The translations under genes were made by a program, and so were the position numbers. Shown in pieces: positions 1 to 64,000 of a stretch of DNA of 64,000 bases. Under the pieces are notes generated by a model that saw only the letters and a list, made by a program, of their open reading frames with translations, was not told where the DNA came from and did not search any database. The DNA is from a virus (lineage: Duplodnaviria > Heunggongvirae > Uroviricota > Caudoviricetes). The DNA lies in IMG/VR virus record IMGVR_UViG_3300045963_000248, positions 20,510 through 84,509 of that record; one strand, written 5' to 3'. Numbering within the stretch: position 1 is the stretch's first letter; each line of letters opens with the position of its first letter.

Positions 1-131
1 TTCAAGTTTTTCCACTAAATCTTTTTCAATAAAATTATCAATGCATGCTGAGCAGGGGCATTCAAATTCTTTAGAAGTAAAGTGATCTGTAATTTGAATA
101 TTTTCGTTTTTTTTGAATTTTAAAAGCATAC
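1..131 (-). CDS. partial CDS (N-terminal part, continues left of window), Cys-containing hypothetical protein
   Basis: ATG at 131..129 on minus strand; open frame to window edge (MLLKFKKNENIQITDHFTSKEFECPCSACIDNF...). Confidence 0.35.
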
Positions 132-140
132 CATCCTAAA

Positions 141-184
141 TAAAAAAAGGAGCTATACAAAAGAGGGAGGGAATGTATAGCTCC
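141..184 (-). terminator. intrinsic terminator-like hairpin (10-bp stem GGAGCTATAC/GTATAGCTCC) followed by T-run on minus strand
   Basis: perfect inverted repeat 149..158 / 175..184, A-run 141..148 on + (= U-run after hairpin on minus). Confidence 0.55.
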
Positions 185-205
185 AATATCGCTCATCCTG
201 AGCAT
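141..205 (-). ncRNA. candidate small RNA (~60 nt) from minus-strand sigma70 promoter to hairpin terminator
   Basis: promoter 213..241 (-) directly upstream, terminator 141..184 directly downstream, no ORF. Confidence 0.3.
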
Positions 206-212
206 TTGTTAA

Positions 213-241
213 ATAATAACACACTTTAAAAACAATGTCAA
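213..241 (-). promoter_or_regulatory. sigma70-type promoter, minus strand (TTGACA-17-TATTAT)
   Basis: revcomp of 236..241 = TTGACA; revcomp of 213..218 = TATTAT; 17-nt spacer. Confidence 0.5.
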
Positions 242-339
242 CTTTTTTCTTTACTTTGGCGAAAATATAGCTTATAGTATATAACGCTCCTCTTGGAGTA
301 CCGCAACCACTCGGACTTTCGAAATATATATCTTAATTC

Positions 340-368
340 TTGACAAAATATATAGTTTAGTATATAAT
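340..368 (+). promoter_or_regulatory. early sigma70-type promoter (TTGACA-17-TATAAT)
   Basis: ttgaca 340..345, tataat 363..368, consensus hexamers and spacing. Confidence 0.6.
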
Positions 369-403
369 TATACAACAAATATTAAAAATAATTAATTTAG
401 TTG

Positions 404-431
404 TTGACAAAAAAGTAATTATGAGTATAAT
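404..431 (+). promoter_or_regulatory. early sigma70-type promoter (TTGACA-16-TATAAT), tandem to 340..368
   Basis: ttgaca 404..409, tataat 426..431; flanking sequence is a near-duplicate of the upstream promoter unit. Confidence 0.6.
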
Positions 432-540
432 GGCTGAATTACTTGGCGGCGTTTCGCTTAGGCTCCACTTGCTGTGAGTACGTTGCTGAGCATGACAATT
501 GTGAAGCCCTAAATGCGCCCTTTTCTGAAAAATCCCAAAA

Positions 541-577
541 TACACACTATTTTCAATAATTTAACAACTTAATGTAG
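541..577 (+). promoter_or_regulatory. phage late-promoter motif copy 1 (TACACA-N14-TTAACAACTTA-ATG-TAG)
   Basis: one of ten near-identical bipartite motifs, all + strand, upstream of structural operons. Confidence 0.6.
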
Positions 578-684
578 AGAGTCTGAGTAAAACAAGTCAG
601 ACCGACACTTTAGAGTGTTATAGGGAATTCCCAGCAAGCTGCTAACGGAGTAACCAGACTTTCTTTTTAAAACAGGATGTTTAT

Positions 685-960
685 ATGCGAAAGAATGACA
701 TGTATTTTTTACTAGTATTATTATTTATTGTAAAATTGATAGCCTTGCCTATTGGATTCCCTGATGCAGCAGTACTTTTAGTATTATTAGCTTATCGACC
801 AGTATCTCAGCTTTTAAAACTGCAGGAAAAACAGAAAATTTCAAATGAGAATGCTGTAAAGTTTGCTGAAGTGGAAAATTCTTTAGAAAATATGCAGAAA
901 ACTATAGAGTCAATAAAAATTAAAGAAGCTATTGTTAACCAATTTGGTGGGAAAAGATAA
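685..960 (+). CDS. small membrane protein
   Basis: hydrophobic N-terminus; first ORF after late promoter copy 1; start overlaps next gene (ATGA). Confidence 0.45.
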   Translation: MRKNDMYFLLVLLFIVKLIALPIGFPDAAVLLVLLAYRPVSQLLKLQEKQKISNENAVKFAEVENSLENMQKTIESIKIKEAIVNQFGGKR

Positions 961-1385
961 TGACTAATTTATTAGATCTAACACAATTTCGTACTTTGAA
1001 AGAGCTTCAAGATTATGCAAATGCTCAATTTTTGACTATCAGCACTATGAAAGAAAAACTCGACGATCAAAAAAATAAGATAGCTCACTTGGAATCTTTA
1101 CTTGTAAATAAAGCTACAGTACTCGGAGTAGATTCGCAATCAGAAGAGATTGCTAAAATTGAAATAAATCGCATGTATCAAAAAGTTTTAAAAGCTCCTC
1201 TAGATTTTGCAGAAGTGAAAGCATTAGAAACGTTTACAAAAATACTTTTAGCGGCTAAAGGTAAAGAAGTTGACGAGAAAAAAGAAAAGAAAACTGAAAA
1301 AGCTTTAAAGCAATTATCACCGCAGGAATTAATTAATATTGCATTACAAAAAACTCCAGAAGAGCAGGAATCTGAAGGTAACTAA
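960..1385 (+). CDS. coiled-coil protein; candidate small terminase subunit by position only
   Basis: 141 aa, translationally coupled upstream of HNH + large terminase. Confidence 0.45.
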   Translation: MTNLLDLTQFRTLKELQDYANAQFLTISTMKEKLDDQKNKIAHLESLLVNKATVLGVDSQSEEIAKIEINRMYQKVLKAPLDFAEVKALETFTKILLAAKGKEVDEKKEKKTEKALKQLSPQELINIALQKTPEEQESEGN

Positions 1386-2026
1386 TGTCACGGGAAGATT
1401 ATTTAAAACGTCGAGAAGCTCAATTAAAATATAAAGCAGATAAACTGCGTAATAGAACCCCAGAGCAAATTGAGTTAGATCGAATTAAATCAAAAGAGTA
1501 CCGGATCGCTAATAAAGAGCGCATTAGAGAAGCTCAAAAAAAATATTACAATGATAACAAAGAGACGTTATTACAAGATGCTCAAGAATATCGAGATAGT
1601 CACCGAAAACAGATCTCCGAGAGAAACTTAAAAAAATATAAATCTGATAAACAGAAAATTCTAACTAAAAATAGAAATTACTATTACAAAAATAAAGATA
1701 GAGTTAAAGCTCAGAGAGATCAGTATCGTAGTGAAAATTTAGCGCAACATAATCATCGAAGTGCTCTGCGACATGCGGTAAAATTAAAAGCTACTCCAAA
1801 ATGGTTAACGGAAGAAGATATTTTAAACATTAAAGCTGTGTATAAAAAAGCAAAAGAGTTACAGGAGTTAGATGGGATTCCCCGAGAAGTAGATCATATA
1901 GTTCCCTTACAAGGTGAAACAGTATCAGGTTTGCATGTTCCTTGGAATTTACAAATCTTAACTAAATCTGAAAATTCCAGTAAAAAAAATAAGTTATTAG
2001 AGGAGATAGCATGTCAAGTACATTAA
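1385..2026 (+). CDS. HNH endonuclease (terminase-associated), basic YxxNK repeats + C-terminal HNH
   Basis: C-terminal GIPREVDHIVPLQGETVSGLHVPWNLQILTKSEN motif; paralog of 7843..8418 and 8873..9517; overlaps terminase start. Confidence 0.8.
   Translation: MSREDYLKRREAQLKYKADKLRNRTPEQIELDRIKSKEYRIANKERIREAQKKYYNDNKETLLQDAQEYRDSHRKQISERNLKKYKSDKQKILTKNRNYYYKNKDRVKAQRDQYRSENLAQHNHRSALRHAVKLKATPKWLTEEDILNIKAVYKKAKELQELDGIPREVDHIVPLQGETVSGLHVPWNLQILTKSENSSKKNKLLEEIACQVH
1781..1960 (+). repeat. dispersed repeat (HNH C-terminal domain coding), copy 1 of 3
   Basis: ~75-80% nt identity to 8195..8375 and 9281..9460. Confidence 0.6.
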
Positions 2027-3447
2027 CTCCTGCAGAAGCCCGTAAAGCAATATGGTTAAGCGGGAACATTGTAGATTTTCTACTAGATGCAAATCAGAAA
2101 GAAATCTATAAACAATACAAAGAATCTAGAAGGAAAACTCAAGTCGTAGTTTTAGCTAGACAGATGGGAAAGTCTTATGGACTTCTTACAATCGGAGTAC
2201 AAGAATGCCTATTACGTCCTAATATTACAGTCCACTATATAGCTCCGCGATTAAATCAAGGTAAGAAGATTGTAAGAGCTACTTTTCAAGAAATTTTTAA
2301 AACATGCCCTAAAGAATTAAGACCTGAATATAAAACTCAAGAATCCTGTTATATATTCCCTAATGGGAGTAGACTAGAGCTTGGAGGCTTTAATGCGGGG
2401 GAAATTGAATCTCAACGAGGTCCAAAATCGAACCTAATAATTTGTGATGAAGCTGGTTTCTGTGATGGATTAAATTACGGATTGCGATCTGTTCTATTTC
2501 CTAAATTAAATAGTACTAAAGGAAAAATGTTACTCTGTAGTACTTTACCAAAATCTGCAGCTCATGAATATTGGGAGATTGTAAAGAAGGCAGAATACGA
2601 TGGAACTCTCCTAAAAAAAGATATATTTGACTGCCCTAGGTATACTAAAGAAGAGATAGATAGTTTCGCAGAAGAGGTAGGTGGCTATGACTCCGTAGAT
2701 TTTCAACGTGAGTACAAATGCATGATGATTACGGACCAAGAATCCGCAGTATTCCCAGAAGCTACCGAAGAAAAAATGGCAAATATTATAAAAGAAAATA
2801 AACGTCCAGCATTTTACGATAGCTATGCAGCAATGGATATTGGTTTTCGAGACTATACTGCAGTAATATACGGATATTATGATTTTTTAAAAGGTAAAAT
2901 AATAATTGAAGATGAAATACTTTTAAAAGGTAGTAAAGTTACTACTAATTCTTTAGCGGGACTTATAAAAATTAAAGAAGATGAATTATTTCCTTCAAAG
3001 CCAGTATACCTTCGAGTATCAGATAATAATAATCCTATTTTTCTAAACGATTTAGCACAAGAGCCTCACAAATTGTATTTTATGCCAACGCTAAAAGACG
3101 ATAAGGATTCTGCAATCAGTAAAGTGAGATTATTAATCCAACAGGAAAAGATAATAATCCACCCGCGATGTAAAACACTAATTAACCACGTAAAATACGC
3201 AACTTGGGATAGTAAAAGAAGTAAATTCGAAAGAGACTTACAAAATGGTCACTTTGACGCAGCAGATGCTTTAATTTACCTGGTGCGAAACATTCAATTA
3301 CAAAAAAATCCCTATCCAAATAGTTATTTTCTCCCCGAAGGTGTTCTCTGGGATACTACCGACCGAAATGCTCCTAAAAACGATTTTGAAAAGAATATGA
3401 AGGAACTTTTTAATCCATTTCGTAAAAAAGAACAGAAAATCTCTTAA
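2011..3447 (+). CDS. terL: terminase large subunit
   Basis: Walker A-like VVLARQMGKS, Walker B IICDEAGF, C-terminal nuclease-like region; 478 aa; position before portal. Confidence 0.85.
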   Translation: MSSTLTPAEARKAIWLSGNIVDFLLDANQKEIYKQYKESRRKTQVVVLARQMGKSYGLLTIGVQECLLRPNITVHYIAPRLNQGKKIVRATFQEIFKTCPKELRPEYKTQESCYIFPNGSRLELGGFNAGEIESQRGPKSNLIICDEAGFCDGLNYGLRSVLFPKLNSTKGKMLLCSTLPKSAAHEYWEIVKKAEYDGTLLKKDIFDCPRYTKEEIDSFAEEVGGYDSVDFQREYKCMMITDQESAVFPEATEEKMANIIKENKRPAFYDSYAAMDIGFRDYTAVIYGYYDFLKGKIIIEDEILLKGSKVTTNSLAGLIKIKEDELFPSKPVYLRVSDNNNPIFLNDLAQEPHKLYFMPTLKDDKDSAISKVRLLIQQEKIIIHPRCKTLINHVKYATWDSKRSKFERDLQNGHFDAADALIYLVRNIQLQKNPYPNSYFLPEGVLWDTTDRNAPKNDFEKNMKELFNPFRKKEQKIS

Positions 3448-3459
3448 AAATCTCCAAAA

Positions 3460-3496
3460 TACACATAAATAATCAATATTTAACAACTTAATGTAG
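3460..3496 (+). promoter_or_regulatory. phage late-promoter motif copy 2
   Basis: TACACA 3460..3465, 14-nt spacer, TTAACAACTTA 3480..3490, TAG 3494..3496. Confidence 0.6.
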
Positions 3497-3525
3497 CACG
3501 AAGCTCTATAAAAATAGGTGAATAA

Positions 3526-5610
3526 ATGGTAACTACTTCAAATCGTAAAATCGAATCGACATATTTTGCCGCTAAATCCGATCCTCTGGAAGTAGCAGTT
3601 ACAGTAATGGATAAAGTAGAAACTTTTACTCAAACTCTTCGAGGTTTAGGTATTCACCAAAAACTAAGAGACTGCTGGGCAGCTTACCACGGAGCATATT
3701 ACAACACTTTCGGCGGCGGGCACCAAATTACTTTCGGCGGCGAGCAAGGTGAACTTTCTCACTTACCGATAAACCACATTAGAAATATTGCTCAACACAT
3801 GAAAACAATGACTCTAGCTTCTAGACCTAGTTTTGATGCCAGAGCAGCAAATACCGACCCAAAATCGCTTATACAAGCTCAATTAGCTTCAGGCTTACTA
3901 GATTACTATATGCGTGAAAAACGCTTAGAAAGATACATTTCTACAGCCGTGGAATACGCTATTGTTTTAGGAGCCGGGTACGTAAAGACAGCTTGGGACC
4001 AAGGACAAGGAAAAATTACAGAAAGAGATACTGACGAGGAAGGAAGAGACGTAATAATCCGTGAAGGTGATATTACTTTTTCCAACCTCTCCCCTTTTGA
4101 AGTTATTTACGACTTATCGAAACAAGATCAAAATCACGATTGGCTAATTACAGTAGAATTCAAAAATAGATACGATATTATTGCAAAGTTCCCGGAGCAC
4201 GAATCTGAAATTTTAGGGCTTGGCGGAAAAGACGAATGGCAAGGGTTAATTTTTAACAAAACTATGGCTACGGAAGAAATTCCAGTGTTTACTTTTTTCC
4301 ACAGACCTACAGATTCAGTACCTGACGGAAGAGAGATCATTTTAGTATCTGAAAACTGTGTTTTAACAGATCAGCCGCTACCGTACAAAGAAATACCAGT
4401 TTATCGAGTTTCCCCGAACGACGTTTTGGGAACTGCAATGGGTTACGCTAACATTTACGATTTATTGCCAATTCAAGATGCAATTAATACTTGCTATACT
4501 TCAGTATTTTCAAATCAAGTTGCTTTTGGGACACAAAACCTATTTGTCGAAACTGGAAGTAATATTTCCATGTCAAATTTAGGCGGCGGATTAAATATTA
4601 TCGAAGGGTTAAAAAAACCAGAAGTGTTACAACTTTTAGGAACATCCCCCCAAAGTTTTCAGTTAATTACTATGCTAGAAAATCTAATGGAAACACTTTC
4701 AGGGATAAACTCAGTCACCCGGGGTAATCCAGAAGCTAATTTAAAATCAGGAACATCTTTAGCTATGGTGCAATCTATGGCAGTACAGTTTATTTCTGGT
4801 TTACAGCAACAATATGTATGTTTACTAGAAGATGTTGGTACAGGTGTAATTAATATTCTAAAAGATTATGCTACAGAGCCGAGAGTAGCCAGTATAGTTG
4901 GAAAAAATAATAAAGCTTATTTGAAAACTTTTAAATCTGATGATTTACAAGAAGTAAATAGAGTAATTGTAGACGTAGGAAATCCTCTTGCAAAAACTAC
5001 TGCAGGAAGAATGGAAATTGCACAACAATTAATGCAAATGAAGCCTGACGACTTTACTATTGCTCAATTTATACAGTTAATTAATACTGGTAATTTAGAT
5101 GTAATGACAGATAGATCAACTAAAAAAATTAATCAACTAGAAATGGAAAATGAAAGACTAATGGCAGGAACTCCTGTAAAAGCTTTTGCATTTGACGACC
5201 ATATTGAACACATAAAAGAACATACAAGTTTACTAGACGATCCAGATATTCGTGAAAGTGACGAATTAAATGCTGCAGTATTAGCACATATTCAAGAACA
5301 CATCGATTTATCGAGAAACACTGACCCTGCAGTACAGCAAGCGTTAGGACACCAAGTTTTACCTCCTCTACCGCCGCCAATGCCAATGGACGCAAACGGT
5401 AATCCGTTACCTCCGCCTCCAGTAGGTCCAGATGGACAGCCTTTACAGGTTCCACCGGCAAATGCTCAGGGAGCTATGCAAAATGATGCTGGAAATATGC
5501 CTAATCCACCGGCACCTACTCCTAATTTACCAAATGTTCCACAGGGAGCAGAAGTTCAAGCAACAAATCCGCAAGATATGCTAAGTATTGTCGCAGGTCA
5601 GAAAAGTTAA
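3526..5610 (+). CDS. portal protein (Pro-rich C-terminal tail)
   Basis: 694 aa directly after large terminase; size and position typical of portal; C-terminal PPLPPPMP... low-complexity tail. Confidence 0.7.
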   Translation: MVTTSNRKIESTYFAAKSDPLEVAVTVMDKVETFTQTLRGLGIHQKLRDCWAAYHGAYYNTFGGGHQITFGGEQGELSHLPINHIRNIAQHMKTMTLASRPSFDARAANTDPKSLIQAQLASGLLDYYMREKRLERYISTAVEYAIVLGAGYVKTAWDQGQGKITERDTDEEGRDVIIREGDITFSNLSPFEVIYDLSKQDQNHDWLITVEFKNRYDIIAKFPEHESEILGLGGKDEWQGLIFNKTMATEEIPVFTFFHRPTDSVPDGREIILVSENCVLTDQPLPYKEIPVYRVSPNDVLGTAMGYANIYDLLPIQDAINTCYTSVFSNQVAFGTQNLFVETGSNISMSNLGGGLNIIEGLKKPEVLQLLGTSPQSFQLITMLENLMETLSGINSVTRGNPEANLKSGTSLAMVQSMAVQFISGLQQQYVCLLEDVGTGVINILKDYATEPRVASIVGKNNKAYLKTFKSDDLQEVNRVIVDVGNPLAKTTAGRMEIAQQLMQMKPDDFTIAQFIQLINTGNLDVMTDRSTKKINQLEMENERLMAGTPVKAFAFDDHIEHIKEHTSLLDDPDIRESDELNAAVLAHIQEHIDLSRNTDPAVQQALGHQVLPPLPPPMPMDANGNPLPPPPVGPDGQPLQVPPANAQGAMQNDAGNMPNPPAPTPNLPNVPQGAEVQATNPQDMLSIVAGQKS

Positions 5611-5655
5611 ATATGAAGTGGTGTAAAAAACAAATACGATAAAAGAGGGTAAGAA

Positions 5656-6369
5656 ATGCACGACGAAAACGATCCAAGATTTAAAAAATTATTAGACAAT
5701 TTAAAAAGTCAGACGGATGCGTATAACGCTGCAAATAAACCTGTAATACAAATTCCAGATTCGTTGCAAGCTCATGGCGAAGTTACTCATCAAATTCCAA
5801 TGGATATGCCAAAATCTGTACCAGCGGAGCAACTTGCTCACGTAGCGGAAGAAATTCCACATAATCCAGGAATGTTAAAAAATCTAGAAGATCAATCTGC
5901 AAAATTCCTAGGCGCTGGAAATAAAATGGAGCAATTTGATCACGTGGTAAATCCAGCAAAAATCACAGATCTTTCCCCTCAGTTACTAAATAAATACATG
6001 AAAACTGGTATCCCTTTAGTCGATAAAGCATACAGTCCACTTGGAAATATCGCAAGAAAAGCTAGTAGCCTTGCTCCAGCGCTTTTAAAAGCTTTAGGAG
6101 TAGGAGGAGCACTTTACGGAATGTCTCAGGGGGATGCTTTTGCAGCCGATCCTACAGGTATGCTACACAGCGAGGAAGCTGGAAAAGGTAGCGATGTAAT
6201 TCCTACAGGTGCAGATCATTTCAATGCAGTAAACGACTCTAGAATGGATACTAAAATACTTCCTAAAGCTATTTCCCCGCAGTCCATAGACGCAACTCAG
6301 GAACCAGAGGAGCGGGCAAAGACGCAAGCATTCGATGCACTTTTAAATCAGATGAGACAGAAGCCTTAA
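5656..6369 (+). CDS. hypothetical head-module protein
   Basis: 237 aa ORF with SD (agaggg) between portal and scaffold. Confidence 0.5.
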   Translation: MHDENDPRFKKLLDNLKSQTDAYNAANKPVIQIPDSLQAHGEVTHQIPMDMPKSVPAEQLAHVAEEIPHNPGMLKNLEDQSAKFLGAGNKMEQFDHVVNPAKITDLSPQLLNKYMKTGIPLVDKAYSPLGNIARKASSLAPALLKALGVGGALYGMSQGDAFAADPTGMLHSEEAGKGSDVIPTGADHFNAVNDSRMDTKILPKAISPQSIDATQEPEERAKTQAFDALLNQMRQKP

Positions 6370-6697
6370 AACGTTTTACATACCAGTGTTTTGAAATATC
6401 AGGTCTTCTATAAGGTATTTTAGTATTATATTTGTATACACCGTTTAGCCAAGCATACGCTACGTGCTCAGGGGAATCCGTTCCAATAGTTTTTACCACA
6501 AAATCGTAACCTAAAGATGCTTTCTGTATTTCAGACAGTTTTACATTTTTGTATTTAAATGCTTTTTTAGCGTCCGAGAGGAATTTAGGCATAATGCCGT
6601 ATTCACCTTTTGCAGAGGAAGCATGTTGTAAATATTTCCCGTCTGAGGATTCGAGATAGCGTATAATTTTTAATGTTTCAGTTTTTTGCATATCCAT
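6269..6697 (-). CDS. putative lysozyme-like / lytic transglycosylase (SLT-like) protein; convergent moron in head module
   Basis: ES...GxxGIMP...AYAWLNG resembles SLT family motifs (ES / GLMQ / AYNxG); own sigma70 promoter 6704..6732 (-); 100-nt 3' overlap with 5656..6369. Confidence 0.4.
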   Translation of the reverse strand: MDMQKTETLKIIRYLESSDGKYLQHASSAKGEYGIMPKFLSDAKKAFKYKNVKLSEIQKASLGYDFVVKTIGTDSPEHVAYAWLNGVYKYNTKIPYRRPDISKHWYVKRFKASVSSDLKVHRMLASLPAPLVPELRLWTAGK

Positions 6698-6703
6698 AAA
6701 ACT

Positions 6704-6732
6704 AGTTTACCATTAAATTACAATAATGTCAA
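6704..6732 (-). promoter_or_regulatory. sigma70-type promoter, minus strand (TTGACA-17-TAAACT) for 6269..6697
   Basis: revcomp 6727..6732 = TTGACA; revcomp 6704..6709 = TAAACT; 17-nt spacer; overlaps upstream half of late promoter copy 3. Confidence 0.5.
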
Positions 6733-6733
6733 A

Positions 6734-6772
6734 TACACAAAAACAGATCAAATTTAACAACTTATACTGTAG
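6734..6772 (+). promoter_or_regulatory. phage late-promoter motif copy 3
   Basis: TACACA 6734..6739, N14, TTAACAACTTA 6754..6764, TAG 6770..6772; 31 nt identical to copy 4. Confidence 0.6.
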
Positions 6773-6812
6773 CAAGCAATAATGCCCTACAACTATAGCC
6801 TACCCCGAAAGG

Positions 6813-7757
6813 ATGGCAACAGGAGTATTTATGTCAGGTGAAAACGAAGGGTCAATCGACTCGTCGGCGGATTTTAGTCCAGAAGAAACAGCAGAATTTG
6901 ATGCAGAACAATCAGTTGGAGAGCAAGCTCCGGTATCTGCAGAACAAAAAGCTATCGAAGAGAAAATTAACGAATTAGAAATGGAACTTAAAGTTAACGG
7001 AAAAGTTATTAAGGAAAAAGTAAACCTTAACGATAAAGTACGTTTACAAAAAGCATTTCAAATGGAAAAAGCTGCACAGGAAGCAATGGCTAAATCTGCT
7101 AGCTCTCAAAAACAAATTGCTCAGATGGAGCAGGAAATGGATCAATTTTTACAAATGTTAAAAAATGACCCAATGAAAATTCTCAGTAATCCAGCTTTAG
7201 GATTAAAACTTGAAGATATGGCAGATAAAATACTAGCACAGAAAATTGAAGAAGCTAGCAAATCTCCAGAAACTATTGAGCTAGAAAAAGCTAGAGCAAA
7301 ACTAGAAGAATATGAAAAGAAAATACACGAAGAGAAATTAGCTAGAGAAACTGCAGAAAGACAGAAATTAGAAGCAGATGCAGAAGCTCATATTCAAGGT
7401 GAAATTATGGAAGCTATCGAATCTGGAAGCTTGCCGAAGTCTCCGTATATTATTAATAAAATGGCACAGCTTGCTAGTATTGCTTTTGATAATAATATTG
7501 ATGTAAACATGAAAGATTTAGCACCTATTGTAAAACGTATGTATTCTAGAGATATGAAGGATATGGCTGAAAAGATGTCAGATGATGAAATTGAAGAAAT
7601 TATTACATCGGATCGCGTTAAGAGTATTCGAAATAAAAGAATACAGGCGGCGAGAGGTAAAATGCAAAGTGCCACTAAAATTGTAGATACTGGCTCAAAA
7701 TCTCCTGCAAAAAAAGAAACTCCAGTACAAAGACGAAGACTCGATGCTGACTGGTAA
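6813..7757 (+). CDS. scaffolding protein (acidic coiled-coil)
   Basis: 314 aa, E/K-rich coiled-coil, located between portal and capsid. Confidence 0.55.
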   Translation: MATGVFMSGENEGSIDSSADFSPEETAEFDAEQSVGEQAPVSAEQKAIEEKINELEMELKVNGKVIKEKVNLNDKVRLQKAFQMEKAAQEAMAKSASSQKQIAQMEQEMDQFLQMLKNDPMKILSNPALGLKLEDMADKILAQKIEEASKSPETIELEKARAKLEEYEKKIHEEKLARETAERQKLEADAEAHIQGEIMEAIESGSLPKSPYIINKMAQLASIAFDNNIDVNMKDLAPIVKRMYSRDMKDMAEKMSDDEIEEIITSDRVKSIRNKRIQAARGKMQSATKIVDTGSKSPAKKETPVQRRRLDADW

Positions 7758-7785
7758 GATTAACTAAAATTTAACCCCTAACTGA

Positions 7786-7808
7786 GGGAGCTTATGGCTC
7801 CCTTTTCT
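7786..7808 (+). terminator. intrinsic terminator (GGGAGC-TTATG-GCTCCC + TTTT)
   Basis: 6-bp GC-rich stem 7786..7802 then T-run 7803..7806, after scaffold gene. Confidence 0.55.
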
Positions 7809-7841
7809 ACACAAAAACAGATCAAATTTAACAACTTATAG
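7808..7841 (+). promoter_or_regulatory. phage late-promoter motif copy 4 (start codon 7843 lies 2 nt after TAG: near-leaderless)
   Basis: TACACA 7808..7813, N14, TTAACAACTTA 7828..7838, TAG 7839..7841. Confidence 0.6.
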
Positions 7842-7842
7842 T

Positions 7843-8418
7843 ATGAAACATTGTAAAAAGTGTAATACTTTAAAGTTAAAAATTGAATTCCATAAAAATA
7901 AATCATTGAAAGATGGGCTATATGGAACTTGTAAAATTTGTACTAGAGCTATCAATAAACAATATACCAAAAACAATCCGGACATTATAAAAAAATCTAG
8001 TAGAAAATCTTATATTAAAAATAAAGATAAGATACTTTTAGAGAATAAAAAATGGGCAGAAAATAATACTGAAAAAGTAAAAGCTATAAAAAATAAATGG
8101 GCTAATAAACACATAGACCAAAAAAGAAGTAAAAATAGAAGGTGGAAAAAGGAAAATCCAGATAAAGTTAATGCTCAAACTGCTAAACGTCGAGCTGCTA
8201 AATTACAAGCAACTCCTCCTTGGATATCTGAGGAGCATTTAAAAGAAATAGAAAAATTCTATACGGAAGCTAAAAGGTTAGAAGCTACAGATGGAATTCC
8301 TCGAGAAGTGGATCATATATTACCTCTACAAGGGGATGGAGTTTCCGGTCTTCACGTTCCTTGGAATTTACAAGTTATTACTGAGTTTGAAAATAGAAGT
8401 AAACATAATAAATACTGA
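7843..8418 (+). CDS. HNH endonuclease with N-terminal CxxC zinc ribbon
   Basis: CKKC...CKIC ribbon, basic NK repeats, C-terminal AKLQATPPWISEEHL...GIPREVDHILPLQGDGVSGLHVPWNL motif. Confidence 0.8.
   Translation: MKHCKKCNTLKLKIEFHKNKSLKDGLYGTCKICTRAINKQYTKNNPDIIKKSSRKSYIKNKDKILLENKKWAENNTEKVKAIKNKWANKHIDQKRSKNRRWKKENPDKVNAQTAKRRAAKLQATPPWISEEHLKEIEKFYTEAKRLEATDGIPREVDHILPLQGDGVSGLHVPWNLQVITEFENRSKHNKY
8195..8375 (+). repeat. dispersed repeat (HNH C-terminal domain coding), copy 2 of 3
   Basis: ~75-80% nt identity to 1781..1960 and 9281..9460. Confidence 0.6.
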
Positions 8419-8586
8419 GAGTGAGACACTATGCTCATAAACTGTTCCCGAAAAAGAGACACATTCTAGGTAGCGAGAGGTCGGGATAAAAAAACCTATG
8501 CTGTTAAAACCTAGAGCCTTTGGTAGTTTCGGCGGTAAGAAACATGTAAACTATTTTATCACCCAGACTTCTTAGGGATTCTGGCG

Positions 8587-8618
8587 GCAAGGCTTCTTCG
8601 GAAGCCTTTGCTTTTTTA
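8587..8618 (+). terminator. intrinsic terminator (AAGGCTTC-UUCG-GAAGCCTT + T7)
   Basis: 8-bp stem with UUCG tetraloop 8589..8608, T-run 8612..8618. Confidence 0.6.
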
Positions 8619-8647
8619 TTGACTTGTATTTAAAAACATGATAGAAT
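8619..8647 (+). promoter_or_regulatory. sigma70-type promoter (TTGACT-17-TAGAAT)
   Basis: ttgact 8619..8624, tagaat 8642..8647, 17-nt spacer. Confidence 0.5.
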
Positions 8648-8653
8648 ACAATT

Positions 8654-8710
8654 CTCCTTAGATAAAAGTTGCTTTCCAGAAGAGCCGCTACTCACAGAGC
8701 GGCTTTTTTA
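8654..8710 (+). ncRNA. candidate small RNA (~57 nt) bounded by promoter 8619..8647 and terminator 8683..8710
   Basis: no ORF or start codon; promoter and terminator only ~35 nt apart. Confidence 0.35.
8683..8710 (+). terminator. intrinsic terminator (AGCCGCT-loop-AGCGGCT + T6)
   Basis: 7-bp stem 8683..8689 / 8698..8704, T-run 8704..8709. Confidence 0.6.
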
Positions 8711-8718
8711 TTTCTCCC

Positions 8719-8738
8719 GAAATTAACACTACAGTTAA
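8719..8738 (+). promoter_or_regulatory. degenerate late-promoter-like copy (AAATTAACACTACAGTTAAT)
   Basis: partial match to TTAACAACTTA..TAG core without the upstream TACACA half. Confidence 0.3.
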
Positions 8739-8768
8739 TATTAGGAGACAAACTAGAAAATTCCTCTA

Positions 8769-8787
8769 AAATTAACACTATAGTATG
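8769..8787 (+). promoter_or_regulatory. degenerate late-promoter-like copy (AAATTAACACTATAGTATG)
   Basis: core resembles copy 4/5 (TTAACA[A]CT[T]ATAGTAT) but with 2-nt deletion and no upstream half. Confidence 0.3.
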
Positions 8788-8821
8788 TATTAAATTTTGA
8801 CATGTTTTTGTATCAAAAAAC

Positions 8822-8855
8822 TGCATAAAAAACCTTTACAATTAACAACTTATAG
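8822..8855 (+). promoter_or_regulatory. phage late-promoter motif copy 5
   Basis: TGCATA 8822..8827, N14, TTAACAACTTA 8842..8852, TAG 8853..8855. Confidence 0.55.
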
Positions 8856-8872
8856 TATAAAGTATAGTTGAG

Positions 8873-9517
8873 GTGACTGTGAAAACTTGTACAAAGTGCG
8901 GCATTGAAAAAGAATTAACGGTTGATAATTTTAAACCAAGAAAGAAGTCTAAAGATGGATTTAGAAATGATTGTAGAGTATGTTCTAATTTAAAACATGC
9001 GGAATGGACTATTGAGAATTTAGATAAAGCAAAAGCTAATCAAGCTAGATGGTATCAGAATAATAAAGAACATGCCAAAATAGTTCAAGATAAATATTAC
9101 CAAGACAATAAAGAAAAGAAATTAGCACAGCAAAAAATTTATCGCAAAAATAATAAAATAAAAATAGATTTGAAAAATAAAAACTGGGCAGATAAGAATC
9201 CTGCTAAAATAAAACAGTATAATAAAGAATTCGGACAAAGACATCCTGACAAAATTGCAGCAAAAACTGCAAAAAGACGAGCTGCTAAACTACAAGCCAC
9301 TCCTCCGTGGCTTACAGAAGAGCACTTAAAGCAAATTGAAGATTTATATACTGAGTCTAAACGACTAGAAGCTTTAGATGGGATTCCTCGTGAAGTTGAT
9401 CATATCATACCGTTATTAGGGGAGACTGTTAGAGGTTTACACGTGCCTTGGAATTTAAGAGTAATTACGGCTAAAGAAAACGGTAGTAAAAACAATAAGT
9501 TAATTCTAATAGATTAA
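8873..9517 (+). CDS. HNH endonuclease with N-terminal CxxC zinc ribbon (GTG start; alternative GTG at 8879)
   Basis: CTKC...CRVC ribbon, basic NK repeats, C-terminal AKLQATPPWLTEEHL...GIPREVDHIIPLLGETVRGLHVPWNL. Confidence 0.8.
   Translation: MTVKTCTKCGIEKELTVDNFKPRKKSKDGFRNDCRVCSNLKHAEWTIENLDKAKANQARWYQNNKEHAKIVQDKYYQDNKEKKLAQQKIYRKNNKIKIDLKNKNWADKNPAKIKQYNKEFGQRHPDKIAAKTAKRRAAKLQATPPWLTEEHLKQIEDLYTESKRLEALDGIPREVDHIIPLLGETVRGLHVPWNLRVITAKENGSKNNKLILID
9281..9460 (+). repeat. dispersed repeat (HNH C-terminal domain coding), copy 3 of 3
   Basis: ~75-80% nt identity to 1781..1960 and 8195..8375. Confidence 0.6.
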
Positions 9518-9520
9518 AAT

Positions 9521-9557
9521 TACGCAACTTTCATTAAATTTTAACAACTTAATATAG
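9521..9557 (+). promoter_or_regulatory. phage late-promoter motif copy 6 (capsid operon)
   Basis: TACGCA 9521..9526, N14, TTAACAACTTA 9541..9551, TAG 9555..9557; followed by 130-nt leader with CCUC-UUCG-GGGG stem-loop. Confidence 0.6.
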
Positions 9558-9691
9558 GATTGCCTCTTCGGGGGAATACTAGATTAGACGCACAGCAAGC
9601 TTTCTGCCCTGTAGCCATCCTATCACGTAAATACCAAAAAAGCAATACTAATTTATTAAACTTATTATTATTTTAAACAAAGGATTTTTTT

Positions 9692-10939
9692 ATGGCAAAC
9701 GTTGCCGCAGACCTAACCCGATTAAACGGGCTTGTTAAAGAAGTGTATGGAGATAGTGTTATTGAACTTATTCCAATACAATCTAAACTTCAATCAATCA
9801 TTAAATTCGCTGAGAGAAACAAAACTCCAGGGAACTTTTTCTCTCAACCTTTAGCTCTTCAATTAGAGCACGGTGTAACTTATGCAGATGGTGACGATGG
9901 AGCTTTCGCTCTTAACGACGCTATTTCTTCTGTAGTTAAACATGCAAGAGTACGCGGTTCTCAAATGCTTTTGAGATCAGTAATCGCTTACGAACTTCTT
10001 GCAGCAGCTAATACAAAAGACAACAGATCTTTTGAAAACGCTACAAAATATATCGTTCAAGCAATGGTAGATTCTATGTCTAAAAAACATGAAGTATCAT
10101 TAATGTACGGTGGTAACAACATCGGTATCGTTTCTGGAGCAGTAACTTCTGCAGTTTCGATCACTGACGCTGAATGGGCACCAGGTATCTATTCAGGTGC
10201 AAAAGATATGAAAGTTGACATCTTTGACTCTGCAAAATCAGTGTTAAGAGGAACTTTCGTAATTTCAGGTGTTGACTTCGACCTTAAAAAAATTACTATG
10301 ACAACTGACGCTGCTGCGGCTGGTGTTGTTGCTACAGACGTAATCCTTCCTGCTGGTGCATACCAAATCGGTGGATCTTCTGCTGGTAAAGAAATGGTAG
10401 GATTACACGAAATCCTAGCTAACACTGGTACACTTTTCGAAATTTCTGCTGCTCAGTATGAATTATGGAAAGGTAACGTGTATAACGCTGGTGGAGAATT
10501 AACTTTCGAAAAACTTATTAAAGCAATGGCTCGTCCGGCTGAAAAAGGTTTAGAAAAAGACGTTATCGCTATCGTTAACCCAAAAACTTGGTCATCTTTA
10601 ATGAAAGATCAAGCTGCTTTAAGAAGATTTGACTCTTCATACAGCACTAAGAAATTAGATAACGGTGCAATGGCTATCGAATTTTATTGTCAATCAGGTA
10701 AAATTGAAGTTCAATCTTCTATTTACTGTAAAGAAGCTTACGCTTATATCTTCAATGCTGAAGACATGAAACGTATTGGTTCTACAGACATCACTTTCCA
10801 ATTACCAGGATTACCAGATAATTTCTTAACTCAAGCTCCAAACAATGCTGGATATGAATTAAGATGTTACGTAAACTCTGCATTATTCTGTAGAGCGCCA
10901 GGTAAGACTTTATTGATTACGGGTATCACGCATCCATGA
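9692..10939 (+). CDS. major capsid protein
   Basis: 415 aa after scaffold; own promoter, long leader, strong terminator downstream; composition typical of a highly expressed structural protein. Confidence 0.65.
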   Translation: MANVAADLTRLNGLVKEVYGDSVIELIPIQSKLQSIIKFAERNKTPGNFFSQPLALQLEHGVTYADGDDGAFALNDAISSVVKHARVRGSQMLLRSVIAYELLAAANTKDNRSFENATKYIVQAMVDSMSKKHEVSLMYGGNNIGIVSGAVTSAVSITDAEWAPGIYSGAKDMKVDIFDSAKSVLRGTFVISGVDFDLKKITMTTDAAAAGVVATDVILPAGAYQIGGSSAGKEMVGLHEILANTGTLFEISAAQYELWKGNVYNAGGELTFEKLIKAMARPAEKGLEKDVIAIVNPKTWSSLMKDQAALRRFDSSYSTKKLDNGAMAIEFYCQSGKIEVQSSIYCKEAYAYIFNAEDMKRIGSTDITFQLPGLPDNFLTQAPNNAGYELRCYVNSALFCRAPGKTLLITGITHP

Positions 10940-10966
10940 TTTCAACTACTTAGCTAACTAAGTGTA

Positions 10967-10995
10967 GAAGGCGAGAATTTCTCGCCTTCTTTTTA
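10967..10995 (+). terminator. intrinsic terminator (GAAGGCGAG-AATTT-CTCGCCTTC + T5)
   Basis: 9-bp GC-rich stem 10967..10989, T-run 10990..10994, right after capsid gene. Confidence 0.7.
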
Positions 10996-11014
10996 ACCTT
11001 ATTAAGGATGATAT

Positions 11015-11530
11015 ATGATTAAATTTTTAATAAAATGTACAGAATGTCTAGAGGAGAAAAGTGAATCTGAATTTCATGGAGATCCTTTAAAAATTAATAG
11101 AAGAAGATCTAATTGTAAAAAGTGTGAGAATGCCAGGTGTGCTAGGTATTTTCAAAATAATAAAGAAAAGCGTAATGCTTATCAATTAGAGCGTCACCAT
11201 AAACGTAAACTAAGTGATCCTATGTATATTTTAAAACGTCGCTATAGGAATCGCCTTAAAAAAGTATTTCGCTACAAAGGCATTGTAAAAGTAACTTCCT
11301 CCATGGAATTCCTAGGATGTACCGCAGAAGAGTTTAAAGTTTATTTTGAAAGCTTATTTTCCCCCGAAATGAACTGGGATGCCGTTTACGCGGGAAAAAT
11401 CCATATCGACCATATTATCCCAATTTCCACCGCCAAAACAGAAGAAGAATTAGTAAAACTGTCACATTACACTAATTTACAACCTCTCTGGGCTGTTGAT
11501 AACTTGAAAAAAGGCTCCGGGGACATTTAG
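11015..11530 (+). CDS. HNH-family endonuclease-like protein with N-terminal Cys cluster
   Basis: CTEC...CKKC N-terminus; C-terminal HIDHIIPIS...N..PLW..DN motif. Confidence 0.55.
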   Translation: MIKFLIKCTECLEEKSESEFHGDPLKINRRRSNCKKCENARCARYFQNNKEKRNAYQLERHHKRKLSDPMYILKRRYRNRLKKVFRYKGIVKVTSSMEFLGCTAEEFKVYFESLFSPEMNWDAVYAGKIHIDHIIPISTAKTEEELVKLSHYTNLQPLWAVDNLKKGSGDI

Positions 11531-11539
11531 AAAACAAAA

Positions 11540-11575
11540 TACACACTTTACATCTATTTTTAACAACTTATATAG
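11540..11575 (+). promoter_or_regulatory. phage late-promoter motif copy 7 (ATG only 9 nt after TAG)
   Basis: TACACA 11540..11545, N14, TTAACAACTTA 11560..11570, TAG 11573..11575. Confidence 0.6.
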
Positions 11576-11584
11576 AGGTAAACC

Positions 11585-12052
11585 ATGTCTATAATTGTCA
11601 CAGTAAATAATATACCATTTAACTTACCTACAGAAGGTGAACCTGCTCCGTGGGGCGAGTCGCTTACAAATTACCTTGCTGAAGTTGCCGCTGTTTTAAA
11701 CTCTTTAAAAGGTGCTAACGACATTTTGGAAACTGGTGCAAACATTGCATTAAATCAAACTACTTTTGCCGATATTCAAGATTTTAAATTTAATCCAAAT
11801 ACAGTAAGATCTTTTATTGTTAACGGAAGTATTTCCCGAACTACAGACTCAGTAAAACAATATGAACAATTTACATTAACAGGATTACGCACCGACACAG
11901 ATTGGATACTATTCCAAGAAGGACTCGGGGATACAGGTGTAATTTTAGATATAACAAATGCCGGTCAGGTACAGTATAAATCTTCTACGATTTCCGGAAG
12001 TAATTATGCTGGTAAAATACTATTTAGAGGAATCGCAGTTGCACAAAGTTAA
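11585..12052 (+). CDS. structural protein (function unknown)
   Basis: 155 aa, first ORF of fibre operon. Confidence 0.45.
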   Translation: MSIIVTVNNIPFNLPTEGEPAPWGESLTNYLAEVAAVLNSLKGANDILETGANIALNQTTFADIQDFKFNPNTVRSFIVNGSISRTTDSVKQYEQFTLTGLRTDTDWILFQEGLGDTGVILDITNAGQVQYKSSTISGSNYAGKILFRGIAVAQS

Positions 12053-12081
12053 TTACGTTCTACAACAATTAGGGAGAGAAA

Positions 12082-15000
12082 ATGACTATTAAAACATTTA
12101 AGTATTTTGACGCAGGAATTGGATTTAAAGACCAAGCTGCAGACAACATCACGACAGAAGGCGTAATTTACAAAAACGGCAACTTTTTAAAATTATATAT
12201 TCAAGCAGCAGCGAGACAAATCGTAACAGATTCGCAAACGCAAACGCTTACAAATAAAACTTTTACTTCCCCCGTAATAAACTCGCCTACTGGTATTACA
12301 AAAGCAGACGTAGGACTCGGGAACGTAGATAATACTTCTGATGCTACAAAAAACGCAGCTACAGTTTCTTTAACAAATAAAACAATTGACGCAAGTTTAA
12401 ATACACTTTCAAATATTTCAAATGCAAGCATTGCAACTTCTGCAGCTATTGCATATTCAAAATTAGCAGCGCTTACCGCGTCACGAGCTTTAGTTTCTGA
12501 CGGAACTGGAGTAGTTTCTGTATCTACAGTAACAAGTACAGAATTAGGATTGCTATCCGGGAAAACTGGAGCACTAGTTACAACTAACGACACTGGTACT
12601 GTAACTTCAACAATGATTGCAGATAATAGTATTGTAAACGTAGATATAAATTCTGCTGCAGCAATTGCAAGAACAAAATTAGCTTCAGGAACAAATAATG
12701 CACTACAGGCAAACAATGGTTCTGGAGTTTTATCAGACATTACAGATATCACCGTAGGAACTAATAACTTCACTTTAGCAAATACAAAACACATCGAATT
12801 ACAGGCTGCTACAGATTCCACTACAACTGGTTCTAACGCTTCTTTAGCTGCGTTTACCGGTGGAGCCGTTCGCCTCACTAATGCTTCTTTGGTATCCTTA
12901 GCAAATATTCCCGCAGGTGCTAATGGGCAAGAATTAGTTATTTTTAATAGAACAGGTGTCGCAATTACAGTTGTCGATTCCTCTCTCGCTTCGGGAACTG
13001 CAGCTAATAGAATTTTCACAGGAACTTCTGCTACAATTACAATGGCAAAAGATGCTGCTTTAATTTTAAGTTACGATAGTACTTCTGCAAGATGGCAGGT
13101 AATCGGCGGAACAGGCGGCGGAAGCTCTGAATTACCATTCGATACTTTAGCGCAACAATCTTTTGAATCTGCAGTATTAACAGATTTTACACAAACTGGT
13201 TTAACTCTGGTTACAGCTAGTAACTTATTAATTAAAAATGCAAAAGCTGCACAATTAATTTCTGCGGGATCAACACAAAGTTTTAAACAGGTAATTCCTG
13301 TAGATAACGAATTCAAAGGTAAAAACCTCACATTGAATTTGTATACAAGATCTTCAGCTACACAAGGTAACGTTACAATATTGATTTTCGACGAAACTAA
13401 CGCTACAAATTTAGCCGCGTCTCAGCCAATTACGCTTGCATCGCAAGCCATTTCCGCAACAACAAATACGAATACAACACTTTCTGGACTTTCAGTTTCA
13501 GATGTTAACAAATTAAAAATTGGGCAAACTGTAACTGGTTCTGGTATTGCTACAGGAACGACAATTACTGCTTTTAGTTCTTCTGCGCTTACAGCTACAC
13601 TTTCCCAAGCTGCTTCCGCGAGTGCTACAGTTACTTTAAGAATTTCTGATTTACCGGCAAAACAATCTTTTACTTTTGACGTGCCAACTTCGTGTATCTC
13701 GCTAAGTTACACAATCTCAGCTTTAGCAGAAACAGGTTCGCCGGAATCATATTTTGACGATATCGCTATAAAATTAACTTCAACTGCTTTAAGTAGCACT
13801 AGTATTACAATTCCAAAAAATAACGACTACGACTGGGTGGATTCTGGATTAACTACTGCAAGTGCATTTCAAGGCTTTGGAACTCCCTCGGCAGTATCAA
13901 TTCAAAAAAGAAGAGTAGGGGATTCTTTATTTTTAAGAGGTTCTTTTACTATATCTACAATAACTTCTACTGAATATAGAATACCATTACCAGATTCACT
14001 ATTAATTAAAACTGGCTATGTTGCAGCTTCTCCTTTAGGTGATTTAACATTTAACGCAGCATTTGGAAATGGAAACAATTACTTTGTAGGATCTAGTGCT
14101 GCCGGAAATGGATATTTGAATATTTATATGCAATCTAATGCAGCGGCTTACGCAATTGTAAACACATCTACACCTATGCCAGTGGCTCCTTCTACTCTTT
14201 ACTTTACATCAGGACCAATTCCTATAGCAGGGTGGTCAGCAGTAGAAACAACCTCAACAACAATTCCGCTTACAACAGCGCAATTAGTTCAAACTCCTGA
14301 CTCAATGTTAAGACTTTCAGGGGGGTCAGCCACAGGTTCAGCTATTTGGACAGGATATACAGTAGTTGAAAACACCGGGTCTGCTTTTAAATTAAACTCA
14401 GCGACTGGACAAGTTACAGTTTTATTAGACGGTATCTATAATATCTCAGCTTCAGGTACAGCTTCTGCTGGTGGAGGAGCACAGATATTTGTAAACGGAC
14501 TTCAGTATGCTGGTTATGGATTCTCAACTGCTACTGGCGGAAATTTACCTTATACAGTTCCTGCTAACTTAAAAGCTAATGATATAATTTCAGTATCTAA
14601 CTCAACAGCTTCTGGAGCAGTTTCTAATGCCTTTTTAGAAGTATCCTACGCTGGCTCACTAAAACAACTGAATCCATCTTCAGATACAAAAATAACCATT
14701 CCTACTCATCAATTACGTTTTGAAGGTGCCTCTACTCGTGGAGCAGTAGCTACTCAGATTGTAAAATTTGATACACAGACAATTACTCAGGGCGATGCTT
14801 GGACAGTAGTTTCAGACTCTAATAATGGAACATATATTCAGCTTAAAAAAGCAGGTACTTTAGCTTTAACAGGTTCACTTAACCTTCCAGATCAGACATT
14901 ATACTTAACATTAAATCAAACTACTTTAACAGCAGCTCCTCTAGCTTCAGAGATATTATCATCTTCTGAAAACGTAGCAAGTAGAGTAAAAACAGCATCG

Positions 15001-16983
15001 GCTGTAATCCCAGTAAAAATAGGGGACATAGTTAGAGTTGCAGCATCTTCTGCGCCTAACTCTAATATTCAAAATAGTTTTATTCTTTCACTCACAGAAA
15101 CAAGCATCGCTGCTAACTTTTCAAACGTATTACCGCAATGGTCGCAGAGTGATTCTTCTGTACGTTTAAATACTGCCAATGGTTACGGATCGACGAATAC
15201 TAAAATTAGAAGATTTACAAATACTGTGGATAATTTAGGTACAGCAATTACTTACGCTGATTCAGCTACTTTAGGCGCAAGTTTTACAGTAAATGAAGAT
15301 GGTATTTATCACATTTCATACTCAGATATTTTCTCAACAGGGTCTAATTTGGGTATTTCAAAAAATTCTTCACAATTAACTACTCAAGTTAATGGAATAA
15401 CGGTAGCGGATAGATTAGATATTTCTACAACTTCTGCTGCGGATTTTTCAAATGTTGCTACTTGGCAAGGGAACTTAATTAAAAATGATGTAATAAGACC
15501 ACATACAAATGGAGTAAGCTCTGGTACACTTCCAGATCAAGCACAGTTCACAATCTCGAAAGTAGGTAAACCAAACCTATCTTCTGTAGATGTTACTAGT
15601 TTTGTGAACATGAAAACACAGGATGTGGAAGCAATCGAAGCTATGACAGCAAGTACGTCATGGGGAAGCACGAACACAGGCGTATTTATACCGAGCATCA
15701 CAAAGAACACTAATCTAGGTATAATTCAAGTTGTAAGTGATTCTGCAAATGGAGCTTATTTTAAAGCGTTAAAAGATTGTACACTTAATATTTCAGTAAC
15801 AAAAACAGGTACAGTCACTGGAACTCCAGCATTTGCAATTACGAGAAACGCTACACTATTAACAGCAGCGGCAGGATTTGACGGAATATTGGCAAACCAT
15901 ACATTCTCAGCAACAAGCAATATGTTCTTAACTATTGGAACTACGGTTAAGCTAGTTACAGGAGATCTGATAAGAGTACAAAGAAATGATACTTCGGTAA
16001 CAACGATGTCTTCATTATCCCTTACAGCTACCGCAGACAACAACGCCACAGCTTCACCAACTCAACAAGTATCTTCAGACACAATGAATTTTGTGTTTAA
16101 GAGTACTGCAATAGATCCTGCTGTAGATGCTATAGGGACGTTTAATACTTACACTTATGCTGCTTCAAGTAACACAGCCACAATAGCTGCAAGTGCTCCT
16201 ACTCAAACTACAAGCTCAATGAACGTGAATGGTATTCAAGTTTTCGCAAGAGCTTATAATGCAACTTCTACAAGTGCTTCTCCAGCAAGAGTAGATATTT
16301 TTGTTGGAAAAGGCTTAAAAAGTAAACAGGTAGACGCTTACGGAGCTTTGGCAAAAGCTTCAATGTTTAGTTATGATCGAGTACAAATAAATACTACTAG
16401 TGAATACGGAGCTGGTATTACATACAGTGAAGTAACTGGGATACTTACAATTGAGGGGGCAACAAACTTACTTACCACTTGCGTTAATAAGCAACTAGGA
16501 GCTGATGCAAGTTTTAATATCTACTCTTCAGGTTACTTTGTAATAAATGCTTCGAAATCTCCATCTCTAGTTACGATTCCCTCACAGCAAACAGTAGCAG
16601 CAAGTTACTGGTTAAGTGCCAGCTTCGCCGCAAGCACGACAATACCAATTAACTTTGACAGTATTGAGTTTGATACACACGGAGCTGCTACAACTTCTCC
16701 TACTGCTTGGAAATTCACGGCACCTAGTACAGGATTTTATACTACTGAAGTATTTGTCTCAGGTTCTGGAACTGCTCCTACTTTTAATATTTATAAAAAT
16801 GGAACGATTTATAAACCTATTTCCTTCCATGCAACTGGAAGTGTAGGGACAGGCTCTACAAATATTAAACTAGTAAAAGGAGACTTTATAGATATTCGAC
16901 CTTCTATAAGCAGTACTTTAGTAGGAGGATCTTTATCTACCACTCAAACTAGAATAAGTATTATTAAAGCTGGAGGATACTAA
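12082..16983 (+). CDS. giant tail fibre / receptor-binding protein (1633 aa)
   Basis: S/T/A/G/N-rich beta-rich composition; N-terminal LTNKTFTSPVINSPTGITKADVGLGNVDN domain shared with 25385..27622. Confidence 0.7.
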   Translation: MTIKTFKYFDAGIGFKDQAADNITTEGVIYKNGNFLKLYIQAAARQIVTDSQTQTLTNKTFTSPVINSPTGITKADVGLGNVDNTSDATKNAATVSLTNKTIDASLNTLSNISNASIATSAAIAYSKLAALTASRALVSDGTGVVSVSTVTSTELGLLSGKTGALVTTNDTGTVTSTMIADNSIVNVDINSAAAIARTKLASGTNNALQANNGSGVLSDITDITVGTNNFTLANTKHIELQAATDSTTTGSNASLAAFTGGAVRLTNASLVSLANIPAGANGQELVIFNRTGVAITVVDSSLASGTAANRIFTGTSATITMAKDAALILSYDSTSARWQVIGGTGGGSSELPFDTLAQQSFESAVLTDFTQTGLTLVTASNLLIKNAKAAQLISAGSTQSFKQVIPVDNEFKGKNLTLNLYTRSSATQGNVTILIFDETNATNLAASQPITLASQAISATTNTNTTLSGLSVSDVNKLKIGQTVTGSGIATGTTITAFSSSALTATLSQAASASATVTLRISDLPAKQSFTFDVPTSCISLSYTISALAETGSPESYFDDIAIKLTSTALSSTSITIPKNNDYDWVDSGLTTASAFQGFGTPSAVSIQKRRVGDSLFLRGSFTISTITSTEYRIPLPDSLLIKTGYVAASPLGDLTFNAAFGNGNNYFVGSSAAGNGYLNIYMQSNAAAYAIVNTSTPMPVAPSTLYFTSGPIPIAGWSAVETTSTTIPLTTAQLVQTPDSMLRLSGGSATGSAIWTGYTVVENTGSAFKLNSATGQVTVLLDGIYNISASGTASAGGGAQIFVNGLQYAGYGFSTATGGNLPYTVPANLKANDIISVSNSTASGAVSNAFLEVSYAGSLKQLNPSSDTKITIPTHQLRFEGASTRGAVATQIVKFDTQTITQGDAWTVVSDSNNGTYIQLKKAGTLALTGSLNLPDQTLYLTLNQTTLTAAPLASEILSSSENVASRVKTASAVIPVKIGDIVRVAASSAPNSNIQNSFILSLTETSIAANFSNVLPQWSQSDSSVRLNTANGYGSTNTKIRRFTNTVDNLGTAITYADSATLGASFTVNEDGIYHISYSDIFSTGSNLGISKNSSQLTTQVNGITVADRLDISTTSAADFSNVATWQGNLIKNDVIRPHTNGVSSGTLPDQAQFTISKVGKPNLSSVDVTSFVNMKTQDVEAIEAMTASTSWGSTNTGVFIPSITKNTNLGIIQVVSDSANGAYFKALKDCTLNISVTKTGTVTGTPAFAITRNATLLTAAAGFDGILANHTFSATSNMFLTIGTTVKLVTGDLIRVQRNDTSVTTMSSLSLTATADNNATASPTQQVSSDTMNFVFKSTAIDPAVDAIGTFNTYTYAASSNTATIAASAPTQTTSSMNVNGIQVFARAYNATSTSASPARVDIFVGKGLKSKQVDAYGALAKASMFSYDRVQINTTSEYGAGITYSEVTGILTIEGATNLLTTCVNKQLGADASFNIYSSGYFVINASKSPSLVTIPSQQTVAASYWLSASFAASTTIPINFDSIEFDTHGAATTSPTAWKFTAPSTGFYTTEVFVSGSGTAPTFNIYKNGTIYKPISFHATGSVGTGSTNIKLVKGDFIDIRPSISSTLVGGSLSTTQTRISIIKAGGY

Positions 16984-17378
16984 TGATTAGAATGACATTA
17001 ACTATGCCTTCAGGACAATTTGTATGGCGTGATTTTGAATCTCAAGAATTAGCAGATCAATACGTAGCAGAAGTTACTTTAGGACAAAATTGGGGACCAA
17101 AACAGCAAATAATTACACATGCTGAAATTCCAGCTATTCCGGCAATTCCCGGACATGGAATTGTTCCCGCAGAATTTGATTCTTTAGGAAATGAAATTTC
17201 TCCAATGCACCCAGCTACAGCAACTATTCCAGAAGTTCCGGCAATTCCTGCTTGGAACGAAATTATTCCCGGATTTACAGTAGAATTTACAGATGTTACA
17301 GTACAAGTTTTACAGGACGAAAAACAACAAAAAATAGCCGAATTGCAAGCTCAACTTGCTGCGCTACAAGGAAATTAA
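16983..17378 (+). CDS. hypothetical protein with IPAIPAIPG Pro-rich repeats
   Basis: ATGA overlap with upstream fibre gene. Confidence 0.45.
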   Translation: MIRMTLTMPSGQFVWRDFESQELADQYVAEVTLGQNWGPKQQIITHAEIPAIPAIPGHGIVPAEFDSLGNEISPMHPATATIPEVPAIPAWNEIIPGFTVEFTDVTVQVLQDEKQQKIAELQAQLAALQGN

Positions 17379-17798
17379 ATGTTAGAGTTAGCAGTATTAT
17401 TAAAATGTTTAAATATGTACTCACACAAAGCACACCACGTTGTTGCTAGAGCAGTATTTTTACAAGACCACGAATTCTTAGCTGAAATTTACAGTAAGGC
17501 AGATTCAGATTACGACAATGTAATTGAAAGATTTATTGGGCTGAACAGTACAGAAGCTTTAGACGAGCAATCTGTATTGTCGCAAGCTGTGCAGAAATGT
17601 GGAACTTACCCGCTAAAAGGCGTAAAGGAAAACAAAGATTTACTGGTATCTTGTCTAAAACAAATACAGGAAATTAACGGTAAAATTGAAGTGCTTTGCA
17701 AGGCTTCGGGAACGACTCAGGGAACTATACAAATGATTGGTGATATTGCTGATAAAAATGAAGTATTAATTTATAAACTTAAACAGAGAGTGCAATAA
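17379..17798 (+). CDS. hypothetical protein
   Basis: 139 aa, translationally coupled. Confidence 0.45.
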   Translation: MLELAVLLKCLNMYSHKAHHVVARAVFLQDHEFLAEIYSKADSDYDNVIERFIGLNSTEALDEQSVLSQAVQKCGTYPLKGVKENKDLLVSCLKQIQEINGKIEVLCKASGTTQGTIQMIGDIADKNEVLIYKLKQRVQ

Positions 17799-17986
17799 TG
17801 AGCTGGAAATACGCGAACGAAAAACGAAAAGAAGAAAAAGTCCTAAAAGGAGTAGATCCGCTTCCAAAAGCTCCAAAAATGGCAGATTTTTCTGAAAAAG
17901 TTCCCCCGATTTCTGAGGATGGAGCAATGCAGCCTAAGCCTAAGAAATTTGGTAAATTAATGTCATCTTTGAAAAAGTATGTTTGA
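17798..17986 (+). CDS. small basic hypothetical protein
   Basis: 62 aa, overlapping start/stop. Confidence 0.35.
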   Translation: MSWKYANEKRKEEKVLKGVDPLPKAPKMADFSEKVPPISEDGAMQPKPKKFGKLMSSLKKYV

Positions 17987-18242
17987 GAAATTAAAAGCTT
18001 GGGTACATAAAGGAAATTCTCTAGGGATACCATTTCCGGTGTTTAGGGACCCTTTATCAGGTCGTGGGAGTATTTCTGCAACTTTAGTATTTATTAGCTC
18101 AATTTGTGTAGTACTTAGCTTAGTTACAAAAATAATAGATCATTCTGGTAGTTTTTCATTTTTTATAGCATCCTGTTCATTATATTTTGGAAGAAAAGCC
18201 CAAACTAAAGCAGATTCGCTTCCAGACGACAAAACTACCTAA
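17979..18242 (+). CDS. small membrane protein
   Basis: two hydrophobic segments (ISATLVFISSICVVLSLV / FFIASCSLYF). Confidence 0.35.
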   Translation: MFEKLKAWVHKGNSLGIPFPVFRDPLSGRGSISATLVFISSICVVLSLVTKIIDHSGSFSFFIASCSLYFGRKAQTKADSLPDDKTT

Positions 18243-18272
18243 AAATCATTAAAATTTAACAACTTATTGTAG
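18236..18272 (+). promoter_or_regulatory. phage late-promoter motif copy 8
   Basis: TACCTA 18236..18241, N14, TTAACAACTTA 18256..18266, TAG 18270..18272. Confidence 0.55.
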
Positions 18273-18296
18273 CGTACAACGTGAAAACGGAATAAT

Positions 18297-19052
18297 ATGG
18301 CATCATCTGGTAAATTCGGGATTAAGAAATTACAAAAATCTTCGGGTTCGCTGGGAGTGTTCGATATTATCGACGATTCACAAATACGTATTATTGTGGA
18401 AAATGCGGGCGTAACCAATATTGTAGCTGTATACGGAAAAATACAGGGACAGAATTCTTACCAGCTTTTAGACACAGTAGTGGGCAGTACAAATAAACTC
18501 ATCGATGTTTCTTTGTATGATTTTTTAGATTTAGAAGTAGTTACTTACGACTCAAATAGTAATTATATAGATATTGCAGGTTCTGGATTTAGCAATGTAA
18601 CAGTTTCTGGAGGCGGGGGAGGTCCCGCGAGCAGCGTAACGGTTACGAATTTTCCAAATCCGCAGAATGTAGTTGTAACAAATGCTCCACACGTAATTGT
18701 AGATAATTTACCTGTAGGAGTTACTAAGAGTGTTTTTAACGAGGTTTTAGCAGTAGCTAGTGGGGTAACAACAGTATTAATTACCTATACTGTACCAGCA
18801 GGAAAAACTGCAGTATTGGAAAAAGCTTTCGCATCCGGGGACAATATTGGACAATATAATGTCTTTGTAAACGGAGTGAGAATAGATAGCATGAAAACTT
18901 ATTTTGGCGGAGCTTTAAACGTTAATTTTGATTTCAGCTCAGGTTATAGCGGATACGCATTAGCAACTGGAGACGTAGTAGTAGTAAAAGTTTTACATAC
19001 TAGACCAACTCCTGGAGATTTTACAGCAAGAATACAAATATCGGAGAATTAA
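18297..19052 (+). CDS. fibre-like structural protein (Gly-run SGGGGGP)
   Basis: 251 aa, beta-rich composition similar to N-terminus of 25385 protein (GVFDIIDDSQIRIIVENAG vs GEFDVTSYDKIVFSTEHAG). Confidence 0.5.
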   Translation: MASSGKFGIKKLQKSSGSLGVFDIIDDSQIRIIVENAGVTNIVAVYGKIQGQNSYQLLDTVVGSTNKLIDVSLYDFLDLEVVTYDSNSNYIDIAGSGFSNVTVSGGGGGPASSVTVTNFPNPQNVVVTNAPHVIVDNLPVGVTKSVFNEVLAVASGVTTVLITYTVPAGKTAVLEKAFASGDNIGQYNVFVNGVRIDSMKTYFGGALNVNFDFSSGYSGYALATGDVVVVKVLHTRPTPGDFTARIQISEN

Positions 19053-19053
19053 A

Positions 19054-19224
19054 ATGACACCATTAGAAAAAAAGAAAATTGAAGTTGAATTATTAAGAGT
19101 AAATGCGGCAAAAGAAGAAATGTATCTAAAGATTTTAGAAAGCGAAGAGCAAATTGAAAGATTAAAAAGTTTAGCAAAAATACAAGAAACAAAAGAAATA
19201 GAATTAAAAGAAAAATTAAAATAA
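19054..19224 (+). CDS. small coiled-coil protein (56 aa, below ORF-track cutoff)
   Basis: ATG 19054 overlaps upstream stop; MTPLEKKKIEVELLRVNAAKEEMYLKILESEEQIERLKSLAKIQETKEIELKEKLK. Confidence 0.35.
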   Translation: MTPLEKKKIEVELLRVNAAKEEMYLKILESEEQIERLKSLAKIQETKEIELKEKLK

Positions 19225-19274
19225 CAAAAATAGATACACCTAATGTGTATTATTAATTAAAGGGAGAGAGATAG

Positions 19275-20171
19275 ATGTCAGATTTAAACAGTTCATTACC
19301 AGTCCGGACCGAAAATGACGGGGATGTAGTAGTAAAGATTTCGGATGCCACGGTTACGAGTCAAAAGTTAGCAGTAAATTCAGATGGATCTGTAAATATT
19401 ACTGATAATGGTGCAAGTTTAACAGTAGACGGTACAGTAGAATTAGGCGCTACAAGCTTAGCAGCTCTAGAATCTATTACAGTACAAAACGGTTCAGGCG
19501 GCGCTGCAGTAAATATCCAAGATGGTGGTAACTCAATTACTGTCGATGGTACTGTAGAGTTAGGAGCAACTTCACTTGCTGCTTTAGAAAGTATCACAGT
19601 ACAAAACGGTGCTGGCGGATCTGCGGTAAATATTCAAGATGGTGGAAACAGTATTACAGTAGATGGTACTCTAACAGTAACTGCTACTGCTTTAGATATT
19701 AGAGCATTAGCTTTTGCAACAGATAAAGCTGATGTAAGCGGATCTATTGTTGGCGCAGATTTAAGAATTGCAGGTGCTGCAGTTACAACTTTAAATCCAG
19801 TACCAGTAGTAATGAGTACATCTCTTCCGGGAACAGCAGTACAAGATTATGCAACAGGTTCTTCAATAGCAGCAGCGGCTTCTTCAACTCATGATTATAC
19901 TGTATCAGCTTTAAAAAGTTTACAGTTATCAAGAGTTTGGGCTTCAGCTTCTGGTAAAATAAAAGTAGTAGTTCAATACGAAACTGCAGCAGCTTCTGGA
20001 ACATTCAATACTAAATTTGTAGGTTTTAATTCTACTGCTAATCCAAATGTTGATATTACAATTGTATCTCCTTTTACTCAAGTAACAGGCGCTAAAATAA
20101 GAGTAATAATTACTAACTTAGATAAATCAGCAGAAGATGTTTACTCGACAATTGAAGGAACTGAAGTTTAA
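19275..20171 (+). CDS. structural protein with 40-aa tandem repeat
   Basis: LTVDGTVELGATSLAALESITVQNGxGGxAVNIQDGGNSI repeated twice in tandem. Confidence 0.55.
   Translation: MSDLNSSLPVRTENDGDVVVKISDATVTSQKLAVNSDGSVNITDNGASLTVDGTVELGATSLAALESITVQNGSGGAAVNIQDGGNSITVDGTVELGATSLAALESITVQNGAGGSAVNIQDGGNSITVDGTLTVTATALDIRALAFATDKADVSGSIVGADLRIAGAAVTTLNPVPVVMSTSLPGTAVQDYATGSSIAAAASSTHDYTVSALKSLQLSRVWASASGKIKVVVQYETAAASGTFNTKFVGFNSTANPNVDITIVSPFTQVTGAKIRVIITNLDKSAEDVYSTIEGTEV
19422..19661 (+). repeat. 2 x 120-nt tandem repeat inside CDS 19275..20171
   Basis: near-identical 120-nt units read directly from sequence. Confidence 0.7.
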
Positions 20172-20183
20172 TTAGGATTATAA

Positions 20184-20594
20184 ATGGCGGATCTAACTGA
20201 ATTACAAGCAGCATTACCCTCTAAGATCATAGGAAGTGATCTTACTGGTAATGAGACAAACGCAGTAAATGCTACTCCTACTGGTGACTTAACAGTATCA
20301 GATGGACTTAGTGCTGGCGGGCTTGTCGGCAATTTAAATTTGGTTACAGCTAATACAGCTTACGAAGCAAAAGTTTCGACTAGTAGATTAACAAATAGAA
20401 AGATTTTAACAATAGTAGCATTCGATGCTGATATGTTTTTTGGAATGAGTAATACTGTAACTACAAGTACAGGATTTCCCCTCTATAAAGGACAATCAGT
20501 ATCGTTTTCTATTGATGCAAACTCTCCAACATTTCAAGTGTGGTTAGTTTGCTCTGGTGCAAATAAAAATGCAAGAATAATGGAGACTCCATAA
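20184..20594 (+). CDS. hypothetical structural protein
   Basis: 136 aa, coupled to neighbours. Confidence 0.45.
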   Translation: MADLTELQAALPSKIIGSDLTGNETNAVNATPTGDLTVSDGLSAGGLVGNLNLVTANTAYEAKVSTSRLTNRKILTIVAFDADMFFGMSNTVTTSTGFPLYKGQSVSFSIDANSPTFQVWLVCSGANKNARIMETP

Positions 20595-20920
20595 TGTCAG
20601 ATAAAATGAAATTATCGCAAGTGGCAAAGTCAGTACCATTTGACAACACGGGTACAAGTTTTGTATCTACGAATGTTCAAGACGCAATAGTAGAAGCTCC
20701 AACATTAGCTTCAGGCGGCGGAAGTGGTTTAATTCCTGAATACACTACCGATCCAGTATCTCCTGTAGCTGGGCAAGTTTGGGTAAAAGCAAGCACTACG
20801 ACTGAAGGTACTCCTATGGGATTACTTTTAGCAATTACAAAAGAGATTACAGTAGTTACAGGATATCAATTAAGTTATAAAACAACAGAAGGTACGATTG
20901 TTCGTACAACTTTAGCATAA
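20594..20920 (+). CDS. hypothetical structural protein
   Basis: 108 aa, ATGTCA overlap. Confidence 0.45.
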   Translation: MSDKMKLSQVAKSVPFDNTGTSFVSTNVQDAIVEAPTLASGGGSGLIPEYTTDPVSPVAGQVWVKASTTTEGTPMGLLLAITKEITVVTGYQLSYKTTEGTIVRTTLA

Positions 20921-20928
20921 GGATAAAT

Positions 20929-21564
20929 GTGAAAACAGCAAACTGTTTACATTGTACAAAAGAATACACTACTAGAAAACTAACTCAAAAGTTTTGCGCT
21001 AAATCTTGTGCAAATAGTGCTAAAAAAGGTATCACATGTTCTCCTGCAACTCAATTTAAAAAAGGATCAGTTCCAGTTAATAAAAAAGAAAGTATAAAAA
21101 AAGTTTGTAAGTGCGGTAAAGAATTTGAAGTTAAGCCTTCAGAGGATAGAATTAAATCATGCTCTCAATCTTGTGCTAAAAAAGGATTACCTTCTCCTAA
21201 TAAAGGTAAAAAAGCATCTGAGGAAACTAGAAAAAAACAAAGAGATTCAAAATTAGGAATTAGAGGAGAAGCTCACTGGAACTATCGAGGTTATAAAAAT
21301 AAAAATGAGCGTAAAATTGCAATAGCTCAAGATGAATACAAACAATGGAGATTAGCAATATTCAAAAGAGATGAGTATACTTGTCAAATTTGTAATATTA
21401 AAGGTGGTACATTGCAAGCAGACCATATTGTACCATGGTGTATAAATAAAGAATTAAGATATGATATTAATAATGGAAGAACTTTGTGCATAGAATGTCA
21501 CAGAAAGACTCCAACTTATGGTGTAAAAGCTATAAAATATAAGGAGATTAAAAATGAGCGATAA
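20929..21564 (+). CDS. HNH endonuclease with multiple N-terminal Cys pairs
   Basis: CxxC x several; CQICNIKGGTLQADHIVPW...GRTLCIECHRK HNH motif; inserted between structural genes. Confidence 0.7.
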   Translation: MKTANCLHCTKEYTTRKLTQKFCAKSCANSAKKGITCSPATQFKKGSVPVNKKESIKKVCKCGKEFEVKPSEDRIKSCSQSCAKKGLPSPNKGKKASEETRKKQRDSKLGIRGEAHWNYRGYKNKNERKIAIAQDEYKQWRLAIFKRDEYTCQICNIKGGTLQADHIVPWCINKELRYDINNGRTLCIECHRKTPTYGVKAIKYKEIKNER

Positions 21565-24562
21565 CCTACCAGTAAGTCCGGGAACCGGCGCGACAATAGC
21601 AGCCGACGATGTTGGGGGAGTTTTACATCAAAGAGTAAAAGTAGTAATAGGAGCAGACGGAGTTTCTGATGGAGATATTTCAGCAGCTAATCCAATGCCA
21701 GTTACAGGTACTGTTGCAATCTCGAATTCATCAGTAGAAATATCAAATGACGTAGGCAATCCTATTCCAGTTTCTGGAACTGTAGCTATTTCCAATTCTA
21801 GTATTGAAATAGCAAATGATGTTGGAAATCCAGTTCCTGTAAATGGAACAGTAACAGCTAACGCCGGTACAAATTTAAATACATCTGCACTGAATCTAGA
21901 AACTACACAAGCTGCAATGTCAGCCAAACTTCCAGCAACTTTAGGAGCTAAAACTACTGCCAATTCTTTAGCTGTAAATATAGCTTCAGACCAGACAGTT
22001 CCAGTTTCAGGAACCGTTACAGCCAATTTAGGAACTATTGCCGGAGCTAGCACTTCAGCTTTACAAACTACAGGTAACTCTAGTTTAAGTTCTATAGATA
22101 CAAAAACACCAGCGCTAGGACAGGCTTTAGCAGCAGCTAGTACTCCTGTAGTTTTAACTGCAGCTCAAATAGCAACATTAACTCCATTAAGTTCAGTTTC
22201 TGTTTCAAATTTTCCGGCAACTCAACCAGTAAGCATTGCAGCTTCTGTAGCAGTTACTGGACCGCTAACAGATACACAATTAAGAGCTACTGCAGTTCCA
22301 GTTTCGGGAACAGTAGCTGTTTCAACTTTACCAGCAATACCAGCAGGTACGAACGTTATAGGGCACGTTATAGTAGATTCTGCTCCAACTACAACCGTAA
22401 CAGGTACAGTTACTTCAAACATTGGTACAGGTAACTTAACCGGAATTACAAATACAGTAGTTGTAAAAGCAGATACATTAGTAAATCAAACTAACGCTTT
22501 TAAAGTGGATGGTTCCGCAGTAACTCAACCTGTATCAGGTACAGTAGCTATCTCGGGAACTCCTAACGTAGCTGTGACTTCTTTACCTGCATTACCAACT
22601 GGTGCTAATACAATTGGTGCAATTTCGAATACAGCTTTTACAGCAAACGCCGGAACGAATTTAAATACTTCAGCGTTAAATTTAGAAACAACTCAAGCTG
22701 CAATGTCAGCAAAATTACCGGCAAGTTTAGGTGCTAAAACTACAGCTAACTCACTGGCAGTAAATATCGCATCTGACCAGACAGTTCCAGTATCTTCTAC
22801 GACTTTAGCAACATCCGCATTGCAAACTTCTGGAAATGCCCTACTCACCACAATTGCAGCAAATACTGGCGCGCAGAGTGTGGATACTTTACAGACGGGG
22901 ACAATTACCGCATTAAACGGTAACGTAGCTATAAACGCACAAGGGGCTTACACTGTTTTAGCTCAATTAACTGGAACGTGGGTAGGTACTGTTATATTTG
23001 AAGGACTTCTCCCGGATGCAACTACGTGGCAACAGCTTCCAGCGTCCATAGTTACGGCTTCACTACCGTATGCTTCTACTTTCTCAACTACTGCTAACGG
23101 GGTTTTCCTAATTACTGGTGGTGGATATACACAAATAAGAACAAGAGCATCTTTATTTACATCTGGAACAATTTCAGTTGCATTAAATGCTTCGCTAGCT
23201 CAACAAACTATTTTATCTTCACAACTTGGACAGTGGAACGTAAATCCAGCAGTACCAACTTTTCAAAATACAACCGCAGCACTTGGATCAGGTGCAACTT
23301 TTACATCTCAAACTTTCGATACAATAGATGGAAGAGCATATGTTTCTTATTCAGCATTTTCAGTTACAACATTAACAATTTATTTTGATGCTTCAGCGGA
23401 TGGAACTAATTGGTATACTGCTGACACTTACCAAGTAGCTGCCGGATCTTCTAATTATTCTTGTCACAAAACATCAGGAAGGTACTCACGAGTTAGAGTT
23501 GTGAACGGATCAGTTGCAAATGCCGGCGGTATTGCAAATCTATCGGTAAGCTTTGCTCAATCGTCAGTTGGATCTGAAACAGATATTATGGTAGTTGACG
23601 CTTTTGGGAATCCAATCAATTCAGTTTTATCAGCAGGGCTATACAACCTAGCAGTAGCGCAAGGTGCGACAAATTACGTAGCTTCTTCAGTGAATAGTTC
23701 AGTAGCTCAGTTAGCAGCATCTGCAACATTTACAGGAACTCCAGAATCTACATTTAACCAGCAATCATATTCAATTTTAGTAACTTCAGATCAAAACATG
23801 ACGCTGACAGTATTACAATATATTGATGCTGCTGGAACTAAGGTAATCTCCTCTATTCCATATTCTATTATAGCGGGTGCTCCTTTTGCTAGATCTGGTG
23901 TTTTAAATGGTAACTATTGTAAAGTTACAGTTCAAAATAACGGCGCATCTGCAACAACTACTTTTCAAATTGATACTGCTTACGGAACTATCCCGTCAGC
24001 TACTCAATTAAATAACGCTCCGTGTGCAATTAATGAAATAAATGGAGTAGCATTTTCAACTACTACAAAAAATGCACAGGCAACTAACGTACTCCCAACT
24101 CAAGATTTACATAATTCAGGTAGAAATACTACAAATTATTTTATGGCAGCTCAGGTAATTTCTTCGTCTACAGATACTCTAGTTTCGCTTACAGGTTACA
24201 AATCCGGAGCAGCAGTTACAGCAACAACAACTCCAGCGGTTGTTACAGCAGGTAAAACTTTCAGAGTTACTTCTATAACTTTAACTTATATTGGTATTGC
24301 AACAGCAGGATCGATTCGCTTTACACTGAGAGCAAATACAGGGGGTGTGGTAGCAATTGGATCTCCAGTAGTAGATAACTGGATTATAGGAACTTCTTCT
24401 GCAACCGCAGGGGTATCTTCCACAATTTCCATACCGATTCCAGAAGGAATAGAATTTGCAGCAGGTACAGGAATTGGCTTATCTATTTTAGGATTAGGAG
24501 CGACAGGTACCGCAGCAGCGGTAGGATACGGAGTAGCAGTTATTAAAGGGTACGAATACTAG
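21554..24562 (+). CDS. tail fibre protein (1002 aa) with internal ~55-aa duplication
   Basis: T/S/A/N-rich; NAGTNLNTSALNLETTQAAMSAKLPA(T/S)LGAKTTANSLAVNIASDQTVPVS present twice. Confidence 0.65.
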   Translation: MSDNLPVSPGTGATIAADDVGGVLHQRVKVVIGADGVSDGDISAANPMPVTGTVAISNSSVEISNDVGNPIPVSGTVAISNSSIEIANDVGNPVPVNGTVTANAGTNLNTSALNLETTQAAMSAKLPATLGAKTTANSLAVNIASDQTVPVSGTVTANLGTIAGASTSALQTTGNSSLSSIDTKTPALGQALAAASTPVVLTAAQIATLTPLSSVSVSNFPATQPVSIAASVAVTGPLTDTQLRATAVPVSGTVAVSTLPAIPAGTNVIGHVIVDSAPTTTVTGTVTSNIGTGNLTGITNTVVVKADTLVNQTNAFKVDGSAVTQPVSGTVAISGTPNVAVTSLPALPTGANTIGAISNTAFTANAGTNLNTSALNLETTQAAMSAKLPASLGAKTTANSLAVNIASDQTVPVSSTTLATSALQTSGNALLTTIAANTGAQSVDTLQTGTITALNGNVAINAQGAYTVLAQLTGTWVGTVIFEGLLPDATTWQQLPASIVTASLPYASTFSTTANGVFLITGGGYTQIRTRASLFTSGTISVALNASLAQQTILSSQLGQWNVNPAVPTFQNTTAALGSGATFTSQTFDTIDGRAYVSYSAFSVTTLTIYFDASADGTNWYTADTYQVAAGSSNYSCHKTSGRYSRVRVVNGSVANAGGIANLSVSFAQSSVGSETDIMVVDAFGNPINSVLSAGLYNLAVAQGATNYVASSVNSSVAQLAASATFTGTPESTFNQQSYSILVTSDQNMTLTVLQYIDAAGTKVISSIPYSIIAGAPFARSGVLNGNYCKVTVQNNGASATTTFQIDTAYGTIPSATQLNNAPCAINEINGVAFSTTTKNAQATNVLPTQDLHNSGRNTTNYFMAAQVISSSTDTLVSLTGYKSGAAVTATTTPAVVTAGKTFRVTSITLTYIGIATAGSIRFTLRANTGGVVAIGSPVVDNWIIGTSSATAGVSSTISIPIPEGIEFAAGTGIGLSILGLGATGTAAAVGYGVAVIKGYEY
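21853..22035 (+). repeat. internal duplication copy A in fibre gene
   Basis: ~80% nt identity to 22637..22797; differences mostly synonymous. Confidence 0.6.
22637..22797 (+). repeat. internal duplication copy B in fibre gene
   Basis: see copy A. Confidence 0.6.
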
Positions 24563-24571
24563 GAGTAAAAT

Positions 24572-24958
24572 ATGATTAATTCAACTTATAACCCACTTAG
24601 CGTAGCTGAATTTGACAAGTCAAAAATGGCTTTTAACGGACAAAAAGTAAAAGCTATAGTTCCGGCGGGAACAGTAATGAATATTGATTTACCGCTAACT
24701 GACGACCATTTAATTACAGGTGCTATGATTAATTTAGATGGTAACGTTCCCGGGGATGAAATTAAATTTCACATTGTTCACCCGGTATACGGAATTGTAA
24801 ATACATTTATTAACTGGTATGCAGCAGATTTTAACAAAGAAATACCGTACCCGGCTAAGCTTCCAGCGGGATTAATTATTAGAATTGCTTACACTTCCAC
24901 GGGAACTGCAGACGTAAATATTTACGCTAACTTTTCCTTACACAAGGTATTGGTATAA
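24572..24958 (+). CDS. hypothetical structural protein
   Basis: 128 aa, follows fibre. Confidence 0.45.
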   Translation: MINSTYNPLSVAEFDKSKMAFNGQKVKAIVPAGTVMNIDLPLTDDHLITGAMINLDGNVPGDEIKFHIVHPVYGIVNTFINWYAADFNKEIPYPAKLPAGLIIRIAYTSTGTADVNIYANFSLHKVLV

Positions 24959-25383
24959 TGTTAATTATTACAAGTTCACCTAAAAAATGGAAACTCGGAG
25001 CACAGTTAATTAAGTTTTATCAAAAAACTGAGTTTTCTCATATTGCTATTGTAAAAGGGCAGTTGGTATTCCAAGCTAGCCACGGTTATGTAAACTGTAT
25101 GCATGTGGATACTTTTTTAGAAGATAATAAAGTAATTAATAAATTCAAAATTCCAGAGTCTGCGGTAGATATGAATTATGTTTACCACCAATTAGGTAAA
25201 AAATATAGTTATCAGCAAATCTTTCAAATAGCATTAAAATACCTTACCGGAATTACAATAAGAATTAAAAACAATAAATTTATCTGCTCAGAATTTGTAG
25301 GGAAAGCTTTACATTTAGATTGGGTAGATGATTTTACAACACCAAAACAAATATCAGATTATTTAGAAAAAATAGGAAAATAA
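24958..25383 (+). CDS. hypothetical protein; possible permuted papain-like (His-then-Cys) peptidase
   Basis: FSHIAIV ... CSEFVG spacing resembles YiiX/permuted NlpC-P60-like enzymes; weak. Confidence 0.35.
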   Translation: MLIITSSPKKWKLGAQLIKFYQKTEFSHIAIVKGQLVFQASHGYVNCMHVDTFLEDNKVINKFKIPESAVDMNYVYHQLGKKYSYQQIFQIALKYLTGITIRIKNNKFICSEFVGKALHLDWVDDFTTPKQISDYLEKIGK

Positions 25384-25384
25384 T

Positions 25385-27622
25385 ATGGCTATTGGAAAAG
25401 TAAGTTTAGATAAATTAATTACCAGTACCCAAAGTCTCGGGGAATTCGACGTTACTTCCTACGATAAAATAGTCTTCAGCACAGAACATGCTGGACCTAC
25501 TTTTGAAATTGAAGTTAAAGGTCGATTAGCAGGAGAGCATACATTTACTCCTATCGACGTAATGACTGGCTTGTCTCCAAAAACAATAAATATAATTCAA
25601 TGGGATTATATTCAAATTAATGTAGTAGTATATGATAGTACTTCTAATTTTGTACATTTAGTTGGCTCTGGAACAGATTCTGAAAACATTGCTTCAGGAG
25701 CTGGAATCGGTGTAATAAACGTTCCTGCAGGGACAAATCTCGTTAACGTTTCAGAAATGACTTTCACAAGCTCGGACTCTTCTGTAACTATCACAGGAAA
25801 TACAGCAACAAATACAATTAATATTCAAGCACCGACAGGTTCCGGAACTGTAACTCTAAACGGAGTACAGACTCTTACAAATAAAACATTAACAGCTCCA
25901 GTAATTACTTCTCCAACTGGAATTGTAAAAGCAGACGTAGGTTTAGGAAACGTTGTAAACAGCGATACTAGCACTACTGCAAATATTACAGATTCTTCTA
26001 ATAAAAGATTTATTACAGATGCACAGCAAACAGTATTAGGGAATACTTCAGGTACAAACACCGGCGACCAAACAACTATTTCAGGAAACGCAGCTACTGC
26101 AACAGCTTTACAAACTGTAAGAACAATTGCGGGGACGAGTTTCGACGGTACGGCAAATATTTCTATCGATCACGTAAATTTACAAAACATTGGCACAAAT
26201 ACTCACGCACAAATTGATACAGCTCTATCACGTTTAGCAAATACTTCAGGGACAAATACCGGAGATCAAGATTTAAGCGGGTACGTTCCAAATACAAGAA
26301 CTGTAAATGGGCATACTTTATCTGCAGATGTTACAGTTACAAAAAGTGATGTTGGTCTTTCTAACGTTCCAAATGTGGACGCTACAGCTAGAGCAAATCA
26401 TACAGGCACACAATTAGCAGCTACAATTTCAGATTTTAGCTCTGCAGCAAAATCAGCAACAGTAGCAGATGCAATTGTAAATGGTGTAGTAGATGTTGCA
26501 CCTTCTCAAAATGCAGTATTCGATGCATTAGCTTTAAAAGCAGATGCTTCCGCATTATCTAGTTATATTTTAACTTCCCAAAAAGGTGTAGCAAACGGAG
26601 TAGCAACTCTAGATGCTAGCACTTTAATTCCTATTACACAAATTCCCCCGGCAGCTCTGGAGCGATTAGTAATTGTAGCAGATCAAACTGCAAGATTTGC
26701 CCTTACGACAGCTACTGTACAAAACGGGGACACAGTAAAACAAAATGATACTTTAGTAATGTATTTTGTAATAGATGATACAAATTTAAGTAATTCAGCA
26801 GGGTATTCAATTTATACCGCTGGAACTGCGACTTCAGTAGCATGGTCAGGAATTACAGGTATTCCCGCTCCGGTAACAGCTCTTTCGGGAACTAACACTG
26901 GAGATCAAACTACTATTACCGGAAACGCCGGTAGTGCTACAGTATTACAAACTGCAAGAACTATTTCAGGAACTTCATTTAATGGTTCTGCAAATATTGT
27001 AATAGATCACACCGGCTTAAGCAGCATTGGCACAAATACTCACGCGCAAATCGATACAGCGCTTACCCGATTAGCTAATACTTCTGGCACGAATACCGGC
27101 GACCAAACTATAACTTTATCAGGTGACGTTTCAGGCTCGGGAACAGGAGCAATTACAGCAAGCATTTCTAATACCACAGTAACGGGAAAACTCCTTACTG
27201 GGTATTCTTCTACTACTGGAACTATCACAGCTTCAGATTCTATTTTAACAGCTATAAACAAGTTAAATGGCAACATGGCAGTCGGCGTAACTGGAGATAT
27301 CAATCTAACTACTTTTTCCGCAGCTAATAACCAGGCTACAGTAGCTAACGTTACAGGATTAGCCTTTGCAGCGGGAACAATTCGAGGATTTGAAGCCATA
27401 GTTTCAGTAGCAATAAACGCTACAACGCCTTTAAATGCCATTTTCAAATTACAAGGCATCCAATTAGCTTCTGGATTCGTAATGTCAGCCGATTTTACAG
27501 GTGACGATACGGGTGTAGTATTTACAATAACTTCCGCTGGACAAGTTCAGTATACAAGTGCTTCAAGTGCAGGATTTGTATCAAATAAAGTGTCTTTTAG
27601 GGCTATGGTTACTCAAGTATAA
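25385..27622 (+). CDS. tail fibre protein (745 aa) with internal ~75-aa duplication
   Basis: shares LTNKT(L/F)T(A/S)PVI(T/N)SPTGI(V/T)KADVGLGNV domain with 12082 gene; GTNTHAQIDTAL(S/T)RLANTSGTNTGDQ twice. Confidence 0.65.
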   Translation: MAIGKVSLDKLITSTQSLGEFDVTSYDKIVFSTEHAGPTFEIEVKGRLAGEHTFTPIDVMTGLSPKTINIIQWDYIQINVVVYDSTSNFVHLVGSGTDSENIASGAGIGVINVPAGTNLVNVSEMTFTSSDSSVTITGNTATNTINIQAPTGSGTVTLNGVQTLTNKTLTAPVITSPTGIVKADVGLGNVVNSDTSTTANITDSSNKRFITDAQQTVLGNTSGTNTGDQTTISGNAATATALQTVRTIAGTSFDGTANISIDHVNLQNIGTNTHAQIDTALSRLANTSGTNTGDQDLSGYVPNTRTVNGHTLSADVTVTKSDVGLSNVPNVDATARANHTGTQLAATISDFSSAAKSATVADAIVNGVVDVAPSQNAVFDALALKADASALSSYILTSQKGVANGVATLDASTLIPITQIPPAALERLVIVADQTARFALTTATVQNGDTVKQNDTLVMYFVIDDTNLSNSAGYSIYTAGTATSVAWSGITGIPAPVTALSGTNTGDQTTITGNAGSATVLQTARTISGTSFNGSANIVIDHTGLSSIGTNTHAQIDTALTRLANTSGTNTGDQTITLSGDVSGSGTGAITASISNTTVTGKLLTGYSSTTGTITASDSILTAINKLNGNMAVGVTGDINLTTFSAANNQATVANVTGLAFAAGTIRGFEAIVSVAINATTPLNAIFKLQGIQLASGFVMSADFTGDDTGVVFTITSAGQVQYTSASSAGFVSNKVSFRAMVTQV
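26048..26285 (+). repeat. internal duplication copy 1 in fibre gene 25385..27622
   Basis: matches 26888..27110 at protein and nt level. Confidence 0.55.
26888..27110 (+). repeat. internal duplication copy 2 in fibre gene 25385..27622
   Basis: see copy 1. Confidence 0.55.
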
Positions 27623-27627
27623 CTAAA

Positions 27628-27664
27628 TACATAAAATTAGAGTATTTTTAACAACTTAATGTAG
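27628..27664 (+). promoter_or_regulatory. phage late-promoter motif copy 9
   Basis: TACATA 27628..27633, N14, TTAACAACTTA 27648..27658, TAG 27662..27664. Confidence 0.55.
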
Positions 27665-27681
27665 GACAAAAGGAGAACGAA

Positions 27682-28107
27682 ATGAAAGAATTTACAGACT
27701 TACTTAAAAAGAAAGCCGCAGAGCAAGCAGATGCTCCAAAAAGCTCACATGAAATGGAAGCAAAAGCATCAGCTATTAAATCGTTAATGGCAAGCTTAAA
27801 AGATCACATGGGTGGAGAATTAAAAGACGGTTTGAAAAAAGTAACTGTCGCTTCTAATTCACCGGAGGGTCTTGAAAAGGGTTTGGACCTAGCGAAAAAA
27901 GTAGTTCCGACAGGCATGGATCATAGTGCTCCAACTCCAAAAGGTGTTGAAGAATTAATGCACGAAAATGATGATGAAGAAATGGATGAATCTCCAGAAA
28001 TGGAAGCATCTGAAGATGAGTCAGCAGAAAATGGTTCTGACGAAGAAAGAAAAATTGCAGAACTTGAAAAACAACTTATGGAATTAAAAGCTAAAAAAAT
28101 GGCTTAA
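27682..28107 (+). CDS. acidic coiled-coil protein (assembly/scaffold-like)
   Basis: 141 aa, D/E-rich C-terminus, SD aaggag. Confidence 0.45.
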   Translation: MKEFTDLLKKKAAEQADAPKSSHEMEAKASAIKSLMASLKDHMGGELKDGLKKVTVASNSPEGLEKGLDLAKKVVPTGMDHSAPTPKGVEELMHENDDEEMDESPEMEASEDESAENGSDEERKIAELEKQLMELKAKKMA

Positions 28108-28133
28108 TAGCATTCCAGCTAATAGGACTATAA

Positions 28134-29117
28134 ATGGCAATTAAAACCGGAATGACAGTCTCAGACCTGTTAATCTCTATAAAAAGTAGAATGATGCTTC
28201 CTGAAGCAAATAGCACGTTTTCAGACGATGATTTAATTTCATTTATGAACGAAGAAATGCTAATTGGTTTAGTACCGTCAATTTTACAAATGAAAGACAA
28301 TTACCTAACGGCTAAATTTATACAGCCGATAAATTCCCCACAAGTAAAATATCCTTTACCGGAACGCGCTCTCGGGAATAAATTAAATGACATGTCTTAC
28401 AGTTCAGACGGAATAAATGAGTACGAAATGACTCAAATTAATTCTGATGAAAAATATTCAGGTATTGGTATGAGCACTAATACTGGATACATGAGACAAT
28501 TTTATATGCAAGGCGATAGCATTGTATTATACCCCGATATTAATAGTACAGTACAAGGATTTTTGTATTTCTATTATTATATGCGTCCAAATACATTAGT
28601 AAAAAACGCAGCGGTAGCAACAATACAAAGCATAAACAGAACTACTGGAGATATCTCAGTAATAAATATGCCAAGTACGTACAGCTCAGCACAGACTTTT
28701 GATTTCGTAAAAAGAAATTCACCACACAGCATTATGTCAAAAATTGATGGGACTCCCGCAATTGATTTAGTGGTATCTAACGTTCAAAATTCTGCAAAAG
28801 TAATTACAATTGCAGACGTAAATAATATTCCAAGTAATTTACAGGCTGGAGATTATATTTCTTTAGCGGGGGAATCCTGTATTCCTAACGTACCTACAGA
28901 ATTACACATGATTTTAGCTCAAAGAGTAGCTTGTCGAGTTTTAGAAGCAATCGGAGATACTGCAGGATTAACTAACGCTAATAATAAACTTCAGGAAATG
29001 GAAGGAAAAACTGGTGTTATTTTAGATCAAAGAGTGGAAGGTGCGGTTCATAAAGTAAAAAATAGAGGAACTACCCGAACGATTCGCGGAAGAAGTTTTG
29101 GACGAGGCTTTTTTTAA
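28134..29117 (+). CDS. structural protein (tail/adaptor candidate)
   Basis: 327 aa. Confidence 0.5.
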   Translation: MAIKTGMTVSDLLISIKSRMMLPEANSTFSDDDLISFMNEEMLIGLVPSILQMKDNYLTAKFIQPINSPQVKYPLPERALGNKLNDMSYSSDGINEYEMTQINSDEKYSGIGMSTNTGYMRQFYMQGDSIVLYPDINSTVQGFLYFYYYMRPNTLVKNAAVATIQSINRTTGDISVINMPSTYSSAQTFDFVKRNSPHSIMSKIDGTPAIDLVVSNVQNSAKVITIADVNNIPSNLQAGDYISLAGESCIPNVPTELHMILAQRVACRVLEAIGDTAGLTNANNKLQEMEGKTGVILDQRVEGAVHKVKNRGTTRTIRGRSFGRGFF

Positions 29118-29128
29118 CAGGATGATAA

Positions 29129-32100
29129 ATGTCAAAAACAATGACTCTGAAACCGAAAGGTTTATACACATATTATAATTCCCTAGCAGACGTAAATCCT
29201 GGCGCTTTATTACGCGCAAACAATGTAATTATCCAACAAGAAGGCGTAGCACAGCCTAGACGCGGTATTAAATACTGGTCTAATACTTTTGGTATTTCTA
29301 CAGATAGAGCAAAACAATTACTAGAATACAAAGCTAGAATATTTACACATTACAATAATACAATAGCATTCGATAGCACTGGAGCTGGTGCATTTACAGC
29401 TTTCACGGGAACTTTTAATTCCCCAAAATCTGACACAAGAATAAAATCTATAGAATCAAAAGGTAACTTTTATTTTACTAGTGATTCCGGTATCAAGAAA
29501 ATATCTGCAAAAACTGTAAATGATATTACAGCAAGTAGCATAGTTAACTCAGGAACAGTAGCTGCTTTAGGCGGGTACGGTGTTGCAAAGTTACCAGCGG
29601 TAGGATTTCTAAAAGCTGGTTACAAATCAGTATATAAAATCACATGGGCATTCCAGGATAATAATAATTTATTAGTGGAAGGCGCTCCTAGTGACGATAT
29701 ATCTATTACAAACGAATCTACAATAAACGATCTTTATACTGAACTTAGTATAATAATCCCAACTCAAATAACTAATACAAATTATATTTATAGAATTTAC
29801 CGCGCTAACTCCGTACTTGCTACTGGAACTGCAGAACGGGAATTCAATTTAATTTTTGAAGGAAATCCAACTTCAACAGAAATTACAAATAGAAGTATAG
29901 ATTACATTGATAAACTCTCTGACGATTTTCGAGCTGGCGGATTACCCTTATACACGAATGCTGTATCAGGCGGGGGATCACTTTCCGCCAACGAAATTCC
30001 TCCTTTAGCAGTCGATTTAGCTTTATACAATAACCATTTATTTTATGCGAATACAAAACTAGCACATTTTAAAGAGTATAGTATAAATAATTTAGATAAC
30101 TTTTTTCAAAAAACTATTACAATAAAAGACGGCACTGTTTCGAATACTTACTTTTTTGACGGCGACAACGAAATAAATTTAGTAAAAGCTGAAAATAAAG
30201 CTTTTATTACGAATCTTTCTTATTTCTTACTCACTTCTGCCAGTAACGAAAGAGAGTATTACGTATTATTTGATAAAACTGCAGGTGGACCTTTGCCAGC
30301 AGTAAATCTTGAAAATGATGGCAGGATTCCAATACAAGTAGATATTTCAGGGACAAATACTGCAAATAGCATAGCAACAACTTTAGCAGCAAAATTAAAT
30401 TTATATGATGACTTTATAGCAACAGTTACCGATTCAAGTAATGTTCCCGATTTAGCCGGAACTTACGTTAGAATTGAAAATATTAAAAATGGAACTTGCC
30501 ACACAGTAGATGATACAAATACAGTAATTAGTCCTTATGGAGCTTGTGATAGTATTCTAGATGCTACAAATTTAATCTTCTCACATATTCAATCTGGAGT
30601 AGGAGAGGATTCTCCGACTAAGCAAGTTTTATGGTCTTCTCAATTAGATCTTTTAGGTGTAGACGAAACTGCTAAATCTTGGGTAAAAGTAATTAACCAA
30701 AATAACAGTGAAATAGTTACAGCATATTATATCTCTGGTGTAAATGACACCCCGGGGAAAATAATACTAAAACGTAAAGATTACCTAAACACTCCTTTTT
30801 ATTTAACAACAAATAGTACAGCGGGATCTTTCGATATTTTCCCAAATTTACCATTAGATTCTGATCCTGTAAACTTAAAAAAATACGGCAGCTCGGATTC
30901 TGCTTCAGTAAATGCACTTTATATTTCAAAACAAGACGAGCCGGAATCTGTACCTCTAAGTAATGTTGTTTTAGTCGGTTCTAGCGATGCACCTATTTTA
31001 CGAATTGTTGCTCTCCGGGAATCTCTATTCATTTTTAAAACAGATGGTATTTTCAGATTAAACGGTAGCGATACAACTAACTTTTCAGTAAATCTTTTCG
31101 ATGGCACAGCTATTTTAAAAGTACCTGATAGTGTAGCCGTGCTAACAAACGAAGTTTACTATTTCGGAACACAAGGTATTGCGAAACTTTCAGAAGTTGG
31201 TAACACTGTAATTAGTACTCCAATTCAAGATAAGTTTTTACCATTAATTTCGACGGCAGCTAATTTAGCACCAGCTAGTTTTGGCGTAGCTTACGAAACA
31301 GATCGCAGTTACCTAATTTGGACTTTATTATCTAAAACAGATACGGTAGCTCAAGTAGCCTACAGATTTAATGTTGACACAAATACTTGGACAGAATGGA
31401 AAATTCCAAAAACTTGTATTGTCTTAAATCATAGCGAGGATAAATTATATTTTGGCTCACCTTCTATAAATTTAGTAGAAGTAGAAAGAAAAAACTTTGA
31501 TAGATTCGATTATGCAGATAGAGAAATAGTTTCAGATATTCCCGCGTTAAGTGTGGAAGGCGTAGTAATAAAACCTACCGGAGCAACTAATTTTGAAGCT
31601 GGGGACGTTGTAATACAATATCAATATCTTACTATTTCAAGGGTGACTCAGATTTTACAGATGTTAGATACAGATCCAAATATGATGCTAACAAGTTGGG
31701 TAAATACTTTTACAATTTCTCCCGGAGATAGCTTAAGTTCTGCAGTTACAGCAATTGTAGCTGAGCTAAACGTGAGGGATAATTCCGGATTCACGGATAC
31801 CTGGGGGAATACAGCTTACGTATTTTCTAATTCAACTGACTTTGCTACAATTTTAACTGAGTGGAACAAATTAATAGATAGACTTAATCAATCTTCTGTG
31901 GTATACTTTTCCAACTATCCTAAGTATACTTATATTGTTCCTATAGAAGCTACAGTTTTAAGTAAGGATATTTCTAGTACAGTAATTACTTTAGATAAAA
32001 CATTGCCATTTTTAGAAGGCGCTGTAACTTTATATAAAGCAATAAATTCTGAATTAGAATACGTACCGCAACATGGCGGAGACGCATTAAGTTTTAAACA

Positions 32101-32428
32101 ATTTTCGACAGCTCAGGCAACTTTCCAAAACAGAAGTTTCCATTCTGCGAAGCTAGGATTTAATAGTGATTTATCGACTGATTTTGAGTATATTGAGTTT
32201 TTTCCTAACTCTTATTCTGTTTATGGCAATGACTTTTACGGAACTGGTTCTGTATGGGGAGGCGTTGGGGACAAGGCACCACTCAGAACGTTCGTACCTC
32301 GTAAGAAACAAAGGGCGAAATTTATCGGAGTGAGAGTATCCCATTCCGGAGCATTAGAAACATATTCACTTTACGGAGTGACACTCTCATTTAGAGAATA
32401 CGAAGTTAACGATAGAGCGTATAGATAG
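29129..32428 (+). CDS. large structural protein (1099 aa), tail tube/nozzle candidate
   Basis: size and position in tail module. Confidence 0.55.
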   Translation: MSKTMTLKPKGLYTYYNSLADVNPGALLRANNVIIQQEGVAQPRRGIKYWSNTFGISTDRAKQLLEYKARIFTHYNNTIAFDSTGAGAFTAFTGTFNSPKSDTRIKSIESKGNFYFTSDSGIKKISAKTVNDITASSIVNSGTVAALGGYGVAKLPAVGFLKAGYKSVYKITWAFQDNNNLLVEGAPSDDISITNESTINDLYTELSIIIPTQITNTNYIYRIYRANSVLATGTAEREFNLIFEGNPTSTEITNRSIDYIDKLSDDFRAGGLPLYTNAVSGGGSLSANEIPPLAVDLALYNNHLFYANTKLAHFKEYSINNLDNFFQKTITIKDGTVSNTYFFDGDNEINLVKAENKAFITNLSYFLLTSASNEREYYVLFDKTAGGPLPAVNLENDGRIPIQVDISGTNTANSIATTLAAKLNLYDDFIATVTDSSNVPDLAGTYVRIENIKNGTCHTVDDTNTVISPYGACDSILDATNLIFSHIQSGVGEDSPTKQVLWSSQLDLLGVDETAKSWVKVINQNNSEIVTAYYISGVNDTPGKIILKRKDYLNTPFYLTTNSTAGSFDIFPNLPLDSDPVNLKKYGSSDSASVNALYISKQDEPESVPLSNVVLVGSSDAPILRIVALRESLFIFKTDGIFRLNGSDTTNFSVNLFDGTAILKVPDSVAVLTNEVYYFGTQGIAKLSEVGNTVISTPIQDKFLPLISTAANLAPASFGVAYETDRSYLIWTLLSKTDTVAQVAYRFNVDTNTWTEWKIPKTCIVLNHSEDKLYFGSPSINLVEVERKNFDRFDYADREIVSDIPALSVEGVVIKPTGATNFEAGDVVIQYQYLTISRVTQILQMLDTDPNMMLTSWVNTFTISPGDSLSSAVTAIVAELNVRDNSGFTDTWGNTAYVFSNSTDFATILTEWNKLIDRLNQSSVVYFSNYPKYTYIVPIEATVLSKDISSTVITLDKTLPFLEGAVTLYKAINSELEYVPQHGGDALSFKQFSTAQATFQNRSFHSAKLGFNSDLSTDFEYIEFFPNSYSVYGNDFYGTGSVWGGVGDKAPLRTFVPRKKQRAKFIGVRVSHSGALETYSLYGVTLSFREYEVNDRAYR

Positions 32429-32436
32429 GAAACTAA

Positions 32437-32844
32437 ATGGCAAAAAGAGCTTTAAATGTTAAAAAGATTAATTCTGCAGATTTTACAGCTTCAAATAATG
32501 AAGACATAAAAAAACTCGGAAGATCGCTAAATCCTTTTTTTGATAGTATTACGCAGGTTTTAAATAAAGGGCTTACAGTAGCTCAACATTTACCTTTTGA
32601 ATACCAGGAATTTGAAGTTGAAGTGGATGCATTTGGAGTTCCGAAGTCTCCGCTAAAGATGTCTACAGAACTTGTAGCTCCAGTGAAAGGGATGATTGTA
32701 GTTAATGCTTTTGCAACAGGAAGCGCCCCTACAGCAACTCCATTTGTAGTTTCTACCACGGATAAAAATATTATAACAGTTTCCCGAGTAACGGGATTAC
32801 CAGCAAATACTAAATTTAAAATAACAGCAATGGTTGTGAGTTAA
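32437..32844 (+). CDS. hypothetical structural protein
   Basis: 135 aa. Confidence 0.45.
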   Translation: MAKRALNVKKINSADFTASNNEDIKKLGRSLNPFFDSITQVLNKGLTVAQHLPFEYQEFEVEVDAFGVPKSPLKMSTELVAPVKGMIVVNAFATGSAPTATPFVVSTTDKNIITVSRVTGLPANTKFKITAMVVS

Positions 32845-32846
32845 AA

Positions 32847-34958
32847 ATGTCAGATCCTAATGAAGATTTAAAAAACAAACTAGGTAACGAGTACGATTTG
32901 TATTCTGGACTTAAGGATAAATTCCAAGGTTTCGATAAAGAAGGTAATGCTACTTTTGATGACGAGGGAAAAGTATCCTCTTTTAGTAAAAATGACTTTG
33001 CAAAAATGAACGAGCAGTTAAAAAAAGACTTCGGGGATAAATCTTACGAAGATACATTTAATCAAAATCAATATAAAGATTTAGCAAATAGCGGAAATAA
33101 ATTTCAAGGATTTGCCGGAGATCAGGCAATCTTTAGAAATGAAAAAGGTGACTTGGAGAATTTTGGTAATCAGGGTGGATTTGCCAGCTTTTTAAAAAAG
33201 CAACAGCCTAATGCACAATTTGATATATCGAAGCAAGGGCAGTCCCAGAGAACTAGTAATAGCTATAATGCTAATTTAGATTTTCTTGGGCAAAAGCAAG
33301 GCGCTCAGCAAAAAACAAATTCTGGATTTTCTCAGTATGTTCCGCAAAAAGCTTTAGCGAATACTTCGAAAAATTTAATGAATCCGGCAGCGGCAACTGA
33401 CGATGCACAGGAAGATACAGCTCCAGATTTATCTCAAAGTGTAACACCTCCAAGTTTACCAGAAACTCCAGGTGGAACTTTCGAAAGTTTTAAAACAAAA
33501 CAAACAACTAAAAGTGGATTTAGTCAACCAGTTTCTAAAAATCCAAATGTAAAGAAAAAAGCTCCTCCTCGCCTAGGCGCACCAGCTCCTACTTTAGGCG
33601 GAATGGCAACAGGAATGTTGCAGAATCAAGCTGAGAAAAAGTTAGGTGATGTACAAGATCAAGCTTCAATGCTTGGTAACGAACATTTACAGGATGCTAC
33701 CGGAACTAACGTAGATTTTGCTTCTTTAGCAAATGGAAATATTTCAAATAACGTTCAAAATTTAGCAAAAAAACAAGTAGCTCAGCAAGCTACTCAGCAA
33801 GGGCAGGAATTCCTAGATGCTAACGATCCTACTGGTGGAGCACTTTCTGGAGCTATGGATTATAAAAATTTACTAAACGGAAACATTGCACAGAATGTTC
33901 AAAATTTAGCAAAACAACAATTAAGTAATACAGTAAAAAATCAAGCAACTTCATATTTAAGTAGTATCGATCCTACAGGCGGGATGGCTGTGCAAGGATT
34001 AAATGCTGCAAAATCTCTTACCGGCGGCGGAAGCGTAGTCGATAAAGGACAAGCTGCAGGACAATTAGCTGCACGAGCTGCTGCAATGAATGCGCTAGGC
34101 GCTGCTACAGGTGGCATGGGTTATTTAGCTAATCCGGAATTACTACAAGGCGCTGCTGGATTAACAGATAAATTAGGACAGAATTTAGGTCCTGCTGGAT
34201 TTGTAACTAAGCCCGGAAGTATTGCTTTAACGGCAGGGGCAAAAGGACTAAACGCAGGATTAGACCTTAGCGGTAAAGTTGGCGGAGAAGCAGTTAGAGG
34301 TTTTAAAAATGCCGGAGAAGGCGTTGCAAAAATAGGAACAGAAGGATTAGATGAAGTAGCAAAAGCTCCAGGAGCTGTAGGAAATTTACTACAAAAATTC
34401 TTACAAAATCCAGGAACAATAGCTAAAGGAATTGGGAATGCCGGGAAAGCGGCAGTAGCAAAAGCAGCCGACGTTGCTCGTGCTGCAGCAAATGCAGTTT
34501 CTCGAGTCGTTAGCTGGGTATGCTTTACACCTGATACTGAAATATTAATGGCAAACGGTAAATACAAAAAAATAAAACAAATTAAGTTAGGCGAAGAAGT
34601 AATGCTAGGCGGAAAAGTTACAGCAATCGGAACTGCAATGGCAAAAGATTTATATCTTTATGACGGCGTAGAAGTTTCCGAAGGGCATGCTCTTTACGAA
34701 AATGGGATTTGGTTACGTGTAGAGGATAGTAGATATGCTGTTAAAATTGACCAAGACGAAGAATTTCTAGTTTACCCGATGGCAACTGAAAATCACTTAG
34801 TAGTTACAAAAGGTCAGATTTGGGCAGATATTATGGAAACAGATGATAAACATAATCAAACTGAGGACGGAAGAATCCAAGAATTAAATAATCAAAAACA
34901 TGCAAACTCTTTACTAGATATGTTTTTAAAAAGCTACTTTACTAAAAAGAAAAAATAA
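32847..34958 (+). CDS. virion protein with Q/N/G-rich repeats and C-terminal Hint (intein-like autoprocessing) domain
   Basis: imperfect repeats N(I/V)(S/A)(N/Q)NVQNLAK(K/Q)Q; Hint block A CFTPDTEILMANG and block B SEGH near C-terminus. Confidence 0.65.
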   Translation: MSDPNEDLKNKLGNEYDLYSGLKDKFQGFDKEGNATFDDEGKVSSFSKNDFAKMNEQLKKDFGDKSYEDTFNQNQYKDLANSGNKFQGFAGDQAIFRNEKGDLENFGNQGGFASFLKKQQPNAQFDISKQGQSQRTSNSYNANLDFLGQKQGAQQKTNSGFSQYVPQKALANTSKNLMNPAAATDDAQEDTAPDLSQSVTPPSLPETPGGTFESFKTKQTTKSGFSQPVSKNPNVKKKAPPRLGAPAPTLGGMATGMLQNQAEKKLGDVQDQASMLGNEHLQDATGTNVDFASLANGNISNNVQNLAKKQVAQQATQQGQEFLDANDPTGGALSGAMDYKNLLNGNIAQNVQNLAKQQLSNTVKNQATSYLSSIDPTGGMAVQGLNAAKSLTGGGSVVDKGQAAGQLAARAAAMNALGAATGGMGYLANPELLQGAAGLTDKLGQNLGPAGFVTKPGSIALTAGAKGLNAGLDLSGKVGGEAVRGFKNAGEGVAKIGTEGLDEVAKAPGAVGNLLQKFLQNPGTIAKGIGNAGKAAVAKAADVARAAANAVSRVVSWVCFTPDTEILMANGKYKKIKQIKLGEEVMLGGKVTAIGTAMAKDLYLYDGVEVSEGHALYENGIWLRVEDSRYAVKIDQDEEFLVYPMATENHLVVTKGQIWADIMETDDKHNQTEDGRIQELNNQKHANSLLDMFLKSYFTKKKK
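34521..34805 (+). other. Hint / bacterial-intein-like domain within CDS 32847..34958
   Basis: Cys1 at 34521..34523 (CFTPDTEILMANG), SxxH (SEGH), C-terminal ENHLVV; followed by 50-aa tail. Confidence 0.6.
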
Positions 34959-34959
34959 T

Positions 34960-35388
34960 ATGGAAATAAAAAATTACAATCCGGAAGATTACTCAGTATT
35001 GCAAGAATGGTTTAAGCAGTACGAATGGGAAGAGTGTATTCCGGGAACAATTACAAAAAATGCATATATGGTTTACAATAATAATAAACCAGTTGCTTTT
35101 TCGTATTTTGTATCGACAGATTGTAACATAGCTTTTTTAGGATTTGTACTTACAGATAAAACAGCAGGGATGAAATCTAGAAATGACGCTTTAGATTTGC
35201 TACTTAAACATATTTTTGAGCAAGCTAAGTTAGCCGGCTTTGAATTTATGTATTTTTTCACAGATACTAAAGCAGTAGTTTCTCGTATGGAGAAGTTGAA
35301 ATTAATGCAAGTAGTTAATAATACAAAAGGGTATAAATTAGTAGGTAGTTTAAATGGAAGCCCTATTGATTTTTTCTACGAAGATTAG
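34960..35388 (+). CDS. possible GNAT-family acetyltransferase-like protein
   Basis: 142 aa; IAFLGFVLTDK ... LLKHIFEQAKLAGFEFMYF spacing resembles GNAT motif A/B; weak. Confidence 0.35.
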   Translation: MEIKNYNPEDYSVLQEWFKQYEWEECIPGTITKNAYMVYNNNKPVAFSYFVSTDCNIAFLGFVLTDKTAGMKSRNDALDLLLKHIFEQAKLAGFEFMYFFTDTKAVVSRMEKLKLMQVVNNTKGYKLVGSLNGSPIDFFYED

Positions 35389-35395
35389 TAATAGT

Positions 35396-35431
35396 TACAC
35401 ACATTTAGTGTATTTTTAACAACTTATATAG
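35396..35431 (+). promoter_or_regulatory. phage late-promoter motif copy 10
   Basis: TACACA 35396..35401, N14, TTAACAACTTA 35416..35426, TAG 35429..35431. Confidence 0.6.
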
Positions 35432-35441
35432 AGGTAAATAT

Positions 35442-36530
35442 ATGGCGTTTGATTTCTTAAATAATTTATTTGGTGGACCAAGTGCAGAAGATCAAGGGAG
35501 CGCTGCAGAAGATGCATATGCTCAAGATCAACAACAAAAGCAGTTACAAGATGAGACTGATGCTTATAATCAGCAAGTCCAACAGTCCAAAATGGGACCA
35601 GCTAGTCCATTCTTTACTTCGGGAATTTCAGGTAAAATGCCAAGCCTCGCCGATTTAGTTAAAAATGGAGATAGTAATTCTGATCCAGATCGAGCAGAGC
35701 TTGACGCAGAAACTGCAGCATATAATAAACAATTAAATGAGCCATCTCAATTTGCAGGAATGAAAGATATTTATAAATCAGCTTTAAATAATCTTGGTGG
35801 CGGGAATAGAGTTCTAGCTGGCGGTTTAGATATTGGAGCTGGACTTTTAGGTAGAAAAGAAGTTGCTCAGGGAGCTAAGCAAGCTGTAAGTGGATATGAC
35901 GATGCTTTAGCATCTATAAAAAATAGACAAGATATTAATGGTGATGCATTTAATGCAGTAACAGATTCGCCAGAACAATTAGCAGCTAGACAAGTTGCAA
36001 TGAAAGGTTTAACTGACAGAGCTACAATGGGATTAACTCCAGAAGATCAATTAGCTTTACAAAACATTAATAGACAAGCAGCGCAAGCTAACCAAGCAAA
36101 TCAAGCTAGTATACAACAAAATATGGCTAGACGCGGAATGGCAAATTCTGGTTTAGGTTTAGCACAAAGTATGGGAGCTGCAGATCAAGCGTTACAAAAC
36201 CAATCTTTAGCAGGGCAACAGCAAGCAGCACAATCTTTTGCAGCTAAGCAAGGTGCTTTAAATAATTTAGCAGGGCAATCTAACACAGCTTTAAATGCTG
36301 ACTATACTCGTCAAATGGGTAAAGCAACTAATTTATCAGCTATAAATCAATTTAACTCGCAACAGAGAGCACAACAAAATGCTCAGCTTGCTAACGCAGC
36401 TATTGGAAAAGGGCAAACTCAACAAGGTATTGCTACAAATGTTGGAGCTAGTACAGGAAGAATTGGACAATCAATTGCTGGCTTAGTTAATCCTCAAGAT
36501 CAAAAACCAAAAGTTCCAGGACAGGCATAA
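35442..36530 (+). CDS. Q/A/N-rich internal virion / ejection protein candidate
   Basis: 362 aa low-complexity. Confidence 0.5.
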   Translation: MAFDFLNNLFGGPSAEDQGSAAEDAYAQDQQQKQLQDETDAYNQQVQQSKMGPASPFFTSGISGKMPSLADLVKNGDSNSDPDRAELDAETAAYNKQLNEPSQFAGMKDIYKSALNNLGGGNRVLAGGLDIGAGLLGRKEVAQGAKQAVSGYDDALASIKNRQDINGDAFNAVTDSPEQLAARQVAMKGLTDRATMGLTPEDQLALQNINRQAAQANQANQASIQQNMARRGMANSGLGLAQSMGAADQALQNQSLAGQQQAAQSFAAKQGALNNLAGQSNTALNADYTRQMGKATNLSAINQFNSQQRAQQNAQLANAAIGKGQTQQGIATNVGASTGRIGQSIAGLVNPQDQKPKVPGQA

Positions 36531-36531
36531 A

Positions 36532-38112
36532 ATGATAGATAAACCAGTATACAGTCTTAGAGATCTAATGGGATTAAACGACGACGGAGTTCCCGCGTTA
36601 ACTCCAGACCAATTAGCTTCTAAAAATGTAGCTCCAAAAGAAGAATCTCCTTGGGAGCAATCTCCAATTGGTAAAGTTTTAGCAAGTGCGAGCGGAGAGC
36701 AACAATCTCCTCAAGACGCTGCAGATGCTGCGATAAATCGTATATTCCCAATGCAACAAGAAAATGCTCAAAAAGAAAAAGCAGCGGTATTAGCTGAAGC
36801 AAATAAACCGGAAAACTTTGTTCCTAAATTTGATGATAAAGATCTACAAAATAGAGAAGCATATAATAATAGAGGCGTACCTGATATGCCGCCAAAGAAA
36901 TCTTCAGACTATTCAGACGCTGAGTATAATAAAGATCTAGCTGATAACGGATACGGTTCTAATCGTTCCCCAGCTTCAAAAGCTATTTCACAAATGGTAT
37001 CAGGAAATAAATCAGAAGCTCCCGCAGCAGCTCCAGCGGCAAATCCGTTAGAAGATACTGAAATGAAAAATGCAATGGAGCAAGCGAGATCTAATAGAGA
37101 ACGTGCTAACTATATGAGTAGTATGTCTGATCTATCTAGTGCTATAATTGGCTCAGGTGGAGCTGATATGTCTAAAAACAGAATTACTTCTGTCGATAGA
37201 GATCTAGCAACTGCAGACCAACCTTTACAAGATTTAAATTTACAAAGAGATGAATATAAGAAATTCTTACAAAATAAAGATGACAGAGAAAAAAATGATC
37301 CAAATAGTGCAGTATCCAAAGCTATGCGAGATGTATTAGGTAAATCTGGAGTAAAACTACCAGAGACTGCTACGTATGCTACAATGGAAAAATTAGCTCC
37401 TCAAATTATGCACCACGAAGAAATGCAACAAAAAATTAAAGATAGAGCTTTACAATATGCTCAATTAAATGCCACTAAGCAATTAGCATTAAGTTCAAAA
37501 GCTAGCGATAAGCAAATTGCCGCCGCTGGAAAAACACAACAAATGCTAGAACAAATGCGAGGAAATCCTGCAGTTCAGCAAGCAGAAAAAGATATATATG
37601 CGGCATCTAAAGTTAACTCAATGGTTAACTTAAAATCCGATCCAAATCAATTAGATAATCAACAAGTTCAATTACTAGCCTCAGAAGTTGGTAAAATAGC
37701 TACAGGTGGAGTTCCAACTACTCACGAATTACAAGGATTAAATGTTTCAACTTTACCTAGTAAATTAGCAGGAATTACTCAAACATTTTTAAATAAACCA
37801 TCTCCGGCAAACAAAGCTGCATTCGTAAAATCGATGCAAGAGTACGTAAACTCTTTAACTGTAGATGCTAGAAAAGTAGTTACAGATCGGTATGGAAGAA
37901 TTTTAGAATCTAATAAAGCACACATTTCACCAGATGATTATAATACTTTAAAATCTCAATATATGGGTAGATTCGACCAAGCAGAAAATAATACATCGTC
38001 TAAAGGTTCCGTATCTCCTCAGACTTTACAAGATTACGCAAAGAAACATAATATAGATACAAATGCTGCAGCAGATTTACTAACTAAAGCAGGTTATAAT
38101 GTCCAAAAATAA
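36532..38112 (+). CDS. internal virion / ejection protein candidate
   Basis: 526 aa, coupled. Confidence 0.5.
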   Translation: MIDKPVYSLRDLMGLNDDGVPALTPDQLASKNVAPKEESPWEQSPIGKVLASASGEQQSPQDAADAAINRIFPMQQENAQKEKAAVLAEANKPENFVPKFDDKDLQNREAYNNRGVPDMPPKKSSDYSDAEYNKDLADNGYGSNRSPASKAISQMVSGNKSEAPAAAPAANPLEDTEMKNAMEQARSNRERANYMSSMSDLSSAIIGSGGADMSKNRITSVDRDLATADQPLQDLNLQRDEYKKFLQNKDDREKNDPNSAVSKAMRDVLGKSGVKLPETATYATMEKLAPQIMHHEEMQQKIKDRALQYAQLNATKQLALSSKASDKQIAAAGKTQQMLEQMRGNPAVQQAEKDIYAASKVNSMVNLKSDPNQLDNQQVQLLASEVGKIATGGVPTTHELQGLNVSTLPSKLAGITQTFLNKPSPANKAAFVKSMQEYVNSLTVDARKVVTDRYGRILESNKAHISPDDYNTLKSQYMGRFDQAENNTSSKGSVSPQTLQDYAKKHNIDTNAAADLLTKAGYNVQK

Positions 38113-40363
38113 TGTCGATCTAAATGATTTACCAGCTCCTAGTGATTTGGTATCAGCAGATCATTTACCTTCTCCAGCAGAACTGGCAGGAGCTTCAGCT
38201 TCTCCAGAAACTCCAGGATATTTAGAAACATTAGCACATCACGTTCCACAAGGTTTAAGTTTTGGATTATCCGATGAATTAAAAGGTGCATTATCATCTC
38301 CAGTAGGTGCATTTCATACAATGCGAGAATTAGTAGGAGCTAAAGTTGCTCCTGAAGATACTGCAGAATATAAAAAAGTACGAGATGCTGAAAGAGCTGC
38401 ATTAGCTGCAACTCAGGAAGCTAACCCAATTACTGCAATAGCAGGACAAATTGCCGGAGGATTACTTCCCGGAGGATTAGTTGCTAAAGGTGTAGGAGCA
38501 TTAGCAGGAGCGCCTCTAACAGGTGTGCAGACAGCTTTAAGAGCTGGAGCGGCAGAAGGTGCATTATATGGTACTGGACAGTCAGACGCTGAAACTGGAA
38601 CAGGATTAGCTACAGGAGCTGCTACAGGTGGAGTACTCGGTGGAGCTATCGGCGGAACAGTTGGAAAGCTTGGTAAATTTTTAGGAGGAAACGCTGCAGA
38701 CGTTGCAAGCGGAGCTTCTCAGAATTTAGAAAAAGGCGCATTACAAGATTTAGGAGAATCTAAACTTGGAAGTAGACTTAAGGGATTTTTCCAAGCTGGT
38801 AAAGAAGGCGTAGATACTTCCTCAGAAGCTGCAGAAGCTGCTAGAGGTGTTGCCAATAAAGAGGAAGCTGGTAAAATATTAGACATTGCTCAGAAAAAAT
38901 CTATGGAAGTTGGTAAGGAAATTGGAGACAGAGTGAAAGCCGCTGGACCAATGAAACCGTCTGCATTAGAAGAAATAATGCCGCAATTACCTCAAAAAGT
39001 TCAAGAGGAAGTAGTCCAAGTATTACCGGGGAGAATTAATAAAATTTCAAATGCTCCGAAAGTTTTACAAGATGAATTATCAAGTGTTGAGAAAAATATT
39101 CAACAAATTATAGAAACTAATCCAGATCAGACTGTAAAGAATTTTCAGAAAGTTTCTACTGAAATGGTAGATCCTAATATTCTAGCCGGTGAGCTAGAGT
39201 ATAATCAATTAGCACAAGCTCAGTCTAATAGAATTAAACAAGCATTACAAGAAAATCCACAACAAACTCTTTCGGATTTGTATAATAATATAGTAAATAA
39301 AGAAGCTCCGTCCCCGGAACTTGATGATTTATTTCAACAATTAAAATATAAATCTGCAGTATCTAAATTAGCAAAAGAAGCTCAAGTAAATACAGGAATG
39401 GTTCCACCGGAAATTCAAAGTCTACAGCAATTACTAGATAAGAAATCAGCTTTGAAAAAAGCAGTTTCTCAATTTGGTAAAGTTGAAGTAGCAGAACCTG
39501 ATCAAATAGTAAAAGAAGTTGTGTCTAGATTAGATGCTTCCCATATTGCAGAAAGTGATAAAGCTCCTGCTGGAAAATTAAAAGATATCATTAGTAAGTA
39601 CGTAAAACCTGACGGTACAGTTGACCCTGAAAAATCGGTTGAATTTAGAAATTCATTAAATCATTTTACTAAAAGTACAGATTCCTACGAAATTGGAAAT
39701 TTAGCTAGAAAATTAAATACAGAAATTGGAGCATTTAGACGGGAAGCTGCTGGAGATTTATCTGGACAATTTCACGATATGAAATCTTTTGCGGATTTAT
39801 TAAAAATAGATACTGCAGGAATGACTGAGAATGAAATTAAAAACGAAATAGCTCCTAGATTTGCAAAATACTTAGAAAAATCAGAATCTACCGCAAGTAT
39901 GGATTCTGGACGTATGCAAGATTTAGTAGATAAATTTGTAGAAGCCACTGGAAACGATCCAGAAATAGCTAACAGTTTAAATAAAATTGCACAGAATGCA
40001 AAATACAGCGAATTACACAAAGTAAAATCTGGAAGTACAGGATCTATGTTTAATGACGGTGTGAATCGTTTAATGTTCGCATTCCCTCTGGAAACTGCAG
40101 GACAAGTAGCATCAAATCCATTATTACAAAAAGTAGCTAGTACCACTGCTACGTCTGGTGACAAGCTTTTAAATCTTCCCGCAGCAGCATGGAGAACAGT
40201 AGGAGCTAAAGTAAGCACTTCTTCCCCTACACTTAGCAAATTAGCAAATCAAATGGCAGATGCTACAGATGCTGGGAAAAAGAGAGCAATTTTGAATATA
40301 TTAAATCAAATGCCATTGTTTAGAAAAAGTATAGAGAGTTTAGCCGGAGTAGAGGAGAAATAA
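38099..40363 (+). CDS. Gly/Ala-rich internal virion protein (754 aa)
   Basis: GxxxG-rich segments (GGLLPGGLVAKGVGALAGAPLTG...). Confidence 0.5.
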   Translation: MSKNNVDLNDLPAPSDLVSADHLPSPAELAGASASPETPGYLETLAHHVPQGLSFGLSDELKGALSSPVGAFHTMRELVGAKVAPEDTAEYKKVRDAERAALAATQEANPITAIAGQIAGGLLPGGLVAKGVGALAGAPLTGVQTALRAGAAEGALYGTGQSDAETGTGLATGAATGGVLGGAIGGTVGKLGKFLGGNAADVASGASQNLEKGALQDLGESKLGSRLKGFFQAGKEGVDTSSEAAEAARGVANKEEAGKILDIAQKKSMEVGKEIGDRVKAAGPMKPSALEEIMPQLPQKVQEEVVQVLPGRINKISNAPKVLQDELSSVEKNIQQIIETNPDQTVKNFQKVSTEMVDPNILAGELEYNQLAQAQSNRIKQALQENPQQTLSDLYNNIVNKEAPSPELDDLFQQLKYKSAVSKLAKEAQVNTGMVPPEIQSLQQLLDKKSALKKAVSQFGKVEVAEPDQIVKEVVSRLDASHIAESDKAPAGKLKDIISKYVKPDGTVDPEKSVEFRNSLNHFTKSTDSYEIGNLARKLNTEIGAFRREAAGDLSGQFHDMKSFADLLKIDTAGMTENEIKNEIAPRFAKYLEKSESTASMDSGRMQDLVDKFVEATGNDPEIANSLNKIAQNAKYSELHKVKSGSTGSMFNDGVNRLMFAFPLETAGQVASNPLLQKVASTTATSGDKLLNLPAAAWRTVGAKVSTSSPTLSKLANQMADATDAGKKRAILNILNQMPLFRKSIESLAGVEEK

Positions 40364-40364
40364 T

Positions 40365-40640
40365 GTGGAAAAGCGATTTGAAAAGTTAGAAGATAAATTA
40401 GACACAGTTTCAGAACAATTAAATAGTATCGATAAAACGTTAACTGCAAATACGATAATTTTGGAAGAACACCAAAGACGCAGTTTAGCTAACGAAAAAG
40501 CTGTGGAACTTTTACAAAAACAAGTTCTCCCAATTGCAAAACATGTTCATGTAATGTCAGTATTTGGAAAAATAGCATTAGCAATTTTAAGTAGCAGTTT
40601 AGGATGGTATCTTTTACAAAGAGCTTTTAAATTAAGTTAA
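40365..40640 (+). CDS. small coiled-coil protein with C-terminal TM segment (GTG start)
   Basis: 91 aa; last + strand gene. Confidence 0.4.
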   Translation: MEKRFEKLEDKLDTVSEQLNSIDKTLTANTIILEEHQRRSLANEKAVELLQKQVLPIAKHVHVMSVFGKIALAILSSSLGWYLLQRAFKLS

Positions 40641-41078
40641 TTTCCGAAGTATACGTAAACTTAAAATACTATCTTCAATTTCTTCGAGAACTTCTTCCCG
40701 AGAGCTAGCAGTATCTTTAGTTTTTTCCAATAACTCGTCCAATTGCGTCGGGTAATTATTATAATTTATTCCCCCGGTAATTTCTTTTATAGTTAGCAAA
40801 TCATTATTACGTATATTATTTCGTGTCTCGCAATCTTTTTTCTGTTCCTTGGGATGCAGGGAATCTTCTGAAAAACTAGCACAATAATACTCGTCTGTAA
40901 ATTGATTTAAAAACTCCAGCTCTGCCGGGGATAATTTCTTCAGGTAGTCGTAATCAATTACACCTTGCCTAGCTTTCGTGTTCTTGGATTTTACCAGCCT
41001 TGGATAGTTTTTTAAGCTTATTTTTTTTTGAGGCTGTGGTGAATCTTTTTTTGTGGAACTTTTCTTTTTCGTACTCAA
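40632..41078 (-). CDS. hypothetical protein (start uncertain; 110-nt overlap with upstream ORF)
   Basis: 148 aa ORF, K-rich N-terminus, no alternative ATG/GTG/TTG start downstream. Confidence 0.3.
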   Translation of the reverse strand: MSTKKKSSTKKDSPQPQKKISLKNYPRLVKSKNTKARQGVIDYDYLKKLSPAELEFLNQFTDEYYCASFSEDSLHPKEQKKDCETRNNIRNNDLLTIKEITGGINYNNYPTQLDELLEKTKDTASSREEVLEEIEDSILSLRILRKLT

Positions 41079-41322
41079 ACACTAACTCCGTGTAATTTGG
41101 TATGTGATTTTTATTAAATTTAACCATTCTTCCGATGAATGATTTTTTAAATACTGATTCTTTTGCTTTGTTATTTTCTTTTTTGTATAGCCAGAAAAAA
41201 AATGCTATTGGTTTTTTATAAAAGCCTGTTTCGAGCTGATACTTTTTTTTAAAAGCGAGGACTGTGAAATCCTCGCCTGTATCTTCAATATCCTGTAGAG
41301 CTATTTTATAGAGATCTTCCAT
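40969..41322 (-). CDS. hypothetical protein
   Basis: 117 aa. Confidence 0.35.
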   Translation of the reverse strand: MEDLYKIALQDIEDTGEDFTVLAFKKKYQLETGFYKKPIAFFFWLYKKENNKAKESVFKKSFIGRMVKFNKNHIPNYTELVFEYEKEKFHKKRFTTASKKNKLKKLSKAGKIQEHES

Positions 41323-42085
41323 AAGTTTTACTTTTCTCAGTAAGGTAAACTTCAGTAGCTACTTTTGTTCTGTTAACTTCTGTTTCCTGTTTAAAAGAAA
41401 CTTTAATTGGGTTTGTAATTAAAGGGCAGTTAGCAAATTCTACATTTACAATTCCAAAGAATGTATTAAATTCCTGAGAGTGGGTTCCGCTTAAGTCTCC
41501 ATCACAGGCGACAGTAGCTAATCCGTCTGCAAATCCAGCTTTAATAGCTTTTTCTGGCAACGCATAGTATTCGTCGTGAATTAACGCTTGGTATGCTTTT
41601 AAAGACATATTAGCACGTTTAGCAACGCCAATATCTAAAGCTTCTGCAACGTCTCCGTAAAAATCTACTCTAACGTTTAGTTCCCCCGGAAACTGCCCGC
41701 CTACGCCATTCAGTGCAGCTCTGTGTGACATTAAAACACCAGATTCTGCCATTAATCTTTTTCCCGGTAAAGCTTGCACAATTTGGAATCCCATACTTGC
41801 TGCAAACATTGTAATAGTGTGTATTGGTCTGCGAGAAGTCTTAGCAAAACGGATTAATTCCATTCCTGCGAAAATGCTACCACCCGGAGTATTTAATACT
41901 AAGTAAATTGGCTCTTCGCTAACAAGGTCATTTAATCTCTGGATGTCCACCATAGCAGCAGTAACAGAAGCGCCATCCACTTCAGAAGAAAGAGACACCG
42001 TGTTGTCAGCCTTTAAAATTACAGTTTCAGCCGCAACTGAAAACGACAGCAAAAGCGCTGCAATAATTAACATTTTTTTAAACAT
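41306..42085 (-). CDS. secreted ClpP/S49(SppA/NfeD)-like serine protease
   Basis: Sec signal (MFKKMLIIAALLLSFSVAA); YLVLNTPGGSIFAGMELI matches ClpP/crotonase-fold protease motif. Confidence 0.6.
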   Translation of the reverse strand: MFKKMLIIAALLLSFSVAAETVILKADNTVSLSSEVDGASVTAAMVDIQRLNDLVSEEPIYLVLNTPGGSIFAGMELIRFAKTSRRPIHTITMFAASMGFQIVQALPGKRLMAESGVLMSHRAALNGVGGQFPGELNVRVDFYGDVAEALDIGVAKRANMSLKAYQALIHDEYYALPEKAIKAGFADGLATVACDGDLSGTHSQEFNTFFGIVNVEFANCPLITNPIKVSFKQETEVNRTKVATEVYLTEKSKTYGRSL

Positions 42086-42141
42086 GAAAACTCCTATATG
42101 TTTTTAAGAAAGTAGGAGTATAGCACGGAAGTTAAGTATTG

Positions 42142-42366
42142 TCAATAACTTTTATGTAAAATATTATGAGGATCGTGAATAGTCCAAGTTCCGTCTTTAA
42201 CATGGGCAATAGCCTCCGGCGATAGGCTAAAGTTTCTCGGTTCTCCCTGAAATTTCCACAAACCTACAATGAGTGGAATTCCCTGGGAATACTCAATTCC
42301 TCGGATAAGTATTACCTTTCCATTCAGACTGATTATTTCACCATTATTGTCAAATATATCCAACAT
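42142..42366 (-). CDS. small protein, paralog of 43852..44139
   Basis: shared MLDIFD(N/E)(N/D)G(E/K)II N-terminus. Confidence 0.4.
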   Translation of the reverse strand: MLDIFDNNGEIISLNGKVILIRGIEYSQGIPLIVGLWKFQGEPRNFSLSPEAIAHVKDGTWTIHDPHNILHKSY

Positions 42367-42884
42367 TACAATCTCCCAAATAGTTCTCTAAAATAGTAAT
42401 CTTGATCTTTAAAAAAGCATCCAAAAAGCCCATCTGACGGATGCATAATTGACTTAGGGCAGCCGTTTTTCCTGTAACCCTCAACGTGATCTTTCCCTAG
42501 AGTACAGTGCCCTAATTCGTGTATCACTAAAGCGTATTTTTGCTCCACAGAGGCATTTTGGAAGTAAGCATAGTGTATTGATATAAATTTGGAAGCATGT
42601 CCATTAAACCCTTCGCAAAGCCCTACCCAATTCTTTACCGGAAACTTATCTACGAATTTTACTACTAGATTTTTGTAATCAGGGGATGCGCCGTACATTA
42701 TTGCTGTATCGTTAAAATACTTTACAATTGGAGTTAGTCCCGATTCTATTTGAGGTTTTTGATAAACCGCCCCAGTGAAAATAAGATAGTGAAGTATACA
42801 AGATAGTATAATAAAAACCGACCAATCACTCAGTATCCTTTTTACGTTTTTTAGAAGTTCTACGAGTTTCATTTTCGGCTCCAC
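42366..42884 (-). CDS. membrane-anchored zinc metallopeptidase (metzincin-like HELGHxxxGxxH + Met-turn SIMHP)
   Basis: N-terminal TM; HExxH motif VIHELGHCTLGKDH. Confidence 0.55.
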   Translation of the reverse strand: MEPKMKLVELLKNVKRILSDWSVFIILSCILHYLIFTGAVYQKPQIESGLTPIVKYFNDTAIMYGASPDYKNLVVKFVDKFPVKNWVGLCEGFNGHASKFISIHYAYFQNASVEQKYALVIHELGHCTLGKDHVEGYRKNGCPKSIMHPSDGLFGCFFKDQDYYFRELFGRL

Positions 42885-43164
42885 TTTTTCTCTTATGGCA
42901 ATCTTTACATATTATTTGTAACTTGTCAACAGGTACTTTTAAACGTGTTACAAAGCTGTCTAAGCTGTCCCAGCCTGTTGTAGGTGTAACCGGCTCAATA
43001 TGGTCGATCTGCACCTCTTTACGGGTAAAAATAAGCTTACAAGCTGCACATAGATACTGATTACGATCCACTCTCGCTGCTACCAGAGCTTGGTTCCGTT
43101 CCCGGTCCCGCATCCATGCCCTCCGTAGCACCTGTACTGCCCACGCTTTTAATTTGGAGTCCAT
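42826..43164 (-). CDS. small HNH endonuclease
   Basis: CAACKL...IDHIEP...CKDCHKRK; overlaps both neighbours. Confidence 0.55.
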   Translation of the reverse strand: MDSKLKAWAVQVLRRAWMRDRERNQALVAARVDRNQYLCAACKLIFTRKEVQIDHIEPVTPTTGWDSLDSFVTRLKVPVDKLQIICKDCHKRKSGAENETRRTSKKRKKDTE

Positions 43165-43603
43165 TCCATTCCTCTGTCACGTAAATATAATCATCTACCA
43201 ACATCGTGTCAGCAGAATTTCCAGTAGATACTGAAATAAATAAATCAAGTTCTTCGAAATTATACCCGATCGGCTTCGGGGTAAGCAATTGCCCACCTAT
43301 ATGGGTTTTTTTAAAAAGCTTTACATTTTTGTAACTACTACGGAAATCCCAAATTCCAGACGTGCTAGCTAAATAGGTTCCCTCGGAAACAATTGTTTTA
43401 TCAAATGCAGATGTTCGTATTTTTATAATTCTAGCCATTAAGCTAATTTTAGAAACTATTTTACTTTTAGTATACTGCTGCTTGTGTAAATTGTACCCGC
43501 GAATCCAATCGCCTTCTTTTACGTCTACAGCTAAAATATCTTCGTAAGCTTTACTCAGATGGTTCCATTTCTGGATTACACTGTGTTTGTGGATTAAGAA
43601 CAT
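43061..43603 (-). CDS. hypothetical protein with low-complexity C-terminus overlapping the HNH ORF
   Basis: 180 aa; 104-nt overlap with 42826..43164. Confidence 0.4.
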   Translation of the reverse strand: MFLIHKHSVIQKWNHLSKAYEDILAVDVKEGDWIRGYNLHKQQYTKSKIVSKISLMARIIKIRTSAFDKTIVSEGTYLASTSGIWDFRSSYKNVKLFKKTHIGGQLLTPKPIGYNFEELDLFISVSTGNSADTMLVDDYIYVTEEWNGLQIKSVGSTGATEGMDAGPGTEPSSGSSESGS

Positions 43604-43851
43604 GAGTATCCCTATGTTTACAATTTAAGCACATAATTATCTTTTTTCCGGGAGCATCGAAAAAAGTTAAATTAATACTATGACATTTAACACATTCTGG
43701 CTCCACTGTCAACTCTTTTTTCCTCTTTTTCTCTTTAATTAGCGAAAGTACCTCTTCAACGGGTATTTTATCGAATTTGGATTCAATAAAACTTTGTGTA
43801 CGCTGAAATGCTGCTTTTAAGGTAGCTAATTCTGATAGGAGTTTTTTATTG

Positions 43852-44139
43852 TCAGAGGACAGTCTCCGGATCGCGTCCTTCAGTTTCCGGACTTCCCCCG
43901 ACTCTCCTGCCTCTCTCGGAAATGACTTGTGCGGCTTTTTCAGAAGTACTCCTTTTGTCTACTATTTTATAGTAATCGAATACTGGATTATGAGTTAAAT
44001 TCCTAGGCTCAAAACAATGAAAGTGACTGTCTGTTTCAAAAAAGACCTTGCAATTTATTAAGTCAGTTCCAGATAAACAATGTATTTCATTTTGAATAAT
44101 TTTACCATCTTCGTCAAAAATGTCTAACATTATTTCCAC
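43852..44139 (-). CDS. small protein, paralog of 42142..42366
   Basis: MEIMLDIFDEDGKII N-terminus. Confidence 0.4.
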   Translation of the reverse strand: MEIMLDIFDEDGKIIQNEIHCLSGTDLINCKVFFETDSHFHCFEPRNLTHNPVFDYYKIVDKRSTSEKAAQVISERGRRVGGSPETEGRDPETVL

Positions 44140-44795
44140 CGGTTCGCTTTCATTTTAGCTTGCCACCACATTACAATTTCCATTTGTAAGGAATTCACTG
44201 TGGAGTCGTTTAAAATAACTACATCGATATTTTCACGAGATTCCCCGAGTAATTCAGAAGCGTGTGCGTCTGCAGCTAACGCCGGTAATCCTGGGCGTAA
44301 CACTAAAAAATTGTACCCGCCTAAATCTTTAATTAACTGTCTTTCGTTTAGAAATCTAGCATCTGAAATTATAAAATTACCTTCGAGTTTTTTAAGAGTA
44401 TTTTTGCAGATATTTATCCAAATATCGTTCCCGAAAGCAGCGCGGCAGAAATCCGTACCTACTCGCTGTAACAGATCTCGGGGAGAAATGAGAGTAAATC
44501 CTAATCCTTTAGAATTTAACTCATTAATTTGATCTGGTGTGAAAACACATCCCGTGTCTCGCAGATTTGCAACAAGGCATTCCAAATGGTGTTCTGTAAC
44601 TTGTACAGGCACTTGGAATAGTGAATCTTTTAAATTGTCGTCATAAAAATGATTTAAAGGTATTTCAAAAGTTTTAGAACATAATAATTTTAAAGGGTCT
44701 GCAAAAGAAATTTGTTTAAATCCAAAGTCTTTTACCATAATTTGAGCTAAAGTGTCTTTTCCAGATCTAGCTCTCCCGTTTACACCAATAATCAT
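44130..44795 (-). CDS. deoxynucleoside monophosphate kinase-like P-loop kinase
   Basis: GVNGRARSGKDT P-loop, architecture like T4 gp1-type dNMP kinases. Confidence 0.55.
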   Translation of the reverse strand: MIIGVNGRARSGKDTLAQIMVKDFGFKQISFADPLKLLCSKTFEIPLNHFYDDNLKDSLFQVPVQVTEHHLECLVANLRDTGCVFTPDQINELNSKGLGFTLISPRDLLQRVGTDFCRAAFGNDIWINICKNTLKKLEGNFIISDARFLNERQLIKDLGGYNFLVLRPGLPALAADAHASELLGESRENIDVVILNDSTVNSLQMEIVMWWQAKMKANRWK

Positions 44796-44838
44796 GTTCC
44801 CTCCGATGATTCAGTATACCATATCTAAAAAAGGATGT

Positions 44839-45177
44839 CTAGCATTTTTTTAAAATAAAATCCACAATGCTATCTGTAACTTTTTCCAAGCTGTGCGCAT
44901 TATTTCCGTATACAGTACAGGCAAGCTCCTCAACATCGTCAGAATCCATTTTAGAGGAGTTTTCAGTATCTGTGCTGCACATAAAAGCATGGAACACTTC
45001 ATGCCTAATAATAGCGGTGCGCAGCTCTGATTTGTCAAAATACATTTCTTTATCGTCAGGATAAACTACAGCTTTACTGTCTTTACCATGTTTACGAATA
45101 TAGACGGCGTGAGTCTGGACAAATATTTTCCATTTCACGCCTTTAATTGACTGCTCAAGAAATTTTGCAGAAGTCAT
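44839..45177 (-). CDS. small HExxH metallopeptidase-like protein
   Basis: IRHEVFHAF motif. Confidence 0.4.
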   Translation of the reverse strand: MTSAKFLEQSIKGVKWKIFVQTHAVYIRKHGKDSKAVVYPDDKEMYFDKSELRTAIIRHEVFHAFMCSTDTENSSKMDSDDVEELACTVYGNNAHSLEKVTDSIVDFILKKC

Positions 45178-45185
45178 AACATTTC

Positions 45186-46112
45186 CTACTTTAATCTACT
45201 TTTTTGATCTTTAGATAGAAGATTTTTAGTATCTTTGTACTCCTTACCGCAATCCCGGCAAGTGTATCTTTGCTGTTTTGCAGAATTAGAATAAATAAAT
45301 CCATTCTTTTTAATATCAGTACTTCCGCACGAGCATCTCTCTTCTAAATTTTCATTAAATACTGACCAACGGATAGTTTTATCCCACGGAGCTAATTTAA
45401 GGTATAATTCTTCTAAACTTAAAACATCGTACATATTGTATTTTTTCATACTCTCGAAAGCTTTAGGATTACCCTTCATACACTCATTCCAAAGTTTGAA
45501 TCCGGAAAAATCAGAGTGATCTAGTTTTTTGTATTTAGTACATAACATTTCTGTCATGTAAGCTAATTTGTTACTAGTAAAGTTAAAATTCTTCTTAGCA
45601 ATTCTTAGCGTATCGATATTTCTAAAACTAGAAGTAGGTTTCATTCCATGCTTTATAAATCTAGCATTTAATTTAGGTAAGTCAAAACGAATACCATTTT
45701 GTGTAATTGTCACATCACATTCTTCCAGTAAACTATGAATTATCTTTAAAAGTTTTCTATCGTCTCTAACGTCTTTTTCATTTTTTGTATCAAAATACAT
45801 AACTTCTTTTTCAGGAGCGCCTAGCCATTTAGCACTGAAGCTTAAAATAGACCAATCAGTTTTAATCATGTCTAAACTAATATTCTGATCGAAAGTACCC
45901 CAAGCAAAAACTTCCATAGGTAAAGTTTCAATGTCTAATAGTAATACTTTAGGGGAAGAGTTATCCTCCTCTTCAACTTTTTTACGCATTTGACGGTAAT
46001 AGGTTTTACGTAAAGCATTAGGAGTATGTTCTGGAAAAATAACTGCAATCTGTTGCCAAGTCATTCCCTGTTGTCTACAGATTACCAATCTTTCTAATTC
46101 AGTATCATTCAT
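45186..46112 (-). CDS. DEDD-type 3'-5' exonuclease with N-terminal HTH and C-terminal zinc ribbon
   Basis: LLLDIETLP exo I motif; CSCG...CRDCG ribbon. Confidence 0.55.
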   Translation of the reverse strand: MNDTELERLVICRQQGMTWQQIAVIFPEHTPNALRKTYYRQMRKKVEEEDNSSPKVLLLDIETLPMEVFAWGTFDQNISLDMIKTDWSILSFSAKWLGAPEKEVMYFDTKNEKDVRDDRKLLKIIHSLLEECDVTITQNGIRFDLPKLNARFIKHGMKPTSSFRNIDTLRIAKKNFNFTSNKLAYMTEMLCTKYKKLDHSDFSGFKLWNECMKGNPKAFESMKKYNMYDVLSLEELYLKLAPWDKTIRWSVFNENLEERCSCGSTDIKKNGFIYSNSAKQQRYTCRDCGKEYKDTKNLLSKDQKSRLK

Positions 46113-46123
46113 AAAATTCCTTT

Positions 46124-46276
46124 TTAGTTTAACGGACTATTCCTGTCCACTTGTAAATGTTCTGTTATTTTCGCCTGATATAGTGCTATCGAATTCATTA
46201 CGATATTCCGCATAGCTTCAGTTTCATCCTCACTGAGAGGATCTTCCACTTCCAGAGACTCAATTACAATTTCCAT
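46124..46276 (-). CDS. small acidic protein (50 aa, below ORF-track cutoff)
   Basis: ATG 46276, stop 12 nt before exonuclease ATG. Confidence 0.3.
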   Translation of the reverse strand: MEIVIESLEVEDPLSEDETEAMRNIVMNSIALYQAKITEHLQVDRNSPLN

Positions 46277-46326
46277 AATTTCGTCTATCCAAGCTTTATT
46301 AAGTTCTACTCGTATTGGCTTAATAA

Positions 46327-46719
46327 TTACTCCTTAGACAGTTCCAATTCAGTTGCTTCATGTTCTTCTTCTAATTCGTCCCCGAAGTCCACTTCCTCTG
46401 AAATTTGAGTTCTAACCTGCTTCATTTGCTCTTGGTACATTTTTATTTCAGAAATGATAACTTCTACACGTTCCTCGCCTAAAATGCGGGAAATGTCTTC
46501 TCTATTTTCTGCGGTGAGCTGATCGTAACTTGCTAACTGATATAGCATTTGCTCAGCTTGGTCGATTGTTAAATTTACTTTTGTAGCAATAGCAACAGTA
46601 TTAAAATACTTACCGTCCATTACACGACCTAAATGTTCGTAGCCATCTTTTGTAGTAATATACACAGTACTGTTTTCATCACGTTTTTGTAAAAGTTCGA
46701 TAAGTTCTTTAATTTTCAT
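46327..46719 (-). CDS. acidic hypothetical protein
   Basis: 130 aa, E/D-rich C-terminus. Confidence 0.45.
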   Translation of the reverse strand: MKIKELIELLQKRDENSTVYITTKDGYEHLGRVMDGKYFNTVAIATKVNLTIDQAEQMLYQLASYDQLTAENREDISRILGEERVEVIISEIKMYQEQMKQVRTQISEEVDFGDELEEEHEATELELSKE

Positions 46720-46891
46720 TGTAAACTCCTATTAGTTGGTAATTATATAAACTGTAAGCTAAAGATCTAATACTATCTTTAATACTCAATAAATAATTTT
46801 TATCCCCGTAATCCCAGCGTATTTTACCACACTCTGACATAGAAATCAACACAATTCGATCACTCCAATCAGAATAATAAATGCTAATCAT
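46709..46891 (-). CDS. small hypothetical protein
   Basis: 60 aa, overlapping stops/starts. Confidence 0.3.
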   Translation of the reverse strand: MISIYYSDWSDRIVLISMSECGKIRWDYGDKNYLLSIKDSIRSLAYSLYNYQLIGVYNEN

Positions 46892-47090
46892 TTAAAAACT
46901 CCTCTAACTGTAAGTAAATTAAATGTTCTACAGATTTTACAGCGCCTCCGTATCTGGAATAATGCGGTGTCTGGTCCACAAAACTTTCCCCGCATTCGCA
47001 TTGCCGGAATTGACCGGGATATTCACTTCTTAGAATAGTATCGCAAATGCTACACTGGCACAGTTCCGGGGAAAATATAACTTTTTCCAT
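46884..47090 (-). CDS. zinc-ribbon mini-protein
   Basis: CQCSIC ... CECG. Confidence 0.4.
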   Translation of the reverse strand: MEKVIFSPELCQCSICDTILRSEYPGQFRQCECGESFVDQTPHYSRYGGAVKSVEHLIYLQLEEFLND

Positions 47091-47299
47091 TATTTAATCT
47101 CCTGAAAATACTTTTTAAATTGATCTAATTTATATAGCATCCTAATATTAATGTCTTCTCGGAGCATGCATACTTCGTCTCCAAAATCCACTAAAAGGCT
47201 GTAAGTAGCATTGTTGTCTTTGTGGCGGAACCGTTTCGGATCGATACACTCACACAGTTGCGGAAATCCACAGGTTTTACAATTGGCTAATTTAGTCAT
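47090..47299 (-). CDS. Cys-rich mini-protein
   Basis: CKTCGFPQLCEC. Confidence 0.4.
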   Translation of the reverse strand: MTKLANCKTCGFPQLCECIDPKRFRHKDNNATYSLLVDFGDEVCMLREDINIRMLYKLDQFKKYFQEIK

Positions 47300-47489
47300 T
47301 TAAGTATTCCTTTAGATGTTCCCAAACTTCTCCGTATTTTTCAGCTTCTTTTTCACTTCCATATTTTATTTTAAGGCGGAAAACTTCGTCGTAAATTCCT
47401 TCCAAGAGCAGTTTATTTTTTACAGCGTTTACGATTGCATCTCTGTCGAAGTCATCTTCGCATTCTGTTGTAATTGTGTACTTAATCAT
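47292..47489 (-). CDS. small hypothetical protein
   Basis: 65 aa. Confidence 0.4.
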   Translation of the reverse strand: MIKYTITTECEDDFDRDAIVNAVKNKLLLEGIYDEVFRLKIKYGSEKEAEKYGEVWEHLKEYLND

Positions 47490-47627
47490 TTTCTCTCCTG
47501 AACTTTTCAGTTTTATCTTGCAAATAGCACATAATACAGTATACAGAAGTCATTCCTAAAAAAAGCCCAATTCCAAAAGCGGAATATAAAATTGCCATAC
47601 TTACGGGATCTGCTAAAATTATACCAT

Positions 47628-48005
47628 TCACACAAGTTCCCGGTTTAGTATTTCTTTTAATTTCAAAGCTGCAGTACGAGTTAACATTACCTGACCGTAA
47701 CTATCTATAATACTCACATACTCGGGATCGAAACTAACCATAGCTCCGTCTGTTAAATTTAAATTAACTTCATTTAGGTAGTCTAAAATCTCAGTGTCTG
47801 TAGCTAGAGTTAATCTTGTATTATTTGTAAAAGTGAGATTTCTAGTTTTCATTCTAAAATACTGGATTTCCCCAATTAATTTATCACCATTTAATCGAAC
47901 TTCAGGTTCCTGAAATAATTTAGTAATTACTCCAAGTCCGTGGAGAGTATTATAATAGAGTTCTCCAACTTTTAGCCCGTACAAGTAATATTTTTCTTTT
48001 AACAT
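47628..48005 (-). CDS. hypothetical protein
   Basis: 125 aa. Confidence 0.45.
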   Translation of the reverse strand: MLKEKYYLYGLKVGELYYNTLHGLGVITKLFQEPEVRLNGDKLIGEIQYFRMKTRNLTFTNNTRLTLATDTEILDYLNEVNLNLTDGAMVSFDPEYVSIIDSYGQVMLTRTAALKLKEILNRELV

Positions 48006-48226
48006 TTATACCTCAACATTACAGTTAAAAAAGCCAAGTTAGCAAAATAATTTATTAACAAAATATATTGGTGCGTCTGAAACGCAAATACAGTTAACAG
48101 GATTTCCCCGAATAGCCACAGGAGGAGCATTCCCCAGCCTATATGGCATCTTTTATCTTTATATGCTCTCAGAGCTTCGGGTAAACCACAAAGGGCTAAG
48201 CAAAGGCTTCCTGTAAACGCTATCAC
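47999..48226 (-). CDS. small 2-TM membrane protein
   Basis: 75 aa, hydrophobic. Confidence 0.4.
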   Translation of the reverse strand: MIAFTGSLCLALCGLPEALRAYKDKRCHIGWGMLLLWLFGEILLTVFAFQTHQYILLINYFANLAFLTVMLRYKC

Positions 48227-48229
48227 CTA

Positions 48230-48403
48230 ATACCCCCAATCCCAGTCATCATTCTTTTTTTCTTCGTCTTTTTCCGGCAAAATACACTCAAAGCTTTTAC
48301 AGCAATGTTCGCAAAATGCTCTACCGTTTTTTCGTACCCAAGCTGCATCTATTTTTATAGAACACTCGCAATACGGACATTCAATTAATTTAGTATCCAT
48401 TAT
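48230..48403 (-). CDS. Cys-rich zinc-finger mini-protein (57 aa, below ORF-track cutoff)
   Basis: MDTKLIECPYCECSIKIDAAWVRKNGRAFCEHCCKSFECI... Confidence 0.35.
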
Positions 48404-48651
48404 TTTCCTTTTGGAATGTTTACTAAACGTATTTCTAAAAACTTAGTATCTAAACCGCGAACTTTGGAAAAATCAACATCATGTTTTAAATTGTGATCAG
48501 CTTTTCGGTCAATTTTTCTGTATCCGTATTTAAACTTAATAATTACAGTTCCAGAAAAGAACCTACTGTGTAAATTTATAGCTATGCCGAAAGCTCGGAA
48601 AGTCCGAGAACCGTCGGCGGTAATGATTCTTTTTTCGTCTCTAATTAACAT
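48400..48651 (-). CDS. hypothetical protein (ATG start with AGGAG SD; track ORF 48400..48720 uses upstream TTG)
   Basis: ttaggagtaaaaATG at 48651. Confidence 0.4.
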   Translation of the reverse strand: MLIRDEKRIITADGSRTFRAFGIAINLHSRFFSGTVIIKFKYGYRKIDRKADHNLKHDVDFSKVRGLDTKFLEIRLVNIPKGK

Positions 48652-48777
48652 TTTTACTCCTAAAGCATAGCAAAAGCTACACAAACAATTCCCAAAACAA
48701 AGTGACCAGTACAGAAACAAATTATAGCGGCAAAAAATAACATAAATCCCCCTTTGCAGTTCCTAGAGTTAGTATAC

Positions 48778-49290
48778 CTATTTTTCAGAAGCTGTCAAGT
48801 CTTTTATAAATCTACTTACACTTTGACGCGGAATTCCATATTTTCTAGATATCTGCATAACTTTTAAACCGTTTTGGAAGTCAATTCTAATCTCAGAAAT
48901 TAACTGAGGCTCGTGAGGTTTATCGCCTTTTTTAGAAACTGAATATCTAGATTTTCCAGCGACGTTATCGGTATTTTCTTTAGCTGATACCCATCTCAAA
49001 TTTGAAACGTGATTATTATTTTTATCTCTATCAATATGATCTATATATTTGTGATTTTCAGGATTAGGAATAAAAGCTTCGGCTACTAATCGATGAATGT
49101 ATTCTTGGTATAATTTAGGATTATACATTCCAACTTTCCAATAACCGTTACCGTTAGTAGAAAGCTTTAAATAAATTTCATTTTTAATTGAATAAACTTT
49201 ACCTGAGTCACAGATACAATAGTTCGGGCACTGAGGGATCACTTTCATGTTCATAAATACTCCTATGTTAATAGGACAAGTATAGCTCAA
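48778..49290 (-). CDS. HNH homing endonuclease (HNH_3 + C-terminal HTH)
   Basis: YWKVG...IHRLVAEAFIPNPENHKYIDHIDRDKNNNHVSNLRWVSAKEN; sits between polA and downstream genes. Confidence 0.8.
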   Translation of the reverse strand: MSYTCPINIGVFMNMKVIPQCPNYCICDSGKVYSIKNEIYLKLSTNGNGYWKVGMYNPKLYQEYIHRLVAEAFIPNPENHKYIDHIDRDKNNNHVSNLRWVSAKENTDNVAGKSRYSVSKKGDKPHEPQLISEIRIDFQNGLKVMQISRKYGIPRQSVSRFIKDLTASEK

Positions 49291-49314
49291 CTTTAGTAAG
49301 AAGTCAAGCTTTTT

Positions 49315-51807
49315 TTAGTGCCCATCTGCAAATGTACTAGCTATTTCGGGCACCGCAATTAACGGCATTAATAAAGTATTAGTATTTTCCATACTATCCT
49401 GCATAATTACTTTAGCCCGTTCCAAATCTTTAGACTCACAAGTTACTATTATTTGGTCATGTACGACTGCGCAAATCCAAGCATTCAGTTTTTCACGTTT
49501 AAATTTAACCGTCATATCAATCATAGCTCTACTAACTAGACTAGTAGCTGCAGATTGTATTGGAAAATTCAAAGCATTATTTAATAAATTATTGTATTCT
49601 TTTCTAATAAATTTTAATTCGCTTAAAGGCACATATTTAGTTTTTGCAATATTTATTAGTTTTCTAAAATCTAAAATATCATCTCCAAACTGTTTACGTA
49701 TTTCTACAATTCTTGGTAAATGTCTTATTCTGCCAAACTTTGAGGTAACTCTTCCTGTAGTTTTTACTTCCTTTAAGTATTTATCCATAGAGCGCTTTAA
49801 ACCGGGAAAAGCGGTAAAATAGTTATCTATTATTTCCTGCGCTTCTGAGGGTTCGATATTAAGCATCTTGGATAATTTATAATCCTTAAGACCGTAACGA
49901 ATTCCAAGGGCGTAAGCTTTAGCATTTTGACGTTTATCCGGATTTACTTTCTTTAAAAAGTTAGGTGCTTTTTTATCAGCAGATACACCTTCTAATTTCT
50001 CAGCTCCAATTGCTACCACTGAATACATATCTAAGTTATCTGTAAATATTTTTATAAGAGCGTCATCCCCTGCATCGTCAGCAAAGACTCGCGGTTCCAG
50101 AGATTCATAGTCATCGTCTAAGAATTTAAAACCTTCAGGCGCAATAAATAATTCACGCACTCGATCAGTATAAAATACAATACGTGGATCTTCGGGATCT
50201 CCCTCGTCTTCTTCTAATTGTTTCGGCAATTGCTGTAAATCACTTGAAAAACGTCCACTAGTAGTTCCATGTTGTTTAAAACTAGGATAAAAAATACCGT
50301 CTTCCTGTTGCTCCAAAAACCGTTCAAAATAGCTACCTTTTATTTTTGTAAGCTTATTAAAAACGCGCAATTCCTTTGCCCACGCTAAATCGTGTTCAGA
50401 AGCTAGCAATTCTATCATTTCCTCGTTAAACTGTGGCGCACCCTTTTCAGTTTTACTAATCGGCTTTATTCCCATTAAATCAAATACTATTTTACCTAGC
50501 TGCTGCTTAGAGCCAATATTTACAGCATGCTCGCTTCCCGTGGAAGCAATTAACAGTCTTTTTTGTATTTCATCAATTTCGTACTCCATAAGCTGATTGG
50601 CGAAATCTTTTAAAAACTCTACTGCTCGCAATTTATCTGGAGCTATGTAAAAATCAGAAGGAAATTGTAAACTCTTTTTAGTAATAGAGTATTTTCCCGC
50701 AGCAGTAAGCGGCAAAGGTAAATCAAAAAGTCTAGCAACTTCCTGCGCAAAGCTTCCCGTATTCTTAGGCGGGAATTCCTCTGCTAAACGCTGCTTTACA
50801 AATTCCTGTCCTGCGTCTGTAGCTAATATTGCAATAACAACATTTGTTTCTATTTTTTTAAGCTCTACGCCAATGTCAAAATTATACTGTTTTAGTTTTT
50901 CCATGTCTAAATGTACACCTTTGCTTTCCATTGGAATCGTACATAAAGTATACAGAGGCATTACTTCCTCTTCGTAAAAAAAGTCTACTAAGTTTTCTTC
51001 TGCCAATCTTGTATTTAGATACTGGAATAATCTGAGTGTAATATCCACGTCAGCGTTACAGTATTTAGCTATTATTGGCATATCGCCTTTATACATTTCT
51101 TTATTGCTTTTTAACCATTTTCCACCTTTAGCCTTTACATTTTGCTCCAATTCCAGTTGCTCCTGATTAGCTGCATCCTGACCGTCAAATTGCAATTCTC
51201 TGCTAAAGCGTACAGCAAGGTCTTTTAAGCCGAAATTAGATTCCTCGTCTAGGGTATGCTGCATTAAAACAGTATCAGCGTATAGCGCCGGAGAAAGGTC
51301 TATTCCGAAGTTACTTTTAGTAATTCGAATATCGAAACTTGCATTGTGCATTATTAGTTTCTTTTTTAGGAGTTCCCGAATTACTCTGTCAGCAGCTCCT
51401 CCCGGTTCCGTTACCCATGTTAAAATGTGATCTAGTGAATTCGGAGTCGGGAATCCTTCTTTGTATTCGTACAGCGGTAAATACCAAGCTTCTCCCGGGC
51501 ACCCGCACACAGCAAAGCCAATTACAGTATCTTTTCTGGTGTTTAATCCTGTAGTTTCAGTATCGTATGCTAAAATGTCATATTTTCGAATGTGAGCTAG
51601 CATCTCCTGAAAATCACTAGCATTCTGTACAACATTGTATTGCTTAAATTTAATTTTGTATAGCAGTAAATATTTAGAGGAAAACTCAAATTCGCATTCC
51701 TGAAAAATTAACTGATCGCCTTGGAAATACGGTTTTGTAAGTTCCCCGGCTGAAATTGCTTCCAACAAATCGCGGTATGCACTGTCTGAGTCTATACTAT
51801 AAATCAT
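49315..51807 (-). CDS. polA: DNA polymerase I (family A) with 3'-5' exonuclease domain
   Basis: exo I ILAYDTETTGL; motif A DYESLEPRV; motif B RQNAKAYALGIRYG; motif C VHDQ. Confidence 0.9.
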   Translation of the reverse strand: MIYSIDSDSAYRDLLEAISAGELTKPYFQGDQLIFQECEFEFSSKYLLLYKIKFKQYNVVQNASDFQEMLAHIRKYDILAYDTETTGLNTRKDTVIGFAVCGCPGEAWYLPLYEYKEGFPTPNSLDHILTWVTEPGGAADRVIRELLKKKLIMHNASFDIRITKSNFGIDLSPALYADTVLMQHTLDEESNFGLKDLAVRFSRELQFDGQDAANQEQLELEQNVKAKGGKWLKSNKEMYKGDMPIIAKYCNADVDITLRLFQYLNTRLAEENLVDFFYEEEVMPLYTLCTIPMESKGVHLDMEKLKQYNFDIGVELKKIETNVVIAILATDAGQEFVKQRLAEEFPPKNTGSFAQEVARLFDLPLPLTAAGKYSITKKSLQFPSDFYIAPDKLRAVEFLKDFANQLMEYEIDEIQKRLLIASTGSEHAVNIGSKQQLGKIVFDLMGIKPISKTEKGAPQFNEEMIELLASEHDLAWAKELRVFNKLTKIKGSYFERFLEQQEDGIFYPSFKQHGTTSGRFSSDLQQLPKQLEEDEGDPEDPRIVFYTDRVRELFIAPEGFKFLDDDYESLEPRVFADDAGDDALIKIFTDNLDMYSVVAIGAEKLEGVSADKKAPNFLKKVNPDKRQNAKAYALGIRYGLKDYKLSKMLNIEPSEAQEIIDNYFTAFPGLKRSMDKYLKEVKTTGRVTSKFGRIRHLPRIVEIRKQFGDDILDFRKLINIAKTKYVPLSELKFIRKEYNNLLNNALNFPIQSAATSLVSRAMIDMTVKFKREKLNAWICAVVHDQIIVTCESKDLERAKVIMQDSMENTNTLLMPLIAVPEIASTFADGH

Positions 51808-51912
51808 TAGTATCCTCCGTAAATAATAAACTGCATGTAGTTGTAGCTATGCGACACGGTAATTCCAACAACTAAAAAAGCAAATACTTTTTTCCAGTGG
51901 ACTGCCATAAAT

Positions 51913-52110
51913 CTATTTAATTTCATGTAAATCCTTTTGTATAAAATTAATCAATTGGATTCCTGTAGTTTTATTTATACTGAGTACACACTTGACTAAT
52001 TCAGTTACTTCTTCTTTGTCTCGCATTACTAATCTAATTTTCCCTGCGTTAGCGTTTACCCCAAAATCCGAAATGCTCTGTGCCATAATTTTAACGTGTG
52101 TTGTATTCAT
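51913..52110 (-). CDS. small hypothetical protein
   Basis: 65 aa. Confidence 0.4.
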   Translation of the reverse strand: MNTTHVKIMAQSISDFGVNANAGKIRLVMRDKEEVTELVKCVLSINKTTGIQLINFIQKDLHEIK

Positions 52111-52143
52111 TTTCTACCTCCCTTTGGTAAAAACAGAATAGCA

Positions 52144-52551
52144 TTAATTTAAAACTGTGTCAACTCTATCAACTAATTTATTGATATTATACATATTTAT
52201 CTTACCCCGAGTCCCCGGTTCGATTAGCTGCATTGCACGTAAATTTCGTAAAGCTTTCTCAAAAGTTTTATCGCACATATTTACGTTATAGCAATGGTGA
52301 TGCACTTTATTTCCCGGCTCTGCAGTATACAAATAATACAAAACAGTGAGATCTGCACCAGAGAGTATTTGCAATTGTTCCGGCGTAACCAGAGTGGGTA
52401 GCCAGCTCCGGGAAACCATTTCTGCTTCGTAAAAATATGTGGAAATAGTTTTTAGGTGTGTATTTAGCCTATTAGCTAATTCCTGTCTGCTAGCTCCGGG
52501 AAAAGCACGAATTCCTAAAGCTATTTTTAAAATAACGTAAGGTCTATTCAT
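52144..52551 (-). CDS. hypothetical protein, possible wHTH regulator
   Basis: 135 aa; ASRQELANRLNTHLKTISTYF helix-turn-helix-like. Confidence 0.4.
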   Translation of the reverse strand: MNRPYVILKIALGIRAFPGASRQELANRLNTHLKTISTYFYEAEMVSRSWLPTLVTPEQLQILSGADLTVLYYLYTAEPGNKVHHHCYNVNMCDKTFEKALRNLRAMQLIEPGTRGKINMYNINKLVDRVDTVLN

Positions 52552-52753
52552 TTTTTACTCCCGTAAGCATGTTTCCAATTTTATTTGCTAAATATAGAAT
52601 AATTACTGTAGCACAAACTGCTATAAAGTTTTTAGTATCAAAAACGTAATTCTGCTGTAGGTAAAATGCTACCTGTACTCCAATTGCTGCAGCTCCAGCT
52701 CCGAGGGAAATTAATGCTAATCCTAAAAGCGTATTTAGTATTTGTCTTTTCAT
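52544..52753 (-). CDS. small 2-TM membrane protein
   Basis: 69 aa hydrophobic. Confidence 0.4.
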   Translation of the reverse strand: MKRQILNTLLGLALISLGAGAAAIGVQVAFYLQQNYVFDTKNFIAVCATVIILYLANKIGNMLTGVKNE

Positions 52754-52761
52754 TGTTACTC

Positions 52762-52998
52762 CTAAAAGTATTTGTTCTTGCGCAAAAATTCTACGAAAAT
52801 TTTAGCGTCTTTTAGTTTTTTAAAGTATTTAATCTTACTTTTATTTTGTCTTTTGATGTGTACTTTGTAATACTCTATTCCTGTTATACACACTTTGAAC
52901 ACGTATTCTTTACCTATTCTTTTTTTAGTTGCCGACGTATTTACACCGTTGTGTAAAGGTTTTGGCAACCCGTAAATTTTCTCATTAATGTAATTCAT
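52762..52998 (-). CDS. small basic protein
   Basis: 78 aa, K/R-rich. Confidence 0.4.
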   Translation of the reverse strand: MNYINEKIYGLPKPLHNGVNTSATKKRIGKEYVFKVCITGIEYYKVHIKRQNKSKIKYFKKLKDAKIFVEFLRKNKYF

Positions 52999-54977
52999 TA
53001 AAATAACCCTCCGTCTGCTCCCGCAGCTTCTCTTTTTCTCTGTAAAAGTTCCTGTAATTCCTGTGCTTCAATTTCTTCCAATTCCCGCAGAGTTCCGCGT
53101 AAGCCGTTCCAAGCCAAATCCACGTGGAAAAGTTGCCCGGTACGATTTTTTACACAATCAATACTAAAATAATTATCAAACTCAGGAGTCCGGGAACTGT
53201 ATCCCGGTCTGTGAACTGTAAGCATAGCTGTAACTGCCTGAGCAACGCTGGCAGAGCCTTTAGCAGCGTTATAGCTTGTAATAGGCTGATCTACAGTACT
53301 AGACATTTTATTAGGCTGTAATAGCACTATGACGATTTTATTTGTATTTATAGCAATTTCCCGAAGTCCTTGGATAACTTCCGCAGAAGCTTGCGTAGGG
53401 TCGGAATATTTTGACTGTACGAGTTCCAGATAGTCAACAATAATTAAGGGGATGTCGATACCGAGGAGCTGTTCTCTTTTGACAATACTCTCTTTAATCT
53501 CGTCAATACTCTGACCTGTCTTGAAAACGAAGGATACATTAGCGTAATTATCCTGTAAAATATCGTGGACCTTTTTGATTTCCAAATGATTATCAGAAGT
53601 ATAAATGTCGTAAAGCTCATCTCGTTTCATTCCAGTATGTCTTTGTGTAAGCTTTTGTATCACATCATACTGAGACATGTCAAATGAAAAGAACATACTA
53701 TGGTAACTATTTTTACTAGTATGATTTATCATATTTAAAGCAAGGGAAGTTTTACCCGATCCCGGAGAGCCGAGAATACTATAAAGCCTTCCACGCTGGA
53801 AATTTAACTGTCTGTCTAAAGCGGGAATACCTACCTGCATAGTGTTTTCATCTATGTTTTTAGCATAGTGGATAAATGCTTCGTACCCTTCTCCAATCCC
53901 TACTACGTCTCGCATATCCTGTTGTTTTATAGAAGCAGGAATATGTGCATTAATTTTTTGTAATAGTGCATCAGTTTTTACAGAATAAGTTCCCCCGAGC
54001 CAAAGCGGAGAGTAAATCTGAGTAATAATGTTTTTCCAAATTTCATCTTTAGAAAATTTATCTGATCCGGTGCGAGCACTTTGTAAATCGGCTGCAGCTT
54101 TCAGAGCGTAGTAATTATGAGTTTCGTCCATTCCCATAGCTTTATTACTAGCACCTAAAATCATTAGCGCGTGGGAGCGTTCCCCCGCTTCGAAATAGCC
54201 TAAGCTCAGTGCGTATTTTTCCGGGGAGAGCTTATCTGGTTTTTTTGTCCAATCAATTTTAGAGAAATCTAAATCCGGAGTAATTTCGGAAAGTGTCTTT
54301 TCAATTTTAGGAGTTGCATCCTTCAGCTTCTTCAGGATGCCTGGCAAAGCTGCAGGAAGCCATGCTCCGGCAATATCGTCGGGTGTATAGTTTATTTTAG
54401 CATTAGCTTTCACTACGTCCACTGTTGAATTTAGGTCAGCAATTGAACAAGGTATTTTGTATAGCCCGGTATCTTTGTGTCTCGTTAAAGGGATTCTAAA
54501 GATCCTAGTAGCGTTATAAATACTAGTATCAAAAGATTTTAAACCTTTTGCCAAATTTGACGCAATGTTTTTAGCTTCTGTAGGTGTTAAGAAAGTATCT
54601 TTTAGTTCCACGGAAACTTCGAATCCTTTGCTCCCGGAAAAGAATATCTGAATCGATTCCTCGGGAATCCCGTTCTGCTTTAGACGGGAAATGATTTCTT
54701 TTGCATCGTCTCGTGCTAAATCTGGATTATCTTCTGGATCTTTTGGATTTGGTCGGTGATCAAAATCGAAAGCTAGTTTATTGGTAATTACGTCTTTCAT
54801 TCCAGCAACGCTACCACGCTCTGAAAACTCTTTAAATTGGTTTTCGTTAAACAGATATATCGATTTATAGAAATCTCTATCTAGTGTCGGTAATTGACTA
54901 TAAACGTCTGTGGTAACTGGTATTAGTTTACCTTTATCAGTTAAGCTGTCGCAGAGTCTGTAATACAGTTGTGTCAT
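52998..54977 (-). CDS. bifunctional primase-polymerase (AEP-like) / DnaB-type helicase
   Basis: N-terminal KLAFDFDH (DxD); C-terminal Walker A GSPGSGKTS and Walker B LIIVDYLE. Confidence 0.85.
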   Translation of the reverse strand: MTQLYYRLCDSLTDKGKLIPVTTDVYSQLPTLDRDFYKSIYLFNENQFKEFSERGSVAGMKDVITNKLAFDFDHRPNPKDPEDNPDLARDDAKEIISRLKQNGIPEESIQIFFSGSKGFEVSVELKDTFLTPTEAKNIASNLAKGLKSFDTSIYNATRIFRIPLTRHKDTGLYKIPCSIADLNSTVDVVKANAKINYTPDDIAGAWLPAALPGILKKLKDATPKIEKTLSEITPDLDFSKIDWTKKPDKLSPEKYALSLGYFEAGERSHALMILGASNKAMGMDETHNYYALKAAADLQSARTGSDKFSKDEIWKNIITQIYSPLWLGGTYSVKTDALLQKINAHIPASIKQQDMRDVVGIGEGYEAFIHYAKNIDENTMQVGIPALDRQLNFQRGRLYSILGSPGSGKTSLALNMINHTSKNSYHSMFFSFDMSQYDVIQKLTQRHTGMKRDELYDIYTSDNHLEIKKVHDILQDNYANVSFVFKTGQSIDEIKESIVKREQLLGIDIPLIIVDYLELVQSKYSDPTQASAEVIQGLREIAINTNKIVIVLLQPNKMSSTVDQPITSYNAAKGSASVAQAVTAMLTVHRPGYSSRTPEFDNYFSIDCVKNRTGQLFHVDLAWNGLRGTLRELEEIEAQELQELLQRKREAAGADGGLF

Positions 54978-55195
54978 TTTTGTTCCTTCTTTAAAATTAA
55001 TTCAGCTTCTTTAATTGCCTGTCGTGTGGTTAAATAGTCGTGCATTGCCATCATCGCATTTGCAAACCAACCAAGCATTAAGCCTTCGTCAATATCCTCT
55101 ATTTTCCAATTTTGTTCTTTTTTGGTTCGCATAAAAAAATCAGCCCACACTTTCGCATCTGGACTAAAATGTATATTCTTATCATAATCACTCAT
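54974..55195 (-). CDS. small hypothetical protein
   Basis: 73 aa. Confidence 0.4.
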   Translation of the reverse strand: MSDYDKNIHFSPDAKVWADFFMRTKKEQNWKIEDIDEGLMLGWFANAMMAMHDYLTTRQAIKEAELILKKEQK

Positions 55196-55211
55196 CTCTA
55201 ATCCTCCTCTG

Positions 55212-55568
55212 TTATTCTAAAAATATTGCTTCACCGAATTTGGTGTAATCTATTAAGTTACTTTTATATCCCTTGGGACACAATCCCTTTTCATCGCATA
55301 GGTAATTAAGCACAATCCCGTCCCTATTATTCACCCACTGATAATAAGCCTTCTTTTCTTTTGGTGGAGTGTGGATTGACCAGTCTTCGGGATATTCAAA
55401 AATGTAATTATTCCTCGTCCACGAAGAGTCGCCAGGGAATTGTCTCATTATTTGACCATCTACTAATTTAACTATGTGAGTTTTATTTGATATTTCTTTT
55501 CCACTTAACAACGCTTCCATTAATTCTTTTTGTGAGTTCATTTTAGTTCTCCTACTTCCTTTAACCAT
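55212..55568 (-). CDS. hypothetical protein
   Basis: 118 aa. Confidence 0.45.
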   Translation of the reverse strand: MVKGSRRTKMNSQKELMEALLSGKEISNKTHIVKLVDGQIMRQFPGDSSWTRNNYIFEYPEDWSIHTPPKEKKAYYQWVNNRDGIVLNYLCDEKGLCPKGYKSNLIDYTKFGEAIFLE

Positions 55569-55960
55569 TGTTTTTCAACCTCTGTCGGATAATCTTTTTC
55601 TACAAAATATGATTTCGCTTGCTCAAGAAGTTTGTCTCTCTTTTGGATTTCATTTTCATACGAATTATATTTATATTTCTTCACTTGACATGAAACAGTC
55701 CCAGAATCATTGGATAAGAAATTTTCACAATGGTAATTCATGGAATTATTTAAATCATATTTCAACTTATCTATTTCTTCCTGCGCTTTTTTACGAGCTT
55801 TGGCATAAGCAAGCCATGCTTCATGTGTATCGAAATCTACATAGTCATCTATGCTGTGTGGGTATCTTTCAAGTTGAAGATCCCTAGGCGAGTCATTATT
55901 AAGCACATAAATCTCAAACTCCTCTCTCCACTTATTCTCTAATTCATCTTGTGAGTTCAT
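55538..55960 (-). CDS. hypothetical protein
   Basis: 140 aa. Confidence 0.45.
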   Translation of the reverse strand: MNSQDELENKWREEFEIYVLNNDSPRDLQLERYPHSIDDYVDFDTHEAWLAYAKARKKAQEEIDKLKYDLNNSMNYHCENFLSNDSGTVSCQVKKYKYNSYENEIQKRDKLLEQAKSYFVEKDYPTEVEKQWLKEVGELK

Positions 55961-56221
55961 TTATTCTCCTTTGTCGAATAGCTTTTCTTTAAGATTTAAA
56001 AAATCTAAACTGGAATTTGTTCCAAATGTGTTCATGAATATTTCACTAAACTCACTCTCTGTTATTTCAATTTTCTTTTCAGGTAAATCAAAGGTGACTG
56101 TTATTTTGTGTTTATGACAATGTTCCTTTTCTCTAACTGGGTAGGCATAAGGTAAAAAATTGCCTTCTTTTAAAATATCTATACCTCTATCGCAAGTCCA
56201 AAACTCTTTTGTCGTTTTCAT
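55961..56221 (-). CDS. small hypothetical protein
   Basis: 86 aa. Confidence 0.4.
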   Translation of the reverse strand: MKTTKEFWTCDRGIDILKEGNFLPYAYPVREKEHCHKHKITVTFDLPEKKIEITESEFSEIFMNTFGTNSSLDFLNLKEKLFDKGE

Positions 56222-56241
56222 TCATCCTCCTTTTAAGGGCA

Positions 56242-56511
56242 CTAGTTTTCTTCTTCTCTTTTTACTCTGTTACGGTGCAGTTCCCGCTGAGTTTCTTTTA
56301 CAGCTAAATCAAATCCTTCAAATTTACCCATCTGTATTCTTTCGAAATCAATAGCTGTTTGAATATTTTCCTGAGTAGTAGGATCTGTAGTATTTTCCAT
56401 AGCTACATTTAAATTATCGTTAGTGTTTTTTAATTCAGCTAGAGTGGGATTTTTACCGCAACTAGCTAATAGTGTTAATATTATTATGCTACGCATTTGA
56501 ATGTCCCCCAT
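56242..56511 (-). CDS. small lipoprotein
   Basis: MRSIIILTLLASC lipobox. Confidence 0.4.
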   Translation of the reverse strand: MGDIQMRSIIILTLLASCGKNPTLAELKNTNDNLNVAMENTTDPTTQENIQTAIDFERIQMGKFEGFDLAVKETQRELHRNRVKREEEN

Positions 56512-56729
56512 TTTTTTAGTTCTTTAAAGCTAGCTTCTAATTCCAGTTTTTCATCTATTAAACTTACGTATCTTTCGAATACAATTTGTCTATCTTTGGA
56601 ATTGTGAATTATATCCATATATTCCTCGATTAACTTAATCTCACTTAACAAATTATCATACTTTTTTACCATTACATAGCTAATTTGCATAAACCCTCCT
56701 ACTCGTATTCCCCATTTATACGCGCCCAT
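56484..56729 (-). CDS. small hypothetical protein
   Basis: 81 aa. Confidence 0.4.
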   Translation of the reverse strand: MGAYKWGIRVGGFMQISYVMVKKYDNLLSEIKLIEEYMDIIHNSKDRQIVFERYVSLIDEKLELEASFKELKKWGTFKCVA

Positions 56730-56950
56730 TCCTCGATTACAGCAACTTCGTGCATAGTTTCGCGGAATCTTTTCTCAAATCTTGGTATTAAATCTGACAG
56801 GTGTGAATTGTCCTCTTCCAGCTCCGGGTGTAAATCTATAAGTGCGTTTATAGCAACTTCTGGATCGTCACAGGATACTCTGTAAAGGTCTGTACAGATT
56901 TCGTAAAGCTCACTGTTGGGTACGTTCTGAATGTATTCTTGTATTTTCAT
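56699..56950 (-). CDS. small acidic protein
   Basis: 83 aa. Confidence 0.4.
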   Translation of the reverse strand: MKIQEYIQNVPNSELYEICTDLYRVSCDDPEVAINALIDLHPELEEDNSHLSDLIPRFEKRFRETMHEVAVIEEWARINGEYE

Positions 56951-56989
56951 TTTTCCCCCTAATTCAGTGTATCATATCTAAAAAACATG

Positions 56990-57172
56990 TCAAGCTTTCT
57001 TTTTTAAAATCTCACTTGGCGGCAAATTCATTAACTTATTTTTTACAGGTTTTGTTTTATTCCTAGATAAATACTTGGAAATAGCTATTTGAGTTTCTCG
57101 TATCATTTCGTCCCACTCTCTCCGAATGCGAGATCCCGGAGGAAACCAATCGTCTATGGTCAGCTTAGCCAC
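56990..57172 (-). CDS. small basic protein
   Basis: 60 aa. Confidence 0.35.
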   Translation of the reverse strand: MAKLTIDDWFPPGSRIRREWDEMIRETQIAISKYLSRNKTKPVKNKLMNLPPSEILKKKA

Positions 57173-57180
57173 TTAAACTC

Positions 57181-57206
57181 CAAAAAGCCGGATTTTAGGC
57201 TCCGGC
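57181..57206 (-). terminator. intrinsic terminator on minus strand (GCCGGA-loop-TCCGGC + U-run)
   Basis: 6-bp stem 57187..57192 / 57201..57206; A-run 57181..57186 on + strand; downstream of 57241..57513. Confidence 0.5.
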
Positions 57207-57240
57207 AAACCTCTACGCCTATCATTTGGCTTTTAGGGAC

Positions 57241-57513
57241 TTAGCCCAATTTAACTAGTAATCTTCTTTTTAACTGTGGAGATTCTTTAGCCTGTGCTTC
57301 ACGCATAGTTTGCTTAAATTCCTCAGTGCTTTTCGGAGAGTTAAAAATCCTTTCGTATTTTGCTTTTGGGTCCTCAACTTGGATTTTCATTCCTTTTTTT
57401 AATTCAATATCTTTAAATACTGAAATCTGTAGGAATTTCTCACCTGTTTGCGAGTTTACATTTTCGTACAATGCTGCGAATTCTACTGGATAATTTGATT
57501 TTACTTCTGACAT
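57241..57513 (-). CDS. hypothetical protein
   Basis: 90 aa, downstream of ERF. Confidence 0.45.
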   Translation of the reverse strand: MSEVKSNYPVEFAALYENVNSQTGEKFLQISVFKDIELKKGMKIQVEDPKAKYERIFNSPKSTEEFKQTMREAQAKESPQLKRRLLVKLG

Positions 57514-57522
57514 TTTTTACTC

Positions 57523-58113
57523 CTAAATACCTAAATCATTTTCAGATTTAGCTGTTGTTTTATTTCTTGAAAAGCTTGGTGCTTTTACTGTTGCTTTTGC
57601 TGCAGAATCTGTGAGTTTTGGCGGTGTATTCCCATCGGCTAAAGTTGCAGCAGTAGATAATTTACCTTCTGGTAAGTTAGGTGCGGAAGCCTTCACTACT
57701 ACAGCTTGCGGAACAGGTCTAGCTTCTGTGCTAGCGTCGGTATCCTCAGATGCCATGCCTAAAATAGCTTGCAAACTGTATCTTCTTAAATACGAAATAG
57801 CTGCACCGGCTTTTTGAGTTACATTTATTTTATTCATTTCTGGAATACCAATACTGGATTCCTCTGAAATGTATTGTCCAGATTTATGTAATAAAATAGT
57901 TGTCAGGGAAACTTCCGTAAGTGTAGATTTACCTACAAGTTGAGTTACCGATAAACCATTTTTTTCTAACACTGGCTTTGCTGTCGCTAAAACGCTAGCA
58001 AGGTCGGAGTAATTGTATCCGTATCCTGAGCTGTCTTTTTTAGCTGTGGAAAGTTCTGCTTGAGCTAACGCTAACGCTGCTCCAATTTCGTTTAAGTTTT
58101 CTGATGTTCTCAT
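57523..58113 (-). CDS. ERF-family single-strand annealing protein
   Basis: SGYGYNYSDLASVLATAKPVLEKNGL resembles P22 Erf N-terminal motif (FGKYKYRSCEDILEGVKPLL). Confidence 0.6.
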   Translation of the reverse strand: MRTSENLNEIGAALALAQAELSTAKKDSSGYGYNYSDLASVLATAKPVLEKNGLSVTQLVGKSTLTEVSLTTILLHKSGQYISEESSIGIPEMNKINVTQKAGAAISYLRRYSLQAILGMASEDTDASTEARPVPQAVVVKASAPNLPEGKLSTAATLADGNTPPKLTDSAAKATVKAPSFSRNKTTAKSENDLGI

Positions 58114-58904
58114 TATTTTCCTCCTACGTGGATTTGTAAATTCGCATTTGAATTTCCAATTGCTTTATTAAAATCTTTTCTGACTTCGTAATCTAAATAG
58201 TCTCGCATTCCGATTCCGTAACGACTAGCTACTTCAGCTTTTACTTTCATTTCTGCATCCAGTAATTCTTTACGCATTGCTACCTGCTCCTGCTGAGCTT
58301 TAATTTCTAACTGCTGATTTCGGGTAACTTGAATTAACTGTAATGATTTCTCAATGTCAGCATTTAATTTTATAGTATTCAAATTCACACGAACGATTCT
58401 GAAAATGTCACCATATTGCTCATTAATAGTTTTTTGTAAAGCTTCTTTAATTTCATCCTCGATCGCTACTCGGTTCGAAGTAATATCTTTAGATTTAAAA
58501 CGTGCTACAGATTTTTGCAATTCGTTTACAAAAGCTTTCTGTAAAATATTATAACCTAAAACGTCATTAGCATTCCCGTTCTCATCTTTAATTCTAGCAA
58601 TGCTTTTAGTTTTTTTGTAAAAAGCAATTACCTTTTCTGGGTTTGTATCAAAAGTTAAATTTGCGTCTAACTCCTGTAATGGAATACTGTCAGCATCCCT
58701 CGCAGTAACGTTATCAGCATGTACGATATTTTGAGTTAAATCTATTGTCTGCATAGAATCTAAAACAACAAATTCAAAACCTGAAGTACGAATATCATCG
58801 TTAATTCTTCCCGAAAAGGTTGTGACGATTCCCGCTTTTCCTTGCTCCACGTAACTACAGCTTGCTAAACTAAATAGCAAACTAATTAATACTACTAATT
58901 TCAT
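58113..58904 (-). CDS. SPFH/band-7 (stomatin/HflK-like) domain lipoprotein
   Basis: lipobox LASC; SPFH-like core GKAGIVTTFSGRI...FEFVVLDSMQ...; coiled-coil C-terminus. Confidence 0.65.
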   Translation of the reverse strand: MKLVVLISLLFSLASCSYVEQGKAGIVTTFSGRINDDIRTSGFEFVVLDSMQTIDLTQNIVHADNVTARDADSIPLQELDANLTFDTNPEKVIAFYKKTKSIARIKDENGNANDVLGYNILQKAFVNELQKSVARFKSKDITSNRVAIEDEIKEALQKTINEQYGDIFRIVRVNLNTIKLNADIEKSLQLIQVTRNQQLEIKAQQEQVAMRKELLDAEMKVKAEVASRYGIGMRDYLDYEVRKDFNKAIGNSNANLQIHVGGK

Positions 58905-58905
58905 T

Positions 58906-59079
58906 TTATACTCCCAATATTGCTAATTCTTCCACGGTAATTCGGGAAAAATCAGTTGTTGAATTTCTTACTTTAAATTTAGCTCTAACTAAATGTTTCT
59001 TTTTTAGCTTACCAGTTTTACTGCCAAACATTTTTGCTAAAGTGCGTTTGTGTACTTTTTTTAAGTCCTCAATTTTCAT
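58906..59079 (-). CDS. small basic protein (57 aa, below ORF-track cutoff)
   Basis: AGGAGA SD 5 nt upstream; MKIEDLKKVHKRTLAKMFGSK... Confidence 0.4.
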   Translation of the reverse strand: MKIEDLKKVHKRTLAKMFGSKTGKLKKKHLVRAKFKVRNSTTDFSRITVEELAILGV

Positions 59080-59249
59080 TTTTTCTCCTGTTGTAATTTA
59101 TCTATTCTATTTGAGCACAGCATGGTATAGTCGAAAGCTAAAAGTATTATTACCACTTTAATCTGTGCGCTAAGCTCCGGACTAAACAATAGCACAAAAA
59201 TTAATACAAAGTCAAGCGCTAATTTTACTTGGTACATTTTAGATTTCAT
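59076..59249 (-). CDS. small TM protein (57 aa), ATGA-coupled to neighbours
   Basis: MKSKMYQVKLALDFVLIFVLLF... Confidence 0.35.
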   Translation of the reverse strand: MKSKMYQVKLALDFVLIFVLLFSPELSAQIKVVIILLAFDYTMLCSNRIDKLQQEKK

Positions 59250-59401
59250 AATTCACTTCCTAGAATTGTAATCCAAAGTATAACTAAAAATCCTATTACT
59301 GTTTTTGGAAATGTAATTACTAAAAAGATACCTAATCCAATAAAACTTAAAAATAAAACGCCTACGCAAAAACTTAAAAATAACTCTACTAAACTATTCA
59401 T
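59246..59401 (-). CDS. small 2-TM protein (51 aa), start overlaps stop of nuclease gene
   Basis: MNSLVELFLSFCVGVLFLSFIGLGIFLVITFPKTVIGFLVILWITILGSEL. Confidence 0.35.
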   Translation of the reverse strand: MNSLVELFLSFCVGVLFLSFIGLGIFLVITFPKTVIGFLVILWITILGSEL

Positions 59402-60269
59402 TTTCGTCCACCTTTTCGTAAATATCGGCTCCGAAACCGGAACCGAAACAATGCGAGTAAAAAGGACATTTCTTTCCAAACGCAAAGCATCCTTTTTTAT
59501 TTTTAGCAAAACTTCTTTTACTAATTTTTGTAAAAGCTTTACTGAATTTTTCCAGAGTTTCCGCGATCAGTTCCGGCGGAGGCTCCCCGACAATAATTTG
59601 TGTACTGAAATCTTTTTTATTTATTGTGAGAAATCCTACAAATTTGTATTCTGGATACGCTGCATTGTATAGCGCAGTCTGTTCTTTTGTTTTAAAACTG
59701 TTCTTCGGGTACGGCGCTGAAGTAGATTTATTATCTAAAATAGCTGCAACAATGCTACCGTCTGGTAACTGTATTTCAGCAATTAAGTCGATAATTCCCC
59801 GAACCAATCCGCCTTGCTTCGGGAACGGTATTTGGAATTCTTTCTGTACAGCAATTACACGAATAATTTTAGGCAGAATGTGTTCCGCGTAAGCTTCCAA
59901 CATTTTTAGCCCTTTTGCTTCCATGCTAAAAAAATGCTCGTAATGTGCTCTTTTGTTTGCGTCTGTTACTCCGGCAATATCCCACTGAACTTCGTCGTCT
60001 ACAATTTCCAGCATTAAATCTGACTTGTAATAGTCAATATTAAAATTCTGCTCGTGCTGTAGCCAGTTATCGATAAACGCTTGTTTAGCTTTTTCCAGAT
60101 TACGTTCCAATAAAAGTATGTTTAGTGCCTCGTCGTAAGCATTCCCGAAAAGTAGCGCAGAAGAAGTTAGAATACTCCTGTAACGTTTTTCGTAATGTAA
60201 TTCGTATTTGTATCCGCACGTCTCCAGAGTTTCTCGGGCACTGTGGCTAAGTTTCTGTATTTTACCCAT
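59394..60269 (-). CDS. PD-(D/E)XK nuclease, Cas4/RecB-like with Cys4 cluster
   Basis: N-terminal LETCGY Cys plus C-terminal CFAFGKKCPFYSHC; pairs with ERF. Confidence 0.65.
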   Translation of the reverse strand: MGKIQKLSHSARETLETCGYKYELHYEKRYRSILTSSALLFGNAYDEALNILLLERNLEKAKQAFIDNWLQHEQNFNIDYYKSDLMLEIVDDEVQWDIAGVTDANKRAHYEHFFSMEAKGLKMLEAYAEHILPKIIRVIAVQKEFQIPFPKQGGLVRGIIDLIAEIQLPDGSIVAAILDNKSTSAPYPKNSFKTKEQTALYNAAYPEYKFVGFLTINKKDFSTQIIVGEPPPELIAETLEKFSKAFTKISKRSFAKNKKGCFAFGKKCPFYSHCFGSGFGADIYEKVDENE

Positions 60270-60366
60270 TAAAAATACTCCTAAAAATAGCCCTAGCTAC
60301 CAAAAATGCTACAGCAAAAACAAAACCTAAAACAATTACGCTAACTGCGCTTGCTAAAAAATGCAT

Positions 60367-60570
60367 TTATAACTCCTCTATATGAACAATTTCAGCCCAG
60401 GAAGATTCAGCTTGCGAAGCTTCTAATATTATCTTCCCCAATACTGTCTTGTCTCTTACGACATAGACTTCTTCCGGATCACCTACTGTTGAATAAAATT
60501 CTAAATTATAAATATTACCAATTAATTGCACAGCTTTGTTATCTATAATTTTTGACGTAATAACTTGCAT
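60367..60570 (-). CDS. small hypothetical protein
   Basis: 67 aa. Confidence 0.35.
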   Translation of the reverse strand: MQVITSKIIDNKAVQLIGNIYNLEFYSTVGDPEEVYVVRDKTVLGKIILEASQAESSWAEIVHIEEL

Positions 60571-60694
60571 ACTATCTCCTATTTTTCATCTATAAAAATC
60601 CTAATTATGGCTCGTCCGGCAATGTATGCTAAAACGCTAATAAATCCAAAAATAACTATACCTAAAATACTTTCTAAAAAATTCACAATAACTC

Positions 60695-61135
60695 CTAAAA
60701 CTGTAACCGAATCCCGGCTCCAATTCTTTTTTCTGTATCACCAGTAAGAAAAACACTTACCTTGCTAGCTACTGGAACATCCACTAAAACGCCGTAGTCA
60801 GGCTTTTTTAGCTTAATATCAGATAGAGCGTAAACTCCTAGGCTGATTCCATTTTGACTCACTATACGCTCGTTTAGCGTCTCGTGTGTCGAATTCGATA
60901 CAGTATCTATTACTCCTGTATCTGTAATTGTTGTCGTATCCGTCTCAGCTCCCGAAGGATCTTTTACGTGTACAATTTTCGTCACCGTATTCTTTTTTTC
61001 TTTTACAACTTCTTTAACTTCCACTTTTACAACTTCCCGCGTTTCGATTTTAGTTTTGTGTGGCAGTAAAAAATACCCTACTGCTACTCCAGCAAGAGCT
61101 GTAATTGCTGTTAACTTTAATTGTTTTAAATCCAT
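60695..61135 (-). CDS. membrane-anchored protein with beta-rich C-terminus ending in Phe (spanin-like?)
   Basis: N-terminal TM LTAITALAGVAVGYFLL; ends GIRLQF. Confidence 0.4.
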   Translation of the reverse strand: MDLKQLKLTAITALAGVAVGYFLLPHKTKIETREVVKVEVKEVVKEKKNTVTKIVHVKDPSGAETDTTTITDTGVIDTVSNSTHETLNERIVSQNGISLGVYALSDIKLKKPDYGVLVDVPVASKVSVFLTGDTEKRIGAGIRLQF

Positions 61136-61136
61136 T

Positions 61137-61520
61137 TTAAATCTCCTGTTTGCAGTCCGGACAAACCCAAAACTGTAAGTTAGCTGATATTTTATTTAAA
61201 TACTTTTTTTTATGTTGGCATCCTGTACTTATTTGTACTCCGGGATGCCAAGGTGTTCCGTCTAACGCTAATTCTAACTCAAAGAGTAATTCGTCTGCTT
61301 CTGAATTGTATTTCTGCGTCGTAACAGTAAAGCCTCTACCTAAATATGTACTACTCGATACTGTAAGATTGTCAGCAATACTTCCGGGATTCCCGCAGCC
61401 GTATCCGAATTCTCCTATGTACCATCCTACAAATTCTGTTTTACCATTTAGCTCTTCCACTTTTTGTCCGTTCTCTGTAATTATGTATTGCATATTATGC
61501 TCCTTGTAAATAAAAGGCAC
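61137..61520 (-). CDS. hypothetical protein with C-terminal zinc ribbon
   Basis: GCQH...VCPDC. Confidence 0.45.
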   Translation of the reverse strand: MPFIYKEHNMQYIITENGQKVEELNGKTEFVGWYIGEFGYGCGNPGSIADNLTVSSSTYLGRGFTVTTQKYNSEADELLFELELALDGTPWHPGVQISTGCQHKKKYLNKISANLQFWVCPDCKQEI

Positions 61521-61544
61521 CTTGCGATGCCTTCTACGTATAGT

Positions 61545-62276
61545 CTACATCATTATTGTCCAAAAGTCATCACTCATATTACGATTTTGTATAACTTTAA
61601 ATGGCATCCAAAAATAGCCATTTTGACCCCAATCGTCTCCCCACGAGTTTTTAACTAGTAACATCTTTTTATGAGTATTGTACCCTATAGCAACTACTGC
61701 ATGCCCTCCGGCTGCTCTTTCCAATAGTTTAGGGTAAGGCATTATTCCAGTATTAGCAACTTCCTCAGTTAGGAAAGATTCATATACTGTAAATCCCATT
61801 ACTATGCCGTGCCCGGAAGCTATACAATCTAGCATTTCTTTTAGATTACTTACCCGGCGGTAACTTAGAAGTTTTCTATGCATTGCGTTTGCATAAGCCA
61901 GTGCGGAAGGTTCTTTTTTAAATGCCTCCACAATATATGGGTAAAACTGTTCAGAGCAAGCTCCAACTTTAGCGCATGCTTTTATCCCGTCTCGAATCGA
62001 TGCTCCGGAATCATTACTAATCGAGCCTTCCAGTTTTCGTTCCTGAAAGTAAATAAATAAAGCAGAGATTTCAGTTTTAGCTACTAACTCTTCTTCAATT
62101 AAACTTGCAATTGCGTTTCCAGTACACGAGCCTAAATCCCCCTGATCTTTTATAGCGGAATCTTCGTCTCGTAAATCCATAGATACTGGAAGTTTCATAT
62201 TTGACATTTTATATTTTAGATCTCTGTGATCTGGTAAATCTGGTAGCCATTTTTTTGCTATTTTAAAATTTTGCAT
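61545..62276 (-). CDS. papain-family (C1) cysteine peptidase
   Basis: catalytic Cys QGDLGSCTGNAIAS, His GGHAVVAIGY, Asn KNSWGDDWGQNGYFWMPF: canonical C1 triad context. Confidence 0.75.
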   Translation of the reverse strand: MQNFKIAKKWLPDLPDHRDLKYKMSNMKLPVSMDLRDEDSAIKDQGDLGSCTGNAIASLIEEELVAKTEISALFIYFQERKLEGSISNDSGASIRDGIKACAKVGACSEQFYPYIVEAFKKEPSALAYANAMHRKLLSYRRVSNLKEMLDCIASGHGIVMGFTVYESFLTEEVANTGIMPYPKLLERAAGGHAVVAIGYNTHKKMLLVKNSWGDDWGQNGYFWMPFKVIQNRNMSDDFWTIMM

Positions 62277-62282
62277 ATATTC

Positions 62283-63074
62283 CTATGGTGCCGTTACAGT
62301 TGCATGGTCGAGCGTGACTGCAGTCTGTGCTAATAATCTTCCATTAATTGTTGCTCCTGTTTGCATTGCAATTAATGTTTGGGAAAGTATATTCCCTTCC
62401 ATGTGTGCTCCTGTACCTACAGTTACAACATCTCCTACGACAAAGAAAATATTCTTAGCTTGGATTCCTCCAGTTAAAATTATATGCATTCCAGAAGCTA
62501 CAGTAACTCCTCCGGCAATCTGTAAAATAATTACATCTTCAGATCCTCCGTTAAAATAAACATCAGAGGCAATTAGTAAACCAGTTCCCCATTTGTATAG
62601 TCCAGGTTCCAAAGTTAGTCCACTAATATTTCCACTAGCTAATTCAGTTGCATCCGGATTAGGTCTGCCCATAGCATCGGTGTAAGCTGCTTCCATATCT
62701 GAAACTGCAGTAGTTAAATTACTCGGAGTCGGGACTGCGTAATTCGCAGCATAGATTTTTCCAGTAACTTGAGCTGAAGTTGAGAAAACATTTGAAGCAT
62801 CGGCTACTAAAGAAAATCCTGTAATAAAAGATGCAGCGGCGGGACTCACTCCTAAATTTCCAGTAATAGTCGAAGGCACCACTGTTGAAATTGCAGCCTT
62901 TGCTAGGATTACAAAATTACCTGCAGTACGCAAGTTTACTGGATCTGGTCCAGCCATTTGTCCGGGATTCTGAGTGTGACCGGAGTCTGCTCCACTCGGC
63001 GGAGAGTCGCTTCCGCAACTTGTTAGCAATAGCAATCCAGCTAGGATTACAATCGCCATTTTTAACTTTTTCAT
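62283..63074 (-). CDS. DUF3494 (ice-binding-like beta-helix) lipoprotein
   Basis: lipobox LLLTSC; LRTAGNFVILAKAAISTV...ITGNLGVSPAA and C-terminal repetitive beta-helix typical of DUF3494. Confidence 0.65.
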   Translation of the reverse strand: MKKLKMAIVILAGLLLLTSCGSDSPPSGADSGHTQNPGQMAGPDPVNLRTAGNFVILAKAAISTVVPSTITGNLGVSPAAASFITGFSLVADASNVFSTSAQVTGKIYAANYAVPTPSNLTTAVSDMEAAYTDAMGRPNPDATELASGNISGLTLEPGLYKWGTGLLIASDVYFNGGSEDVIILQIAGGVTVASGMHIILTGGIQAKNIFFVVGDVVTVGTGAHMEGNILSQTLIAMQTGATINGRLLAQTAVTLDHATVTAP

Positions 63075-63155
63075 TTTACTTCCTTGTTTAAATATATATA
63101 ACCTACAAAATAAGTTATAAATACACCGTACAGGTCTACGTCAGATTTGTCAACG

Positions 63156-63347
63156 TTAAAGCTTAGACTTGCTATCAATCAACAAATAAGCATAGCCAAA
63201 CGCAATCATTAACCCGAACCAAACACAAGAAAGTAAACCGAATCCAGCAGAAGCTCCATAATTTTCCATAAATGCAAAGTAAATAGTTGTTACAGTGCAA
63301 GCTAGAAAAGCTCCAGTACTAAATAATGATAATACACTTAAAATCAT
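63156..63347 (-). CDS. small 2-TM protein, holin candidate
   Basis: 63 aa, two hydrophobic helices, charged C-terminus DSKSKL; near peptidase. Confidence 0.4.
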   Translation of the reverse strand: MILSVLSLFSTGAFLACTVTTIYFAFMENYGASAGFGLLSCVWFGLMIAFGYAYLLIDSKSKL

Positions 63348-63721
63348 CTTCCAATCTCATATTTAGAGTTTAAGTAACTCAGTTCGTAATAAGCTCTTGT
63401 TCTATTTTCAAAAAGTTCCCGGGAAACTTCTTGCACTTCCAGTTTAGCATTTATTAAAATACGAATCACCGCAAACTTGTCACCAATCGGGGCAACAAAA
63501 GCATTTTCAATTGCGTCTGCTACTTCTGTTTTATTTAATAATCTTTCATGTTCTAAAAATAAAAACTGCAATGCGTCTGCTTTTAAAGAAGCGTTACCGT
63601 TTGCATAAACGTATCCTGCATCGTTTAGCAATGCCATTAGCTCACGAGAACTAACTCCTAATTCTTTTGCTTTGTCACTTAATTTTACTGCACTTCCAAA
63701 ATTACTCATTAAATACTCCAT
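63344..63721 (-). CDS. hypothetical protein
   Basis: 125 aa. Confidence 0.45.
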   Translation of the reverse strand: MEYLMSNFGSAVKLSDKAKELGVSSRELMALLNDAGYVYANGNASLKADALQFLFLEHERLLNKTEVADAIENAFVAPIGDKFAVIRILINAKLEVQEVSRELFENRTRAYYELSYLNSKYEIGR

Positions 63722-63863
63722 CGATTTGTTGCGGCGTTAAATTATTCTGTATTACTGTAACTGCTACTGAAAATTCCAGCATGTCGTTTACGATAACTTC
63801 GTTTTTCTCATTTTTAGTAGCTATTGCTAGCTTTACAATTTCCAATGCTTTTTCCAATGTCAT
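63702..63863 (-). CDS. small hypothetical protein (start at ATG 63863 with AAGGGAG SD; track ORF extends to 63920)
   Basis: gaaaaagggagcataaaATG. Confidence 0.35.
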   Translation of the reverse strand: MTLEKALEIVKLAIATKNEKNEVIVNDMLEFSVAVTVIQNNLTPQQIDGVFNE

Positions 63864-63864
63864 T

Positions 63865-64000
63865 TTATGCTCCCTTTTTCCAGAACTGATTTGTGAACGT
63901 TTTTGTGGCATGCTGTGCATGTTTTACATTATGTGTTACTAATTTATTAAATACCGTTACAGAGCTGTCTAAATACTGTTCCGCAGCTTCGGAATGCCCT
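63865..64000 (-). CDS. partial CDS (C-terminal part; begins right of window)
   Basis: open frame to window end, stop overlaps downstream ATG (TAAAATG). Confidence 0.3.
   Translation of the reverse strand, partial: GHSEAAEQYLDSSVTVFNKLVTHNVKHAQHATKTFTNQFWKKGA

Follow-up and report, generated by a model that had tools for sequence, protein, structure and literature searches.

The window, a stretch of 64,000 nucleotides, is part of a contig of about 84.5 kb with 36% GC that belongs to an uncultivated tailed phage. It carries a block of genes running from a Cas4-like nuclease gene to a gene for an ERF-family single-strand annealing protein (Table 1). Every feature of this block is on the minus strand, and the coordinates given in an earlier, sequence-only reading of this DNA were recovered. 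Three small ORFs, here called orf51, orf57a and orf57b, and a gene for an SPFH/Band-7 lipoprotein are located between the two recombination genes. The earlier reading had placed this group downstream of the ERF/Cas4 pair, whereas its actual position is between the Cas4-like gene and the ERF gene.

Table 1. Features of the Cas4-ERF block and the protease gene discussed in the text (window positions)
Feature	Position	Strand	Remarks
Cas4-like PD-(D/E)XK nuclease, 291 aa	59394-60269	-	Opens the recombination block as its first large gene
orf51, 51 aa, 2-TM	59246-59401	-	ATG 8 nt inside the 3' end of the Cas4-like gene
orf57a, 57 aa, 2-TM hairpin	59076-59249	-	ATGA overlap
orf57b, 57 aa, basic, soluble	58906-59079	-	ATGA overlap
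SPFH/Band-7 lipoprotein, 263 aa	58113-58904	-	1-nt spacer before the start, no overlap
Lipoprotein signal peptide of the SPFH protein, MKLVVLISLLFSLAS-C16	58857-58904	-	Lipobox L-A-S-C, Ser at +2; direct sequence reading
ERF-family single-strand annealing protein, 196 aa	57523-58113	-	TAATG, 1-nt overlap with the SPFH stop
90-aa ORF, last gene of the operon	57241-57513	-	Conserved together with ERF
Terminator-like GC-rich hairpin and T-run	57187-57206	-	Probable 3' end of the transcription unit
Secreted ClpP-family protease	41306-42085	-	Pfam CLP_protease 1.4e-13 and Sec-type signal peptide, MFKKMLIIAALLLSFSVAAE

The two recombination genes are identified, the first by Pfam PDDEXK_1 (2.4e-12) and the PHROG exonuclease family (3.5e-12) and the second by Pfam ERF (8.4e-23) and the PHROG Erf-like family (3.7e-34). 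The 90-aa ORF gave no family match in Pfam or PHROG. It has a homologue with 69% identity behind ERF in the related locus L016 (dN/dS 0.13). Beyond the hairpin, the next minus-strand match to the strict promoter motif is found at 56966-56993. Sequences resembling Shine-Dalgarno (SD) sites are present at the right spacing, one per ORF (GGTGGA, AGGAAG, AGGAGA, GGGAG and AGGAGG). The AGGAGG of the ERF gene is encoded, according to the junction sequence, by the C-terminal codons V-G-G-K of the SPFH gene, and the last codons of orf57b hold the SD used by whichever gene comes next. It had been claimed that four ORFs are chained by overlaps. This is correct for orf51, orf57a and orf57b, but the SPFH gene is set off by a spacer. 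Overlaps are found at 23 of the 73 same-strand junctions of this genome and gaps of 0-10 nt at 15 more; such a chain is not unusual here, because tight packing is the norm genome-wide. The packed chain of genes also extends upstream of the Cas4-like gene.

The 263-aa protein is shown to be a full-length SPFH/Band-7 protomer, with an SPFH domain, a long wall helix and a cap helix. Pfam Band_7 (PF01145) matches residues 19-206 with E = 9e-14 (52.3 bits, cut-off 23.6), and a precomputed PF01145 match exists for all 22 homologues (55-100% identity). The AlphaFold2 (AF2) monomer model (pLDDT 74.5) has strands up to residue 180 followed by helices at 182-228 and 233-250, so that a signal peptide with lipobox, the SPFH domain, a coiled-coil helix of about 47 residues and a C-terminal helix can be distinguished. 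Foldseek comparison of the model with the PDB gave erlin1/2, prohibitin, HflK/C, stomatin and QmcA, all with probability 1.00 (E = 7e-13 to 7e-9, about 240-290 alignment columns), and comparison with viral models also supports the assignment. A sequence-profile search of the PDB had no match for the protein. The N-terminus consists of MK as n-region, LVVLISLLFS as hydrophobic h-region and then LASC16, in agreement with the lipobox pattern [LVI][ASTVI][GAS]C. None of the 22 homologues departs from Cys16, and all of them have a tetrapeptide resembling a lipobox; the distant SPFH proteins of cultured phages likewise have lipoboxes. The predicted membrane anchor is a lipoprotein signal (lipobox LASC) that replaces the usual N-terminal TM segment. 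The sequence-only identification of a 263-aa SPFH lipoprotein is thereby borne out by Pfam, fold, Foldseek and lipobox together. Conservation among the homologues peaks at about residues 176-215, where the SPFH domain ends and the wall helix lies, which is compatible with a predicted oligomer interface. The GC content of the gene (33%) does not deviate from that of the genome.

Searches for wider relatives gave little. Neither the SPFH protein nor the small ORFs belong to a PHROG family, no PADLOC-DB model matches the SPFH protein, orf51, orf57a or the Cas4-like protein, and the NCBIfam search gave nothing meaningful. The locus had no blastn match among GenBank phages. Relatives of the SPFH protein were found neither in IMG/VR, scanned with the single protein and with the alignment, nor in GTDB genomes, and a metagenome scan added only the loci L014 and L015.

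The gene orders of the relatives place the SPFH gene in different surroundings within the early region. At least seven other gene contexts contain SPFH homologues (55-81% identity) that have no homologues of the small ORFs beside them. The order is PDDEXK then SPFH in L015, and PDDEXK, Macro, SPFH, an 84-aa ORF and ERF in L013, while in L004 to L011 the SPFH gene adjoins RNR, PhoH or Thy1 genes. A 49-aa 2-TM ORF abuts the SPFH gene in L012. The locus L016 has the order Cas4 (73% identity), 47-aa ORF, 54-aa ORF, orf57a, a 47-aa 2-TM ORF, orf57b (93%), ERF (67%) and the 90-aa ORF. There is no SPFH gene at the junction of orf57b and ERF in L016, where orf57b abuts ERF directly, and no SPFH protein of this contig was among the matches of the SPFH search. 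The L016 contig is probably incomplete, since it is 50 kb long and that of the window phage 84.5 kb, and a divergent SPFH gene elsewhere in that genome is possible. A promoter-like TTGACA-17-TAnAnT motif lies directly upstream of the SPFH gene in L006, L009, L015 and L007/L011. Within the window this motif family has six matches (0.43 expected), none of them upstream of the SPFH gene, and none is found upstream of it in L012 either; in both the gene sits inside an operon. A generic promoter scan of the locus stayed at chance level (16 matches, 14.7 expected). The comparison of gene orders shows the SPFH gene as an apparent accessory cassette, variable in presence and position among relatives. 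In one sub-lineage, represented by the window and L012, it is to all appearances spliced into the recombination operon, and these are also the only two among the 22 homologues compared whose SPFH proteins end in the tail HVGGK.

For two of the small ORFs, orf57a and orf57b, three genomes show conservation at the protein level. Over three comparisons dN/dS is 0.08-0.20 and pN is far below pS (Fisher p 1e-4 to 7e-7). For orf57a the homologues are 61-67% identical in L012 and 60-66% in L016, varying with alignment method, and dN/dS is 0.13-0.20 (Fisher p <= 3e-5). L009 and L006 have more distant homologues, located about 4 kb from the SPFH gene (z about 8 against shuffles). The protein had been described as having one TM segment. 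Two hydrophobic segments are found instead, at residues 7-28 and 30-46, followed by a charged C-terminal tail, and by its predicted topology orf57a is a 2-TM hairpin. It belongs to a family of small membrane proteins that is conserved across this lineage of phages. Conservation within the block is strongest for orf57b, with 93% identity in L016 and 84% in L012 (dN/dS 0.08-0.16, p <= 1e-4). With 16 K+R and 5 D+E its net charge is about +11, in agreement with its earlier description as basic. An AF2 model gives three helices (pLDDT 69), for which the fold search had no significant match, and no Pfam or PHROG family includes the protein. Matches to Pfam IMS_HHH_1 (E = 0.0063, below the cut-off) and PADLOC JetD (E = 0.015) were taken as chance.

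GenBank has 120 phage records with an annotated SPFH lipoprotein, so the statement that an SPFH module of this kind is not a standard phage function was too strong. Such proteins have been noted in phages since 2006, always with function unknown (PMC1524935; PMC10892097; PMC7760394; PMC13239085), and an HflK/C-like lipoprotein, PM0222, is encoded by a prophage of Pasteurella multocida (PMC9872710). The six cultured phages examined are Kuttervirus maane, Erwinia Bue1 (where the ORF is unannotated), Burkholderia BCSR5, Acinetobacter Bphi-R2919 and phiAB441, and Synechococcus phage B3. All six have a 54-92-aa 2-TM ORF immediately upstream of the SPFH gene, usually with a start/stop overlap, and three of these 2-TM proteins are mutually homologous. 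This recurrent pairing leaves room for a small membrane partner. A two-component envelope module could accordingly be present in the window as well, made up of the SPFH lipoprotein and a small 2-TM protein (orf57a or orf51, or the 49-aa ORF that adjoins the gene in L012) that would correspond functionally to the membrane partner of SPFH-NfeD or HflK/C-FtsH systems. The window operon, with its two 2-TM ORFs, would fit such a module. However, the 2-TM families of maane gp66/BCSR5/Bue1 and R2919 gp3/AB441 had no match to orf51, orf57a or the L012 49-aa ORF (hmmsearch and phmmer; every ORF of 30 aa or more in the window and the loci was searched), and orf57b stands between the 2-TM ORFs of the window and the SPFH gene. 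Furthermore, no credible 2-TM ORF lies within 900 nt of the SPFH gene in L005, L006, L009, L011, L013 and L015, and L016 has both orf57a and the L012-type 2-TM ORF with no SPFH gene in the slot. The adjacency can also be due to chance, because the early regions of phages often contain small TM ORFs. The module is therefore judged unlikely for the window. Its more specific form, that phage SPFH proteins and a diverged 2-TM partner (orf57a, orf51 or the L012 49-aa ORF) enclose a membrane protein of host or phage in a periplasmic cage with a lipid anchor, blocking superinfection or timing lysis, is a speculation to which we give a somewhat lower probability still. If true, phages would have in this pair their own analogue of SPFH-NfeD or HflK/C-FtsH. 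To our knowledge no phage system of this type has been described.

Another reading gives the block a role in recombination, with orf57b and perhaps the SPFH protein as accessory factors of Cas4 and ERF, such as an Arf-like cofactor or a membrane tether for DNA. The basic, strongly conserved orf57b is immediately upstream of erf in L016, and this matches the position of arf in P22, an annotated 47-aa Erf cofactor gene that overlaps erf; both are very small ORFs coupled to the 5' end of erf. The two differ, since P22 Arf is acidic, of opposite charge and without sequence similarity to orf57b, and in the window the SPFH gene lies between orf57b and ERF. Homology of orf57b to P22 Arf was ruled out by a Smith-Waterman score of 13 against a shuffle mean of 16.7. 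SPFH homologues are far from Cas4 and ERF in other relatives, and an exported lipoprotein cannot touch cytoplasmic DNA; because of this topology a recombination role for the SPFH protein is implausible. The recombination reading as a whole is considered improbable.

The three small ORFs had all been taken as genes, and the evidence is not equal for the three. If they were not genes, the interval between Cas4 and SPFH would be an untranslated spacer or regulatory sequence. The purifying selection seen in three genomes rejects this for orf57a and orf57b, which are, as judged from their substitution patterns, real genes. Each of the three ORFs has an SD, together they occupy the interval without remainder, and independent gene callers predict all three. 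The codon-usage score prefers the annotated frame in each case, with no separation from antisense ORFs. Only orf51 offers some ground for the spacer idea. It is an orphan with only circumstantial coding evidence. It is very hydrophobic, has 24% GC and, with its SD (GGTGGA) and 8-nt Cas4 overlap, has the best codon score of the six frames, a score that 13% of antisense ORFs also reach. Only orf51 itself was found among 1.84e9 representatives. It is absent from the syntenic relatives L012 and L016, and L012 has a 184-nt ORF-free stretch at its position. Homology to the L012/L016 2-TM ORF was ruled out (z <= 0), and so was an RNA element, as neither an Rfam match nor a stable fold (z = -1.2) was found over orf51. 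That the interval is non-coding throughout has little probability.

The ClpP-like protease had been correctly read as secreted, with both a CLP_protease domain and a signal peptide present. Long-form NfeD proteins contain a ClpP-class protease domain. It had been proposed that the SPFH protein, the TM mini-ORFs and this ClpP/S49-like protease make up a phage counterpart of the SPFH-NfeD membrane-microdomain/protease system, with the protease either acting on the SPFH cage or being controlled by it. The SPFH and protease genes both belong to the early region, and the protease would share the periplasm with the SPFH lipoprotein because of its Sec signal peptide. The gene distribution speaks against the proposal. 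The protease gene is about 16 kb from the SPFH gene and has a predicted strong consensus promoter of its own at 42117-42145. The protease has 792 homologues and the SPFH protein 22, and none of the other long SPFH contigs (70715, 78263, 81315, 59276 and 36095 bp) is among the best 120 of the 792 protease matches. A homologue of the protease (P0046, 58% identity) is encoded on the L016 contig, where SPFH is missing both from the slot and from the list of SPFH matches. No NfeD domain (PF01957) was found by Pfam (E <= 0.01-1) in orf51, orf57a, orf57b, Cas4, ERF, the 90-aa ORF, a 146-aa ORF or the ClpP-like protein, which has no TM segment after the signal peptide and protease domain; the mini-ORFs are too short for an OB domain. 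With the variety of SPFH gene contexts added, a module of this kind is very improbable.

Taken together, it is probable, with room for doubt, that the interval makes up the central part of a densely packed early operon of a tailed phage in which the SPFH gene is an accessory cassette and the mini-ORFs are independent passengers. The passengers would then be a lineage-wide 2-TM miniprotein (orf57a), a basic protein that travels with Cas4 and ERF (orf57b) and an orphan (orf51). Translational coupling in this locus reflects genome compaction and not a dedicated SPFH complex. The SPFH gene appears welded into the recombination operon, as it would take its SD from the 3' end of orf57b and supply that of ERF from its own last codons. 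From the protein sequence and the monomer model (pLDDT 74.5) we infer lipidation, localisation and oligomerisation. The protein would be exported by Sec, lipid-modified at Cys16 and assembled by means of its conserved coiled coil to form a ring or cage at the periplasmic side of a host membrane, like HflK/C. Such a cage may, in the early phase of infection, enclose a patch of membrane or an envelope protein of the host. The phage would most likely gain by taking over the envelope, whether to exclude superinfecting phages, to guard against lysis that comes too soon or against envelope stress, or to control a membrane protease of the host. In Kuttervirus and Erwinia Bue1 (Ackermannviridae) the SPFH gene lies among spanin and 'superinfection exclusion'/sie-like genes. 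By this guilt by association an envelope or superinfection-exclusion role is weakly suggested, as the cultured-phage proteins are distant (24-28% identity with the window protein, tblastn E 1e-11 to 9e-5).

Clues to the host are few. No tRNAs were found, the best cultured match of the terminase (26.5% identity) is from a Silvanigrella phage, and an ice-binding-like gene has homologues with 55-68% identity in MAGs of many unrelated phyla. The consistent SDs and the promoters of TTGACA/TATAAT type point to a host in which sigma-70 and SDs are used in the classical way.

The locus adds an environmental phage lineage with 22 SPFH homologues in which the gene appears to be a movable accessory cassette, with neither the mini-ORFs nor the secreted ClpP-like protease as an obligate partner. 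Its practical value is chiefly negative, since an unsupported SPFH-NfeD-like phage module is removed. The pairing of 2-TM and SPFH genes in cultivable phages (Kuttervirus, Acinetobacter phages) is a tractable entry to the function of phage SPFH cages.

Compared with known systems, the window shares features with several. SPFH-NfeD operons such as QmcA-YbbJ and PH1511-PH1510 also combine an SPFH gene with genes for small membrane proteins, and a ClpP-fold serine protease is found in the same genome. The window differs in that no NfeD OB-fold was detected and the protease gene lies apart from the SPFH gene, is transcribed separately and is not inherited together with it. The association of SPFH and NfeD in operons is covered in a review (Yokoyama & Matsui 2020, as cited in PMC9872710). 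The protease of long-form NfeD (STOPP-type) has its counterpart in the CLP_protease domain of the window protein, which is without an NfeD domain and without linkage to SPFH.

HflK/HflC and the other cage-forming SPFH proteins (prohibitin, erlin, stomatin, QmcA and flotillin) have the same domain order of anchor, SPFH domain, wall helix and cap helix, and HflK/C has the same orientation towards the periplasm as predicted for the window protein. The latter has 13-20% sequence identity to them and a predicted lipid anchor in place of a TM segment. It is encoded by a single gene, whereas HflK and HflC are a pair, and no FtsH or NfeD partner is nearby.

Phage morons and accessory lipoproteins, for example Llp of T5 and PM0222 of the P. 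multocida prophage, are likewise position-variable, dispensable genes for predicted exported lipoproteins that would act on the envelope of the host. In several of the relatives the SPFH gene follows a promoter-like motif. The window gene differs, being without its own promoter and translationally welded into an operon of essential function. The SPFH proteins of Kuttervirus (Salmonella phage maane gp67), Vi01-like phages, Erwinia Bue1, Burkholderia BCSR5 and Acinetobacter Bphi-R2919 and phiAB441 are of the same length class (259-267 aa). They share with the window protein the N-terminal lipobox, the SPFH domain, the C-terminal coiled coil and the status of an accessory phage gene. In the cultured phages examined a small 2-TM ORF is in front of the gene, whereas in the window the gene follows the basic, soluble orf57b within a Cas4-ERF operon.

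The genes of the SPFH block all lie on the minus strand, and each ORF is preceded by a Shine-Dalgarno-like sequence with proper spacing. The chain of ORFs described in the sequence-only reading, consisting of three mini-ORFs (orf51, orf57a and orf57b) and the SPFH gene, is present. Its position is not downstream of an ERF/Cas4 pair; read 5' to 3' on the minus strand, the block is situated between the Cas4-like gene and ERF. The tight chain is real but ordinary for this densely packed genome: of the 73 same-strand junctions in the window, 23 are overlaps and another 15 leave 0-10 nt between the genes. The sequence of the window is that of a phage, with structural genes (portal, terminase) on the plus strand up to ~40.6 kb; past that point, early and DNA-metabolism genes (DnaB, RNase H-like, dNMP kinase) occupy the minus strand.

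Features of the window, and SPFH loci in metagenome relatives (percentages after a locus: identity to the window SPFH protein) and cultured phages
Feature	Position	Strand	Remarks
Cas4-like nuclease, 291 aa	59394-60269	-	Pfam PDDEXK_1 2.4e-12; PHROG exonuclease
orf51	59246-59401	-	ATG 8 nt within Cas4 3' end
orf57a	59076-59249	-	ATGA overlap
orf57b	58906-59079	-	ATGA overlap
SPFH gene, 263 aa	58113-58904	-	1-nt spacer after orf57b
ERF	57523-58113	-	TAATG overlap with SPFH; Pfam ERF 8.4e-23
90-aa ORF	57241-57513	-	after ERF
Terminator-like hairpin	57206-57187	-	3' of 90-aa ORF
ClpP-like protease	41306-42085	-	
34- and 35-aa mini-ORFs	60262-60366, 60579-60686	-	paralogous
67-aa ORF	60367-60570	-	between the 34/35-aa mini-ORFs
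Ice-binding-like protein	62283-63074	-	Pfam 3.4e-67
Papain-family cysteine peptidase C1	61545-62276	-	4e-18
TTGACA-N16-18-TAHAMT	340-368, 404-431	+	
TTGACA-N16-18-TAHAMT	6704-6732, 42117-42145, 48771-48798, 56966-56993	-	42117-42145 directly before protease gene
L012 (85%)			Cas4, gap, orf57a, orf57b, 49-aa 2-TM ORF, SPFH, ERF
L015 (81%)			PDDEXK nuclease, 46 nt, SPFH
L013 (77%)			PDDEXK, Macro-domain gene, SPFH, 84-aa ORF, ERF
L004 (69%)			upstream: 77-aa lipoprotein and 55-aa ORF
L007, L008, L011 (65%)			PhoH-like ATPase upstream in all three; class I ribonucleotide reductase (RNR) genes downstream in L007/L008
L005, L014 (63%)			L005: stand-alone after divergent gene pair
L006, L009 (58%)			beside class II RNR / Thy1, 1-2 kb upstream of PDDEXK gene
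L016 (50-kb viral contig)			146-aa ORF, Cas4 (73%), 47 aa, 54 aa, orf57a (60%), 47-aa 2-TM ORF, orf57b (93%), ERF (67%), 90-aa ORF (69%), DnaB (percentages: identity to window counterpart)
orf57b in relatives	L016 6001-6174, L012 542-715		used in dS comparison
Macro-domain gene	L013 1228-1677		
Post-SPFH stretch	L007 2756-2904, L011 5790-5920		
2-TM + SPFH in cultured phages	L017 2762-3762, L021 1295-2268, L019 1075-2283, L018 1270-2321, L020 1171-2250, L105 1258-2286		
Bue1 2-TM ORF	L021 1295-1489		vB_EamM-Bue1, NC_048702

The assignment of the gene to the SPFH lipoproteins is upheld by profile, model and lipobox. Residues 19-206 match Pfam Band_7 (E = 9e-14, 52.3 bits against a cut-off of 23.6). 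In the AlphaFold2 model (22 homologues as input, pLDDT 74.5), an SPFH alpha/beta domain is followed by a helix of ~47 residues (182-228) and a helix at 233-250. In Foldseek against the PDB the model aligned over ~240-290 columns with the protomers of erlin1/2, prohibitin, HflK/C, stomatin, QmcA and flotillin (E 7e-13 to ~7e-8, probability 1.00), all builders of membrane-attached cages; no PDB relative was found by sequence alone. At the N-terminus, MKLVVLISLLFSLAS-C16 constitutes a lipoprotein signal peptide whose lipobox is LASC. All 22 homologues retain Cys16, and each has a lipobox-like tetrapeptide. Fold and conserved lipobox together describe a putative minimal cage protomer with a lipid anchor in place of a TM anchor, and from this anchor a periplasmic orientation, like that of HflK/C, is predicted.

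The 22 SPFH homologues, at 55-100% identity, are all metagenomic; IMG/VR and GTDB genomes yielded none. Their gene contexts differ, and no credible hydrophobic ORF was found within 900 nt of SPFH in L005, L006, L009, L011, L013 or L015. No SPFH gene is present in the syntenic L016 locus, and the contig is also missing from the SPFH homologue search result. By comparison of these loci, SPFH is present without the mini-ORFs in some relatives, and the mini-ORFs are present without SPFH in the same slot in L016. The last codons of orf57b (…GAATTAGCAATATTGGGAGTATAA) hold the Shine-Dalgarno sequence of whichever gene is next, ERF in L016, the 49-aa ORF in L012 and SPFH in the window. The SPFH C-terminus HVGGK (GTAGGAGGAAAATAATG), found in the window and L012 only, encodes the AGGAGG Shine-Dalgarno sequence and the start of ERF. 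A TTGACA-17-TAnAnT promoter, of a type strongly over-represented in the window, is located directly upstream of SPFH in L006, L009, L015 and L007/L011. The variable contexts, the junction sequences and the promoters of its own in relatives argue for an accessory, mobile cassette, apparently moron-like and autonomous in several relatives and, within the sub-lineage of the window, embedded in an early recombination operon.

The slot between the PDDEXK and SPFH genes is a hotspot for accessory cargo; in L013 it is filled by a Macro-domain gene in place of the three mini-ORFs of the window. A non-coding stretch of ~100 nt 3' of SPFH (…ggtgtaggacccctttt aattgtaaccc…gatggtgagaatgaaaattcg…) is visibly conserved between L007 and L011, and the L007 copy is closely followed by the RNR small-subunit gene. 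The stretch is a candidate regulatory RNA or leader.

The three mini-ORFs had been proposed as genes, and for orf57a and orf57b this is borne out. Each has a homologue in L012 and in L016, both of them syntenic relatives. Across the three pairs (Nei-Gojobori; window, L012, L016) dN/dS is 0.13-0.20 for orf57a and 0.08-0.16 for orf57b, a range shared with Cas4, ERF and SPFH (0.10-0.15), and every pair has a pN far lower than pS (Fisher p 1e-4 to 7e-7). These values indicate, from substitution patterns, that both are real protein-coding genes. Distant orf57a homologues in L009 and L006 have the common motif ..A(F/I)(D/E)YTML.. (z ~8 vs shuffles). By hydropathy, residues 7-28 and 30-46 of orf57a form two hydrophobic segments, rather than the single TM segment first assigned; the two TM segments assigned to orf51 hold, as it is hydrophobic over nearly its whole length. 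The orf57b product, soluble and strongly basic (16 K+R vs 5 D+E), is better conserved than any other protein of the block (93% identity to L016 vs 73-74% for Cas4/ERF). Its model has three helices (pLDDT 69), and a fold search with it gave no significant match.

Synonymous divergence of orf57b is far lower (dS 0.41-0.62) than that of Cas4, ERF and the 90-aa ORF (1.2-2.2). The 3' partner of orf57b differs by phage, being ERF, a 2-TM ORF or SPFH. It may be a conserved linker at which cassettes are exchanged; alternatively, it may be under extra nucleotide-level constraint.

That orf51 is a protein-coding gene is unproven. A search of 1.84 billion representatives returned only itself. At its position L012 has a stretch of 184 nt with no ORF and L016 has two soluble, unrelated mini-ORFs. 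On comparison it proved unrelated to the L012 and L016 2-TM ORFs, and no support was found for an RNA element. Coding is hinted at by a Shine-Dalgarno sequence, an exactly filled gap and prediction by independent gene callers; the annotated frame has the top codon score of the six, a score that is non-discriminating.

Mini-ORFs are also found elsewhere in the window. Two of them, 34 and 35 aa long with one TM segment each, are paralogous (MHFLASAVSVIVLGFVFAVAFLVARAIFRSIFNG and MNFLESILGIVIFGFISVLAYIAGRAIIRIFIDEK; z = 10 vs shuffles). Both have a Shine-Dalgarno sequence, neither was predicted by the gene callers, and together they fit exactly into the gaps on either side of a 67-aa ORF. The whole insert is situated between a gene for a 146-aa membrane protein and Cas4; it is missing from L016, in which Cas4 directly adjoins the 146-aa gene. 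The early region also encodes an ice-binding-like protein and a papain-family peptidase. Homologues of the former (55-68% identity) are spread over MAGs from a great many unrelated phyla, both bacterial and archaeal, which suggests a highly mobile gene, useless for host assignment. The six TTGACA-N16-18-TAHAMT matches in the window (0.43 expected) suggest that the phage relies on sigma-70-type promoters of its host; this speaks against a host of the Bacteroidota type.

A secreted ClpP-like protease had been proposed to complete an SPFH-NfeD-type module. The protease itself was correctly described, since it belongs to the ClpP family (Pfam 1.4e-13) and has a Sec-type signal peptide (MFKKMLIIAALLLSFSVAAE) and an ASMG serine motif. 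It has neither an NfeD domain nor a TM segment past the signal peptide, and no NfeD match was found among the SPFH neighbours. The gene is 16 kb from SPFH, immediately after its own consensus sigma-70-like promoter. The protease has 792 detectable homologues (metagenomes, many on 50-120-kb contigs) vs 22 for SPFH, and among the best 120 of the 792 the window phage is the only apparent overlap with SPFH contigs. The homologue P0046 (58% identity) is on the same contig as L016, where SPFH was not found. A functional SPFH-NfeD-like module is therefore not supported. The best PHROG matches of the protease are head-maturation proteases; despite these it has an early-region location and an exported look. 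A periplasmic phage ClpP-like protease (export is predicted) is unusual in itself.

The role considered most likely for the SPFH protein is envelope takeover. It would be exported by Sec and lipidated at Cys16, and Ser at +2 would favour outer-membrane sorting if the E. coli rule holds in the phage host. Homo-oligomerization through the highly conserved segment 176-215 could then give a periplasmic ring or cage, which early in infection would wall off a patch of membrane or an envelope protein of the host. Superinfection exclusion is one candidate purpose; others are protection from premature lysis or stress, and control of a host membrane protease, for which the control of FtsH by HflK/C is the model. 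The SPFH gene of Kuttervirus and Erwinia Bue1 is found among spanin and 'superinfection exclusion' genes, a weak and indirect pointer to an envelope role.

In 6/6 cultured phages examined, a 2-TM ORF of 54-92 aa is located directly upstream of a distant SPFH gene, mostly with start/stop overlap. These are Salmonella phage maane (Kuttervirus; gp66, 69 aa), Erwinia Bue1 (64 aa, unannotated), Burkholderia BCSR5 (65 aa, with a tRNA between ORF and SPFH), Acinetobacter Bphi-R2919 (83 aa) and phiAB441 (92 aa), and Synechococcus phage B3 (gp43, 54 aa). The proteins of maane, Bue1 and BCSR5 are mutually homologous, as are the two from Acinetobacter. The two genes may form a conserved phage module, a reading testable in cultivable phages. 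No homology of these proteins to orf51, orf57a or the L012 49-aa ORF was detectable and most of the SPFH family of the window lacks an adjacent 2-TM ORF; the window locus was therefore not assigned to this pair. The Bue1 ORF (MFILRFALIFIVLAFAGFFFWK...), homologous to maane gp66, ends exactly at the start of the annotated SPFH 'lipoprotein' gene and has the look of a gene overlooked in the RefSeq entry.

SPFH proteins are already on record in phages. With tblastn, weak relatives (24-28% identity) were found in 120 GenBank phage records, namely Ackermannviridae of Salmonella, E. coli and Erwinia, Burkholderia BCSR5, and Acinetobacter and Synechococcus phages. Many are labelled 'SPFH domain band 7 family protein' or 'lipoprotein'. 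In BFVD, 27 viral SPFH models from tailed phages and giant viruses match at E <= 1e-3. SPFH ORFs of the T4-like phages 44RR, Aeh1 and RB43 were on record in 2006 (PMC1524935), and RaK2-like jumbo phages encode SPFH proteins of 'function poorly understood' (PMC7760394). An HflK/C-like SPFH protein of a Pasteurella multocida prophage is OMV-secreted and signals via TLR1/2, a lipoprotein-sensing receptor pair (PMC9872710). These earlier records place the window gene, as judged by sequence, as a divergent newcomer among already known, functionally uncharacterised phage accessory genes.

Follow-up and report, generated by a model that had tools for sequence, protein, structure and literature searches.

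A two-gene accessory phage cassette linking a DUF3494 lipoprotein with a xylellain-type C1A peptidase

Introduction

The DUF3494 genes are a textbook case of horizontal transfer, spread across bacteria, archaea, fungi, algae and rotifers (PMC7783341, PMC6892780, PMC11912409). No vehicle for this transfer is named in the literature that we examined on it. Most characterised members of this DUF3494/IBP-1 family carry an N-terminal secretion signal (PMC9957290), as does the phage protein described here. DUF3494 proteins are also common outside freezing habitats, in settings for which no function is known (PMC11645318), and the fold is viewed as a general means of binding surfaces (PMC11645318, PMC12337378). 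In viruses, PF11999 'ice-binding-like' genes have been proposed as cryoprotective AMGs of Arctic vOTUs, with three annotated genes given without gene context (PMC11515562). For a second family, the xylellain-type C1A cysteine peptidases, transfer of the genes into Caudoviricetes has already been reported (PMC10380794), and the substrate of xylellain itself is unknown (PMC12090721).

Here we analyse a phage locus in which members of the two families are encoded side by side. Both families had been reported from phages individually, whereas the linked cassette had not. Morons, as described for lambdoid phages, are extra genes with their own promoter and terminator that lie between backbone genes, and the two genes at 61545..63074 (minus strand) form a moron-like accessory cassette. 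On balance we favour reading it as an accessory envelope lipoprotein with a cytoplasmic protease, apart from lysis, and consider this account probable.

The locus and its genome setting

The window, by which we mean the whole 64-kb stretch of DNA analysed, belongs to a phage genome of about 84.3 kb. No integrase is detectable in that genome; the phage is apparently virulent, and lysogenic conversion is therefore unlikely. The cluster is situated in the early/recombination arm, among early and recombination genes. All open reading frames and motifs listed in a preliminary description of this DNA were found again, on the minus strand. The features needed below are the following, in window coordinates.

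1..129, minus strand: 5' part (43 codons) of the gene for the canonical endolysin, a 134-aa Peptidase_M15_3 protein; the window start cuts off the remainder
60695..61135, minus strand: backbone gene outside the cassette; encodes 146 aa, membrane-anchored at the N-terminus and beta-rich in the C-terminal part
61137..61493, minus strand: backbone gene outside the cassette, 118-aa protein; start taken from gene callers and ribosome-binding site
61510..61537, minus strand: terminator-like hairpin directly 3' of the C1 stop codon; a GCAA loop caps the 12-bp stem, and the 3' arm and the tail are rich in U
61545..62276, minus strand: cassette gene 2, xylellain-type short C1A cysteine peptidase of 243 aa (Pfam, PHROG, PDB)
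62283..63074, minus strand: cassette gene 1, DUF3494 lipoprotein of the IBP-1 fold, 263 aa (Pfam, PDB, NCBIfam, lipobox)
63075..63155, minus strand: 81-nt intergenic region 5' of the cassette; a TTGACA box lies some 75 nt upstream of the ATG
63156..63347, minus strand: backbone gene outside the cassette, 63-aa protein with hydrophobic segments at residues 1-19 and 39-57

Neither the segment 57000..64000 (blastn) nor the DUF3494 protein (tblastn) matched any of 50,697 GenBank phages. Scans of IMG/VR with single proteins, the C1 peptidase or the DUF3494 protein as query, returned no close relatives, and an alignment-based scan of IMG/VR for the 146-aa family returned none. A PADLOC run on nine cluster proteins recognised no defence-system families. 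A second accessory lipoprotein gene (SPFH/Band 7, 58113..58904) is found in this phage only and is missing from the relatives compared.

The DUF3494 lipoprotein

The product of gene 1 matches Pfam PF11999 (Ice_binding) over profile positions 1-208 of 208 with an E-value of 3.4e-67 and a score of 226.6 bits, against a gathering cut-off of 28.7. Its best solved relative is the ice-binding protein 4NU3 (E 1.1e-70). In total 25 PDB sequences match at E <= 0.001, including LeIBP, TisAFP and ColAFP, and identity to proteins with solved IBP structures is 55-60%. The score for NCBIfam NF045625 (IBP_CFB), 233.5 bits, stays below the equivalog cut-off of 400.

The protein begins with a signal peptide whose lipobox reads LTSC (Cys20), continues with a Pro/Gly/Ser-rich linker at about residues 21-45 and ends in the beta-solenoid domain (46-263). 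Within the N-terminus MKKLK-MAIVILAGLLL-LTSC a charged n-region and a hydrophobic h-region precede the lipobox at residues 17-20, as seen in the sequence and by regular expression; a lipoprotein was called where [LVI][ASTVI][GAS]C occurred within the first ~35 residues, after charged and hydrophobic regions. Most close homologs keep the lipobox, and the phage protein has this lipoprotein signal in common with its cellular relatives. The protein is accordingly classed as a predicted bacterial lipoprotein and signal peptidase II substrate, and its earlier description as a DUF3494 beta-helix lipoprotein is borne out by the PF11999 match and the LTSC motif with Cys20. Compared with other phage copies the gene shows a dN/dS of 0.09-0.13 and is thus under purifying selection.

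The C1 peptidase

Gene 2 encodes a protein that matches Pfam Peptidase_C1 (PF00112) at residues 29-227 (E 4e-18, 66.7 bits, cut-off 20.7) and PHROG 16701 'peptidase' (E 8.6e-23). Its closest solved relative by far is xylellain (3OIS), aligned over nearly the full length with an E-value of 1.9e-47, the next best reaching 7e-11. The C1A catalytic set consists of Gln (oxyanion hole), Cys, His and Asn. Q45, C51 (GSCTGNA), H192 (GGHAV) and N210 (NSWG), together with W212, are invariant across an alignment of 25 homologs, so that the complete papain catalytic context noted at the outset for 61545..62276 is conserved throughout. Apart from PF00112 and a weak C1_2 match, Pfam and hydrophobicity analysis detected no signal peptide, hydrophobic segment, I29 pro-domain or wall-binding domain. 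The protein is predicted to be an intact xylellain-type C1A cysteine endopeptidase, and its gene is under purifying selection (dN/dS 0.16-0.21).

Homologs about 50% identical occur in archaea (Methanoperedens, Conexivisphaerales) and across bacterial phyla, where they stand alone and lack a signal peptide. In 80 cellular genomes the C1 gene has no conserved neighbours, bar chagasin-like inhibitor genes in four, and its surroundings offer no operon-based hint at function. To our knowledge, archaea such as Methanoperedens and Conexivisphaerales have no murein, and we know of no C1A enzyme among the murein hydrolase families. The view that such peptidases are rare in phages holds for GenBank, where 7 of 50,697 phage records match, but not for IMG/VR, with relatives encoded on at least 470 viral stretches. 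A C1 domain of 29% identity is also found inside a 753-aa protein of Alicyclobacillus phage MMB025 that is annotated 'endolysin'.

A cassette that changes position and backbone

The evidence for mobility comes from comparison with related phages. In two siblings (L272 and L273; contigs SRR26844657_2026 and ERZ16303040 VirSort_167), whose DnaB proteins are 84-86% identical and of which 16 kb each were compared, genes for proteins of 72 and 125 aa are followed by those for the 2-TM, 118-aa and 146-aa proteins and a PDDEXK exonuclease, then at some distance ERF and, further on, DnaB and PolA. Both the DUF3494 and the C1 gene are missing at the syntenic site, though they may lie elsewhere in the two genomes. 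The order in the window is 2-TM, DUF3494, C1, 118-aa, 146-aa, and in another relative (L006) it is 2-TM, 117-aa, 146-aa, DUF3494, C1. The 2-TM, 118-aa and 146-aa genes are contiguous in L006 and the two siblings and are hence backbone genes. Since the pair is absent from this site in the siblings and relocated in L006, it constitutes a mobile accessory cassette, which we read as a moron. In a further phage (L007) the gene after the same pair is unrelated and encodes 159 aa. L274, which comes from a phage whose portal is of another type, carries the DUF3494 gene and behind it a 45-codon C1 remnant that ends just before the catalytic motif; the DUF3494 gene persists without C1 in L274, L275 and L276. 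The two genes, spaced by 6-15 nt, have moved together in three contexts plus one remnant. That they stay tightly linked in these three or four contexts points to a possible functional connection.

The closest homologs of the DUF3494 protein make up a lipoprotein clade that is spread over at least six different phage contigs, and the nearest ones are all on phage-like contigs (P0122, P0125, P0128, P0129, P0141). Cellular lipoprotein homologs, which come from many phyla, share 60-70% identity with the phage copies. The DUF3494 lipoprotein gene adjoins a murein hydrolase gene in two other phages, M15_3 in one and SLT in the other. Prompted by L276 and the P0125 contig, we considered a systematic association of DUF3494 genes with murein hydrolases and rejected it: when the neighbouring genes of 13 additional viral loci from IMG/VR were classified with Pfam, the contexts proved heterogeneous, with only one SLT.

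Within the cassette the C1 gene starts 6 nt past the DUF3494 stop codon, which is overlapped by AGGA, and gene 2 is probably translationally coupled to gene 1. On the 5' side, aligning the upstream regions of the window and L006 copies places a TTGACT at the position of the TTGACA box. This -35-like TTGAC(A/T) box is a putative promoter element; a consensus promoter scan at its thresholds found no sites upstream of the cassette, and a consensus -10 is also absent. On the 3' side, the hairpin has a predicted RNA folding energy of -16.8 kcal/mol (z -5.4, matched by none of 200 shuffles). A different, equally strong hairpin follows C1 in L007 (-16.5 kcal/mol, z -4.6), and we regard these structures as putative terminators. 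With GC3 values of 0.25 and 0.28 against a genome mean of 0.26, recent transfer of the cassette genes from a high-GC donor is ruled out. Their dN/dS values (0.09-0.21) resemble those of backbone genes.

Neighbouring backbone genes and the endolysin

The genes around the cassette had been drawn into a lysis interpretation, and a closer look at them is informative. The 63-aa protein, called 2-TM and holin-like before, does have two hydrophobic segments; a holin assignment did not follow, as Pfam, PHROGs, NCBIfam and PADLOC all lack a family match. Such a pair of TM segments would fit a class II holin but is not specific to it. Its homologs adjoin those of the 125-aa and 118-aa genes in L006 and both siblings.

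On the other side of the cassette, the open reading frame 61137..61520, described as encoding 127 aa, exists, but its start is most likely the ATG at 61493, which yields 118 aa. This ATG is preceded by AAGGAG and was chosen by both source gene callers; the GTG at 61520 falls within the hairpin. The 118-aa protein combines a lineage-specific N-terminal part with a C-terminal, zinc-ribbon-like Cys/His module of 30 residues and has no hydrophobic segment. A HMMER search with the 127-aa frame against 1.84 billion representatives retrieved 56 relatives, most of them aligning over the last ~30 residues only. These relatives gave no functional lead, the widespread part being the zinc-ribbon-like 30 residues alone.

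The downstream protein of 146 aa had been noted as TM-anchored and ending in RLQF, and indeed its sole hydrophobic segment is N-terminal (residues 6-24) and its terminal Phe is invariant in the alignment. Its 19 homologs, all of 144-149 aa, are confined to this phage lineage. It has no Pfam or PHROG match, and an AlphaFold model built with the 19 homologs is of low confidence (pLDDT 52.7).

The canonical endolysin of this phage is encoded elsewhere, at the start of the window. The complete gene is available from contig L003, whose positions 9317..16079 are 100% identical to window 1..6763; it spans 9041..9445 there, corresponding to window positions -275..129. The full M15_3 protein matches PHROG 894 'endolysin' (E 3.8e-39) and Pfam PF08291 (E 1.2e-19). 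It contains SAHMSGLAAD and FVHVD, which we take to be the zinc-ligand motifs of the M15_3 enzyme class. No other muralytic Pfam family occurs among the 75 window ORFs, and no holin or spanin family is recognised by PHROG or Pfam anywhere in this phage. Because of this, and because the M15_3 gene stands outside any classical lysis cassette, the small membrane proteins may have a lysis-related role.

Weighing the alternatives

The preliminary description had offered two readings, a non-canonical lysis cassette or a phage-encoded surface, adhesion or exclusion factor. According to the former, C1 would serve as the endolysin and cleave peptide stems or Lpp-type links, with the 63-aa 2-TM protein as holin and the DUF3494 lipoprotein and/or the anchored 146-aa protein in a spanin-like role. 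It is easy to see its appeal: genes for a hydrolase, a lipoprotein, an anchored protein and a small 2-TM protein share a stretch of 2.7 kb, the genome has no recognised holin or spanin family, the MMB025 'endolysin' contains a related C1 domain, and M15_3 or SLT genes flank the DUF3494 lipoprotein gene in two other phages. A canonical endolysin elsewhere in the complete genome had been named as an observation that would speak against it, and the M15_3 enzyme (PHROG 894) is just that. Moreover, the pair is missing from the syntenic site of two siblings, and in L006 its position relative to the 2-TM, 118-aa and 146-aa genes differs. One phage retains an intact DUF3494 gene next to a C1 gene decayed to 45 codons. 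The peptidase has neither an export signal nor a wall-binding domain and belongs to a family with archaeal members about 50% identical, the cluster sits amid early and recombination genes, and the neighbours of DUF3494 genes in the 13 IMG/VR loci are heterogeneous. Given the M15_3 endolysin, the xylellain-type stand-alone nature of C1, the siblings lacking the pair at that site and the gene order in L006, the lysis reading fails; we consider it highly improbable, and the cassette is placed outside the phage lysis machinery.

The second reading agrees with all findings, and we adopt it in its general form, with the DUF3494 lipoprotein as a candidate surface factor. A more specific version is superinfection exclusion or receptor masking, where an early lipoprotein blocks the phage's own receptor or another envelope component, thereby preventing superinfection as well as loss of progeny on cell debris, and the protease is a passenger or an aid in host takeover. 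Precedents for receptor-blocking exclusion exist in the T5 Llp and Cor proteins. The lipoprotein gene belongs to the early arm of this seemingly virulent phage, the second accessory lipoprotein (SPFH/Band 7) is limited to this phage, and DUF3494 as a general surface-binding fold would suit the task (PMC11645318, PMC12337378). Against this, the high identity of the phage copies to cellular lipoproteins (60-70%), together with strong purifying selection, argues for the ancestral function and against adaptation to a single receptor. The phages that carry the clade also differ in portal and tail modules, so that a common receptor is unlikely, and PHROGs and PADLOC show no similarity to known exclusion lipoproteins. 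We judge this version unlikely. Cooperation of protease and lipoprotein in a two-component module, for instance a protease freed at lysis that clips the linker and sheds a soluble ice-binding protein, or one that matures or regulates the lipoprotein, we hold to be quite unlikely. The short spacing and co-movement of the genes would fit it, as would an unrelated viral contig (L244) on which a 1035-aa protein containing a DUF3494 domain is encoded about 2 kb upstream of C1, and the position of C1 directly after a gene for a Gly/Ser/Thr-rich, fibre-like protein in 12 of 80 viral loci. The two genes are, however, never adjacent in 80 cellular genome loci, 80 metagenome loci and 79 of the 80 viral C1 loci; 23 other viral DUF3494 loci have no adjoining C1 gene or remnant; the lipoprotein gene persists without C1 in L274, L275 and L276; and the predicted compartments of the two proteins differ until lysis.

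Proposed role

Under the favoured reading of an accessory envelope lipoprotein with a cytoplasmic protease, the DUF3494 protein would be exported by Sec and lipidated at Cys20, as its signal peptide and lipobox suggest, and the flexible linker would tether it to the envelope of the infected diderm host. In that position the beta-solenoid would bind ice or another extracellular surface; the occurrence of the family in non-freezing habitats (PMC11645318) and the IBP_CFB score below the equivalog cut-off count against assuming ice binding. As an envelope factor with a cryoprotective or adhesive effect, the lipoprotein would help the infected cell and, through it, the phage. As an export signal is absent, the C1 protease would act in the cytoplasm on host or phage proteins; it is dispensable in at least one lineage.

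A bolder idea, which we regard as improbable, joins the two genes into an envelope module carried by a phage-borne clade of ice-binding lipoproteins hopping between unrelated backbones, with the lipoprotein coating the cell and the protease releasing it at lysis. If true, debris, progeny virions and neighbouring hosts would be protected from ice recrystallisation, and such phages would be vectors for the horizontal spread of DUF3494 genes.

Implications

The phage DUF3494 clade, intact and maintained by selection on at least six phage contigs, offers a concrete and testable candidate for a transfer vehicle of these genes. Within one sub-lineage it travels together with a protease gene in a small cassette whose position and backbone vary. 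These genes can also be used to ask if phages invest in the freeze or surface protection of host cells. The locus also calls for caution in annotation, as a hydrolase, a small membrane protein and a lipoprotein amount to a lysis cassette only where synteny with relatives and the remaining gene content bear this out.

Comparison with known systems

The phage lipoprotein matches the DUF3494/IBP-1 proteins FfIBP (4NU2/4NU3), LeIBP (3UYU), TisAFP (3VN3) and ColAFP (3WP9) with E-values of 1e-70 to 1e-50. Unlike the characterised IBP-1 proteins it is phage-encoded and a predicted lipoprotein rather than freely secreted. The PF11999 genes of Arctic viral OTUs are likewise phage-borne (PMC11515562); the present locus goes beyond that report with a lipoprotein clade, presence or absence among siblings, purifying selection and linkage to a protease. 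The peptidase shares its catalytic residues and the lack of a classical pro-domain with xylellain of Xylella fastidiosa (3OIS) and the 'short bacterial C1A' enzymes, and differs from xylellain in its shorter N-terminus, in being encoded by a phage and in its coupling to a DUF3494 gene.

At the level of gene organisation the cluster resembles diderm-phage holin-endolysin-spanin cassettes in its close grouping of genes for a hydrolase, a lipoprotein, a small 2-TM protein and a protein anchored in the membrane. It departs from them in that the hydrolase belongs to no known muralytic family, the M15_3 endolysin is separate, the genes do not form a fixed unit and the pair appears dispensable in the siblings; in place of a short spanin, the lipoprotein here is a 240-residue beta-solenoid. 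The closer likeness is to lambdoid morons: the cassette is present or absent at the same site among relatives, the backbone is collinear and a strong hairpin lies at the 3' end. In contrast to these, it comprises two genes, has the base composition of the genome and a putative promoter, and resides in a phage that shows no integrase.

Gene content of the cluster

All the open reading frames named in the preliminary description exist on the minus strand; those discussed here are the following.

62283..63074, minus: DUF3494 (IBP-1-fold) lipoprotein, 263 aa
61545..62276, minus: C1 peptidase, 243 aa
63156..63347, minus: 63-aa protein (2-TM)
61137..61493, minus: 118-aa protein
60695..61135, minus: 146-aa protein

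The 263-aa protein matches the whole Pfam profile Ice_binding/DUF3494 (E 3.4e-67), as had been described, and aligns with the solved ice-binding proteins 4NU3, LeIBP, TisAFP and ColAFP (E 1e-70 to 1e-50). Its N-terminus, MKKLKMAIVILAGLLLLTSC, is predicted to be a lipoprotein-type signal. The 243-aa protein is indeed a papain-like peptidase (Peptidase_C1, 66.7 bits, cut-off 20.7), with the catalytic Gln45, Cys51, His192 and Asn210 unchanged across 25 aligned homologs. By far its closest solved relative is xylellain (3OIS, E 1.9e-47), whose substrate is unknown (PMC12090721).

Such a peptidase had been considered rare, which holds for GenBank phages (7 of 50,697) but not for IMG/VR viral contigs, where it is common (at least 470 matches). 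The best of some 3,949 relatives found (47-53% identity, 245-280 aa, without signal peptides) come from Methanoperedens, Nitrospira, Syntrophales, Ignavibacteriota and many others. Across 80 cellular genome loci the peptidase gene is solitary and lacks a conserved neighbour; four of these loci have chagasin-type inhibitor genes next to it, which would fit an active protease. Because a family this conserved occurs in archaea, a role as murein hydrolase seems unlikely.

An accessory unit that moves between backbones

The pair is an accessory unit, present or absent and shifting in position. Both genes are absent at this site in two sibling phages, L272 (50-kb contig) and L273 (81.9-kb contig), whose DnaB and PolA are 84-86% and 66-83% identical to those of the window; the comparison covered 16 kb of each sibling. 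Compared with the viral loci L006 and L007, the gene orders identify the 2-TM, 118-aa and 146-aa genes as backbone.

Gene order at the cassette site
L272, L273: 72aa-125aa-2TM-118aa-146aa-exonuclease...ERF...DnaB-PolA
L006 (proteins 33-77% identical): 72aa-125aa-2TM-117aa-146aa-[DUF3494-C1]
Window: 72aa-125aa-2TM-[DUF3494-C1]-118aa-146aa
L007: [DUF3494-C1], then an unrelated 159-aa gene

In the window, 6 nt separate the two genes, AGGA overlaps the first stop codon, and a hairpin (12 bp, -16.8 kcal/mol, z -5.4) lies directly 3' of the C1 stop codon; L007 has a different hairpin of the same strength 3' of C1. Upstream of the cassette no consensus promoter scored, and a TTGAC(A/T) box is common to the window and L006. 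Both genes match the genome mean in GC3. Comparison of the phage copies gives dN/dS values of 0.09-0.13 (DUF3494) and 0.16-0.21 (C1), like those of the backbone genes (0.10-0.18), ratios that are rough because dS is near saturation.

Neighbourhood surveys indicate that the pairing does not extend beyond the closest relatives. Within 6-8 kb of a C1 homolog, a DUF3494 gene turned up at 0 of 80 cellular genome loci, 0 of 80 metagenome loci and 1 of 80 viral loci, the sole exception being L244, in which the domain belongs to a 1035-aa protein encoded about 2 kb upstream of C1. Conversely, none of 23 other viral DUF3494 loci has an adjoining C1 gene. A fourth trace of the pair persists at the viral locus L274, whose DUF3494 gene shows 67% identity overall and 74% across the aligned domain: the intact lipoprotein gene is followed immediately by a 45-codon ORF (1380..1517), 52% identical to the C1 N-terminus, which ends just short of the catalytic QG.LGSC motif and has no further C1-like sequence after it. 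Phage_portal (PF04860) and M15_3 genes lie on the longer contig of this phage, the portal family differing from that of the window. The trace indicates that the cassette moved between different phage backbones and that at least one of these backbones lost the protease and kept the lipoprotein.

A second accessory lipoprotein, with an SPFH/Band 7 domain and the lipobox LASC, is encoded at 58113..58904 (minus), flanked by a 57-aa gene and ERF. Both siblings lack it at that position, the 57-aa homolog and ERF being immediate neighbours there.

Phage-borne DUF3494 homologs

All five close homologs whose contigs were looked up lie on phage-like contigs, and a nine-member clade in a neighbour-joining tree unites the window protein with five phage-contig homologs. 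Most of the close phage-borne homologs have a lipobox.

Contigs of close DUF3494 homologs
P0122: L006, phage-like contig
P0125: the longer contig of L274, with portal and M15_3 genes
P0128: L275, two ClpP genes and an SU10/P22-type portal
P0129: dense small-ORF array and RNase H
P0141: L276, about 91 kb, with DUF2201, SLT, PD-(D/E)XK, ERF and DnaB

In a more distant relative of the phage, L180 (major capsid protein 40% identical), a 419-aa protein without lipobox has the domain as its C-terminal half. On this 84.9-kb viral contig the gene (5389..6648) has the major capsid gene, with an HNH insertion, on one side and a 610-aa fibre-like gene on the other, and the fold may be a virion component there. 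L276 encodes, at 7614..9265 and in this order, an SLT-domain protein (119 aa), the DUF3494 lipoprotein (275 aa) and a protein of 128 aa that has a membrane segment near its N-terminus, superficially resembling an endolysin-lipoprotein-anchored protein arrangement.

Genome layout

Family matches divide the window into two arms.

685..40640, plus: packaging and structural genes (Terminase_6N, SU10/P22-type portal, SU10 adaptor)
40632..64000, minus: replication and recombination genes (PolA, DnaB, ERF, PD-(D/E)XK exonuclease)

Contigs of 84,509 and 83,281 bp carry a peptidase sequence identical to that of the window, and two loci on these long contigs match the window at 100% identity: window 1..6763 equals L003 9317..16079, and window 64000..53702 equals L005 9921..20219. 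Their record coordinates give a unit length of about 84.3 kb; the part inspected, which is the whole except about 1.1 kb, showed no integrase family. Relative to the window, the two contigs are circular permutations of each other, an arrangement suggestive of terminal redundancy or of circular permutation of the genome. The closest GenBank phage is a Silvanigrella phage, with a terminase identity of only 26.5%. Several lipobox proteins suggest a diderm bacterium as host.

Within the dense early region, an interval of about 1.2 kb (L005 3423..4618, about 5.3-6.5 kb past the window end) has no called genes and could hold an origin, genome ends or regulatory repeats. Hom_end_hint, HNH_3, HNH and NUMOD3 matches in the Pfam census of the window point to putative homing endonucleases, possibly with an intein-like element; extra HNH genes lie between backbone genes in L273. 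A ClpP-family protease (PHROG head maturation protease; 41306..42085, minus) is encoded on the same strand as the replication genes and has a hydrophobic, signal-peptide-like N-terminus, MFKKMLIIAALLLSFSVAAE, unusual for a prohead protease.

Endolysin and small membrane proteins

Just upstream of the first plus-strand gene, and divergent from it, lies a 134-aa minus-strand gene matching Peptidase_M15_3 (E 1.2e-19) and PHROG 894 'endolysin' (E 3.8e-39). Its product contains SAHMSGLAAD and FVHVD, which we take to be the zinc-ligand motifs of this enzyme class. The window start splits the gene (first 43 codons at window 129..1, remainder at L003 9041..9316), leaving it invisible as an ORF to a reader of the window alone. 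It heads an operon of nucleotide-metabolism genes, not a lysis cassette. No other muralytic family occurs among the 75 window ORFs, and no holin or spanin was recognised in the genome.

The 63-aa protein does have two hydrophobic segments, but no family supports calling it holin-like. The ORF described as 127 aa exists, although its start is most likely ATG 61493, giving 118 aa. As described, the 146-aa protein has one N-terminal hydrophobic segment and ends in RLQF. Its family (19 members, all 144-149 aa) shares an anchor at the N-terminus (GxAVGYFLLPHKTK) and a C-terminal part that is rich in beta structure and ends in an invariant Phe, reminiscent of an outer-membrane beta-signal; the structure model (pLDDT 52.7) is too poor for interpretation.

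Two 91-aa plus-strand proteins, each with one membrane segment and a coiled-coil-like part, have no family match and are candidate lysis accessory proteins: 685..960 comes first, pointing away from the endolysin gene, and 40365..40640 is the last gene of the structural arm. An 89-aa lipoprotein among the small early genes (lipobox LASC; 56242..56511, minus), weakly conserved in L272 (35% identity), is possibly of o-spanin size; no partner for it was identified.

Possible roles of the cassette

We consider it probable that the cassette is an accessory envelope-factor module. The DUF3494 lipoprotein would be exported, lipidated and tethered to the envelope, its beta-solenoid binding ice or another surface, and the C1 protease would most likely act in the cytoplasm on host or phage proteins. 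Cryoprotection, a role proposed for PF11999 genes on viral contigs (PMC11515562), is a tentative proposal within this reading. We lowered its standing because DUF3494 proteins also occur in non-freezing habitats, where their function is unknown (PMC11645318), and because the protein falls short of the NCBIfam equivalog cut-off for ice-binding proteins.

The preliminary description had weighed a non-canonical lysis cassette against a phage-encoded surface factor. A murein hydrolase gene does abut a DUF3494 gene in two other phages, though the neighbours at 13 further viral loci do not bear this out as a rule; with a canonical M15_3 endolysin elsewhere in the genome, a finding that the preliminary description had itself named as refuting it, the lysis reading is not supported and is highly improbable. 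The surface-factor reading is retained, in the form of a predicted accessory DUF3494 lipoprotein. That this lipoprotein serves exclusion is unlikely; functional coupling of the two products, which the 6-nt gap might suggest and the protease remnant in L274 speaks against, appears less likely still. Both gene types are already known from phages; what is new relative to these is their linkage in a mobile cassette and the phage-borne lipoprotein clade.
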